Shown: one piece after another, positions 1 through 64,000 of the stretch
Layout of the letters: each line of letters starts with the position of its first letter
How positions within the stretch are numbered: the stretch's first letter is position 1
Source: Mayamaea pseudoterrestris
Taxonomy: Eukaryota
Length of the DNA: 64,000 nucleotides
Assembly: GCA_027923505.1 (NCBI GenBank)
Contig: BROI01000007.1
Coordinates: forward strand, 1-64,000
Direction: 5' to 3'
Program-made: the position numbers and the translations under genes
The notes under the pieces: model-generated
The model's input: the letters and a program-made list of their open reading frames with translations, nothing else
What the model was told of the DNA's origin: nothing
The model's database searches: none

Positions 1-3000
1 GTGCTTGGCGGTATGCAGGCAGTGCACTTGGGACACGTGCAAAGTTGCGCAAGTCTTTGCCACTAGAGTGTTGCCCACCACGCATTAGAAACTGAATGGT
101 TTTAAAGTTCAGAATGACCAAGACGGAAAATGCCAACGGAGCAATTTCAGCTCAGACAAGTTGGTATTCGAGCTGGCGAGACGGAGGAGCTTTGGCTTGG
201 CGTGGTCTTGGCTCACGGCGAGGGGTGGGCGTTGTTCCTCCATCACTTGGAGGACCATCGGCTGGCGGTGTACGGTGCTGAGCAGGAGCTGACCAGGACC
301 AGGACCAGGGAGGCAAAGGGCTCGCCAGATGTAAGAACTCTGGATGCCACTGAGATCGTATGCGATAGCAGTCGGCAAGTTGGTAAGAGGATCACCTGAG
401 CCTCAACACCATCATTCGTTATAGAGCCATCCTTGTGGACTCGCTCCACAGAACCGCTCAAGCAGATAGCCCGGGATCGGCATATATAACTTCATTTGGA
501 TACTGCTGCAGCAACCCTGGCATACTCAAGAGACGCACTTTGGCCTCAGGGATCCAGTATGCGGAACCTTTACTGTGCGAAGCATGCATTGTCAAGAGAG
601 CTCCAGGCTTACAAACCTTTGCCTTTAACTCGACCATCTTTGAAGAGACCATTCAAACGAACACTTGGCGCTGGCTGAATGGGGCCAACAAAGTCAAGCC
701 GCGTGCTTGGCGAAATGGGAGATGCTTGCCCTGAATCCCAGATTACTGGCAGCATCTTGTCCTTTGCACGGTGGTGTGGATTGCGTATATTTATTGTTAG
801 TGAGAGATTGGCTCAATGTTGGTATATTCGTCAAGCAGATTCCAAGTGGGACGCTTGGTAGGCTTCTCCAAAATCGTCGAAATCTGAAAAATCCCCAAAC
901 ACAACAGACGCAAACACCTCTTGTGGCATTGGATCAATTGCTTGAATTGAAGCTTGCGGCACTGGTGAGGCGTTGTAATCAATGGATCATTACGCCAGTG
1001 ATCATTACGCCAGTCTCGATTGCGAATCCGATGGCGCTCTTCATATTGATAAAGAAGCGTATCATTTAGCCAGTGTCTTCCTATGGAGGTCACTGATCAA
1101 TTCTTGTAAGCCTCATTAACTTGATTGGCAGTTGAGCTTGTCGTAAGAACGGAGAGCTCAGCGCGGCATTAATCAGGGGGAGTAACGGAACCGGTAGTGA
1201 GGGTGTTGGTCGCCGGAGACATTGGTTTAGGTGAGCTAGGAGGGCGATGGGGCTTGTTGATTGGGCGTGGGACTGTCCATGGTTTCAACCATGTGCTGAG
1301 CAGGTTTTCTGGTTGGACTCGAGTGGGTCGTCTTCGAGCATGCAAATGCCATGATTCTCCCTCGTTGAAGGCAACCGCATAAAATGGCGCAAGAAGGCAA
1401 GGAACTTTGGCCTGAGACGCAAAAACCAAGATTACTAGTCGAACCGAGAGAGTAAACCGATGAATAAGAAACGGAACCGTTGGAACGATTAAGCAAGTGT
1501 TTGATGAGAGATAAGCGAATACGATCCCAATGCCGCGAGGAGGCTTGGCAGGTGGCTTCCAAAATATTGACACAGTGAGCCAACAAAGAACCCAGGCACC
1601 ATCAAACGCCAATGATGGTAAATCAAACGTCGAAGATATGACAAGAGAAAGGCTCGCAACCAACTGTCTGTGAATGGGCTGTTGATCAGCAAATGGAGAT
1701 CCTCCCAAGGGCAGTTGTTGTATTGGCAAACTGTTGCGCCACAGTATGTGCCTGAGTCTCTGTAATTTGAATGAACAAGAGATGAAAACAGTATAGAATG
1801 AATACTAAAGTCAAATGGTCACAGGCAGGGCGCGCAACCGAGTGACGATCACCAACAAATATCCAATCATAAGCACAAATGAAAGTGCACTTGAGAGAGA
1901 GAGGACGGTAAAGCACTTGTTTGGCTTGGAGGGCTGGCAGATCGTGATTAGTCAAGGAGCGTCAGCTGGAGCAGCATCCAAAACTTAGAATTGCAGGGGA
2001 GCGACACTTGCAAGCCTCGCTTGAATAGCTGCGATCGAAAGTAACGCACATCAGATCAGGATCATCGAGAGCGCAATATTGCAGAGTTTTAGGAGCCGTG
2101 GGATGCTCATCAATGATCATTGATCATCAGCAACAATGGAAGCAATGGTATCCGCCACATGGAGACGCAGATTCCAATGACAGCTTCTTCACTTCTTCAA
2201 GAAATATCCGCATTGGTTAAAGCAAGGGCTTTGATGCCACGGGGCGGCAAAAGGATGGATCCTCGATAGTAGATAGCGATCAAACCAAGCAAGATGACCA
2301 CATTGTGGGCAGCAGCGGAGCAGATTTACTCTATGCTCTGTCAGTGCCATGGTTAGGGCCACTTGCGTTGCAGGCACAATGGTAGGTTTTCCTCCCTTTT
2401 CATTGATGGGATGTGAAGGAGAAGATACAGCAAAGTGGACATCGCCAATCGCTTTGACAGCTTCCACTCTTAGTCTGGTGGCTTCTTCCATTTCCTTGGG
2501 AGGGGCTGCTTGTTGTTAGTTTTCACGGTCGTTGTTGTTGCACTGAAAATGGTGGGGGATGTGACAAGTTTCCCTTGCTCCGCTTGCCTTGGTTTTTGTC
2601 AAGTTGGGAACAACCAAAGGCGGGCGGAATGGCAGTTTGCGGCGTTTGGCGGGAATCCAGTCATTTGTCAGCATGAATGTCTAGCGCCAAAATCTTTAAT
2701 GTTCACGCGACGTGGGAGTCATATTCGAGCAAGTTAGTACGATGCTTAGCTTTCCAAGATTTCGTTCAAAAGCGCCAGTAGTTCCCTGCTTGGAGAAGGT
2801 TTTTCAGCACTTTGGTGAGTTAGAATGCGGATATTGCACCCGGATAATTAATGGCTTTGCTTTGATAATAAGCGTATCCATGTAGGTTGTTTTTGGCCTG
2901 GCTCGCTTTTGTAGGCTGCGACTTTGTTCCACTCTTCAAGTACCAGTCGCGGATTGGTGAACATCCAAAAAGAGAACAGAAGTTTCCTGCGCCAGCCGTA

Positions 3001-3510
3001 TAATGATCCAGGCGAAGTCTCCACTGGATAGATTGTGTAGTCGCGATCATATTGTCGAGAAAAGGAGCAAGTGACCACAACAGGAATAATATTAACAATG
3101 TTGGTTGATCGATGTAAAATATGTGTCATTGCCACAGAGCGTTGTTCCCTTAAAGAGCATTTGTTGATGGCAAGTGTGTCAATGCAACAAGTGCGCTTGT
3201 TGTTTGAATTATCAACGAGAGGGTTCCAACCATGTGGGCCGCCTTCCAGATGCTGTGAGAGACAGACAGTGCCGTGAGAGAGTGGATGTGAGAAAGGATC
3301 TTGGATTCGGAATGTGTGTCTTCTTCCATCGGAAACTTTGTTGGTTGTGAGGAAATTTCGGGTTAGTCAGCTGGCGCATTGCTCGAGCGCCTCGTTAGCT
3401 TTTGGGTAGTGGGTCATGTCTCCACCGATTGATTGGTTTGATCGCAGTTTGATGTAGAGCGCACGTGTCTAAAGACGAGGCCGGGGTTGTTGGTGTTCCT
3501 GGCGCCATGG
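1..3510 (-). mobile_element. Degenerate Ty1/copia retrotransposon (gag, protease, start of integrase), heavily frameshifted, runs off the window start
   Basis: Minus-strand fragments occur in copia order: putative gag start MAPGTPTTP (~3508), protease VIWDSG (~729-755), AYWIPEAKVRLLS (458-652 ORF), NLSELKLLRWHF/RLGH (~100-170) and CPKCTAC (~15-40; integrase Zn-binding CxxC). Confidence 0.75.
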
Positions 3511-3727
3511 TAACTCGATGTGATTAAAGCTTTTGGCTTCTGTCTTAGTTGCTTGCTTGGGGCACTCTGGCAAAAAACAGAAGAAAGCTCAGAATCTGAA
3601 GATCACAGTGGAAATGCTTCTCAGGTTGAATGGAGACTGTTTATGGCAACAACAAAGAGCAAAGGAAGAAATTGAAAGATACCCTACACATTACAGGCTT
3701 GCAAGAGAAAGAAAGGTTGCACTTTGA

Positions 3728-6700
3728 ACTCCCTGTCAATGGCCTACCAAACACATGTTTTGCCTGACTCATTGGGTATTTGGGTGGCCAGGGCATGGGG
3801 CGTTTGTCAGGGAAGAATCTGCAACTTGTGGTGTTGGCCATACCCACAGTGGAGGCCGTACCCATGGTGTCAGCCCCAGGCAGTCCTGGAAGGGGTCCTT
3901 TGCACCATTTGATTGAGACTCTGCACCTGTCAATGGCATACCCTGGACATGTTTTGCCTGACTCATTGGGTTTTTGGGTGGCCAGGGCATGGGGCGTTTG
4001 ACAGGGAAGAATCTGCAACTTGTGGTGTTGGCCATACCCACAGTGGAGGCCGTACCCATGTTGTCAGCCTCCAGGCAGTCCTTTATGCACTTTTTGAGAC
4101 TCTGCACCTGAACAATGGCATCCCCTGGGGTACTTGTTTTTGTGGGATATTTGGGTATTTGGGTGCCAGGGCATGAGGGATGTAACAGGGAAAATCTCTG
4201 CCACCGTGGTGTTTTGGCCAAACCACAGTGGAGGCCGCACCCATGTTGTCAGCTTGGGCCGTCCTTTTTGCACCATTTGAGACTCTGCACCTGTCAATGG
4301 CCTACCCTGGACATGTTTTGCCTGACTCATTGGGTATTTTGGTGGCCAGGGCATGGGGCGTTTGACAGGGAAGAATCTGCAACTTGTGGTGTTGGCCATA
4401 CCCACAGTGGAGCCGTACCCATGGTGTCAGCCTCCAGGCAGTCCTTTTTGCACCATTTGAGACTCTGCACCTGTCAATGGCATACCCTGGACATGTTTTG
4501 CCTGACTCATTGGGTATTTGGGTGGCCAGGGCATGGGGCGTTGACAGGGAAGAATCTGCAACTTGTGGTGTTGGCCATACCCACAGTGGAGGCCGTACCC
4601 ATGGTGTCAGCCTCCAGGCAGTCTTTTTTGCACCATTTGAGACTATGCACCTGTCAATGGCATACCCTGGACATGTTTTGCCTGACTCATTGGGTATTTG
4701 GGTGGCCAGGGCATGGGGCATTTGACAGAGAAGAAACTGCAACTTGTGGTGTTGGCCACACCCACAGTGGAGGCCGTACCCATGGTGTCAGACCTCCAGG
4801 CAATCTTTTTGCACCATTTGAGACTCTGCACCTGTTAATGGCATACCCTGGACATGTTTTGCCTGACTCATTGGGTATTTGGGTGGCCAGGGCATGGGAG
4901 CGTTTGACAGGGAAGCATCGCAACTTGTGGTGTTGGCCATACCCACCGTGGAGGCCGTACCCATGATGTCAGCCTCCAGGCAGTCCTTTCGCACCATTTG
5001 AGACTCTGCACCTGTCAATGGCATACCCTGACATGTTTTGACTGACATTGTGGGTATTTGGGTGGCCAGGGCAGGGGCGTTTGACAGGGACAGAATCTGC
5101 AACTTGTGGTGTTGGCCATAATTCTAGTGGAGGCTGCATCTATGATGGCAGCCTCTTTTTGCACCATTTGAGACTCTGCACCTGTCGGCATACCCTGGGC
5201 ATGTTTTGCTTGACTCATTGGGTATTTAAGGGCCAGGGCATGAGGCGTTTGATAGGAAATTAACTTGAGGTGGTTAGCCATACCCACAGTGGAGGTCAGA
5301 CTCCATGCAAAGCAGCTCCAGGGCAGTCCTCTCTGCATCATTTGAGCCTCTGCACCTGTCAATGGCATACCCTGACATGTTTGCCTGACTCATTGGGTAT
5401 TTGGGTGGCCAGGGCATAATGCCTTGACAGGAAGAATCCTCAACTGTGCATGTTGGCCATACCCACAGTGGAGGCCGTACCCATGGTGTCAGCCTCCAGG
5501 CAGTCCCTTTGCAACCATTTGAGACTCCCGCACCTGTTAATGGCATACCCTGGACATGTTTGGCCTGACTCATTGGATCGTTGGGTGGTTCAGGGCATGG
5601 GGCGTTTGGACAGTCAGAATCGGCAACTTGGAGTGTTGGCCATGCACACACTGAGGCCTACCCATGGTGTCAGCCTCCGCAGTCCTTTTGCACCATTTGA
5701 GACTTTGCCAAATAGGCACACCTGGACATGTTTTGCCTGACTCATTGCTGTTTGGGTGGCAAGAGCATGGGATGTTTGACAGGGAAGAATCGGTGCAACT
5801 TGTGGTGTTGGCCATACCCATCGTGGAGGTCGTGCACCCATGGTGTCAGCCTCCAAACAGTCCTTTTGCACCATTTGAGACTCCTGCACCTGTCAATGGC
5901 ATCCCCTGAACATGTTTTGCCTGACTCATTGGGTATTTGGGTGGCCAGGGCATGGGGCGTTTGACAGTGTCAAGAATCTACAACTTGTGGTGTTGGCCAT
6001 ACCCACTGTGTGGAGGCCGTACGATGGTGTCAGTCTCCAGGCAGTCCTTTTTGCACCATTTGAGACTCTGCACCTGTCAATGGCATACCCTGAGATGTTT
6101 TGCTGACTTATTGGGTATTTGGGTGGCCAGGGCAGGGTTGACAGGGAAGAATCTGCAACTTGTGGTGTTGGCCACAGTGAGGCGGTATCCATGGTGTAAG
6201 CTCCAGGCAGTCCTTTTGCACCATTTGAGTCTCTGCATCTGTCAATGGCATACACTGGAAATGTTTTGCCTTGACCTATTGGTGCATTTGGGGTGGCTAG
6301 GCATATGTTGAAGGAAGAATCTGCAACCAAGGTGTTGAATATACTGACAGTGGAGGGCCATACCCATGGTGTCAGCTCCAAAACAGTCTTTGCAACTACT
6401 TGAGACTCCTGCACCCGTCAAGATACCGGTGTAACAGACTCATTGGATTTAAAAGGGATGGGGGCGTTTGGACAGGGAAGAATCTGCAACTCAGGGTGCT
6501 GGACATACCCCAGTGGAGGCTTGTACCTGTATGTTGTCAGGGGCCTTCAGGCAGTCCTTTTTGCACCATTTGAGCATTCAGATCTGTCAATGGCATACCC
6601 TGACATGTTTAGCCTGGATTCAGAATATTTGGGTGGCCAGGTATGAGGCATTTGATAGGGAAGAATCTGCAACTTGTGGTGCTGGCCATACCCACAGTGG

Positions 6701-9700
6701 AGGATTTACTCCATGGTGCCACTGCAAGGCAGTTTTTTTGCACCATTTGAGACTCTGCACATGGCAATGGTGATGATTGGGAAATGTTGTCTGACTCATT
6801 GGGTATTTGGGTGGCCAGGCATGTGGGGGCGTTTGCACAGGAAGAATCTGCAACTTGTGGTGGCACAACCCACAGTGGAGGCCGCACCCATTGTGTCAGC
6901 CCCTCCAGACAGTCCTTATTGCACCATTTGAGACTCTGCATCTGTCGGGCGGGCATAACCCGGGAAATGTTTTGCCCTGGACTCATTGGTTATTTGGGTG
7001 GCTGTGGCATAAAGCGTTTGATGAAGAATCTGCAACTTGTGGTGTTGGCTTTACCCACACATTGTGGAGGCCGTACCCATAGTGTCAGCCTCCAGGCAGT
7101 CCTTTTTGAAACTACTCTGAGACTCTCTGCACCTGTCACCGGCATCCTGGGACATGTTTTGCCTGACCTCCTTGGGTATTTGGGTAGCCAGGGCATGGGG
7201 CGTTCTACAGGAAGAATCTGCAACTTGTGGAAAGTTGGCTATACTCCCCCAGTGGAGGTCGTACCCATGGTGTCAGCCTCCAGGCAGTCCTTTTTGCACC
7301 ATTTGAGACTCTGCACCTGTCACAGCATACCCTGGGACATGTTGTTTGTTTGGGTTTTGGGTGGCTGTGGCATGGGGCGCTGACAGGAAGAATCTGCAAC
7401 TTCAGGTGTCAATACCACAGTGGGAGGCCGTACCCATGGTGTCAGCCCCACCTCCAGGGCAGTCCTTTTGGCACCATTTGAGACTTGCACCTGTCAATGG
7501 CACATGACATGGTTTGCAAAGGACTCATTGGGTATTTGGGTGGCCAGGGCATGGGCGCTTGACAGGAAGAATTGCATGGTGTCGGGCGATGACTCCCAGT
7601 GGAGGCCGCATCTACGGTGCTGTCAGGCAGTCCTTTTTGCACTATTTGAGACTATAACTGTCAATGGTATGTCTGGACATGTTTAGCCTGACATTGGGTA
7701 TTTGGGTGGCCAGGCATGGCGTTTGACAGGAAGAATCTGCAACTTGGGTGTTACACACCCACAGGAGGTGTTGGTGTCAGCCTCCAGGCAGTCCTTTTGC
7801 ACCATTTGGAGACTCCGCATGTCACTGGCATACCCTGACATAAGCTTGGCCTGACTCCATTGGGTATTGGGTGGTCAGGCATGGGCGTTTGACAGGGATG
7901 AATCTGCAACTCAGGAAGCTGGCTATACCAATAGTGGAGGTTCGTGACGATGGTGTCAGCTCCAGGCAGTCCTTTTGCACCATTTTGAGACTCTGCACCT
8001 GTCAATGGACATACCCTGACATGGCTTCTGCCTGACTCATTGGGTATTTGGGAGGCCAGTATGGGGCGTTTGACAGGGGAAGAATTCGTAACTTGTGTTG
8101 GCCATACCCACAGTGGAGGCCGGCATCTACGGTGTCAGCCTCCAGGCAGGCTTTTGCACCATTTGAGACTGCACCTGTCACGGAACTGGACATGTTTCTA
8201 GTTCTGACCTATTTAGTATTTGGGTGGCCAGGCATGGGCGCTTGACAGGATGAATCTGCACCTTGTGTTGGCCCCAATGGAGGCCGCACATGTTGTCAGC
8301 TCCAGGTGTCTTGCACCATTTGAGACTATGCACCTGTCAATGGCATACTCCTGTGCCTGACTCATTGGGTATTTGGGTCAGTGCATGGGCTGTTGACAGG
8401 GAAGAATCTGCAACTTGTGGTGTTAATATACCCACCGTGGAGGCCGTAATCTACGTTGCCAGCCTAGGCAGTCCTTGGCACCATTTGAGACTACTGCACC
8501 TGTCAGTGCATACCGATTTTGCCTGGACTCATTGGGTATTTGGGTGGCCAGGGCATGGGGCATTTGGATAGAAGAATCTGCAATTGTGGTGTTGGCCATA
8601 TCTACAGGGAGGTCGGCCCATGTTGTCAGCCTCCAGCAGTCCTGCACCATTTTGAAAGACGTGTCACCGATTCCTGGATGTTTTGCCTGATCATTTGGCA
8701 TCCCCTGGACATGTTTTGCCTGACGCATTGGGTATTTGGGTGGCCAGGGCATGGGGCGTTTGATGTGATGAATCTGCAACATGTGGTGTTGGCCATACCC
8801 ACAGTGGAGGCCGTAATCTATCTTGTCAGCCTCCAGGCAGTCCTTTTGCACCATTTTGAGACTATGCACCTGTCAATGGCACCTGGACATGTTTTGCCTG
8901 ACTCATTGGGTATTTGGGTGGCCAGGCATGGGGCGGTTTGACAGGGAAAATCGCAACTTGTGGTGCTGGCTATACCCACAGTGGAGGCGTACCATGCTGT
9001 CAGCCTCCAGGCAGTCTTTGCACCATTTGAGACTCTGCACCTGTCAATGGCATCCCCTGAGATGTTTTGCCTGACTCATTGGTTATTTGGGTTGCCAGGC
9101 ATGGGGTGCCGGCAGGAAGAATCTGCAATTGTGGTGTTGGATACCCACAGTAGAGGCCGTAATTTCATGGTGTCAGCCCCAGGCAGTCCTTTTGCACCAT
9201 TTGAGACTATGCACCTGTCAATGGCCTACCCTGACATGTTTTGTTTTGGCCAGGGATGGGGCGCTTGACAGGGAATCTGCAACTTGTGGTGTTGGTACTG
9301 GAGGCCGTACTCCATGGTGTCAGCTGGGCAGTCGTTTTGCACCATTTGAGACTCTGCCCCGTCAATGGCATCCTGGACATGTTTTGCCTGGACTCATTGC
9401 AGTTGGGGCACAGCACTGGGCGTTTGACAGGGAAGAATCTGCAACTTGTGGTGTTGGTCCCACAGTGGAGGCAAGCGTACTCCATGGTGTCAGCCTCCAG
9501 GCAGTCCTTTTGCACCATTTGAGACTATGCACCTGTCAATGGCCTACCCTGACATGTTTTGCCTGACTCATTGGGTATTTGGGTGGCCAGGCATGGGGCT
9601 GCTTGACAGGAAGAATCTGCAATTGTGGTGTTGGATAGCCCACAGTGGAGGCCGATGTGTCAGCTCCAGGCAGTCCTTGCACCATTTGAGACTCTGCACC

Positions 9701-12700
9701 TGGGTCGATGGCAGGACATGTTTTGCCTGACTCATTGGGTATTTGGGTGGCCAGCTGGGTGTTGACGGAAGAATCTGTAACTTGTGGTGTTGGCCATACC
9801 CACAGGAGGCCGCATGAGACCATATTGTCAGCCCAGGCAGTCCTTTTGCACCATTTGAGACTATGCACCTGTCAATGGCATCCCCTGACATGTTTTGCCT
9901 GACTCATTGGGTATTTGGGTGGCCAGGGCATGGGGCACTTGACAGGGAAGAATGGAATTGTGGTGTTGGCATACCACAGTAGAGGCGTACATGGTGTCAG
10001 CTCCAGGCAGATTGCACCATTTGAGACATGACTGTCAATGGCACCTGACATGTTTTGCCTGACTCATTGGGTATTTGGGTGGCCAGGGCATGGGGCCGTT
10101 GACAGGAAGAATCTGCAACTTGTGGTGTTGGCCACCCACAGTGGGAGGCGTATCGATGGTGTCAGTCCCAGTAGTTTGGCACCATTTGAGATTCTGCTGT
10201 CAATGGCATCCCTGGACATTTTTGCTGACTCATTGGGTATTTGGGTGGCCAGGGCATGGGGCTTTTGACAGGGAAGGGCAGTCGTTTTGCACCATTTGAG
10301 ACTCTGCCCCGTCAATGGCATCCTGGACATGTTTTGCCTGGACTCATTGCAGTTGGGGCACAGCACTGGGCGTTTGACAGGGAAGAATCTGCAACTTGTG
10401 GTGTTGGTCCCACAGTGGAGGCAAGCGTACTCCATGGTGTCAGCCTCCAGGCAGTCCTTTTGCACCATTTGAGACTATGCACCTGTCAATGGCCTACCCT
10501 GACATGTTTTGCCTGACTCATTGGGTATTTGGGTGGCCAGGCATGGGGCTGCTTGACAGGAAGAATCTGCAATTGTGGTGTTGGATAGCCCACAGTGGAG
10601 GCCGATGTGTCAGCTCCAGGCAGTCCTTGCACCATTTGAGACTCTGCACCTGGGTCGATGGCAGGACATGTTTTGCCTGACTCATTGGGTATTTGGGTGG
10701 CCAGCTGGGTGTTGACGGAAGAATCTGTAACTTGTGGTGTTGGCCATACCCACAGGAGGCCGCATGAGACCATATTGTCAGCCCAGGCAGTCCTTTTGCA
10801 CCATTTGAGACTATGCACCTGTCAATGGCATCCCCTGACATGTTTTGCCTGACTCATTGGGTATTTGGGTGGCCAGGGCATGGGGCACTTGACAGGGAAG
10901 AATGGAATTGTGGTGTTGGCATACCACAGTAGAGGCGTACATGGTGTCAGCTCCAGGCAGATTGCACCATTTGAGACATGACTGTCAATGGCACCTGACA
11001 TGTTTTGCCTGACTCATTGGGTATTTGGGTGGCCAGGGCATGGGGCCGTTGACAGGAAGAATCTGCAACTTGTGGTGTTGGCCACCCACAGTGGGAGGCG
11101 TATCGATGGTGTCAGTCCCAGTAGTTTGGCACCATTTGAGATTCTGCTGTCAATGGCATCCCTGGACATTTTTGCTGACTCATTGGGTATTTGGGTGGCC
11201 AGGGCATGGGGCTTTTGACAGGGAAGCTAATCTGCAATTGTGCGTCGATGGGTATGTCAGCCCAGGCAGTCCTTTTGCACCATTTGGAGATATGCACCTG
11301 TCAATGGCCTACCCTGGACATTTTTTGCCTGACTCATTGGGTATTTGGGTGGCCAGGGCATGGGGCTGCTTTGGGGAAGAATCAATAGGTGTTGGATTCC
11401 AATGGAGGGTATCATGGTGTCAGCCTCCAGGCAAGTCCTTTTTGCACCATTTGAGACTCTGCACCTGTCAATGCATACCCGACATGTTTTGCCTGGACTC
11501 ATTGTGTATATGGGTGGCGAGAGCATAGGGGGTGTTTGACAGGGAAGAATCTGCAACTTGTGGTGTTGGCCATACCCACAGTGGAGGCCGTACCCATATA
11601 TTGTCAGCTCCAGTGCAGTCCTTTTGCACCATTTGAGACTATGCACCCGTCAATGGCAACCCGGTTACAGTTTCTGCCTGACTCATTGGGTATTTGGGTG
11701 GCTAGGCATGGGCGTTTGACAGAATGAATCTGCACCCAGGTGCTGGCCATACCCACAGTGGAGGCCGTATTCATGTTGTCAGCCTCCAGGGCAGTCCTTT
11801 TACACCATTTGAGACTATGCATGTCAATGGGCATATGACATGTTTTGCCTGACTCATTGGGTATTTAGGGTGGCCAGGGGATGGGGGTTGACAGGGAAGA
11901 ATCTGCAACTTGTGTGTGTTGGCCATATCCCACAGTGGAGTGGTACCCATGGTGTCAGCCACCAGGAGTCTTTGCACATTTGAGACATGCACCTGTCAAT
12001 GGCACGACATGTTTTTGCCTGACTCATTGGGTATTTGGGTGGCCAGGGCATGGGGCGTTTGACAGGGAAGAATCTGCAACTTGTGGTGTTGGCATACCCA
12101 CAGTGAAGGCGTTCAGCTCCAGGCAGTTTGCACCATTTGAGACTCTGCACCTGTCAATGGCATACCCTGAATGTTTTGCTGACCATGGGTATTTGGGTGG
12201 CCAGAGGCAGGGGTGTTTGACAGGGAAGAATCTGCACTTTGGTTTTGGCCATACCCACAGTGGAGTGCCGACCATTGTCAGCTCCGGGCAGTCCTTTTCA
12301 CAGAGACATGCTGTCAATGGCTCCCCAGAATGTTTTGCTGACATTGGGTTTTGGGTGGCCAGGGCATGGGGCGTTGACAGGGAAGAATCTGCAATGTGGT
12401 GTTGGCCATACCCACAGGAGGATGTCAGCCTCCAGGCAGTCCTTTTGACCATTTGAGATATGCACCTGTCAATGGATACCTGGACATTTTTGCCTGACTC
12501 ATTGGGTATTTGGGTGGCCAGGGATGGGGCGCGACAGGAAGCAATGTGGTGTTGGCCAACCCAAGGGAGGGTACATGTGTCAGCTCCAGGCAGTCCTTTT
12601 TGCACCATTTGAGACTCTGACTGTCATGATCCGGAATGTTTTGCCTGATCATTGGGTTTTGGGTGGCCAGGGCATGGGGCGTTTGACAGGAAGAATCGAA

Positions 12701-15602
12701 TGTGGTGTTTGCATACCAGGGAGGCCGACCATGGTGTCAGCTCCAGGCAGTCCTTTTGCACCATTTGAGACTATGCACCTGTCAATGGCATACCCTGGAG
12801 ATGTTTTTGGCTGACATTGGGTATTTGTGGCCAGGCATGGGGCGCTTGACAGGAAGAATCTGCAACTTGTGGTGTTGTACCCACAGTGGAGGCCGTACCA
12901 TGTTGTCAGCCTCCAGGCAGTCCTTTTGCACCATTTGAGACTCTGCACCTGTCATGGCACCTGACATTTTTGCCTGATCATTGGTATTTGGGTGGCCAGG
13001 CATGGGGCGTTTGACAGGGAAGAATCTGCAACTTGTGGTGTTGGATACGGAGGCGCATCCGGTGTCAGCCTCCAGGCAGTCCTTTTTGCACCATTTGAGA
13101 CTCTGCACCTGTCAATGGCATACCCTGGAGATGTTTTTGCCTGATCATTGGGTATTTGGGTGGCCAGGGCATGGGGCGTTTGACAGGGAAGAATCTGAAT
13201 TCTGGTGTTGGCTATACCCACAGTGGAGACCACCTGTTTTCCTCCAGGCAGTCCTTTTTGCACCATTTGAGACTCTGCACCTGTCAATGGCATCCTGACA
13301 TGTTTTGCCTGACTCATTGGATATTTGGGTGGCCAGGGCATGGGGCATTTGACAGGGATGAATCTGCAACTTGTGGTGTTGGCTACCCACAGGAGGCGCA
13401 TGTTGTCAGCTCCAGGAAGTCCTTTGCACCATTTGAGACTATGCACCTGTCAATGGCATACCCTGGACAGGTTTTGCCTGACTCATTGGGTATTTGGGTG
13501 GCCAGGGCATGGGGCGTTTGACAGGGAAGAATCTGCAATTGTGGTGTTGGCATACCACAGGGAGGCGCCTTGTCAGCCTCCAGGCAGTCCTTTTTGCACC
13601 ATTTGAGACTATGCACTGGTCAAGGGCATACCTGGAGATGTTTTGCCTGACTCATTGGGTATTTGGGTGGCCGGGCATGGGGGCGTTTGACAGGGAAGAA
13701 TCTGCAACTTGTGGTGTTGCCATACCACAGTGGAGGCCGTACTCCATGGTGTCAGCCTCCAGGCAGTCCTTTTTGCACCATTTGAGACTCTGCACCTGTC
13801 AATGGCATCGCCTGGACATGTTTTGCCTGACTCATTGGGTATTTGGGTGGCCAGGGCATGTGGCGTTTGACAGGGAAGAATCTGCAACATGTGGTGTTGG
13901 CCATACCCAAGTGGAGGCCGTACATGTTGTCAGCCTCCAGGCAGTCCTATTTGCACCATTTGAGACCTGCACCTGTCAATGGCCTACCCTGGACATGTTT
14001 TGCCTGACTCATTGGGTATTTGGGTGGCCAGGGCATGGGGCGTTTGACAGAGAAGAATCTGCAACTTGTGGTGTTGCCATACCCACAGTGGAGGCCGTAC
14101 CCATGGTGTCAGCCTCCAGGCAGTCCTTTTTGCACCATTTGAGACTATGCACCTGTCAATGGCCTACCCTAGACATGTTTTGCCTGACTCATTGGGTATT
14201 TGGGTGGCCAGGGCATGGGGCGTTTGACAGGGAAGAATCTGCAACTTGTGGTGTTGGCCATACCCACAGTGGAGGCCGTACCCATGTTTTCAGCCTCCAG
14301 GCAGTCCTTTTGCACCATTTTAGACTATGCACCTGTCAATGGCATCCCCTGACATTTTTTGCCTGACTCATTGGGTATTTGGGTGGCCAGGGCATGGGGC
14401 GTTTGACAGGGATGAATCTGCAACTTGTGGTGTTGGCCATACCCACAGTGGAGGCCGTACCCATGTTGTCAGCCTCCAGGCAGTCCTTTTGCACCATTTG
14501 AGACTCTGCACCAGTCAATGGCATCCCCTGGACATGTTTTGCCTGACTCATTGGGTATTTGGGTGGCCAGGGCATGGGGCGTTGACAGGGATGAATCTGC
14601 AACTTGTGGTGTTGGCCATACCCACAGTGAAGGCCGTACCCATGTTGTCAGCCTCCAGGCAGTCCTTTTGGCACCATTTGAGACTATGCACCTGTCAATG
14701 GCCTACCCTGGTCATGTTTTGCCTGACTCATTGGGTATTTGGGTGGCCAGGGCATGGGGCGTTTGACAGGGAAGAATCTGCAACTTGTGGTGTTGGCCAT
14801 ACCCACAGTGGAGGCCGTACCCATGTTTTCAGCCTCCAGGCAGTCCTGTTCGCACCATTTGAGACTATGCACCTGTCAATGGCATACCCTGGACATGTTT
14901 TGCCTGACTCATTGGGTATTTGGGTGGCCAGGGCATGGGGTGTTTGACAGGGAAGAATCTGCAACTTGTGGTGTTGGCCATACCCACAGTGGAGGCGTAC
15001 CCATGTTGTCAGCCTCCAGGCAGTCCTTTTTGCACCATTTGAGACTATGCACCTGTCAATGGCATACCCTGGACATGTTTTGCCTGACTCATTGGGTATT
15101 TGGGTGGCCAGGCATGGGGCGTTTGACAGGGCAGAATCTGCAACTTGTGGTGTTGGCCATACCCACAGTGGAGGCCGTACCCATGGTGTCAGCCTCCAGG
15201 CAGTCCTTTTTGCACCATTTGAGACTATGCACCTGTCAATGGCATACCCTGGACATGTTTTGCCTGACTCATTGGGTATTTGGGTGGCCAGGGCATGGGG
15301 CGTTTGACAGGGAAGAATCTGCAACTTGTGGTGTTGGCCATACCCACAGTGGAGGCCGTACCCATGTTTTCAGCCTCCAGGCAGTCCTTTTTTGCACCAT
15401 TTGAGACTCTGCACCTGTCAATGGCATCCCCTGGACATGTTTTGCCTGACCCATTGGGTATTAGGGTGGCCAGGGCATGGGGCGTTTGACAGGGAAGAAT
15501 CTGCAACTTGTGGTGTTGGCCATACCCACAGTGGAGGCCGTACCCATGTTGTCAGCCTCCAGGCAGTCCTTTTTGCACCATTTGAGACTATGCACCTGTC
15601 AA
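3728..15602. repeat. Satellite A tandem array, ~180-181 bp monomer, roughly 65 copies
   Basis: The monomer GCACCATTTGAGACTCTGCACCTGTCAATGGCATACCCTGGACATG...CCAGGCAGTCCTTTT recurs at 4270, 4450, 4630, 4811 and onward. Copies are clean at ~4250-4950 and ~13600-15600 and indel-rich between. Confidence 0.98.
9326..11226. repeat. Exact 950-bp tandem duplication within SatA
   Basis: 9326-10276 matches 10276-11226 including private indels; ORF pairs are offset by 950 (9446/10396, 9536/10486). Confidence 0.93.
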
Positions 15603-15675
15603 GGAGGGCAGGACAGGTTTCCGACCGGGATTTGGGCCAGGCATGCGCAGGCTAAATGCAACGGGAACCATGGTA

Positions 15676-15770
15676 TTCACACTGGTGGAACAATGACACT
15701 TGGACAAGGATCAGTGTACAGTACGTCGGCTAAACAGAAGTTGGTAACAAGAAGCTCGACGGAGAATGAA
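15676..15770 (+). pseudogene. Copia RNase H N-terminal fragment
   Basis: HTGGTMTLGQGSVYSTSAKQKLVTRSSTE matches the copia RNase H pattern S.KQK...RSSTE. Confidence 0.7.
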
Positions 15771-16126
15771 AATAACAATATGGCTGGACTCAGCACACGA
15801 TATCGCATCTAACCATGCAAGACAGGTGCCGTGCAGGCCCTCTGTGGGTCATTTGCACATTGTACGAGGAAAAGATTGAAATGCAAAAGGGGCCTGATCA
15901 CAATGATGACAGCAGATTGCCTAACAGAGAGGTGCCAGAGGCCCGGTGGGCACTATATGGACAATGAGATTGACGAGGAAAAGAACGCACCAGTGGTCTG
16001 CATAACATAGGCCGTACACTCCACACCCACTACGCATCTAACCATGCAAGACAGGTGCCCGTGCAGGCCCTCTGTGGGTCACTTTCAATTACAGTGGGTG
16101 TTGTCATTTGAGGAAAAGATTGAAAG

Positions 16127-16765
16127 GTTGGCAGGTACTATGTGATTGCCTATCCTAGCAGTGGCAAACATCAGATCCCCACAACCTCTTTGCAAACTGG
16201 CTTGGGGCATGATGCAAGGTCACAAATTGATATTGTATAGTGCATTCACTTTGTGCATATGCCTCCAGATCCGCAGGAGTTGCTGGTATGTACCACCCAA
16301 CTGCTGAACACCAACCTAGCAGTGGCAAACATGAAGTGACCACAAACTATATGCGTACAGCTACTGTGCGTAATCCAAGAGCACAAGACATGCCTCCTTG
16401 GTGAATTTGGTTTGCACATAAGCCTCCTGCCTGCCTTTGGCCTTCAGGTCAGCAGCTTCTGTTGGCAGGTACTTTGTGACTGCCTATCCTAGCAGCGGAA
16501 AACATAAGATCCCCACAACCTCTTTGTCAACTGGCTTGGGGCATGATCCAAGGTCACAAATTGATTTTGTATAGTGCATTCACTTTGTGCATTTGCCTCC
16601 TGCTTGTTGCCTGCCTCCAGATCCGCAGGAATTGCTGGTATGTACTACCCAACTTCCAAACACCAACCTATCATTGGAAACATGAAGTGACCACACACTC
16701 TATGCGTACAGCCACTGTGCATGATCCAAGGGCACAAGACATACCTCCTTGGGGAATTTGGTTTG
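16127..16765. repeat. Satellite B, first block (~2 units)
   Basis: Same unit as 18869-20868 (CTAGCAGTGGCAAACAT, GCATGATCCAAGG motifs). Confidence 0.9.
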
Positions 16766-16890
16766 CCTCTGCCTTTGCCGGTGCCCCGCTTGTTGGGGGC
16801 AGCAGGTCACAATGGTGCACTGTGCATTGCCCCTTGTTCTGCCTCCAGCCAGGAGTGCTGTATCTCACCACGCCGAAAACGTGCAAACAA

Positions 16891-17275
16891 GGGACTCAGA
16901 TCTCGTTGACGGATCCGTGTTGACTAGTTGCACTCAAAGATGCTAGGTGTAACAGCTTTTGTTATTTCGAGCGTGAGTGGTAAAAGTGAGAGAGCACATT
17001 TCATAGTGACTCGGCAGGATGTTTGTTCTCTGTGATGCTGGTACTGCTACGGTTCGAATCTCCGTTTTTCTGGATTCTCCTTATCGAATCAGGCCGTAAG
17101 TTTGTTCTCCTTATTTCTGGTAAAATGCGACTCCCAACATCCGGGGTCTCCTCCGGGTCTGAATCAGGGTCAGTGCATCTTCGGGTCGACTTCCTTTCAC
17201 TGTGTTAGGGTTGTGATGATGTCAGGTTGTTGTCAGCTAGGCTTCTCAAACAGTGAAGGGGCCACGAGGTTCAGC
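16891..17275. repeat. Dispersed repeat of unknown origin, copy 1
   Basis: Shares GGACTCAGATCTCGTTGACGGATCCGTGTTGACT and ATCGAATCAGGCCGTAAGTTTGTTCTCC...CTAGGCTTCTCAAAC with 18359-18868. Confidence 0.75.
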
Positions 17276-17604
17276 ACCCTTCCCGGGGGAGGATGGATCA
17301 GGATATCAACCGTTATACAGGTCCTGTCGGGGAGACGAATCTGAGTGAAGGATCCTTGAGCTCTCGGGGTTTTGCCCAATTTCGTGGGGGAGTTTCGGAG
17401 GAAATCTCCTCTATTTGGTGTTGAAGTAGGTATCTCTTGCGTTTTGTTTCTGCATGTGTGTCTTGCCTGTTGGGAGCGGCGTTGGCTTGGGGTGGGTTTG
17501 TTCGAGGTATAGAAGTTGCCGCTTGCTGAACGGAAATTTTGCTGTCTGTTACTTAGTTCTTCGTCTTCGTCGAGTTTGCAGGATGCTGCCAGGTAGTGCA
17601 GGCA

Positions 17605-18320
17605 GTCTGTGGAGGCCGTACCCATGTGTCAGCCTCCAGGCAGTCCTTTTGCACCATTTGAGACTCTGCACTCGTCAATGGCATCCTGGACATGTTTACC
17701 TGGCTCATTGGGTATTTGGGTGGCCAGGGCATGGGGCGTTTGACGGGAAGAATCTGCAGCTTGTGGTGGCATCCCCCCGGTGGGCGGTGGTGTCGGCCTC
17801 AGGCGATCCTTTTGCACCGACTGGACTATAATAGTGGCACTACCCTGGACATGTTTTGCCTGACTCATTGGGTATTTGTGTGGCCAGGGCATGGGGCGTT
17901 TGACAGGGAAGAATCTGCAACTTGGGTGGCCAGGGCATGGGGCGTTTGACAGGGAAGAATCTGCAACTTGTGGTGTTGGCATACCCACAGTGGAGAGCGT
18001 ATGGTGGGCCTCCAGGCAGTCCTTTTTGCACCATTTAGAGACTGCTCCACACCTGTCAATAGCATACCCTGGACATGTTTTGCCTGACTCATTGGGTATT
18101 TATTGGCCAGGGCGTGGTGTTGGCCATAGCCCACCGTGGAGGCCGTACCCATGGTGTCAGCCTCCAGGCAGTCCTTTTTGCACCATTTGAGACTTGCACT
18201 GTCAATGGCATACCCTGGACATGTTTGGCCTGACTCATTGGGCATTTGGGTGGCCAGGGCATGGGGCGTTTGACAGGTCAGAATCGACAACTTGTGGTGC
18301 TGGCCATACCCACCGTGGGT
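17605..18320. repeat. Satellite A, short degenerate block (~4 monomers)
   Basis: SatA monomers with indels and an internal partial duplication. Confidence 0.9.
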
Positions 18321-18358
18321 GCCTTGCTCTGGTCCAACGGCAAGTCGCGACTTTGCTT

Positions 18359-18868
18359 GGACTCAGATCTCGTTGACGGATCCGTGTTGACTAAAATGCT
18401 TTGCGACCCTCTAAAGATGCTACGGTGTAACAGCTTTGTTATTTCGGAGAGTGAGCTTGTTTGCTCGAATGTTAAAATCTAGTCGTGCGTAATTAGTTCC
18501 GTCTGATTGTCGGAACCGAATGTTCGGGAGAGCTCGTGTACATCAGGCCTTTCATAGCTGCATCTCGGCAGATGGAGGTTCCTGGTTGTGGTTGTCCCTC
18601 GCTGTAGATGCCTGGTACTCAGCTACTGTTCGAATCTCCGTTCTTTCGGGCATTCTCCTTATCGAATCAGGCCGTAAGTTTGTTCTCCTTATTTCTGGTA
18701 AAATGCGACCTCTAACATCCGGGGTCTCCTCCGGGTCTGAATCAGGGTCATAGTATCTTTCGGGTCGATCTCCTTTCACGTCATGTGTTAGGGTTGTGAT
18801 GATGTCAGGTTGTTCGTCAGCTAGGCTTCTCAAACCTGAAGTGAAGGCGGCCACAAACGAGGCTTCAG
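18359..18868. repeat. Dispersed repeat of unknown origin, copy 2
   Basis: Homologous to 16891-17275; its minus frame reads YYDPDSDPEETPDVRGRILPEIRRTNLRPDSIRR. Confidence 0.75.
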
Positions 18869-20868
18869 CATGAAGTGCCCACACACTCTATGCGTACAGC
18901 CACTGTGCATGATCCAAGGGCACAAGACATAACGCCTTGGTGAATTTGGTTTGCGCATCAGCCTCCTGCTTGCCTTTGGTCTTCAGGTCAGCAGCATCTG
19001 TTGGCAGGTACTATGTGACTGCCTAACCTAGCAGTGGCAACATCAGATCCCCACAACCTCTTTGTAAACTGACTTGCGGCATGATCCAAGGTCACAAATT
19101 GATATTGAATAGTGCATTCACTTTGTGCATTTGCCTCCTGCTTGTTGCCTGCCTCCAGATCCGCAGGAGTTGCTGGTATTTACTACTTAACTGCCAAACA
19201 CCAACCTAGCAGTGGCAAACATGAAGTGCCCACACACTCTATGCGTACAGCCACTGTGCATGATCCAAAAGCACAAGACATACCTCCTTGGTGAATTTGG
19301 TTTGCGCATCAGCCTCCTGCTTGCCTTTGGCCTTCAGATCAGCAGCTTCTGTTGGTAGGTACTATGTGACTGCCTATCCTAGCAGTGGCAAACATCAGAT
19401 CCCCACAACCTCTTTGTAAACTGGCTTGCGGCATGGTCAAAGGTCACAAATTGATATTGTATAGTGCATTCACTTTGTGCATTTGCCTCCTGCTTGTTGC
19501 CTGCCTCCAGATCCGCAGGAATTGCTGGTATGTACTACCCAACTTCCGAACACCAACCTATCATTGGAAACATGAAGTGACCACACACTCTATGCGTACA
19601 GCCACTGTGCATGATCCAAGGGCACAAGACATACCTCCTTGGGGAATTTGGTTTGTGCATCACCTCCTCTTGCCTTTGCCTTCAGGTCAGCAGCTTCTGT
19701 TGGCAGGTACTATGTGACTGCCTACCCTAGCAGTGGCAAACATCAGATCCCCACAACCTCTTTGTAAATTGGCTTGGGGCATGATCCAAGGTCACAAATG
19801 GATAGTGCATAGTGCATTCACTTTGTGCATTTGCCTCCTGCTTGTTGCCTGCCTTCAGATCCGCAGGAGTTGCTGGTATTTACTACTTAACTGCCAAACA
19901 CCAACCTAGCAGTGGCAAACATGAAGTGCCCACACACTCTATGCGTACAGCCACTGTGCATGATCCAAAAGCACAAGACATACCTCCTTGGTGAATTTGG
20001 TTTGCGCATCAGCCTCCTGCTTGCCTTTGGCCTTCAGATCAGCAGCTTCTGTTGGTAGGTACTATGTGACTGCCTACCCTAGCAGTGGCAAACATCAGAT
20101 CCCCACAATTTCTTTGTAAACTGGCTTGGGACATGATCCAAGGTCACAAATGGATATTGTATAGTGCATGCACTTTGTGCATTTGCCTCCTGCTTGTTGC
20201 CTGCCTCCAGATCCGCAGGAGTTGCTGGTATTCACTACTTAACTGCCGAACACCAACCTAGAAGTGGCATACATGAAGTAGCCACACACTCTATGCGTGC
20301 AGCCACTGTGCATGATCCAAGGGCACAAGGCATACCTCCTTGGTGAATTTGGTATGCGCATCAGCCTCCTGCTTGCCTTTTGCCTTCAGATCAGCTGCTT
20401 CTGTTGGTAGGTACGGCATGATCCAAGGCCACAAATTGATATTGTATAGTGCAATCACTTTGTGCATTTGCCTCCTGCTTGTTGCCTGCCTCCAGATCCG
20501 CAGGAGTTGCTGGTATGTACCACCCAACTGCCAAACACCAACCTAGCAGTGGCAAACATGAAGTGCCCGCACACTCTATGCGTACAGCCACTGTGCATGA
20601 TCCAAGGGCACAAGACATAACGCCTTGGTGAATTTGGTTTGCGCATCAGCCTCCTGCTTGCCTTTGGTCTTCAGGTCAGCAGCTTCTGTTGGCAGGTACT
20701 ATGTGACTGCCTAACCTAGCAGTGGCAAACATCAGATCCCCACAACCTCTTTGTAAACTGACTTGCGGCATGATCCAAGGTCACAAATTGATATTGAATA
20801 GGGCATTCACTTTGTGCATTTGCCTCCTGCTTGTTGCCTGCCTCCAGATCCGCAGGAGTTGCTGGTAT
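18869..20868. repeat. Satellite B array, ~351-bp unit made of two diverged ~173-178 bp halves (~5.7 units)
   Basis: GCAGTGGCAA(A)CATCAG recurs at ~19031, 19382, 19730, 20082. The alternate half GCAGTGGCAAACATGAAG is at ~19209 and 19909. Confidence 0.96.
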
Positions 20869-20869
20869 T

Positions 20870-22883
20870 CTCTGTAGCATTGGCCAGAGCTTGGTGCCTG
20901 AAATCCATTACTGGCATGTATAACAGTCACTTACATATATGTTTGGCCTTCTGCGCAAGAATAGATCATTCCAAGTGCTTGTGGGTGTCAGAGCAAGTGG
21001 CATATAGCAGGAACAATGGCTAGGCCCATCATTTTATGGTTCATAAAACAATGAAATGGAGACTATACCAATCCATGGCGCCCTTCCACAACCGTGGCAG
21101 GACAGCAGTGGCTTGTTTGACTGATCAATGATGCACTGCATCCTCCTTCAGCAAGTGGTGGGAGCCTGGTTGGTGTTTGGCAGTCAACTAAAGTGTTTGT
21201 TTTCACACAGTCTCTGAAGCATTGGCCAGAGCTTGGCCAGACCTTGGCCAGAGCTTGGTGCCCCAAATCCATTATTGGTATGTTTAACAGTCACTTACAT
21301 ATATGTTTGATCTTCTGCGCAAAAATGGATCATTCCAAGTGCTTGTGGGTGCCAGAGCAAATGGCATATAGCAGGAACAATGGCTAGGCCCATCATTTTA
21401 TGGTTCATAAAACAATGAAATAGAGATTATACCAATCCATGGCGCCCTTCCAATACCATGACAGGACAGCAGTGGCTTGTTTTACTGATCAATGATGCAC
21501 TACAGCCTTCTTCAGCAAGTGGTGGGAGCCTGGTTGGTGTTTGGCAGTCAGCTGGTGCAGTCGTTTTCACACAGTCTCTGGAGCATTGGCCAGAGCTTGG
21601 CTTGAGCTAGGTGCCTGAAATCCATTATTGGCATGTAGAACAAACACTTACATATATTTTTGGGTTTCTGCGCATGAATGGATCATTCCAAGTGCTTGTG
21701 GGTGCCAGAGCAAGTGGCATATAGCAGGAACAATGGCTAGGCCCATCATTTTATGGTTCATAAAACAATGAAATGGAGACTATACCAATCCATGGCGCCC
21801 TTCCACAACCATGCCAGGACAGCATTGGCTTGTTTGACTGATCAATGATGCACTGAAGATTCCTTCAGCAGGTGGTGGGAGCCTGGCTGGTGTTTGGCAG
21901 TCAGCTGGTGTGGTCGTTTTCACACAGTCTCTGGAGCATTGGCCAGAGCTTGGCTTGAGCTAGGTGCCTGAAATCCATTATTGGCATGTAGAACAAACAC
22001 TTACATATATTTTTGGGTTTCTGCGCATGAATGGATCATTCCAAGTGCTTGTGGGTGCCAGAGCAAGTGGCATATAGCAGGAACAATGGCTAGGCCCATC
22101 ATTTTATGGTTCATAAAACAAAGAAATGGAGACTATACCAATCCATGGCGCCCTTCCACTACCATGGCAGGACAGCAGTGGCTTGTTTGACTGATCAATG
22201 ATGCACTGCAGCCTCCTTCAGCAAGTGGTGGAAGCCTGGTTGGTGTTTGGCAGTCAGCTGGTGTGGTCGTTTTCACAAAGTCTCTGGAGCATTGGCCAGA
22301 GCTTGGCCAGAGCTTGGTGCCTGAAATCCATTATTGGCATGTAGAACAGTCACTTACAGTTTTATTTTGGGCTGCGCAAGAATGGATCATTCCAAGTGCT
22401 TGTGGGTGCCAGAGCAAGTGGCATATAGCAGGAACAATGGCTAGGCCCATCATTGTATGGTTCATAAAACAATGAAATGGAGACTATACCAATCCATGGC
22501 GCCCTTCCACTACCATGGCAGGACAGCAGTGGCTTGTTTGATGAATCAACGATGCATTGAAGCCTTCTTCAGCAAGTGGTGGGAGCCTGGTTGGTGTTTT
22601 GCAGTCAACTGGTGTGTTTGTGTTCAAACTGTCTCAGGAGCATTTGCCAGAGCTTGGCCAGAGCGTGGTGCCTGAAATACATTCTTGGGATGTAGAACAG
22701 TCGCTAACATTTATATTTTGGGTTTCTGCGCAAGAATGGATCATTCCAAGTGCTTGTGGGTTCCAGAGCAAGTGGCATATAGCAGGAGCAATGGCTAGGC
22801 CCATCATTGTATGGTTCATAAAACAATGAAATGGAGACTATACCAATCCATGGCACCCTTCCACTACCATGGCAGGACAGCAG
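20870..22883. repeat. Satellite C array, ~353-bp unit (~5.7 units)
   Basis: CATATAGCAGGA recurs at ~21001, 21365, 21718, 22071, 22422, 22776. Confidence 0.96.
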
Positions 22884-22884
22884 A

Positions 22885-23239
22885 TTTTTGCACCATTTGA
22901 GACTCTGCACCTGTCAATGGCATACCCTGGACATGTTTTGCCTGACTCATCGGGTATTTGGGTGGCCAGGGCATGGGGCGTGTGACAGGTAAGAATCTAC
23001 AACTTGTGGTGTTGGCCATACCCACAGTGGAGGCCATACCCATGGTGTCAGCCTCCAGGCAGTCCTTTTTTGCACCATTTGAGACTCCGCACCTGTCAAT
23101 GGCATACCCGGGAAATGTTTTGCCTGACTCCTTGGGTGGCCAGGGCATGGGGCGTTTGACAGGGAAGAATCTGCAACTTGTGGTGTTGGCCATACCCACA
23201 GTGGAGGCCGTACCCATGGTGTCAGCCTCCAGGCAGTCC
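22885..23239. repeat. Satellite A, two monomers
   Basis: Canonical SatA sequence. Confidence 0.93.
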
Positions 23240-24908
23240 GTTTTGTACCATTTCAGACCATCCACATGTCAATGGCACACCCAGGACATGTTTTGCCTGA
23301 CTCATTGGGTTGTTGGGTGGCCAGGGCATGGGGCATTGTAGTGGTATGATTCCATAATTTGGGGTGTTGACCACACCCATCTTGCAGACCATTCCATGCT
23401 GTAGGCCTCCAGGCAGTCCGTTTTGCACCATGTCAGACCATTCTCATGTCAATGGCACACCCTGGACATGTTTTGCATGACTCATTGGGTTGTTGGGTGA
23501 TCAGGGCACGGGGCATTGTAGTGGTATGATTCCATAATTTGGGGTGTTGGCCACACCCATTTTGCAGATGGTGTAGGCCTCCAGGCAGTCCGTGTTGCAC
23601 CATTTCAGACCATCCTCATGCCAATGGCACAGGCTGGACATGTTTTGCCTGACTCATTGGGTTGTTGGGTGGCCAGGGCATGGGGCATTGCAGTGGTATG
23701 ATTCCATAATTTGGAGTGTTGGCCACACCCATCTTGTAGACCATTCCATGCTGTAGGCCTCCAGGCAGTCCGTTTTGTACCATTTCAGACCATCCACATG
23801 TCAATGGCACACCCAGGACATGTTTTGCCTGACTCATTGGGTTGTTGGGTGGCCAGGGCATGGGGCATTGTAGTGGTATGATTCCATAATTTGGGGTGTT
23901 GACCACACCCATCTTGCAGACCATTCCATGCTGTAGGCCTCCAGGCAGTCCGTTTTGCACCATGTCAGACCATCCTCATGTCAATGGCACACCCTGGACA
24001 TGTTTTGCCTGACTCATTGGGTTGTTGGGTGATCAGGGCACGGGGCATTGTAGTGGTATGATTCCATAATTTGGGGTGTTGGCCACACCCATTTTGCAGA
24101 TGGTGTAGGCCTCCAGGCAGTCCGTTTTGCACCATTTCAGACCATCCTCATGCCAATGGCACAGGCTGGACATGTTTTGCCTGACTCATTGGGTTGTTGG
24201 GTGGCCAGGGCATGGGGCATTGCAGTGGTATGATTCCATAATTTGGGGTGTTGGCCACACCCATCTTGTAGACCATTCCATGCTGTAGGCCTCCAGGCAG
24301 TCCGTTTTGTACCATTTCAGACCATCCACATGTCAATGGCACACCCAGGACATGTTTTGCCTGACTCATTGGGTTGTTGGGTGGCCAGGGCATGGGGCAT
24401 TGCAGTGGTATGATTCCATAATTTGGAGTGTTGGCCACACCCATCTTGCAGACCATTCCATGCTGTAGGCCTCCAGGCAGTCCGTTTTGCACCATGTCAG
24501 ACCATCCTCATGTCAATGGCACACCCTGGACATGTTTTGCATGACTCATTGGGTTGTTGGGTGATCAGGGCATGGGGCATTGTAGTGGTATGATTCCATA
24601 ATTTGGGGTGTTGCCACACCCATCTTGCAGATGGTGTAGGCCTCCAGGCAGTCCGTTTCGCACCATTTCAGACCATCCTCATGTCAATGGCACAGGCTGG
24701 ACATGTTTTGCCTGACTCATTAGGTTGTTGGGTGGCCAGGGCACGGGGCATTGTAGTGGTATGATTCCATAATTTGGGGTGTTGGCCACACCAAGCCTGC
24801 AGTCCATTCCGTGGTGTAGGCCTCCAGGAAGTCCGTTTCGCACCATTTCCAACCATCCTCATGTCAATGGCACACGCTGGACATGTTTTGCCTGACTCAT
24901 TGGGTTGT
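23240..24908. repeat. Satellite A-prime variant arranged as a 532-bp trimeric higher-order repeat
   Basis: SatA backbone with substituted segments (GTAGTGGTATGATTCCATAATTTGG). The diagnostic TTTTGTACCATTTCAGACCATCCACATG is at 23241, 23773 and 24305 (period 532). Confidence 0.94.
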
Positions 24909-24909
24909 A

Positions 24910-25101
24910 TGACTGATCAATGATGCACTGAAGCCTCCTTCAGCAAGTGGTGGGAGCCTGGTTGGTGTTTGGCAGTCAATTGATGTGTTTGTTTTTACAC
25001 ATTCTCTGGAGCATTGGTCACAGTGTGGCCATAGCCTGGTGCTTGTAATTCATGACATGGGATGTAGAGCAGTCACCAAAGATATATTTTGGGTTTGTGC
25101 G
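24910..25101. repeat. Satellite C partial unit
   Basis: GACTGATCAATGATGCACTG...CAGCAAGTGGTGGGAGCCTGGTTGG as in SatC. Confidence 0.85.
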
Positions 25102-25102
25102 T

Positions 25103-25257
25103 TGTAACTTGTAAATCAAATCGTTGCACCTTTCGCTTGTAGCTGTCCTTGGATGGCCAATCCAAGCTTGCAGTTGCTACAATACGAGAGACGAATAAAT
25201 CGCTTTCTTAACTCTTCAAGCTTAGTAAGTCTGCTTGTTTCTACTCTATATCGCACT
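25103..25257 (-). repeat. Partial (155 bp) 3' LTR of copia family F1
   Basis: Reverse complement of 44167-44321. Confidence 0.92.
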
Positions 25258-25566
25258 CCATGTTTTCAGCCTCCAGGCAGTCCTTTTTGGCACCATTTGA
25301 GACTCTGCACCTGTCAATGGATCCCCTGCACATGTTTTGCCTGACTTGGATTTGGGTGGGCGGGTGTTTGACAGGGAAGAATCTGCAATTGGTGCACCCA
25401 CAGTGCCTTTAGCGCAGGCAGTCCTTTTGCACCATTTGAGACTATGCACCTGTCAATGGCCTACCTGGACATGTTTTGCCTGGACTCCATTGGGTATTTG
25501 GTGGCCATGGCGTGGGGCGTTTTGACAGGGAAGAAGCTGCACCTTGGTTGTTGGCCATACCCACAG
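25258..25566. repeat. Satellite A block (~1.7 monomers) inside an F1 element
   Basis: SatA sequence lies between the partial LTR and the RNase H coding region. Confidence 0.9.
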
Positions 25567-28500
25567 TGCTACAAACTCCGAGCCGTACGTCGCCGTCTCG
25601 ACCCAGTAAACTGGCGTTTGGCCCATCGACGACTGTTCCATTCTTTGTGTAGCATGCCCATCGCTGCCCGTCCGCCGTCCTGTAATCGGTGGATAGGTTC
25701 TGGCCTTCTTAGAACGTTGTTCAAGACCGGCTTGCCGCGCCGTGGGCATGTTCCACGGAAGCTCTTCTTGCAGATCTTCGCCGTACACACTGTAATCCCA
25801 ATCCATCTTGTCAACTGTCGCGTATCGGGCCGTCGTCCGTTATCCAAACGTTGAATCGAATCCCCTCCCATCTGGTCGCGTTTGTAGTATCCTGCAAATA
25901 ATAGCTTCAACCGTTCCGAGTGCCCCGCTCGTTGGCGCAGCTCGAATCTCCCATAGTCATGACAGCGCAGTGAATGTCGATCGACATAAACTTACTGCCC
26001 ATTAACGCCTTTTCCAATGATCGATTGTGCCATAGAATTCCGTCGTCGTCAAGTTCTTTCGTTTCGTCGAAGTTCGGATGATCGCCCCGTCGCGTAGTGG
26101 ACTTGTCTGGCGGTCGTGGTTCTTTGGCGAACATTTTCCTTGTAGTTCGCTAGTAGCCTTGTGACGTACTTCTTCGCTCCGAAGCATAACGCGTCTGTCG
26201 TCGAACGTCTGCGCCCAAATACTATGCCTGGGCGGTCACGCCCTTCAACTTGTAGTTGTGTGGTCTCAATTAAAGATCCGTTAGTTCCTTGATTCTTCAT
26301 CGCTATCGCTTAATCGTCGCCTACACACAAACGTATTCGTAGTGCGTGCCCTTATAACGCGCATCCACCGTCCGGTTCTGCGATGACGGCGTGAAGCCAA
26401 TGTCGCTGGAGCGGTGTCTGCAAAAGTGTTGCAGAAGGCGTGCGCCTGACGTGCGAAGACCGTTAGTGCCTTCACGATCGTGAGCGTGTGACCCTCGAGC
26501 TCCCGAAAAACTCGGACCTGCCACAATATAAACCTTCTCTTTTCGTTTTCGCTTCCAAGTATGCGTTTGCCGACGTCAGCTGCCCACAGTTCCAGACCGT
26601 TGAGTTCCGCTACATCGCTACCATTCGTAGACTTCGTCAATGTACACAACGCCCGAGTAAACTGAATCCTTCGCCGGCTGTCATATGTCCTCCTGCGACG
26701 AGTCGTGCCTTCCGTCGCAAATCGTGCTTGACATCGAATATCATGTGCACGTTTATTCGTTTCCACGGCGCCGGCATAACCTTACCGACTCCTTGATCTG
26801 CGAACGTATCGTAATCATTTATCTGATTTAATTCCGTTCGAATCGCATCCGTCCACAGCGTGTTACCGTTGATCTCGTCGAGAGCTTTCGCATCTTTATA
26901 ATTGCGCGGCAACCTTACGCCGAATTTGTAGCGTACGCCGTTTGCTTTCGATTTTCGTTTCGCTGCTGTCACCATCTGTCGAAACTTCTTTCGCTTCCGA
27001 GTGTAATGTTCCAGCTGCTTCCATCCTGGCTTGTCGAGTAAGCCGTGCTTGAGTCCATACTCTGCGATCGTTATCGGATCGTCCTTTTTCATGATCGCGA
27101 GAGGCTCCCACGTCGTCGTTCCGTCGGTCCATTCGACGAGAACGTTACTTGAACTTCCCTTGTATGTCGGATCGTTCGGTTTCAAATTAAGCTCGTGTCC
27201 GATTACCTTCGTGAATACCCACTGAGTCGCCGGATCGTTTCGTATATCTTCGTCCATCTGTCGTTCGATTAAATCCGACAGTTCGTTGTAACTTATTAAG
27301 TCTTTCGCTGGCTCCTCTCCCATCTGGATCAGGAAACCTTTCGTCGTTTCGAGTAGCTCGTTATCGCGTACTTCGATATATTCGCATACAGTCGCTCGCA
27401 TTTTCTGACCGTTTTCGTGTTCCCTTACGAACGTGCGTCCGATGAGTTCGCTTGGAGAGAACAGAGGGCATTTATTCCCTGATTCTTGCTCAGCCCTTCT
27501 GAAGAACTTCGCTGGTACGTTGGCGTGGTTCGCCATCGGAATGTTTCGTCGTCGTTTCCTTCGTATTTGTCGTGACTACTTTCTGTCGCATCGTGCTGTG
27601 GTAACGTCCTGTCGCGAGATCTGGGGTTTCAAAATTTCGCTCGCTTGCGCGTGTAGCTTCTTCAGAAATCTCCCCTCCAGACTCAGGGAAGGAAGGCAAC
27701 TCTCGTGGTAACAAGTAGCTGCGCGAGACCACGTTGGAGCGCGGAATCGCCTGAAGCGTGTCGTCCGTCAGAACGAGAAAAGTCATGTGCGGACCGCTAT
27801 TCTCTGCGATGCCCACGAATCGGCCGTTGCCAGATCGTACCGCCGAGGGAAAGCTCCCCTGCGCCTCAAACGTGACCGGTTCCCACCACTTGAAATGTAA
27901 CAAAGGCGAAATATCCGGCAGATTTCCGAACGCAACTTCCGTTGGCGTGCGCCATCCCAGCGATTTCGTCGCGAGGACGTTCAGTATCATGATTACGAAT
28001 TTAATCAGCAAAACCCAGCAATGGCCTGGCGAACCCGAATCTCGTTGGAGGTTCTCCATCATTGGCTTAATGTGCGACGTGTGACGTTCGCATGGATTTT
28101 GTTCTGGATGACCCGGTTCTGTGGTCACTTGAGGAATATTGTACATCCGACAGAGATCCCTCACAGCCTTGCCAGTCTCCGACTTGGCATTGTCGCTGAG
28201 CAGTCCGTTAGGAGCGCCCACTTCGCGGATAAAATCCTCTAACGCGTTTGACATTTCGCTCTCCGACTTCATCGGGTAGCCGCGCGTGTAAAAACTTTCT
28301 CGTCCAACAAAGAGCTGCATCTTAGTAGCTCCCCCATGCCCTAGAATTCCATCATCCAAAGCTGGCGTGTCAGAGTGTATCGTGTCCGTGGCGAATAGTT
28401 CGCGCAACCGCTGAACGTTCGCGGCCGGAAATCGTGATTTCGTGAGGTGTCGAAATGGTAATCGCGGATGTTCGCTGAGATGATACCATGCTTCCGTGTG

Positions 28501-31500
28501 ACGTAAAGTCTGTTGAACGCGCTCAGTCGGGACCCATCCGAGGTACGGCCGAAGAGCATTATAGTCCGGTTCCTTGCTTCTTAGCTTCCGCAAATTAACG
28601 CGTGAAAACTGAGCGTGTCGCACGCACCGATTGATCAGTACGTCAAGTTCGTCGCCAGTGCGTGTCGGCGTGTGACGATTGCGGTGCGTGATACCGTCAT
28701 CATCGAATCGTTCGTCGAAAGATCCATAATCATGATCTCGTTCGTCGAAATCGTCGTGCGCGTGCTCGACATCGTAAACAGTCGGGTCCGCACGGCACGT
28801 CCGACGTCATGATGACAGTCGGATACTTATCCAAATCATCGAACGTGGGTTTCGTCACGTCCAAGTACACCAGGCCATCGCGAATTGCCAATGGCAAAAC
28901 GTAGCCTCCAATGTTCGTCGTAATTCGTTGCGTTCCGCCAAACATGGTCGGAATATCGTCGACGCGATGTCCCATTGCGCGCAATTGATTCGGGCAATGA
29001 ATCGTCGGTCCGTCTCGCTTTAAAGCATACTGGTGACACAGAAGCAGAATGGTTTCGCCACTAAGGGTCTTTGCCAGTCCAGCTGCAGTGCCAATCTTGA
29101 GAGCTGGGACAATATGATCGTCAATACCAGTCACATCCACCTCGGCGTTCGTTTCCGAAACGACGAGCATGTCTCCTCCGCATAAGCCTCCGTTCGCGCC
29201 GCTGTCGATGAGCGCGCCTTCGTTGATCCGCTCGTAGTGTGCGCGATTGACGCGCATACGACGATGCATGTTGAAGCTGAATGTACCTCGTCCGGTGTTA
29301 TCAGTCGTCAACGATCCTGTCACTTGCTGAGTTGTAGTACTCGCATTGTTCGCTTGCAGAACCGATCGTGCAGCCGTTTGGACTGACATTCCACTATTGC
29401 CGGGCTGAATATTAATCGTGCCAGGAACGCTTGCGTGATCGTTCGCTACAGATTCCGTCGCGTGACGCTCTTGATGCGCCGCGTTGACTTGCGTCTGCGT
29501 CGTAGCCGTGCCTCGTTGGTTGCGCGGTCGCCATCCGTTTTCGGGTGTCTTGGGCGCCGTCGCACGCTTGTCCTTCAACTGCTTTCGCTGATCGAACTTC
29601 ATCTCCAACCAGACTTCATCCTTCACGCTCGCGTGAGGTTTCTTCATGATCGCTGCAAATCGTTCCGCCGATAAGCCGCTTGGAGTCGCGCCGCCATTGC
29701 CGCCGCCGCCTCCTTTCGTTCCACTAGACTGCGCTTGATTGATTGTGCGCTTAGTCTTCGTCGTCGATGGGTGTTTCTTGTCATACTTGATGCAGCACTC
29801 TTCTAAGTGCGCGTACAACTGCGCGAAATTGTCTTCCGAGTCGTGTTGCCCCATGTGTTTCTTGATGGCAATCATTCCGTCAAAACCTGCTAGTGATGCG
29901 CTGAATCCTGTGTGCTCGGAGAAAGCGTCGCGTAGCATGTCGTATCGTTGTAAACCTGTCAGAGCTTCTGCGTCCATTTCGAGCAGCCAGATGACTTTCT
30001 TGTAGAACAGTGCAAGAAATTCGATCGTCGGCCGTGACCACTTCTCGGTCAGCCGCATTCCCTGCAGTTCCGTTCGCGCGCGTTCCTTCTCGATGTGAGC
30101 AGTAGCGCCTTCTTCGTATCGCGTTCGCAATCGTTGGTAGACTTTGCGTCCGTCCATCGTCTTCTTGAACTGTTGTACTGCGAGTGATGCAGACGGAGTT
30201 CGACAGTGCGTGAGAAAGATCCTGTATACAAACACATTCTTCTTTGCATACGCCTTCTGTTCTTTTGGTCCCTTTTCCTTCGGGTCATAATCGTCGTCAA
30301 AGACTTCGTGGAAGTCATGCAATGTAGCGATGACTTTCAACTCGGAAATCCACTGTTTCCACGAGGAATCCAGCTTCATTTCTTTACAATCCTTCGCCGA
30401 GAACTTGATAGACTTCGTAAATTGGTCTGAATACTTCTCGTCGTCTTCGTCGTCGCCGAGGTCCAGTACGGATGTTGGTGACTGCTTCGTGTCCACGTCC
30501 ACACTCGTCGGTGGCACCTTGTCGGCCGAGTCAGGCTTCGACTCGTCGCCTTCGTTCGTTAGCGTGGAGTCCTTGGATTCGTCCTTCTTGGATTCCGTTT
30601 CGCTTTCCTTCGCTGGAGGTTTCGCTCCGCTTCCGCTGCCCACGCTCGCAATGTTGCGCGCTTGGACTCGTTCCTTCGCTCGTGCTGTGACGAACGTCGC
30701 CAGCGTTTCGGTGGTCAGTTGCGACCATGTCTTGATGTCCGGCGACTCTTGCGCCAAATACCATTCGATCGCGTTCGTGATCGTGCGTTGTTTCATCTTC
30801 GTTAGCGAGTGTTCGCTCGTTTCCTGCGTGACATTGTCGCCATCGTCAGTCGTCGTCGTTGTCGTCGTCGTGACGTTCCACTTCGTCGCGAAATCGTCGT
30901 ACTCCATCTCAATCAGTTGCGTAAGCGATTCTACTCCGAGTTCGTCAAATAACTCCTTGAACTGAGGATCTTGGAAAACGCCTACGTTCTCTTCGTAAAC
31001 ATGCGCAAACGCCGCGTCTTTCTGCGCGCGAGTTTCCGCCATCGTTGTCGTCGTGACAATGTTCTTGCTATCACCTGCGGAACTTTCCGGGCCAAGAACC
31101 AACGTGCGTCCACGTTACTTCGTAAATCAATAGTACTCTTCGTCGATAAAGTCTCTATGCCGAGGCAATGAGTCTCAAGACAGTGTTAATCTTGTAACTT
31201 GTAAATCAAATCGTTGCACCTTTCGCTTGTAGCTGTCCTTGGATGGCCAATCCAAGCTTGCAGTTGCTACAATACGAGAGACGAATAAATCGCTTTCTTA
31301 ACTCTTCAAGCTTAGTAAGTCTGCTTGTTTCTACTCTATATCGCACTAGTTTCAGCAATATACTCGTTGAATCGCTTCGAAGCCGTCGCTGCCACGCATC
31401 ACGCGATCGTGAGGCTGTGGTGAGCCGCGAGTGCCGCTGTGTCACCCTATCGGACATTCGGTGTGACTTGCCCGATTTTCGCTGTTTTCGTTCGCATCCT

Positions 31501-31503
31501 GCA
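25567..31503 (-). mobile_element. Copia F1 copy 1a (5' LTR 31193-31503; gag-pol frameshifted, 3'-truncated within RNase H)
   Basis: ORFs 28730-31102, 27490-28623 and 26637-27536 match the intact polyprotein at 38200-43992; indels accumulate in RT/RH. Confidence 0.95.
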
Positions 31504-31504
31504 A

Positions 31505-34500
31505 TGCTACAAACTCCGAGCCGTACGTCGCCGTCTCGACCCAGTAAACTGGCGTTTGGCCCATCGACGACTGTTCCATTCTTTGTGTAGCATGCCCATC
31601 GCTGCCCGTCCGCCGTCCTGTAATCGGTGGATAGGTTCTGGCCTTCTTAGAACGTTGTTCAAGACCGGCTTGCCGCGCCGTGGGCATGTTCCACGGAAGC
31701 TCTTCTTGCAGATCTTCGCCGTACACACTGTAATCCCAATCCATCTTGTCAACTGTCGCGTATCGGGCCGTCGTCCGTTATCCAAACGTTGAATCGAATC
31801 CCCTCCCATCTGGTCGCGTTTGTAGTATCCTGCAAATAATAGCTTCAACCGTTCCGAGTGCCCCGCTCGTTGGCGCAGCTCGAATCTCCCATAGTCATGA
31901 CAGCGCAGTGAATGTCGATCGACATAAACTTACTGCCCATTAACGCCTTTTCCAATGATCGATTGTGCCATAGAATTCCGTCGTCGTCAAGTTCTTTCGT
32001 TTCGTCGAAGTTCGGATGATCGCCCCGTCGCGTAGTGGACTTGTCTGGCGGTCGTGGTTCTTTGGCGAACATTTTCCTTGTAGTTCGCTAGTAGCCTTGT
32101 GACGTACTTCTTCGCTCCGAAGCATAACGCGTCTGTCGTCGAACGTCTGCGCCCAAATACTATGCCTGGGCGGTCACGCCCTTCAACTTGTAGTTGTGTG
32201 GTCTCAATTAAAGATCCGTTAGTTCCTTGATTCTTCATCGCTATCGCTTAATCGTCGCCTACACACAAACGTATTCGTAGTGCGTGCCCTTATAACGCGC
32301 ATCCACCGTCCGGTTCTGCGATGACGGCGTGAAGCCAATGTCGCTGGAGCGGTGTCTGCAAAAGTGTTGCAGAAGGCGTGCGCCTGACGTGCGAAGACCG
32401 TTAGTGCCTTCACGATCGTGAGCGTGTGACCCTCGAGCTCCCGAAAAACTCGGACCTGCCACAATATAAACCTTCTCTTTTCGTTTTCGCTTCCAAGTAT
32501 GCGTTTGCCGACGTCAGCTGCCCACAGTTCCAGACCGTTGAGTTCCGCTACATCGCTACCATTCGTAGACTTCGTCAATGTACACAACGCCCGAGTAAAC
32601 TGAATCCTTCGCCGGCTGTCATATGTCCTCCTGCGACGAGTCGTGCCTTCCGTCGCAAATCGTGCTTGACATCGAATATCATGTGCACGTTTATTCGTTT
32701 CCACGGCGCCGGCATAACCTTACCGACTCCTTGATCTGCGAACGTATCGTAATCATTTATCTGATTTAATTCCGTTCGAATCGCATCCGTCCACAGCGTG
32801 TTACCGTTGATCTCGTCGAGAGCTTTCGCATCTTTATAATTGCGCGGCAACCTTACGCCGAATTTGTAGCGTACGCCGTTTGCTTTCGATTTTCGTTTCG
32901 CTGCTGTCACCATCTGTCGAAACTTCTTTCGCTTCCGAGTGTAATGTTCCAGCTGCTTCCATCCTGGCTTGTCGAGTAAGCCGTGCTTGAGTCCATACTC
33001 TGCGATCGTTATCGGATCGTCCTTTTTCATGATCGCGAGAGGCTCCCACGTCGTCGTTCCGTCGGTCCATTCGACGAGAACGTTACTTGAACTTCCCTTG
33101 TATGTCGGATCGTTCGGTTTCAAATTAAGCTCGTGTCCGATTACCTTCGTGAATACCCACTGAGTCGCCGGATCGTTTCGTATATCTTCGTCCATCTGTC
33201 GTTCGATTAAATCCGACAGTTCGTTGTAACTTATTAAGTCTTTCGCTGGCTCCTCTCCCATCTGGATCAGGAAACCTTTCGTCGTTTCGAGTAGCTCGTT
33301 ATCGCGTACTTCGATATATTCGCATACAGTCGCTCGCATTTTCTGACCGTTTTCGTGTTCCCTTACGAACGTGCGTCCGATGAGTTCGCTTGGAGAGAAC
33401 AGAGGGCATTTATTCCCTGATTCTTGCTCAGCCCTTCTGAAGAACTTCGCTGGTACGTTGGCGTGGTTCGCCATCGGAATGTTTCGTCGTCGTTTCCTTC
33501 GTATTTGTCGTGACTACTTTCTGTCGCATCGTGCTGTGGTAACGTCCTGTCGCGAGATCTGGGGTTTCAAAATTTCGCTCGCTTGCGCGTGTAGCTTCTT
33601 CAGAAATCTCCCCTCCAGACTCAGGGAAGGAAGGCAACTCTCGTGGTAACAAGTAGCTGCGCGAGACCACGTTGGAGCGCGGAATCGCCTGAAGCGTGTC
33701 GTCCGTCAGAACGAGAAAAGTCATGTGCGGACCGCTATTCTCTGCGATGCCCACGAATCGGCCGTTGCCAGATCGTACCGCCGAGGGAAAGCTCCCCTGC
33801 GCCTCAAACGTGACCGGTTCCCACCACTTGAAATGTAACAAAGGCGAAATATCCGGCAGATTTCCGAACGCAACTTCCGTTGGCGTGCGCCATCCCAGCG
33901 ATTTCGTCGCGAGGACGTTCAGTATCATGATTACGAATTTAATCAGCAAAACCCAGCAATGGCCTGGCGAACCCGAATCTCGTTGGAGGTTCTCCATCAT
34001 TGGCTTAATGTGCGACGTGTGACGTTCGCATGGATTTTGTTCTGGATGACCCGGTTCTGTGGTCACTTGAGGAATATTGTACATCCGACAGAGATCCCTC
34101 ACAGCCTTGCCAGTCTCCGACTTGGCATTGTCGCTGAGCAGTCCGTTAGGAGCGCCCACTTCGCGGATAAAATCCTCTAACGCGTTTGACATTTCGCTCT
34201 CCGACTTCATCGGGTAGCCGCGCGTGTAAAAACTTTCTCGTCCAACAAAGAGCTGCATCTTAGTAGCTCCCCCATGCCCTAGAATTCCATCATCCAAAGC
34301 TGGCGTGTCAGAGTGTATCGTGTCCGTGGCGAATAGTTCGCGCAACCGCTGAACGTTCGCGGCCGGAAATCGTGATTTCGTGAGGTGTCGAAATGGTAAT
34401 CGCGGATGTTCGCTGAGATGATACCATGCTTCCGTGTGACGTAAAGTCTGTTGAACGCGCTCAGTCGGGACCCATCCGAGGTACGGCCGAAGAGCATTAT

Positions 34501-37441
34501 AGTCCGGTTCCTTGCTTCTTAGCTTCCGCAAATTAACGCGTGAAAACTGAGCGTGTCGCACGCACCGATTGATCAGTACGTCAAGTTCGTCGCCAGTGCG
34601 TGTCGGCGTGTGACGATTGCGGTGCGTGATACCGTCATCATCGAATCGTTCGTCGAAAGATCCATAATCATGATCTCGTTCGTCGAAATCGTCGTGCGCG
34701 TGCTCGACATCGTAAACAGTCGGGTCCGCACGGCACGTCCGACGTCATGATGACAGTCGGATACTTATCCAAATCATCGAACGTGGGTTTCGTCACGTCC
34801 AAGTACACCAGGCCATCGCGAATTGCCAATGGCAAAACGTAGCCTCCAATGTTCGTCGTAATTCGTTGCGTTCCGCCAAACATGGTCGGAATATCGTCGA
34901 CGCGATGTCCCATTGCGCGCAATTGATTCGGGCAATGAATCGTCGGTCCGTCTCGCTTTAAAGCATACTGGTGACACAGAAGCAGAATGGTTTCGCCACT
35001 AAGGGTCTTTGCCAGTCCAGCTGCAGTGCCAATCTTGAGAGCTGGGACAATATGATCGTCAATACCAGTCACATCCACCTCGGCGTTCGTTTCCGAAACG
35101 ACGAGCATGTCTCCTCCGCATAAGCCTCCGTTCGCGCCGCTGTCGATGAGCGCGCCTTCGTTGATCCGCTCGTAGTGTGCGCGATTGACGCGCATACGAC
35201 GATGCATGTTGAAGCTGAATGTACCTCGTCCGGTGTTATCAGTCGTCAACGATCCTGTCACTTGCTGAGTTGTAGTACTCGCATTGTTCGCTTGCAGAAC
35301 CGATCGTGCAGCCGTTTGGACTGACATTCCACTATTGCCGGGCTGAATATTAATCGTGCCAGGAACGCTTGCGTGATCGTTCGCTACAGATTCCGTCGCG
35401 TGACGCTCTTGATGCGCCGCGTTGACTTGCGTCTGCGTCGTAGCCGTGCCTCGTTGGTTGCGCGGTCGCCATCCGTTTTCGGGTGTCTTGGGCGCCGTCG
35501 CACGCTTGTCCTTCAACTGCTTTCGCTGATCGAACTTCATCTCCAACCAGACTTCATCCTTCACGCTCGCGTGAGGTTTCTTCATGATCGCTGCAAATCG
35601 TTCCGCCGATAAGCCGCTTGGAGTCGCGCCGCCATTGCCGCCGCCGCCTCCTTTCGTTCCACTAGACTGCGCTTGATTGATTGTGCGCTTAGTCTTCGTC
35701 GTCGATGGGTGTTTCTTGTCATACTTGATGCAGCACTCTTCTAAGTGCGCGTACAACTGCGCGAAATTGTCTTCCGAGTCGTGTTGCCCCATGTGTTTCT
35801 TGATGGCAATCATTCCGTCAAAACCTGCTAGTGATGCGCTGAATCCTGTGTGCTCGGAGAAAGCGTCGCGTAGCATGTCGTATCGTTGTAAACCTGTCAG
35901 AGCTTCTGCGTCCATTTCGAGCAGCCAGATGACTTTCTTGTAGAACAGTGCAAGAAATTCGATCGTCGGCCGTGACCACTTCTCGGTCAGCCGCATTCCC
36001 TGCAGTTCCGTTCGCGCGCGTTCCTTCTCGATGTGAGCAGTAGCGCCTTCTTCGTATCGCGTTCGCAATCGTTGGTAGACTTTGCGTCCGTCCATCGTCT
36101 TCTTGAACTGTTGTACTGCGAGTGATGCAGACGGAGTTCGACAGTGCGTGAGAAAGATCCTGTATACAAACACATTCTTCTTTGCATACGCCTTCTGTTC
36201 TTTTGGTCCCTTTTCCTTCGGGTCATAATCGTCGTCAAAGACTTCGTGGAAGTCATGCAATGTAGCGATGACTTTCAACTCGGAAATCCACTGTTTCCAC
36301 GAGGAATCCAGCTTCATTTCTTTACAATCCTTCGCCGAGAACTTGATAGACTTCGTAAATTGGTCTGAATACTTCTCGTCGTCTTCGTCGTCGCCGAGGT
36401 CCAGTACGGATGTTGGTGACTGCTTCGTGTCCACGTCCACACTCGTCGGTGGCACCTTGTCGGCCGAGTCAGGCTTCGACTCGTCGCCTTCGTTCGTTAG
36501 CGTGGAGTCCTTGGATTCGTCCTTCTTGGATTCCGTTTCGCTTTCCTTCGCTGGAGGTTTCGCTCCGCTTCCGCTGCCCACGCTCGCAATGTTGCGCGCT
36601 TGGACTCGTTCCTTCGCTCGTGCTGTGACGAACGTCGCCAGCGTTTCGGTGGTCAGTTGCGACCATGTCTTGATGTCCGGCGACTCTTGCGCCAAATACC
36701 ATTCGATCGCGTTCGTGATCGTGCGTTGTTTCATCTTCGTTAGCGAGTGTTCGCTCGTTTCCTGCGTGACATTGTCGCCATCGTCAGTCGTCGTCGTTGT
36801 CGTCGTCGTGACGTTCCACTTCGTCGCGAAATCGTCGTACTCCATCTCAATCAGTTGCGTAAGCGATTCTACTCCGAGTTCGTCAAATAACTCCTTGAAC
36901 TGAGGATCTTGGAAAACGCCTACGTTCTCTTCGTAAACATGCGCAAACGCCGCGTCTTTCTGCGCGCGAGTTTCCGCCATCGTTGTCGTCGTGACAATGT
37001 TCTTGCTATCACCTGCGGAACTTTCCGGGCCAAGAACCAACGTGCGTCCACGTTACTTCGTAAATCAATAGTACTCTTCGTCGATAAAGTCTCTATGCCG
37101 AGGCAATGAGTCTCAAGACAGTGTTAATCTTGTAACTTGTAAATCAAATCGTTGCACCTTTCGCTTGTAGCTGTCCTTGGATGGCCAATCCAAGCTTGCA
37201 GTTGCTACAATACGAGAGACGAATAAATCGCTTTCTTAACTCTTCAAGCTTAGTAAGTCTGCTTGTTTCTACTCTATATCGCACTAGTTTCAGCAATATA
37301 CTCGTTGAATCGCTTCGAAGCCGTCGCTGCCACGCATCACGCGATCGTGAGGCTGTGGTGAGCCGCGAGTGCCGCTGTGTCACCCTATCGGACATTCGGT
37401 GTGACTTGCCCGATTTTCGCTGTTTTCGTTCGCATCCTGCA
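31505..37441 (-). mobile_element. Copia F1 copy 1b (5' LTR 37131-37441); exact 5938-bp tandem duplicate of copy 1a
   Basis: All ORFs are offset by 5938 with identical translations and identical frameshifts. Confidence 0.93.
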
Positions 37442-37738
37442 ACATGCCTTTGCGAAGCAGCTGTCCATTTTCGCCTTACTATTAAGCTCAAGAAGTGCAA
37501 GTTTATGCTGCCTCGCGTGAGCTGGATTGGGCATGATTGGATGGTAAATGGCAATGTGCCTGCTCAATCAAAGTTTGATCTCATACGCCGCTGGGCTATT
37601 CCGACCACTGCTCAAGCCCTCAATGCTTTCATTAGTTTCTGTGGCTTCTATCGCACGTTCATGCCTTATTTTGAGCCTCGAGTCATTCCACTACGGCAGC
37701 TCTGCAAGCAATACAAGCACGCGCCCATTCCCCGTGAT
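37442..37738 (+). pseudogene. Ty3/gypsy reverse transcriptase C-terminal/connection fragment
   Basis: The open frame LTIKLKKCKFMLPRVSWIGHD..GNVPAQSKFDLIRRWAIPTTAQALNAFISFCGFYRTFMPYFEPRVIPLRQL matches the gypsy pattern KC.F...V..LGH...W..P......F.G...YYR.F. Confidence 0.85.
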
Positions 37739-38050
37739 TGCAGGATGCGAACGAAAACAGCGAAAATCGGGCAAGTCACACCGAATGTCCGATAGGGTGA
37801 CACAGCGGCACTCGCGGCTCACCACAGCCTCACGATCGCGTGATGCGTGGCAGCGACGGCTTCGAAGCGATTCAACGAGTATATTGCTGAAACTAGTGCG
37901 ATATAGAGTAGAAACAAGCAGACTTACTAAGCTTGAAGAGTTAAGAAAGCGATTTATTCGTCTCTCGTATTGTAGCAACTGCAAGCTTGGATTGGCCATC
38001 CAAGGACAGCTACAAGCGAAAGGTGCAACGATTTGATTTACAAGTTACAA

Positions 38051-38066
38051 GATTAACACTGTCTTG
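38051..38066 (+). promoter_or_regulatory. Putative primer-binding site GATTAACA(CT)GTCTTG, variant with a 2-nt insertion
   Basis: Lies one base after the 5' LTR; the core matches 46316 and 54237. Confidence 0.7.
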
Positions 38067-38199
38067 AGACTCATTGCCTCGGCATAGAGACTTTATCGAC
38101 GAAGAGTACTATTGATTTACGAAGTAACGTGGACGCACGTTGGTTCTTGGCCCGGAAAGTTCCGCAGGTGATAGCAAGAACATTGTCACGACGACAACG

Positions 38200-41100
38200 A
38201 TGGCGGAAACTCGCGCGCAGAAAGACGCGGCGTTTGCGCATGTTTACGAAGAGAACGTAGGCGTTTTCCAAGATCCTCAGTTCAAGGAGTTATTCGACGA
38301 ACTCGGAGTAGAATCGCTTACGCAATTGATCGAGATGGAGTACGACGATTTCGCGACGAAGTGGAACGTCACGACGACGACAACGACGACGACTGACGAT
38401 GGCGACAATGTCACGCAGGAAACGAGCGAACACTCGCTAACGAAGATGAAACAACGCACGATCACGAACGCGATCGAATGGTATTTGGCGCAAGAGTCGC
38501 CGGACATCAAGACATGGTCGCAACTGACCACCGAAACGCTGGCGACGTTCGTCACAGCACGAGCGAAGGAACGAGTCCAAGCGCGCAACATTGCGAGCGT
38601 GGGCAGCGGAAGCGGAGCGAAACCTCCAGCGAAGGAAAGCGAAACGGAATCCAAGAAGGACGAATCCAAGGACTCCACGCTAACGAACGAAGGCGACGAG
38701 TCGAAGCCCGACTCGGCCGACAAGGTGCCACCGACGAGCGTGGACGTGGACACGAAGCAGTCACCGACATCCGTACTGGACCTCGGCGACGACGAAGACG
38801 ACGAGAAGTATTCAGACCAATTTACGAAGTCTATCAAGTTCTCGGCGAAGGATTGTAAAGAAATGAAGCTGGATTCCTCGTGGAAACAGTGGATTTCCGA
38901 GTTGAAAGTCATCGCTACATTGCACGACTTCCACGAAGTCTTTGACGACGATTATGACCCGAAGGAAAAGGGACCGAAGGAACAGAAGGCGTATGCAAAG
39001 AAGAATGTGTTTGTATACAGGATCTTTCTCACGCACTGTCGAACTCCGTCTGCATCACTCGCAGTACAGCAGTTCAAGAAGACGATGGACGGACGCGAAG
39101 TCTACCAACGATTGCGAACGCGATACGAAGAAGGCGCTACTGCTCACATCGAGAAGGAACGCGCGCGAACGGAACTGCAGGGAATGCGGCTGACCGAGAA
39201 GTGGTCACGGCCGACGATCGAATTTCTCGCACTGTTCTACAAGAAAGTCATCTGGCTGCTCGAAATGGACGCAGAAGCTCTGACAGGTTTACAACGATAC
39301 GACATGCTACGCGACGCTTTCTCTGAGCACACTGGATTCAGCGCCTCACTAGCAGGTTTTGACGGAATGATTGCCATCAAGAAACACATGGGGCAACACG
39401 ACTCGGAAGACAATTTCGCGCAGTTGTACGCGCACTTAGAAGAGTGCTGCATCAAGTATGACAAGAAACACCCATCGACGACGAAGACTAAGCGCACAAT
39501 CAATCAAGCGCAGTCTAGTGGAACGAAAGGAGGCGGCGGCGGCAATGGCGGCGCGACTCCAAGCGGCTTATCGGCGGAACGATTTGCAGCGATCATGAAG
39601 AAACCTCACGCGAGCGTGAAGGATGAAGTCTGGTTGGAGATGAAGTTCGATCAGCGAAAGCAGTTGAAGGACAAGCGTGCGACGGCGCCCAAGACACCCG
39701 AAAACGGATGGCGACCGCGCAACCAACGAGGCACGGCTACGACGCAGACGCAAGTCAACGCGGCGCATCAAGAGCGTCACGCGACGGAATCTGTAGCGAA
39801 CGATCACGCAAGCGTTCCTGGCACGATTAATATTCAGCCAGGCAATAGTGGAATGTCAGTCCAAACGGCTGCACGATCGGTTCTGCAAGCGAACAATGCG
39901 AGTACTACAACTCAGCAAGTGACAGGATCGTTGACGACTGATAACACCGGACGAGGTACATTCAGCTTCAACATGCATCGTCGTATGCGCGTCAATCGCG
40001 CACACTACGAGCGGATCAACGAAGGCGCGCTCATCGACAGCGGCGCGAACGGAGGCTTATGCGGAGGAGACATGCTCGTCGTTTCGGAAACGAACGCCGA
40101 GGTGGATGTGACTGGTATTGACGATCATATTGTCCCAGCTCTCAAGATTGGCACTGCAGCTGGACTGGCAAAGACCCTTAGTGGCGAAACCATTCTGCTT
40201 TTGTGTCACCAGTATGCTTTAAAGCGAGACGGACCGACGATTCATTGCCCGAATCAATTGCGCGCAATGGGACATCGCGTCGACGATATTCCGACCATGT
40301 TTGGCGGAACGCAACGAATTACGACGAACATTGGAGGCTACGTTTTGCCATTGGCAATTCGCGATGGCCTGGTGTACTTGGACGTGACGAAACCCACGTT
40401 CGATGATTTGGATAAGTATCCGACCGTCATAATGACGTCGGATGTGCCGTGGGACCCGACTGTTTACGATGTCGAGCACGCGCACGACGATTTCGACGAA
40501 CGCGATCACGATTATGGATCTTTCGACGAACGATTCGACGATGACGGTATCACGCACCGCAATCGTCACACGCCGACACGCACTGGCGACGAACTTGACG
40601 TACTGATCAATCGGTGCGTGCGACACGCTCAGTTTTCACGCGTTAATTTGCGGAAGCTAAGAAGCAAGGAACCGGACTATAATGCTCTTCGGCCGTACCT
40701 CGGATGGGTCCCGACTGAGCGCGTTCAACAGACTTTACGTCACACAGAAGCATGGTATCATCTCAGCGAACATCCGCGATTACCATTTCGACACCTCACG
40801 AAATCACGATTTCCGGCCGCGAACGTTCAGCGGTTGCGCGAACTATTCGCCACGGACACGATACACTCTGACACGCCAGCTTTGGATGATGGAATTCTAG
40901 GGCATGGGGGAGCTACTAAGATGCAGCTCTTTGTTGGACGAGAAAGTTTTTACACGCGCGGCTACCCGATGAAGTCGGAAAGCGAAATGTCAAACGCGTT
41001 AGAGGATTTTATCCGCGAAGTGGGCGCTCCTAACGGACTGCTCAGCGACAATGCCAAGTCGGAGACTGGCAAGGCTGTGAGGGATCTCTGTCGGATGTAC

Positions 41101-43992
41101 AATATTCCTCAAGTGACCACAGAACCGGGTCATCCAGAACAAAATCCATGCGAACGTCACACGTCGCACATTAAGCCAATGATGGAGAACCTCCAACGAG
41201 ATTCGGGTTCGCCAGGCCATTGCTGGGTTTTGCTGATTAAATTCGTAATCATGATACTGAACGTCCTCGCGACGAAATCGCTGGGATGGCGCACGCCAAC
41301 GGAAGTTGCGTTCGGAAATTTGCCGGATATTTCGCCTTTGTTACATTTCAAGTGGTGGGAACCGGTCACGTTTGAGGCGCAGGGGAGTTTTCCCTCGGCG
41401 GTACGATCTGGCAACGGCCGATTCGTGGGCATCGCAGAGAATAGCGGTCCGCACATGACTTTTCTCGTTCTGACGGACGACACGCTTCAGGCGATTCCGC
41501 GCTCCAACGTGGTCTCGCGCAGCTACTTGTTACCACGAGAGTTGCCTTCCTTCCCTGAGTCTGGAGGGGAGATTTCTGAAGAAGCTACACGCGCAAGCGA
41601 GCGAAATTTTGAAACTCCAGATCTCGCGACAGGACGCTACCATAGCACGAATGCGACAGAAAGTAGTCACGACAACTACGAAGGAAACGACGACGAAACG
41701 ATTCCGATGGCGAACCACGCCAACGTACCAGCGAAGTTCTTCAGAAGGGCTGAGCAAGAATCAGGGAATAAATGCCCTCTGTTCTCTCCAAGCGAACTCA
41801 TCGGACGCACGTTCGTAAGGGAACACGAAAACGGTCAGAAAATGCGAGCGACTGTATGCGAATATATCGAAGTACGCGATAACGAGCTACTCGAAACGAC
41901 GAAAGGTTTCCTGATCCAGATGGGAGAGGAGCCAGCGAAAGACTTAATAAGTTACAACGAACTGTCGGATTTAATCGAACGACAGATGGACGAAGATATA
42001 CGAAACGATCCGGCGACTCAGTGGGTATTCACGAAGGTAATCGGACACGAGCTTAATTTGAAACCGAACGATCCGACATACAAAGGAAGTTCAAGTAACG
42101 TTCTCGTCGAATGGACCGACGGAACGACGACGTGGGAGCCTCTCGCGATCATGAAGAAGGACGATCCGATAACGATCGCAGAGTATGGACTCAAGCACGG
42201 CTTACTCGACAAGCCAGGATGGAAGCAGCTGGAACATTACACTCGGAAGCGAAAGAAGTTTCGACAGATGGTGACAGCAGCGAAACGAAAATCGAAAGCA
42301 AACGGCGTACGCTACAAATTCGGCGTAAGGTTGCCGCGCAATTATAAAGATGCGAAAGCTCTCGACGAGATCAACGGCAACACGCTGTGGACGGATGCGA
42401 TTCGAACGGAATTAAATCAGATAAATGATTACGACACGTTCGCAGATCAAGGAGTCGGTAAGGTTATGCCGGCGCCGTGGAAACGAATAAACGTGCACAT
42501 GATATTCGATGTCAAGCACGATTTGCGACGGAAAGCACGACTCGTCGCAGGAGGACATATGACAGAGCCGCCGAAGGATTCAGTTTACTCGGGCGTTGTG
42601 TCATTGCGAAGTCTACGAATGGTAGCGATGTTAGCGGAACTCAACGGTCTGGAACTGTGGGCAGCTGACGTCGGCAACGCATACTTGGAAGCGAAAACGA
42701 AAGAGAAGGTTTATATCGTGGCGGGTCCGGAGTTCGGAGAGCTTGAAGGTCACACGCTCACGATCGTGAAGGCACTATATGGTCTTCGCATGTCAGGCGC
42801 ACGCTGGCACGAGCACTTTGCAGACACGCTCAGCGACATTGGCTTCACGCCATGTATCGCAGAACCGGACGTGTGGATGCGCGATAAAGGCACGCACTAC
42901 GAATACGTTTGTGTGTATGTCGACGATTTAGCGATAGCGATGAAGAATCCGAAGGAACTAACGGATCTTTTAATTGAGAACTACAACTACAAGTTGAAGG
43001 GCGTCGGTCCATTGGCATATCATTTGGGCGCAGACGTTTGGCGAGACGACGACGGCGTACTCTGCTTCGGAGCGAAGAAGTACGTCACAAGACTACTAGC
43101 GAACTACAAAGAAATGTTCGGCGAGGAACCGCGACCGCAGACAAGTCCACTACGCGACGGCGATCATCCGGAACTCGACGAAACGAAAGAACTTGACGAC
43201 GACGGAATTGCGAAGTATCAATCGATAATTGGTGCGTTGCAATGGGCAGTAAGTTTATGTCGATTCGACATTCACTGCGCTGTCATGACTATGGGGAGAT
43301 TCCGAGCTGCGCCACGAGCGGGGCACTTGGAACGGTTGAAGCATATTTGCGGATACTTACGACGATACCCGGATGGAGCGATTCGATTCAACGTTTCGAT
43401 TCCAACGGACGAGCGATACGCGACAGTTGACAAGATGGATTGGGATTACAGTGTGTACGGCAAGATCTGCGAAGAGCTTCCGTGGAACATGCCCACGCCG
43501 CGCGGCAAGGCGGTGCGAATGTCAACGTTCGAAGATGCGAACCTGTACCACGATTACACGACGGGACGGGCAGCGATGGGCATGCTACACATGTTGAATG
43601 GAACAGTCGTCGATTGGTTTTCGAAACGCCAAGCGACGGTCGAGACGGCGACGTACGGCTCGGAGTTTGTAGCAGCGAGAGTGAGCACGGAGCAGATCAT
43701 GGATCTTCGCTTCACGCTACGCATGTTGGGAGTTCCGCTCGACGGACCTTCATGGATGTTTGGAGACAACAAGTCGGTAACGCAAAGCAGCAACCTACCG
43801 CACTCTAGTCTGACGAAGCGACACAATGCACTGGCATTTCACCGTGTACGCGAAGCGATTGCGGCGGGAATTATTAATTTCAACCACATCATGGGAACGA
43901 CAAACCCGGCGGATGTACTTACCAAGTTTCTTCCACGGGCTACGGCAAGCAAGCACTTAAAGAACCTGCTCTTCAAGGAATCTAACTATTAG
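38200..43992 (+). CDS. Gag-Pol polyprotein (1930 aa from the first ATG): gag, aspartic protease, integrase, chromodomain-like module, RT, RNase H
   Basis: LIDSGANGG (PR); ATDT..SDNAK..QNPCE (IN DDE); VLVEWTDGTTTWEP (chromo-like); RKARLVAGG, ADVGNAYL, KALYGL, YVDD (RT); FEDA, TVETATYGSE, GDNKS, PADVLTK (RH). IN precedes RT, the copia order. Confidence 0.97.
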   Translation: MAETRAQKDAAFAHVYEENVGVFQDPQFKELFDELGVESLTQLIEMEYDDFATKWNVTTTTTTTTDDGDNVTQETSEHSLTKMKQRTITNAIEWYLAQESPDIKTWSQLTTETLATFVTARAKERVQARNIASVGSGSGAKPPAKESETESKKDESKDSTLTNEGDESKPDSADKVPPTSVDVDTKQSPTSVLDLGDDEDDEKYSDQFTKSIKFSAKDCKEMKLDSSWKQWISELKVIATLHDFHEVFDDDYDPKEKGPKEQKAYAKKNVFVYRIFLTHCRTPSASLAVQQFKKTMDGREVYQRLRTRYEEGATAHIEKERARTELQGMRLTEKWSRPTIEFLALFYKKVIWLLEMDAEALTGLQRYDMLRDAFSEHTGFSASLAGFDGMIAIKKHMGQHDSEDNFAQLYAHLEECCIKYDKKHPSTTKTKRTINQAQSSGTKGGGGGNGGATPSGLSAERFAAIMKKPHASVKDEVWLEMKFDQRKQLKDKRATAPKTPENGWRPRNQRGTATTQTQVNAAHQERHATESVANDHASVPGTINIQPGNSGMSVQTAARSVLQANNASTTTQQVTGSLTTDNTGRGTFSFNMHRRMRVNRAHYERINEGALIDSGANGGLCGGDMLVVSETNAEVDVTGIDDHIVPALKIGTAAGLAKTLSGETILLLCHQYALKRDGPTIHCPNQLRAMGHRVDDIPTMFGGTQRITTNIGGYVLPLAIRDGLVYLDVTKPTFDDLDKYPTVIMTSDVPWDPTVYDVEHAHDDFDERDHDYGSFDERFDDDGITHRNRHTPTRTGDELDVLINRCVRHAQFSRVNLRKLRSKEPDYNALRPYLGWVPTERVQQTLRHTEAWYHLSEHPRLPFRHLTKSRFPAANVQRLRELFATDTIHSDTPALDDGILGHGGATKMQLFVGRESFYTRGYPMKSESEMSNALEDFIREVGAPNGLLSDNAKSETGKAVRDLCRMYNIPQVTTEPGHPEQNPCERHTSHIKPMMENLQRDSGSPGHCWVLLIKFVIMILNVLATKSLGWRTPTEVAFGNLPDISPLLHFKWWEPVTFEAQGSFPSAVRSGNGRFVGIAENSGPHMTFLVLTDDTLQAIPRSNVVSRSYLLPRELPSFPESGGEISEEATRASERNFETPDLATGRYHSTNATESSHDNYEGNDDETIPMANHANVPAKFFRRAEQESGNKCPLFSPSELIGRTFVREHENGQKMRATVCEYIEVRDNELLETTKGFLIQMGEEPAKDLISYNELSDLIERQMDEDIRNDPATQWVFTKVIGHELNLKPNDPTYKGSSSNVLVEWTDGTTTWEPLAIMKKDDPITIAEYGLKHGLLDKPGWKQLEHYTRKRKKFRQMVTAAKRKSKANGVRYKFGVRLPRNYKDAKALDEINGNTLWTDAIRTELNQINDYDTFADQGVGKVMPAPWKRINVHMIFDVKHDLRRKARLVAGGHMTEPPKDSVYSGVVSLRSLRMVAMLAELNGLELWAADVGNAYLEAKTKEKVYIVAGPEFGELEGHTLTIVKALYGLRMSGARWHEHFADTLSDIGFTPCIAEPDVWMRDKGTHYEYVCVYVDDLAIAMKNPKELTDLLIENYNYKLKGVGPLAYHLGADVWRDDDGVLCFGAKKYVTRLLANYKEMFGEEPRPQTSPLRDGDHPELDETKELDDDGIAKYQSIIGALQWAVSLCRFDIHCAVMTMGRFRAAPRAGHLERLKHICGYLRRYPDGAIRFNVSIPTDERYATVDKMDWDYSVYGKICEELPWNMPTPRGKAVRMSTFEDANLYHDYTTGRAAMGMLHMLNGTVVDWFSKRQATVETATYGSEFVAARVSTEQIMDLRFTLRMLGVPLDGPSWMFGDNKSVTQSSNLPHSSLTKRHNALAFHRVREAIAAGIINFNHIMGTTNPADVLTKFLPRATASKHLKNLLFKESNY

Positions 43993-44600
43993 GTATGACT
44001 TGAGGGGAGTTGCAGGATGCGAACGAAAACAGCGAAAATCGGGCAAGTCACACCGAATGTCCGATAGGGTGACACAGCGGCACTCGCGGCTCACCACAGC
44101 CTCACGATCGCGTGATGCGTGGCAGCGACGGCTTCGAAGCGATTCAACGAGCATATTGCTGAAACTAGTGCGATATAGAGTAGAAACAAGCAGACTTACT
44201 AAGCTTGAAGAGTTAAGAAAGCGATTTATTCGTCTCTCGTATTGTAGCAACTGCAAGCTTGGATTGGCCATCCAAGGACAGCTACAAGCGAAAGGTGCAA
44301 CGATTTGATTTACAAGTTACAACCTCCTTCGTTTGGAAGCGACTCGCTCACTCAGTTTTGGTCCCGCGGCAATTTTTCCAACGGAATCAAATTCCCTGCT
44401 TTCTTGTGGTTCTCATGACATCTTGCTGGTTGCAATGCAACGCCTCCTTGGTCCCGCGAATCCAGCGCAAAAATGGTGATGCCATGAAAATCGATGTAAA
44501 AACCCGGAAACCAAGGAACCGCGCTTTTTAGCATGGGATGTGGCACGACCCAGTTCAATCCAGTCCCGTGATCACCCGCTCGCGCGAGTGACAAGAAGAG

Positions 44601-45095
44601 CGGCCAGTCCTTTGTCCTAGCCGACATACCGGCTTGCTGTCATCCAGCCCATCTAGGCAGCTAGCTAGTTGGAGAGACGAGTTGGTGTTAACAGGCAGTT
44701 TACTTGCCAGCCCCCCCAGGCCCAGTGTCGCGAGGGTGGGTGAGGAGGGTGAAGCTTATGAGACTATCTAATGAAGTACTGGAACTGCTTGACTCGGATG
44801 TCTGCAGTTGACTTCGTGCAACAGAATGAGGAGACGAGAATCGACGTCGCGAGGCTTTCGCCGCGCGGAGCGTAGGCCGGGGTATCAGGTAAAGTCTCGA
44901 GTAGGTGCATGTGCTTCTTGGTGTTCAATTGTCCGGTGCGGCTTTCTTCCCCCTGCACCGGAATGACGGCCAGTCCTTTGTCCTAGCCGACATACCGGCT
45001 TGCTGTCATCCAGCCCATCTAGGCAGCTAGCTAGTTGGAGAGACGAGTTGGTGTTAACAGGCAGTTTACTTGCCAGCCCCCCCAGGCCCAGTGTC
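44601..45095. repeat. ~129-bp direct repeat pair (44601-44729 and 44967-45095)
   Basis: CGGCCAGTCCTTTGTCCTAGCCGACATACCGG...CCAGGCCCAGTGTC occurs twice. Confidence 0.85.
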
Positions 45096-46315
45096 ACTCC
45101 AACAGCCTCCCATTTCGGAGGAAGTCTGAGAAATCAGGCCCGCTTATCTTGTGTGTTTTGGATTCCTTCAGTACCGACTCGATGTCCTTGATGATGGTCA
45201 GCTTAGGAATGCCGTGGTAGGCGATCGTCGGGGAGTGACTTGATGGCAGCGATGACTGGAAGCTTCATGAACTGTCGTTGTTGGCCGGTCTTCTGCTTGT
45301 ACATGCTTTATGGCGAGTTGTCTTCGCGTCATCTTCGCGTGACATTAGGTCCGTCGGGAGGATCATCTTCGGCGGCGGTCATGTTGTTGATTGATTGGTG
45401 CGGGATGAATATATACCGCGAGAATAATCAAGTGTGTCGATTCTATCCGGCGATCTTACTAATTCGACTCGGTCTTCAATTCTCTGTGTGTATGAAGCCT
45501 AGGAAATGAGCGAGGGATGTCCGCGCCAATGTGGGCGAGGAGCAGCGGGTGGTCGTCACCAGCGCCGAGAGAAGTTGATTGTAAGACCAAGACTGTGTGA
45601 TCTGACACGATGCAAGTTCCAGTTCGTGCGGCTGCAACGATTCCTCACCCTCTGTGAGTCGGTTTCCAAGTGGCGGGATGATCAGTCCTTTACCTTGGTT
45701 TATCCTACAGGGTCTTATCTCTAAAACACTAGTTGATTAAGCAGTTCTCTAGAAAGTGAGTTGATTTACGATCGGTCGAGCGGTGATCAGATGGCTCTTT
45801 CAAGACCATTCCTGATAGTGAATACTAATCTTAGACTGTCGTGCCTGCGGCTGGCACACATGCAATATTTCAATGGCGTAGTTGTGAGGATGCTTTGTTG
45901 GTGCTCTGCACTAGCATCTTCGGAACAGAAATCCAAGAGGCATTTTACTATTGGAGAGTAACTACCACAACACAGATGTTGAGATCGACCAAGGAGCAAC
46001 TTTTGCAGGATGCGAACGAAAACAGCGAAAATCGGGCAAGTCACACCGAATGTCCGATAGGGTGACACAGCGGCACTCGCGGCTCACCACAGCCTCACGA
46101 TCGCGTGATGCGTGGCAGCGACGGCTTCGAAACGATTCAACGAGTATATTGCTGAAACTAGTGCGATATAGAGTAGAAACAAGCAGACTTACTAAGCTTG
46201 AAGAGTTAAGAAAGCGATTTATTCGTCTCTCGTATTGTAGCAACTGCAAGCTTGGATTGGCCATCCAAGGACAGCTACAAGCGAAAGGTGCAACGATTTG
46301 ATTTACAAGTTACAA

Positions 46316-46329
46316 GATTAACAGTCTTG
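46316..46329 (+). promoter_or_regulatory. Putative primer-binding site GATTAACAGTCTTG (complement of a tRNA-Asn GUU anticodon arm)
   Basis: Adjacent to the 5' LTR; the reverse complement is CAAGA-CTGTTAA-TC. Confidence 0.78.
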
Positions 46330-46462
46330 AGACTCATTGCCTCGGCATAGAGACTTTATCGACGAAGAGTACTATTGATTTACGAAGTAACGTGGACGCA
46401 CGTTGGTTCTTGGCCCGGAAAGTTCCGCAGGTGATAGCAAGAACATTGTCACGACGACAACG

Positions 46463-49400
46463 ATGGCGGAAACTCGCGCGCAGAAAGACGCGGCGTTTGC
46501 GCATGTTTACGAAGAGAACGTAGGCGTTTTCCAGGATCCTCAGTTCAAGGAGTTATTCGACGAACTCGGAGTAGAATCGCTTACGCAATTGATCGAGATG
46601 GAGTACGACGATTTCGCGACGAAGTGGAACGTCACGACGACGACAACGACGACAACTGACGATGGCGACAATGTCACGCAGGAAACGAGCGAACACTCGC
46701 TAACGAAGATGAAACAACGCACGATCACGAACGCGATCGAATGGTATTTGGCGCAAGAGTCGCCGGACATCAAGACATGGTCGCAACTGACCACCGAAAC
46801 GCTGGCGACGTTCGTCACAGCACGAGCGAAGGAACGAGTCCAAGCGCAACATTGCGAGCGTGGGCAGCGGAAGCGGAGCGAAACCTCCAGCGAAAGAAGG
46901 CGAAACGGAATCCAAGAAGGACGAATCGCAGGACTCCGCTAACGAACGAAGGCGACGAGTCGAAGCCCGACTCGGCCGACAAGGTGCCACCGACGAGCGT
47001 GGACGTGGACACGAAGCAGTCACCGACATCCGTACTGGACCTCGGTGACGACGAAGACGACGAGAAGTATTCAGACCAATTTACGAAGTCTATCAAGTTC
47101 TCGGCGAAGGATTGTAAAGAAATGAAGCTGGATTCCTCGTGGAAACAGTGGATTTCCGAGTTGAAAGTCATCGCTACATTGCACGACTTCCACGAAGTCT
47201 TTGACGACGATTATGACCCAAAGGAAAAGGGACCAAAGGAACAGAAGGCGTATGCAAAGAAGAATGTGTTTGTGTACAGGATCTTTCTCACGCACTGTCG
47301 AACTCCGTCTGCATCACTCGCAGTACAGCAGTTCAAGAAGACGATGGACGGACGCGAAGTCTACCAACGATTGCGAACGCGATACGAAGAAGGCGCTACT
47401 GCTCACATCGAGAAGGAACGCGCACAAACGGAACTGCAGGGAATGCGGCTGACCGAGAAGTGGTCAAGGCCGACGATCGAATTTCTCGCACTGTTCTACA
47501 AGAAAGTCATCTGGCTGCTCGAAATGGACGCAGAAGCTCTGACAGGTTTACAACGATACGACATGCTACGCGACGCTTTCTCTGAGCACACTGGATTCAG
47601 CGCATCACTAGCAGGTTTTGACGGAATGATTGCCATCAAGAAACACATGGGGCAACACGACTCGGAAGACAATTTCGCGCAGTTGTACGCGCACTTAGAA
47701 GAGTGCTGCATCAAGTATGACAAGAAACATCCATCGACGACGAAGACTAAGCGCACAATCAATCAAGCGCAGTCTAGTGGAACGAAAGGAGGCGGCGGCG
47801 GCAATGGCGGCGCGACTCCAAGCGGCTTATCGGCGGAACGATTTGCAGCGATCATGAAGAAACCTCACGCGAGCGTGAAGGATGAAGTCTGGTTGGAGAT
47901 GAAGTTCGATCAGCGAAAGCAGTTGAAGGACAAGCGTGCGACGGCGCCCAAGACACCCGAAAACGGATGGCGACCGCGCAACCAACGAGGCACGGCTACG
48001 ACGCAGACGCAAGTCAACGCGGCGCATCAAGAGCGTCACGCGACGGAATCTGTAGCGAACGATCACGCAAGCGTTCCTGGCACGATTAATATTCAGCCAG
48101 GCAATAGTGGAATGTCAGTCCAAACGGCTGCGCGATCGGTTCTGCAAGCGAACAATGCGAGTACTACAACTCAGCAAGTGACAGGATCGTTGACGACTGA
48201 TAACACCGGACGAGGTACATTCAGCTTCAACATGCATCGTCGTATGCGCGTCAATCGCGCACACTACGAGCGGATCAACGAAGGCGCGCTCATCGACAGC
48301 GGCGCGAACGGAGGCTTATGCGGAGGAGACATGCTCGTCGTTTCGGAAACGAACGCCGAGGTGGATGTGACTGGTATTGACGATCATATTGTCCCAGCTC
48401 TCAAGATTGGCACTGCAGCTGGACTGGCTAAGACCCTTAGTGGCGAAACCATTCTGCTTTTGTGTCACCAGTATGCTTTAAAGCGAGACGGACCGACGAT
48501 TCATTGCCCGAATCAATTGCGCGCAATGGGACATCGAGTCGACGATATTCCGACCATGTTTGGCGGAACGCAACGAATTACGACGAACATTGGAGGCTAC
48601 GTTTTGCCATTGGCGATTCGCGACGGCCTGGTGTACTTGGACGTGACGAAACCCACGTTCGATGATTTGGATAAGTATCCGACTGTCATCATGACGTCGG
48701 ACGTGCCGTGGGACCCGACTGTTTACGATGTCGAGCACGCGCACGACGATTTCGACGAACGAGATCACGATTATGGATCTTTTGACGAACGATTCGACGA
48801 TGACGGTATCACGCACCGCAATCGTCACACGCCGACACGCACTGGCGACGAACTTGACGTACTGATCAATCGGTGCGTGCGACACGCTCAGTTTTCACGC
48901 GTTAATTTGCGGAAGCTAAGAAGCAAGGAACCGGACTATAATGCTCTTCGGCCGTACCTCGGATGGGTCCCGACTGAGCGAGTTCAACAGACTTTACGTC
49001 ACACGGAAGCATGGTATCATCTCAGCGAACATCCGCGATTACCATTTCGACACCTCACGAAATCGAGATTTCCGGCCGCGAACGTTCAGCGGTTGCGCGA
49101 ACTATTCGCCACGGACACGATACACTCTGACACGCCCGCTTTGGATGATGGAATTCTAGGGCATGGGGGAGCTACTAAGATGCAGCTCTTTGTTGGACGA
49201 GAAAGTTTTTACACGCGCGGCTACCCGATGAAGTCGGAGAGCGAAATGTCAAACGCGTTAGAGGATTTTATCCGCGAAGTGGGCGCTCCTAACGGACTGC
49301 TCAGCGACAATGCCAAGTCGGAGACTGGCAAGGCTGTGAGGGATCTCTGTCGGATGTACAATATTCCTCAAGTGACCACAGAACCGGGTCATCCAGAACA

Positions 49401-52251
49401 AAATCCATGCGAACGCCACACGTCGCACATTAAGCCAATGATGGAGAACCTCCAACGAGATTCGGGTTCGCCAGGTCATTGCTGGGTTTTGCTGATTAAA
49501 TTCGTAATCATGATTCTGAACGTCCTCGCGACAAAATCGCTGGGATGGCGCACTCCAACGGAAGTTGCGTTCGGAAATTTGCCGGATATTTCGCCTTTGT
49601 TACATTTCAAGTGGTGGGAACCGGTCACGTTTGAGGCGCAGGGGAGTTTTCCCTCGGCGGTACGATCTGGCAACGGCCGATTCGTGGGCATCGCAGAGAA
49701 TAGCGGTCCGCACATGACTTTTCTCGTTCTGACGGACGACACGCTTCAGGCGATTCCGCGCTCCAACGTGGTCTCGCGCAGCTACTTGTTACCACGAGAG
49801 TTGCCTTCCTTCCCTGAGTCTGGAGGGGAGATTTCTGAAGAAGCTACACGCGCAAGCGAGCGAAATTTTGAAACTCCAGATCTCGCGACAGGACGCTACC
49901 ATAGCACGCATGCGACAGAAAGTAGTCACGACAACTACGAAGGAAACGACGACGAAACGATTCCGATGGCGAACCACGCCAACGTACCAGCGAAGTTCTT
50001 CAGAAGGGCTGAGCAAGAATCAGGGAATAAATGCCCTCTGTTCTCTCCAAGCGAACTCATCGGACGCACGTTCGTAAGGGAACACGAAAACGGTCAGAAA
50101 ATGCGAGCGACTGTATGCGAATATATCGAAGTACGCGATAACGAGCTACTCGAAACGACGAAAGGTTTCCTGATCCAGATGGGAGAGGAGCCAGCGAAAG
50201 ACTTAATAAGTTACAACGAACTGTCGGATTTAATCGAACGACAGATGGACGAAGATATACGAAACGATCCGGCGACTCAGTGGGTATTCACGAAGGTAAT
50301 CGGACACGAGCTTAATTTGAAACCGAACGATCCGACATACAAAGGAAGTTCAAGTAACGTTCTCGTCGAATGGACTGACGGAACGACGACGTGGGAGCCT
50401 CTCGCGATCATGAAGAAGGACGATCCGATAACGATCGCAGAGTATGGACTCAAGCACGGCTTACTCGACAAGCCAGGATGGAAGCAGCTGGAGCATTACA
50501 CTCGGAAGCGAAAGAAGTTTCGACAGATGGTGACAGCAGCGAAACGAAAATCGAAAGCAAACGGCGTACGCTACAAATTTGGCGTAAGATTGCCGCGCAA
50601 CTATAAGGATGCGAAAGCTCTCGACGAGATCAACGGCAACACGCTGTGGACGGATGCGATTCGAACGGAACTAAATCAGATAAATGATTACGACACGTTC
50701 GCAGATCAAGGAATCGGTAAGGTTATGCCGGCGCCGTGGAAACGAATAAACGTGCACATGATATTCGATGTCAAGCACGATTTGCGACGGAAAGCACGAC
50801 TCGTCGCAGGAGGACATATGACAGAGCCGCCGAAGGATTCAGTTTACTCGGGCGTTGTGTCATTGCGAAGTCTACGAATGGTAGCGATGTTAGCGGAACT
50901 CAACGGTCTGGAACTGTGGGCAGCTGACGTCGGCAACGCATACTTGGAAGCGAAAACGAAAGAGAAGGTTTATATCGTGGCAGGTCCGGAGTTCGGGGAG
51001 CTCGAGGGTCACACGCTCACGATCGTGAAGGCACTATACGGTCTTCGCACGTCAGGCGCACGCTGGCACGAACACTTTGCAGACACGCTCCGCGACATTG
51101 GCTTCACGCCGTGTATCGCAGAACCGGACGTGTGGATGCGCGATAAGGGCACGCACTACGAATACGTTTGTGTGTATGTCGACGATTTAGCGATAGCGAT
51201 GAAGAATCCGAAGGAACTAACGGATCTTTTAATTGAGAACTACAACTACAAGTTGAAGGGCGTCGGTCCATTGGCATATCATTTGGGCGCAGACGTTTGG
51301 CGGGACGACGACGGCGTACTCTGCTTTGGAGCGAAGAAATACGTCACAAGACTATTAGCGAACTACAAAGAAATGTTCGGCGAGGAACCGCGACCGCAGA
51401 CAAGTCCACTACGCGACGGCGATCATCCGGAACTCGACGAAACGAAAGAACTTGACGACGACGGAATTGCGAAGTATCAATCGATCATTGGTGCGTTGCA
51501 ATGGGCAGTAAGTTTATGCCGATTCGACATTCACTGTGCTGTCATGACTATGGGGAGATTCCGAGTTGCGCCACGAGCGGGGCACTTGGAACGGTTGAAG
51601 CATATTTGCGGATACTTACGACGATTCCCGGATGGAGCGATTCGATTCAACGTTTCGATTCCAACGGACGAGCGATACGCGACAGTTGACAAGATGGATT
51701 GGGATTACAGTGTGTACGGCAAGATCTGCGAAGAGCTTCCGTGGAACATGCCCACGCCGCGCGGCAAGGCGGTGCGAATGTCAACGTTCGAAGATGCGAA
51801 CCTGTACCACGATTACACGACGGGACGGGCAGCGATGGGCATGCTACACATGTTGAATGGAACAGTCGTCGATTGGTTTTCGAAACGTCAAGCGACGGTC
51901 GAGACGGCGACGTACGGCTCGGAGTTTGTAGCAGCGAGAGTGAGCACGGAGCAGATCATGGATCTCCGCTTCACGCTACGCATGTTGGGAGTTCCGCTCG
52001 ACGGACCTTCATGGATGTTTGGAGACAACAAGTCGGTAACGCAAAGCAGCAACTTACCGCACTCTAGTCTGACGAAGCGACACAATGCACTGGCATTTCA
52101 CCGTGTACGCGAAGCGATTGCGGCGGGAATTATTAATTTCAACCACATCATGGGAACGACAAACCCGGCGGATGTACTTACCAAGTTTCTTCCACGGGCT
52201 ACGGCAAGCAAGCACTTAAAGAATCTGCTCTTCAAGGAATCTAACTATTAG
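46463..52251 (+). CDS. Gag-Pol polyprotein of F1 copy 3, with frameshift(s) at ~46845-46940 (possibly sequencing error)
   Basis: ORFs 46403-46942 and 46741-52251 together reproduce the copy 2 protein; there is a net 4-bp loss in one short noisy patch. Confidence 0.9.
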
Positions 52252-53910
52252 GTATGACTTGAGGGGAGTTGCAGGATGCGAACGAAAACAGCGAAAATCG
52301 GGCAAGTCACACCGAATGTCCGATAGGGTGACACAGCGGCACTCGCGGCTCACCACAGCCTCACGATCGCGTGATGCGTGGCAGCGACGGCTTCGAAGCG
52401 ATTCAACGAGTATATTGCTGAAACTAGTGCGATATAGAGTAGAAACAAGCAGACTTACTAAGCTTGAAGAGTTAAGAAAGCGATTTATTCGTCTCTCGTA
52501 TTGTAGCAACTGCAAGCTTGGATTGGCCCTCCAAGGACAGCTACAAGCGAAAGGTGCAACGATTTGATTTACAAGTTACAAACTTGAAGCTTCCTATTGG
52601 TACGAGAGACCTGTCGCCCAAGAGGCCGAGGCACACCCGGACGCAGCGCAACCGGATGCGGCCCAACTGGGCGAGGAACAAGCGGGCGAGGAGCAAGCGC
52701 ATCCAGTTCAATTAGCGCGATTCGAAGGGCATCTACCACCCATCGATGTCAACCTTATCCTCAACGCATGCGAATGGTATAACATGCACGAAGGAGTCCT
52801 GAGCTCCAAACTATGGTTGGAACTTGATTTACGCAAGCTCAAAAAGTTCCAGACTACACTCGTCGAACAAGAAAGCGGTTGAAAGCGCGAAGAGATGCGC
52901 TACATCCTCGAGTCCAAGAAGAAGGAAGCCAAGCTACTTGCCAAGCAACTCGAAAATGAGAATAAGAAGGCTGAGAAGGCCGACAAGGAAGCAGATGCCA
53001 AGGGTCGATTCTTGAACATCAAGACGAAGCAAGATCACAAGGACTACAAAATGTTTCAGCATCCCCATGGGTGGTTGAGCTGGAGCGTGTCTACTAAGGC
53101 ACTAGCCAAGCTCCATGGCTGTTCTAATGTACTCGACAGCAAGTACGTACCAGTCACGGAAGAAGAGAAGGAAGAATTCAAGGACCAGCAGATCTTCATG
53201 TACACTGCGTTTCGCAATTGTCTCAAAGTACCCGGATACCAAGCGCTCCTCATGAAGTACGCTGACAAGTCTGACGCCCAAGGCATCTATCGCGAACTCG
53301 CGACCAATTTTGGTTCCGGCGAGTTAGCTACCATCCAAGCGAACGAACTACAAGCCAAGCTTGCAATGATTCGCCTAGATTCGACCCGAGGCACAAGCTC
53401 TACAACATTGAAGAATCCTGAAGAGTTCCGTCCTGGAGTGACGGATGACAAGAAGAAGTACTACTGGCTCCGAGCTGCAGTGGAAGGCGATGAAGAGTTC
53501 AGCCACACATGCACGACATTTGACCAGCACTTAGCATTTGAATGACGACGTATCGTCAGTGCAAACGGTGATCCAGAAGCCGTCGAAACGGAAGATTATG
53601 ACTATCTTTTTGTCTTATTGTCCGCGCAAGCTCTGCGCATCGACAACAAGAACGCCAAGTTGAACAAGGGCAAGAAGGGTGCCGACCGCCAAGCGAACAA
53701 CGTGAACACTTCCGGTCAAGGACATGGCAGTGGACACAATTCTGGACATGGCGGAGGACGCGGCAGCCAAAGCCAACGCCGCGCTGGATGAGACGGTGGA
53801 CGTGGCACCCAAGCGGGCCGCGGATCCGGAGGATGAGGCTCTTCCACACCACTACCAGCTGCCGGTACGCAAGCTCATCAAGAACAATTCCCCGGTGATT
53901 ATCTGAACTT

Positions 53911-54809
53911 TGACACAATATTATTGAGTTGAGTTGACCTGCGTCTTATGACAAGACGGTTAGCTACCTGTGTTTTGTATGCATTTAATCCTGTGCAGGG
54001 TTGAGTCACACTTGTGACCGAATCCTCACATACATGAGTGAAATCGCTGACGATCGAGGCGTGAACCTCGACCGTGAACCCAGTGAGAACGAGAAAGAAG
54101 CGCACGAGTAGAGTAGCGAGTAACATGCACTATTCTAGCAATTGAGTTTGTTTGTTTGCTTTACGCTGGACGAAGAGGTTGATCGCTCCGAGTCCATTGT
54201 AGTCGCTGGAATAAGTAGTTTGATGTTTATCGCGTAGATTAACAGTCTTCAGCTGGTCTTGGACCTGAGAGAGCTGTGCGAAAGAGAGAGAGTGAAAGAA
54301 TCGAGAAATTGAGGAGAGAAAAAGAGCAGATTCCTTGCGGCGTCGTCAATCCGAATACTTGACACAATATTATTGAGTTGAGTTGACCTGCGTCTTATGA
54401 CAAGACGGTTAGCTACCTGTGTTTTGTATGCATTTAATCCTGTGCAGGGTTGAGTCACACTTGTGACCGAATCCTCACATACATGAGTGAAATCGCTGAC
54501 GATCGAGGCGTGAACCTCGACCGTGAACCCAGTGAGAACGAGAAAGAAGCGCACGAGTAGAGTAGCGAGTAACATGCACTATTCTAGCAATTGAGTTTGT
54601 TTGTTTGCTTTACGCTGGACGAAGAGGTTGATCGCTCCGAGTCCATTGTAGTCGCTGGAATAAGTAGTTTGATGTTTATCGCGTAGATTAACAGTCTTCA
54701 GCTGGTCTTGGACCTGAGAGAGCTGTGCGAAAGAGAGAGAGTGAAAGAATCGAGAAATTGAGGAGAGAAAAAGAGCAGATTCCTTGCGGCGTCGTCAATC
54801 CGAATACTT
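53911..54809. repeat. Exact 449-bp tandem duplication (LTR + PBS + leader)
   Basis: 53911-54360 is repeated at 54360-54809, including the same degraded LTR end. Confidence 0.92.
54237..54249 (+). promoter_or_regulatory. Putative primer-binding site GATTAACAGTCTT of family F2 (repeated at 54686)
   Basis: Directly follows the F2 LTR and is identical to the F1 copy 3 PBS although the LTRs are unrelated. Confidence 0.78.
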
Positions 54810-57800
54810 CGCACGCGCGAGGCGTACAGCAATGAAAGCCGACCGAGCGGTTGTGTGGAGAGGACTTGCGGATCCAATTATCATGGTTTCAACTGCAGCT
54901 TCGCTTCTCTGCACGACCTTTCGGACGAGACATCCAAGAAGCTTCTTGTTTTGGAATGTAACCACCACTACCCAGATGTTGAGATTGACCAAGGAGCTTG
55001 AAGCCCCCAGTGTCGAGCAAGCTGCCATGCCAGCGCTGGCAAGAAGAAGGCGCGCAACCCGACGATGCGCAGCCGACGAGCCGGCCGAAGAACCGAGAAG
55101 GACCGCAAGAGAACGATACGAAAGACACTAGCACCAGTTCGGGAACCTCATCCTCGATGCATGCGAATGGTTTACCATGCACGACGGACCCCGAACACCA
55201 AGAAATGGGCGTTGCTGAACATAGGCAAGCTTCCGACGATACCCGGTTCTCGCGGAAAAATCAAAGGCGGAAGCGTGAAGAAGGATACTACGTGCTCGAG
55301 TCGAGCGAAGCAGAAGCCTTAACTCGCAAACCGAAATAGATGCGAAGGCCGAGAAGGCCGAAAAAAGGAAGAAGATGCCAGGGTCGTTTCTCGAACCTCA
55401 AGACGAAACGAGACTACAAGGAAAACTACAATCAACATCCCCACCGTGGTTTGGAGCGCGCCCGTACCAAGGCAATCGCCAAACTCCATGGCTGTTCTAA
55501 CGTGCTTTCGACAGCAAGTACGCATTACCAGTCACGGAAGAAGAGAAGATTAGAATTCGAGAATCAGCAAGTCTTCAGTACACTGCGTTTCGCATCTCGA
55601 AGTCCTGACGCGCGCTCTGATGAAATGGCGACAAGTCTGACGCTCAAGCGTCTATTAATTTCGCGACCACCAGTGGACCAGCATGGATGTTCGGCGACAA
55701 CGAAAGTGTCAAGAAGTCAACGATCCGCAATCGACACTACTCCCTAAGCGACCACAATCCGTTCCGCTGGCCAGGCAAGAGAGCACTTCGAGCAACCACC
55801 AAGTTCTTGCCGCATGCCACGTTCCGACCCCTGATCATTCCGATTCTTTTCTGGAAGGGTGATACGGCAAACCGATCGTTGTCACAAGCCTAGATCAAGG
55901 GGGATGACACAATATTATTGAGTTGAGTTGACCTGCGTCTTATGACAAGACGGTTAGCTACCTGTGTTTTGTATGCATTTAATCCTGTGCAGGGTTGAGT
56001 CACACTTGTGACCGAATCCTCACATACATGAGTGAAATCGCTGACGATCGAGGCGTGAACCTCGACCGTGAACCCAGTGAGAACGAGAAAGAAGCGCACG
56101 AGTAGAGTAGCGAGTAACATGCACTATTCTAGCAATTGAGTTTGTTTGTTTGCTTTACGCTGGACGAAGAGGTTGATCGCTCCGAGTCCATTGTAGTCGC
56201 TGGAATAAAGGTTCGTCTGATATTATCGTGTCAAACTTTGAACAGTTGTTGCAAGCCCCCTGGTCGTACATGTCGTATGAATGACTCGGCCGACTTAACG
56301 AGGACGAGTACGCTCAGCTCATGGCTTAACGTGAAGCCGTCCCAAGACCCGCCACAACAAGACGCGTGAACAACGGCAATTGCGCGAATAACCAGCAGTC
56401 ACAAGCGGCTTCCTTGGTGCCTGGTACAATCTTGTATCAGAATGACGCTGTCTCGATCGCTCCGACGACAGCCACTCAAGGTGCACCGGACGACATGATT
56501 AGATGCTTCCTCGCAAACGCTGCGTCGTCTCACACTCAAGCTGCGAATAACACCCAGCAAGAGTTTTGTGGCGCACATGGAACGAGGCATGGAGTGCGCC
56601 ATTGATAGCTGCAACAGACGGAGCCAAGGACAACGGTGACCGTGGTCGAGACTCGCTGGAAGTGACATGAGAATCTTGAGTACTACCAAACACACGTGTA
56701 ACGTGACAGGTTTGAGCGACCACATGGTTCGAGACCTCCAAGTTGGAATTGGCGTCGCATTGATCGAGACTCGGACTGGACCTATCATTGGTCAGTTCAA
56801 CCAGTATGCTTTGTACGACGGTGTTGAATCCGTTCATGCTCCATCGCAGCTTCGTTCGTTTGGACATCTGATTGACGACGTTGCTCACTCCCAGAATGGA
56901 GCACAAGCCATTGTCACCAGTTGTGGCAAGGCCATCCCCTTGGCGATCCGTGACGGTTTGCCTCATATGGATATGCGTCCACCGACCGACGCAGAGTTGG
57001 AAATGTATCCGACGGTCATTTTCTCTGCGGACACCCTTTGGGATCCGGCGGAGTTGGATAATGAATGGAACCAAAAGGAACTTGAGTTTAATCATTGCTT
57101 CGACGACTTGGAAGACAACCACGGTTTCGTCGACACCCGTATGGATGACTTCGGCAACGCCACCTAATGGAACAATATGAACTCAGTGGAACGTGTGGTG
57201 CAGCATGTCGATCGCAATAGGGCAGATACGACGCGCCAAGTCCATGCACGACGCATCATGCCACAAGAACCTGACTACCAAGCCCTCCAACCTTATCTTG
57301 GCGACACGCCACTTGAATGAGTCAAGCGCACATTGAAGAATACGACACAGTTTTTCCGTGCATCAACACACACCCCATTTTGCCAACACTTTAAGTCGCG
57401 ATTCCCTGCCGCCAACGTGGTTCGTTTCCATGACGATACGGTGACAGATACCTGATTCTCCAAGGAGGCCACCTTTAACGACGGAATTTGCAGACATGGC
57501 GGATGCAAGATGATGCAATTGTTTGTCAGCAAGAAGAGTTTGCTGACAAAGGGGTACCCACTGAGAACCGAGAGTGATATGCCCATGGCGCTCGAAGACT
57601 TCATTCGAGACATTGGCGCTCCCGACTTGCTCATTAGCGATAACTCGAGTGCAGCTCGGGAAGCAAGTTGAAACCTTGTTGCGATTCTACGCGATTCGTG
57701 ACCAACAGAGCGAGCCCGGATACCAGAACCAGAACCCTGCCGAGCGTTGCATCCAAGAAGTCAAGTAATCTGTCCAGAACATCATGAACCGTACAGGCGC

Positions 57801-58084
57801 GCCCGCTGGAGCCTGGCTCCTGGGCGCGTTGTACGTAATTGCCTTATTCAACAATATGGCGACCGAGTCCCTCAACTGGAAGACTCCTACTGAAGCTGCA
57901 TTCCACCGAGTACCCAACATTTTGCCGTTCCTGCAGTTTAAGTTCTGGGAACGAGTCTTGTACAAGGCTGGAGCCGATGAGGCGCCGTCATTTCCTCATA
58001 CTGGTATTTTCTTTTACTTCTCTTTGTAAGTACTTGCCATATAAAAAACCTACACAACGCACAAGCCAGCAAGGTTAACTTTAA

Positions 58085-60117
58085 TTGAAAGATGTGCTGA
58101 GAAGTTGTGTTCAGAATTTATGAGAAAAACATCTGCATTGAAAGATGTGCTGAGAAGATGTGCTGAAAAGATTTGCTGAGAAGATGTGCTGAGAAGATGT
58201 GCTGAAAAGATGTTGTTTGGAAATATATAATCTGTTCCGTTGCCGTCTTGGCAAAAACCAACTCGGATCTGTACGTTGCAGTCTGAAGATTTGCCGTTCA
58301 CTTTCACGCATGAGAAAAACATCTGCATTGAAAGATGTGCTGAGAAGATGTGCTGAGAAGATGTGCTGAGAAGATGTGCTGAGAAGATTTGCTGAGAAGA
58401 TTTGCTGAGAAGATGTGCTGAGAAGATGTTGTTTGGAAATCCTTAATCTGTTCCATTGCAGTCTTGGCAACAACCAACTTGGATCCGTACGTTGCAGTCT
58501 CAACAGTATTTATGGTCTTGGAACTGCAAAAAAACACCCGGGCTGCACCAGGGTGGAGCCGGAGGAGCTCTGGGACTTTGAAAGATGTGCTGAGAAGATG
58601 TGCTGAGAAGATTTGCTAGAAGATTTGCTGAGAAGATGTGCTGAGAAGATGTTGTTTGGAAATCCTTAATCTGTTCCGTTGCAGTCTTGGCAACAACCAA
58701 CTTGGATCCGTACATTGCAGTCTCAACAGTATTTATGGTCTTGGAACTGTAAAAAAACACCCGGGCTGCACCAGGGTGGAGCCGGAGGAGCTCTGGGACT
58801 TTGAAAGATGTGCTGAGAAGATGTGCGGAGAAGATGTGCTGAGAAGATGTGCTGAGAAGATGTGCTGAGAAGATTTGCTGAGAAGATGTGCTGAGAAGAT
58901 TTGCTGAGAAGATGTGCTGAGAAGATGTTGTTTAGAAATTTTTAATCTGTTCTGTTGCAGTCTTGGCAACAACCAACTTGGATCCGTATGTTGCAGTCTC
59001 AACAGTATTTATGGTCTTGGAACTGCAAAAAAACACCCGGGCTGCACCAGGGTGGAGCCGGAGGAGCTCTGGGACTTTGAAAGATGTGCTGAGAAGATGT
59101 GCTGAGAAGATTTGCTGAGAAGATTTGCTGAGAAGATGTGCTGAGAAGATGTGCTGAGAAGATGTTGTTTGGAAATCCTTAATCTGTTCCGTTGCAGTCT
59201 TGGCAACAACCAACTTGAATCCGTACGTTGCAGTCTCAACAGTATTTATGGTCTTGGAACTGCAAAAAAACACCCGGGCTGCACCAGGGTGGAGCCGGAG
59301 GAGCTCTGGGACTTTGAAAGATGTGCTGAGAAGATGTGCTGAGAACTGAGAAGATGTGCTGAGAAGATTTGCTGAGAAGATTTGCTGAGAAGATGTTGTT
59401 TGGAAATCCTTAATCTGTTTCGTTGCAGTCTTGGCAACAACCAACTTGGATTCGTACGTTGCAGTCTCAACAGTATTTATGGTCTTGGAACTGTAAAAAA
59501 CACCCGGGCTGCACCAGGGTGGAGCTGGAGGAGCTCTGGGACTTTGAAAGATGTGCTGAGAAGATGTGCTGAGAAGATGTGCTGAGAAGATGTGCTGAGA
59601 AGATGTGCTGAGAAGATGTGCTGAGAAGATGTGCTGAGAAGATGTGCTAAGAAGATTTGCTGAGAAGATGTGCTGAGAAGATTTGCTGAGAAGATGTGCT
59701 GAGAAGATGTGCTGAGAAGATGTTGTTTAGAAATTTTTAATCTGTTCTGTTGCAGTCTTGGCAACAATCAACTCGGATCCGTACGTTGCAGTCTCAACAG
59801 TATTTATGGTCCTGGAACTGCAAAAAACACCCAGGCTGCACCAGGGTGGAGCCGGAGGAGCTCTGGGACTTGGTGTTGAGCTCGAGGAGATTGGCTTGGG
59901 GAACCTGCAAATCCGTGCGGTTGTGGGCAGGCTGCCACAATTTGCTTGGAGCAGAGGACATCATAATATGAGGCAGTGGCATCAGCAAACAGGTCTTTTG
60001 GCAGGCACCGCTGCTCCACCATGAAGATTTGCCGTTCACTTTCACGCATGAGAAAAACATCTGCATTGAAAGATGTGCTGAGAAGATGTGCTGAGAAGAT
60101 GTGCTGAGAAGATGTTG
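58085..60117. repeat. Composite tandem repeat: ~150-bp unit containing an antisense copia RNase H fragment, alternating with variable runs of the 13-mer AAGAT(G/T)TGCTGAG
   Basis: Units start at ~58429, 58651, 58928, 59165, 59396, 59723, with a partial unit at 58213. The minus frame reads SSKTINTVETATYGSKLVVAKTATEQIKDF. Confidence 0.95.
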
Positions 60118-60248
60118 TAAGACCTGAAAACCCCAAAGAATGGTCTTGTGTTGGTTCTCATCAATGATGCCTTCTCGCATGACCTTGTTGAGAAACTCAC
60201 GGTCTTCCTGTGACATGGGCAATGGATATGTAGTGAAGGCTGCTTGAC

Positions 60249-61330
60249 GCATTATGAGTATGTCTGTGTCTTTGTGGTGATTTGGCGATGGCTATGAAGA
60301 CTCCTAAAGCCTTCATGGATGAGCTCAGGTCCAAGTACCACTACAAATTGAAAGGTGTTGGTCTGATTTTCCTACCATTTGAGTGCAGACTTCTTCCGCA
60401 ATCCTGATGGAATGCTGTGCATGGGCGCCAAGACTTATCTCGGCGGGCTGCTCAAGAACTATGAAATGATGTTTGGTAAGAAGGCCAAGCTGAGGATGTC
60501 ACCCATGGACAATTTTGACTATTCTGAGCTTGATATTGATGAGTTGGATGTGAAGGGTATTCGGATGTACCAGTCTGTGATTAAGACACTTCAGTGGGCA
60601 ATAAGCTTGTTTTGTTACAACTTTCACTATGGGTCATTTTTTAGTTGCACCGCGGTATGGCCATCTTTAGCGTTTGAAATGGATTGATGGCAACCTTGCT
60701 TGGTATCCGGATGCTGATAGTCATTTTGCTTTGGCATTCCTCTTCATGATGCACCTGAGCCAGTGGAGGGGGTATAGACTGTCTATGGAGACAGCGCTGA
60801 TGAGGAGCCATGGAACATGCCCATGCCAAGGGGCAAATTCATCCGTCTGACAACTTTGAAGACGCCAACCTGTATCATGAATATACTACAGGCCGCACTG
60901 CCATGGGTGTCCTGCATTTCTTGAACCAGGCTCTGGTTGAGTGGTTGTCCAAGAGACAGAACACGTTGAGACTGCCACGTATGGATCCAAGTTTGTCTCT
61001 GTCAAGACTGTGACAGAGCAGATTATGGATTTCTGGTACACTCTGTATGTGATGGGTGTTCCATTGGATGGACCTGCCTGGATGTTTGGAGACAATGAGA
61101 GCATTGTCACTTTGTCAACTATTTCTCACTCGTCACTTACCAAGCAACACCATGCACTTGCGTACCACAGGGTTCGCAAAGCAATTGCCTTTGGAGTGCT
61201 GCATTTCAAGCACCTCTCGGGCAAGCAGAACACGAGTGACGTGCTTACCAAGTTATTTCCCATGTGGTGTTTGGGCCATTAATTTGGCCAGTGCTTTTCT
61301 GGAGAGGTGAGACGGTGATAAAGGATGGAG
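60249..61330 (+). pseudogene. Decayed copia RT C-terminus and RNase H
   Basis: HYEYVCV, YKLKGVG, LCMGAKTY, FEDANLYHEYTTGR, VETATYGS, GVPLDGPAWMFGDNES and SDVLTK occur across several frames. Confidence 0.9.
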
Positions 61331-62132
61331 TAGCACAAGCTTGGACTCTGGGGATGATGCAATGTAGGCAAATGGAGAGCCTGAATCTTATGCGACATGG
61401 TTTGTTATTCTACATCCCAAGGGTGATCCAGTTATTTAAATCTCACACTCGTCCTGTGTTGACCTCATGGTATGGAGGAGCTATGTCTTTTTCTTCTTGG
61501 ACAGTAGCCATGGTGTAGAATCAATGGAGTGGGAGAAATCACTGACCCGTACGAAGTAGGGTCCAGTGAGTATACATTTTCTCGCGTCTGTCAGTCAAGG
61601 TGTCTGTGCGACTACCGGTAAATTAATGAAACTCTAACGTACAGAACCTGTCGGAATGCTAAATGTCACATTGACGCATTACTTCAGATAACTATAAGGA
61701 CCGCACAAAGCTGTACAGTACCATAACATAGGAAATAGGTTACATCCATGTACTATTAATATTATTGACAGGCCCTAACCACAATAGCAGAGCTACCGTC
61801 ACCCACCAGTGCACTACATGCAGAGGTGCACATGTATCTACTCAGCCATATGATACGAGCCATTGGGAAAGGCACTACTACACTGCAAAAGGCAGAGCTA
61901 CAGTCAGGCCCCACACTACAAACCCCGCACTACAAGCAGTAAATGAAATTGGTCTCAGGTGTCTATGGAGATACCATCCAGCTTCGAATACGACCATGGA
62001 GACAAGCCCTGCACTCTAAATGGCAGAGCTACAGTCAGGCCCTATTGGTACTCTACAAGCAGCAGATCTACATCAAGATCCCAGGGAGCAACCATCCAGC
62101 TACCAATGCGATACAGTCAAGCCCAACACTAC

Positions 62133-64000
62133 AATGAACAAGAAATCCAACCTAGATGCCTCCGTTTACTACACAAAGACGCGATTGCAGAAAACTTGGG
62201 TAGCTATGTATAGCCGCCCAAGCCGCCGCCACTGAGCTAGCAGAGCTAGAGCAGAGGCTGGATCCGCGCCGAAAGGTGGGATCCCTTGCCAGCTGCTGCA
62301 GTTGCTGCTGCTGAACTCAGGGGTGGGCTAGGGTGGGTACTTTAATCTATCTTTCTTACAGTCCTTGAACGGGAGTTTCAAGGCAAGCAGACCAAAAAGA
62401 ATGAGGACAAGTTGCTTGCTTCCTTTTGGTGGGAAGGCGGGCTTCGCAATCCTTGGAGAGGACCCATGACCTCTGGTCTTGAAACGGAACGCCAATGAGT
62501 CATTGATGACGTCCTTGAGCCAATCAAATCGTCACTTTCTTCCGACACTCCAGAATCCCGAATGAACAAGAAATCCAACCTAGATGCCTTTGTTTACTAC
62601 ACAAAGACGCGATTGCAGAAAACTTGGGTAGCTATGTATAGCCGCCCAAGCCGCCGCCACTGAGCTAGCAGAGCTAGAGCAGAGGCTGGATCCGCGCCAA
62701 AAGGCGGGATCCCTTGCCAGCTGCTGCAGTTGCTGCTGCTGAACTCATGATGGGAATGCAAGGGAACCGCGTGAGGAGCAAACGCCCCAAGCTCTGCTGA
62801 TGCCGAAGGAGGAGGCGAGGCTGGTGTCCAAAACTGGAATGGTGTTGGTGACTGGCGGTGTAGGATTGTTGGTGTGGTTGTGATTGATGGTGTTTTCGGA
62901 GGGTTGAAAGCGAGTAGCGCTAATGGTGTTGAAGCTGGTGACAGTGAGCATCTTCTTAGAGACTCCGGTGGAGAATAGATCGACTTGCTTGCATATGTAT
63001 TCCACAAAGGCCTCACTGCGCCAGTGTCCTTGTAGTTGAATCATTGTAATAGGGACGCCTGACATGTACATTGCCATGGCGGCAGAGGCGCGGATGGAAT
63101 GGAGGCCGATCTTATCCACGGATTAACCAATGGACTCGGGATTGTTGGATCCAATAAAGTTGCGGAGAAACTCGAGAGCTAGCTTGGTGTGTAAGGCGGC
63201 GAGTTTGCCGGCCTCGTTCTCATAGTAATAGAAGAAATCATCGTCTTCACTCATGAGTCCTTTGGCAATGAGGCGGCGAGCTGAGTGGACGAGTTCTGCA
63301 GCTGCAACCACGGGACAGAAGCGAGGATCGCCAGAGCTGTGAGTCGTAACGCTACCATCCTTCACTTGATTCTTTTGCGCTCGAAAGACAAGAGACACAG
63401 AATTGGAAAGATGGAGCGAGGGTGAAGAGTGTGACACGAGCACCCCGTCTTTCCAGAACCGCGTGTCGCAGATGCGAATAGGGAGAGTCCGTCGTTCAAC
63501 TTTGTCTCCTTTATGGATTTGAAGGTATTCACAAGAGCGAAGACCATAGAACGTGGCCAGGGTGATGAGCAGTTGAAAGTGTGTGTAGCTGCGAAGGTTT
63601 GAATGTTCGGCCGCCAGCTTCATCAAAAGAGCCAGCGGGATCGCCTGCTGGTGAGCCGTTGTAGGATCCTCGTTGCGATAGCCACGAAACAAACGTGCTA
63701 GCACGGGGAGCGTCTCGCCTCGAGCATCATGGCGGGGATCGGGGTAGCCGGCGGACGAGGCCTTAGCCACACCTCCGACGGTGGAAGAGACAGATCTGGC
63801 GACCAGTGTAGATCCATTGCGTGCCTTTGAGTAGACTCCGATGCGGACGGACTGGACGAAGGCGACGAAGAGCAGTGCGCGGGTGCCTCGTGAGCAGTCG
63901 ACCATGAAGGGATCGCCTCCAAAACCAGCTCGCTCAGCGGATCATAGCCAACGCTCCCAAGCCATGTCTTCTCGAACATGAGTGGCTCGGGTGATGCCAA
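62133..64000 (-). mobile_element. 3' part of a tyrosine-recombinase retrotransposon (DIRS order, Ngaro/PAT-like)
   Basis: A YR ORF is followed by two 187-bp direct repeats (62561-62747 and 62133-62319) flanking a 241-bp segment. Confidence 0.8.
62745..63905 (-). pseudogene. Tyrosine recombinase with one in-frame stop (63123-63125)
   Basis: FYGLRSCEY (R), QKN (K), CPV, HSIR, QGHW and EY (catalytic Tyr). ORFs 63123-63905 and 62745-63119 are in the same frame. Confidence 0.9.

Follow-up and report, generated by a model that had tools for sequence, protein, structure and literature searches.

The 11-nucleotide motif GATTAACAGTC is a real primer-binding site (PBS) of the hemivirus type, with tRNA-Asn(GUU) as its predicted primer, and is common to two unrelated Copia families of the diatom Mayamaea pseudoterrestris and to most of a large environmental clade. 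We estimate at roughly 0.8 the probability that the motif is the minus-strand PBS of Copia (Pseudoviridae-type) elements and is used in hemivirus-type priming by a 3'-truncated tRNA-Asn(GUU). The position of the motif at the LTR edge, its strand-specific conservation, its pairing with the arms of real tRNA-Asn genes, and the lack of any partner for self-priming are directly seen. The two families, F1 and F2, lie in the window, which is the whole 64,000-nucleotide stretch of DNA that was analysed.

Copia elements of the window and their primer-binding sites

Self-comparison of the window identifies four copies of F1, named C, B, M2, and M1. Copy C occupies positions 46003-52581 of the forward strand and is bounded by 313-nt LTRs that are 99.4% identical. 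Its 5' LTR (46003-46315) has the form TTGCAGG...GTTACAA. The start of its 3' LTR (52269-52581) adjoins a polypurine tract, GAGGGGAG (52261-52268, forward strand), which was read from sequence, and AACTT (or ACTT) is duplicated on both flanks of the element. Copy B spans positions 37738-44322 of the forward strand. The ends of the F1 LTR were set by aligning its four copies plus flanks; in the self-comparison, the LTR at 46003-46315 is 99.4-99.7% identical to those at 52269-52581, 37738-38050, and 44010-44322. Copies M2 (31502-37443) and M1 (25564-31504) are truncated, lie in tandem on the reverse strand, and are 99.98% alike. The M1/M2 pair (25564-37443) forms a direct tandem with a 5.94-kb period, arranged head-to-head with copy B. 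The first 5 kb of M1 and M2 are only about 1% off copies B and C, and the last ~1 kb, the RT/RNase H part, is about 11% off with many indels.

The polyprotein ORF of copy C (46741-52251, forward strand) encodes 1836 residues and is the sole intact F1 ORF in the window. According to tblastn, the ORF of copy C is unbroken and those of copies B, M1, and M2 are broken, with frameshifts near residues 36 and 62 in copy B. Pfam places an RVT_2 domain at residues 1330-1541 (E 3e-25) and, ahead of it, an rve domain at residues 825-885, whose E of 5.6e-4 does not reach the Pfam cut-off. Since the integrase precedes RVT_2 within one polyprotein, F1 has the Ty1/Copia-type domain order; its two LTRs, target-site duplication, and polypurine tract are the structural features of a Ty1/Copia element. 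The last 637 residues of the polyprotein, which were the part searched, are 99% identical to a hypothetical protein of Mayamaea pseudoterrestris.

The sequence GATTAACAGTCTT is present in exact form at three sites of the window, 46316-46328, 54237-54249, and 54686, and has no other window match with up to two mismatches on either strand. The PBS of F1 copy C, AGATTAACAGTCTTG, extends over positions 46315-46329 of the forward strand and contains the conserved core at 46316-46326. One extra A separates the CA of the F1 LTR from the 11-mer. The four copies of the F1 LTR agree through ...GTTACAA; the 5' copies then continue into the motif, and the two 3' copies into unrelated flank. A test of chance occurrence within the window is weak, with three matches versus 1.25 expected and at least three matches in 15 of 100 shuffles. 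The question of chance is decided by the relatives described below.

Among the F1 copies, the uninterrupted motif is found only in the intact copy C. The PBS of copies B, M1, and M2 reads GATTAACA-CT-GTCTTG, a form with a 2-nt insertion, which is found at 38051 in B and, on the reverse strand, at 37129 in M2 and 31191 in M1. The resulting variants are located at 38051-38066 on the forward strand in copy B (GATTAACACTGTCTTG), and at 37114-37129 in M2 and 31176-31191 in M1 on the reverse strand. Because of the insertion, the site is judged not to be under current constraint in these three copies. Over the first 5 kb, B and M2 differ at 41 sites, C and B at 47, and C and M2 at 69. As B, M1, and M2 group closer together and their ORFs are all broken, the CT insertion appears to be a defect acquired within a single lineage in decay. 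Repair of the PBS from a tRNA, considered as the source of the clean site in copy C, was rejected, since the insertion can simply be derived in the B and M copies.

F2 (53911-56233, forward strand) is short, lacks RT, and is non-autonomous. It is preceded by the target-site duplication AACTT (53906-53910). The first tandem copy of its 5' LTR (53911-54236) reads TGACACAAT...CGCGTA and is followed by the first copy of the PBS, AGATTAACAGTCTT (54236-54249). A second, 100% identical LTR copy (54360-54685) and a second PBS copy (54685-54698) follow with a 449-nt period, all on the forward strand. The perfect tandem duplication (53911-54809) comprises the LTR, the PBS, and a 110-nt leader. The 3' LTR (55905-56233, forward strand) has a polypurine run, AAGGGGGA, upstream and ends in ...ATTATCGTGTCA (GTGTCA), after which AACTT recurs. 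The first 304 nt of the 5' and 3' LTRs of F2 are identical. The tail of the 5' LTR, of about 22 nt, is diverged and can still be aligned with the tail of the 3' LTR up to the base before the motif. Such a mismatch is unexpected after one clean round of reverse transcription; a recombinant or a later conversion may account for it.

F1 copy C and F2 are both nested in a third, decayed Copia element, whose PR/INT and RT/RH pieces (56652-57996 and 60223-61261) have 36-62% amino-acid identity to F1. A preliminary description of this DNA reported the motif directly after the 5' LTRs of F1 (46316) and F2 (54237), and degenerate versions of it in the decayed host element (45735) and possibly in a relic at the left end of the window (3634-3645). 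The F1 and F2 sites are borne out, as both are exact and located at the LTR edge. The two LTRs were rightly called unrelated, since comparison of F1 and F2 LTRs and leaders yields nothing beyond 7-10-nt matches with E of at least 0.83, and the sequence confirms that neither PBS starts with TGG. The two degenerate sites are rejected. Two indels are required to match the motif at 45735, and the window contains no LTR partner for this site; the only likeness of its upstream region is that of positions 45904-45997 to the F2 leader (79%). The left relic has no tblastn match to the F1 protein, no Pfam match for nine of the minus-strand ORFs of at least 70 residues in 1-3700, and no resemblance to 44323-64000 in blastn or tblastx. 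The third exact copy at 54686 and the CT insertion in copies B, M1, and M2 had been overlooked.

Two groups of tandem repeats accompany the elements. An array inside the decayed host Copia (58085-60120) is built of ~220-330-nt units with 13-nt sub-repeats. In tblastn, five of its units resemble F1 residues 1709-1745 weakly on the minus strand (51-59% identity, E ~1e-4 to 1e-3), and the satellite may have grown out of a retrotransposon fragment. To the left of the Copia nest, positions 3700-25000 hold about 20 kb of ~180-nt satellite arrays with related ~350-nt units, which suggests a pericentromeric or otherwise heterochromatic region.

Conservation of the motif in environmental relatives

Metagenome contigs searched with a profile built from F1 and 20 homologues gave 609 matching stretches, of which 585 were relatives. 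The best 80 of the 585 were analysed and gave 79 loci with 32-64% amino-acid identity. Many of the contigs have k-mer-long terminal overlaps and the order pol-LTR-PBS-gag, like repeats assembled as circles. A protein-level search of viral contigs for relatives found none.

Of the 79 loci, 39 contain the exact 11-mer, with 40 occurrences in total, all on the element strand. On the opposite strand it occurs 0 times, and 0.10 occurrences per strand are expected in the 436,150 nt of these loci. It directly follows the LTR-terminal CA in 36 of the 40 occurrences, and TA in the remaining four. Where at least 900 nt follow the end of pol, the 11-mer is present with at most one mismatch in 35 of 47 loci (31 exact, four with one mismatch), 270-893 nt downstream. 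Three more informative loci (L165, L169, and L170) carry it upstream of gag, and shorter loci have the motif in 6 of 32 cases. The 41 loci with the motif fall into 35 LTR-end clusters, with 32-60% amino-acid identity to F1. The preliminary description had proposed tabulating the 20 nt behind 5' LTRs across families, and the presence of the 11-mer beside 35 LTR-end clusters upholds the conservation that it expected.

The LTRs of locus L122 delimit the motif precisely. Its 5' LTR ends in ...gagttcaCA and is followed by GATTAACAGTCGTA, and its 3' LTR ends in ...gagttcaTA and is followed by unrelated flank. The likeness thus ends exactly before the motif, as expected of a PBS.

Nine of the 47 informative relatives are without the Asn-type motif. 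Eight of them (L125, L131, L133, L147, L153, L157, L171, and L189) have no such motif of any kind. The ninth, L137, has CA followed by GATTAAAAGTC (318-328) at the position of the PBS, a sequence complementary to an arm of the tRNA-Lys(UUU) type. This Lys-type site is one base off the Asn-type core, and L137 is a possible example of a primer switch by a single substitution.

The anticodon triplet is invariant: it is GTT in 45 of the strand-specific matches to an arm-shaped pattern. The two bases after the core vary in the relatives, being GC in 21 cases, GT in six, TT in six, AC in four, and TC in three. Both F1 and F2 have TT, versus 6 of 40 occurrences in the relatives, and this shared TT would fit a host-specific stem AAGA.

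Pairing with tRNA-Asn(GUU) and the proposed priming

The complement of the core, GACUGUUAAUC, consists of two stem pairs and a 7-nt loop, CUGUUAA, with GUU at its center. The PBS is self-consistent in this respect, as GA at its bases 1-2 pairs with TC at its bases 10-11, which a stem around a 7-nt loop demands. With the loop at tRNA positions 32-38, the first PBS base is opposite C40. In F1, the complementarity is longer: positions 46313-46329, 17 nt that include the last CAA of the LTR, complement the whole arm CAAGA/CTGTTAA/TCTTG.

Genuine tRNA-Asn genes contain this arm. Among 118 viral-contig loci with AAGACTGTTAATCT, 32 are tRNA-Asn(gtt) genes according to ARAGORN, with the motif as anticodon arm, and on inspection 14 of these 32 carry the full arm implied by F1. 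Similarly, 29 of 113 prokaryote-genome loci with the 17-nt arm are tRNA-Asn(gtt) genes; the other 84 are close to the chance level in 596 Gb (~69 calculated). A printed tRNA-Asn of the E. coli type also holds the 11-nt core (PMC13363220, appendix). The pairing was scored against these viral, prokaryotic, and E. coli-type tRNAs. They bear out the earlier recognition of the reverse complement as the anticodon arm of tRNA-Asn(GUU), and the likening of its register to copia and Ty5 is equally sustained, since the first PBS base pairs with nt 40, as for hemiviruses (PMC1181622). The site adjoins the 5' LTR, complements an anticodon stem-loop with the primer end at nt 40, and has no match to a tRNA 3' end, as judged with non-host tRNA-Asn.

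According to ARAGORN, neither the window nor the 79 relative loci contain a tRNA, and Rfam at the gathering threshold gives no match in the window. The first 614 nt of viral contig L089 are a giant-virus-like tRNA cluster with 36% GC. Its tRNA-Asn has eukaryotic-looking D and T arms and an anticodon arm of exactly CAAGA/CTGTTAA/TCTTG. None of the contigs from four host sequencing runs aligned to the tRNAs of this 614-nt cluster.

We propose that tRNA-Asn(GUU) would be 3'-truncated at nt 40, two bases beyond the anticodon loop. Its anticodon stem-loop, from nt 27 or 30 to nt 40, would anneal to the 11-14 nt directly 3' of the 5' LTR, and reverse transcriptase would extend the 3'-OH of the fragment into U5-R. 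By analogy with copia and Ty5, the primer is probably a cleaved tRNA fragment. The arm of the host tRNA-Asn is predicted to be (C)AAGA/CUGUUAA/UCUU(G). The tie between transposition and regulated tRNA cleavage that the preliminary description suggested is speculative.

The base before the 11-mer bears on where the primer ends. In F1 and F2 this base is an A that is complementary to base 12 (T), and F1 is complementary over the whole 17-nt arm, as would be expected if an intact tRNA-Asn paired via its anticodon loop and was cut afterwards, or if the host primer ended at nt 41 instead of nt 40. Fungal Helenus sequences, in which C precedes the 11-mer and base 12 is G (PMC10886601, supplement), point the same way, and a review of Ty3 attributes the formation of the Ty5 primer end to host RNase P (PMC5371799). 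In 31 of 40 relatives, however, base 12 is G or A and lacks complementarity to the preceding A of CA or TA. Therefore, the common boundary is placed at nt 40, and we consider both an end at nt 41 and cutting after pairing unlikely.

The F1 site can also form a 5-bp hairpin with the LTR end, and its role as a PBS is read from the sequence. It could be a conserved cis element acting as an integrase end or in packaging or dimerisation, with an incidental likeness to a tRNA arm. This explanation is less probable still. The motif is outside the LTR and cannot be an integrase end, because the 3' LTRs are without it; the hairpin is not kept past 2 bp in the relatives, and the LTR is followed by no alternative PBS candidate. 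The invariant GTT triplet and the use of the same motif by unrelated fungal TRIMs (PMC10886601, supplement) further argue against a cis element. The least probable explanation, which we regard as very improbable, is Tf1-type self-priming, in which the element's transcript would itself provide, at its 5' end, the partner of the site. The preliminary description named such pairing as grounds for abandoning tRNA priming, and a search of the F1 and F2 LTRs found no evidence supporting it. The longest exact complement of the PBS in its own LTR measures 5 nt in F1 and 6 nt in F2, which equals the mode of 300 shuffled LTRs. Self-priming is discarded because this complement is no better than chance, and the window offers no further match to the motif at up to two mismatches on either strand.

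Significance and comparison with known half-tRNA-primed elements

The mechanism itself is not new. The part for which no published description was found is its use by diatom Copia, with which a stramenopile host and a large clade join the half-tRNA-primed Copia elements. The Asn-type site, reported so far as one switch in rust-fungus TRIMs, can be the site that most members of a lineage carry. Diatom Copia gain a defined PBS, and annotation tools keyed to matches with tRNA 3' ends will miss such sites. The label "CoDi-like" for these elements comes from the preliminary description. In the paper that defined CoDi (Maumus 2009, PMC2806351), the term "tRNA" occurs 0 times and the lone "PBS" is a buffer; no PBS of a diatom element is given in the text of that paper or of PMC5445492. 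A literature search for the PBS of diatom Copia, judged largely by titles and the beginnings of abstracts, apart from figures and PDF supplements, found no description. A search for the motif as a retrotransposon PBS, judged mostly by title, returned phage, primer, and unrelated titles, none of them on retrotransposons.

A broader proposal is tentative, and we hold it to be more doubtful than not. The whole environmentally abundant diatom-type Copia clade might be fixed on a tRNA-Asn half primer, and the triplets after the core may track host stems. The triplet that follows the invariant 11-mer belongs to one of a few classes (GCA, GTA, TTG, ACA, TCG, and others). If these triplets mirrored variants of the host tRNA-Asn stem, the PBS would be a host barcode for metagenome-assembled retrotransposons. 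Under the same proposal, one base change in the PBS could be enough for a switch of primer, since the frame GA-CUNUUAA-UC is common to the arms of Asn(GUU), Lys(UUU), and Lys(CUU).

Hemiviruses start cDNA synthesis at the 3'-OH of nucleotide 40 (Gao et al. 2005, PMC1181622). A half-tRNA derived from tRNA-iMet is the established primer of copia, Ty5, Osser, and 1731 (PMC1181622, PMC5371799). Like Drosophila copia, yeast Ty5, Osser, and 1731, to which they are likened by their priming site, the present elements belong to the Copia superfamily and have the nt-40 register. Those four use initiator tRNA-Met, whereas F1, F2, and the relatives use predicted tRNA-Asn(GUU).

The kind of site is already in print, in the reports on FunCo1, on plant lineages, and on Helenus, and its exact core in the report on Helenus. 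The preliminary description took priming of this kind to be undescribed, which does not hold, as Kojima 2024 (PMC10886601) reports a tRNA-Asn-GTT site with the same 11-mer. In that study, rust-fungus Helenus TRIMs and their Copia partners have anticodon-loop PBSs of tRNA-Tyr, Ile, Asp, and iMet, and tRNA-Asn-GTT was chosen once in Helenus elements; one list of the text has tRNA-Asp, and another has tRNA-Asn-GTT. The supplementary FASTA contains the exact 11-mer six times, for example as cGATTAACAGTCGAA, which opens internal parts. Helenus thus has an identical 11-mer core, and its target-site duplications are 5 bp long. The bases after the core are GAA in Helenus versus TTG or TTC here. Helenus elements are fungal and non-autonomous and have tRNA-like LTRs, whereas the present clade is large, autonomous, and found in a diatom and in environmental samples. 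The Asn-type site is a single switch among mostly iMet-type sites in Helenus, and the majority state here.

The fungal Copia element FunCo1 carries ATTAAGAGTCT, which matches tRNA-Lys internally (Donnart et al. 2017, PMC5445492). Its site is one base off the present core, opposite the first anticodon base. The FunCo1 primer is Lys(CUU) and its hosts are fungi, in contrast to Asn(GUU) and a diatom host here. In a survey of plants, Bianca is assigned 1/2tRNA-Ile, and Osser, Bryco, and Gymco-II are assigned 1/2tRNA-Met (Neumann et al. 2019, PMC6317226). In this survey, the primer type is characteristic of the Copia lineage, and tRNA-Asn appears only among 3'-end primers, in 2% of elements. The present elements resemble Bianca, Osser, Bryco, and Gymco-II in having a half-tRNA PBS, and differ from them in the tRNA.
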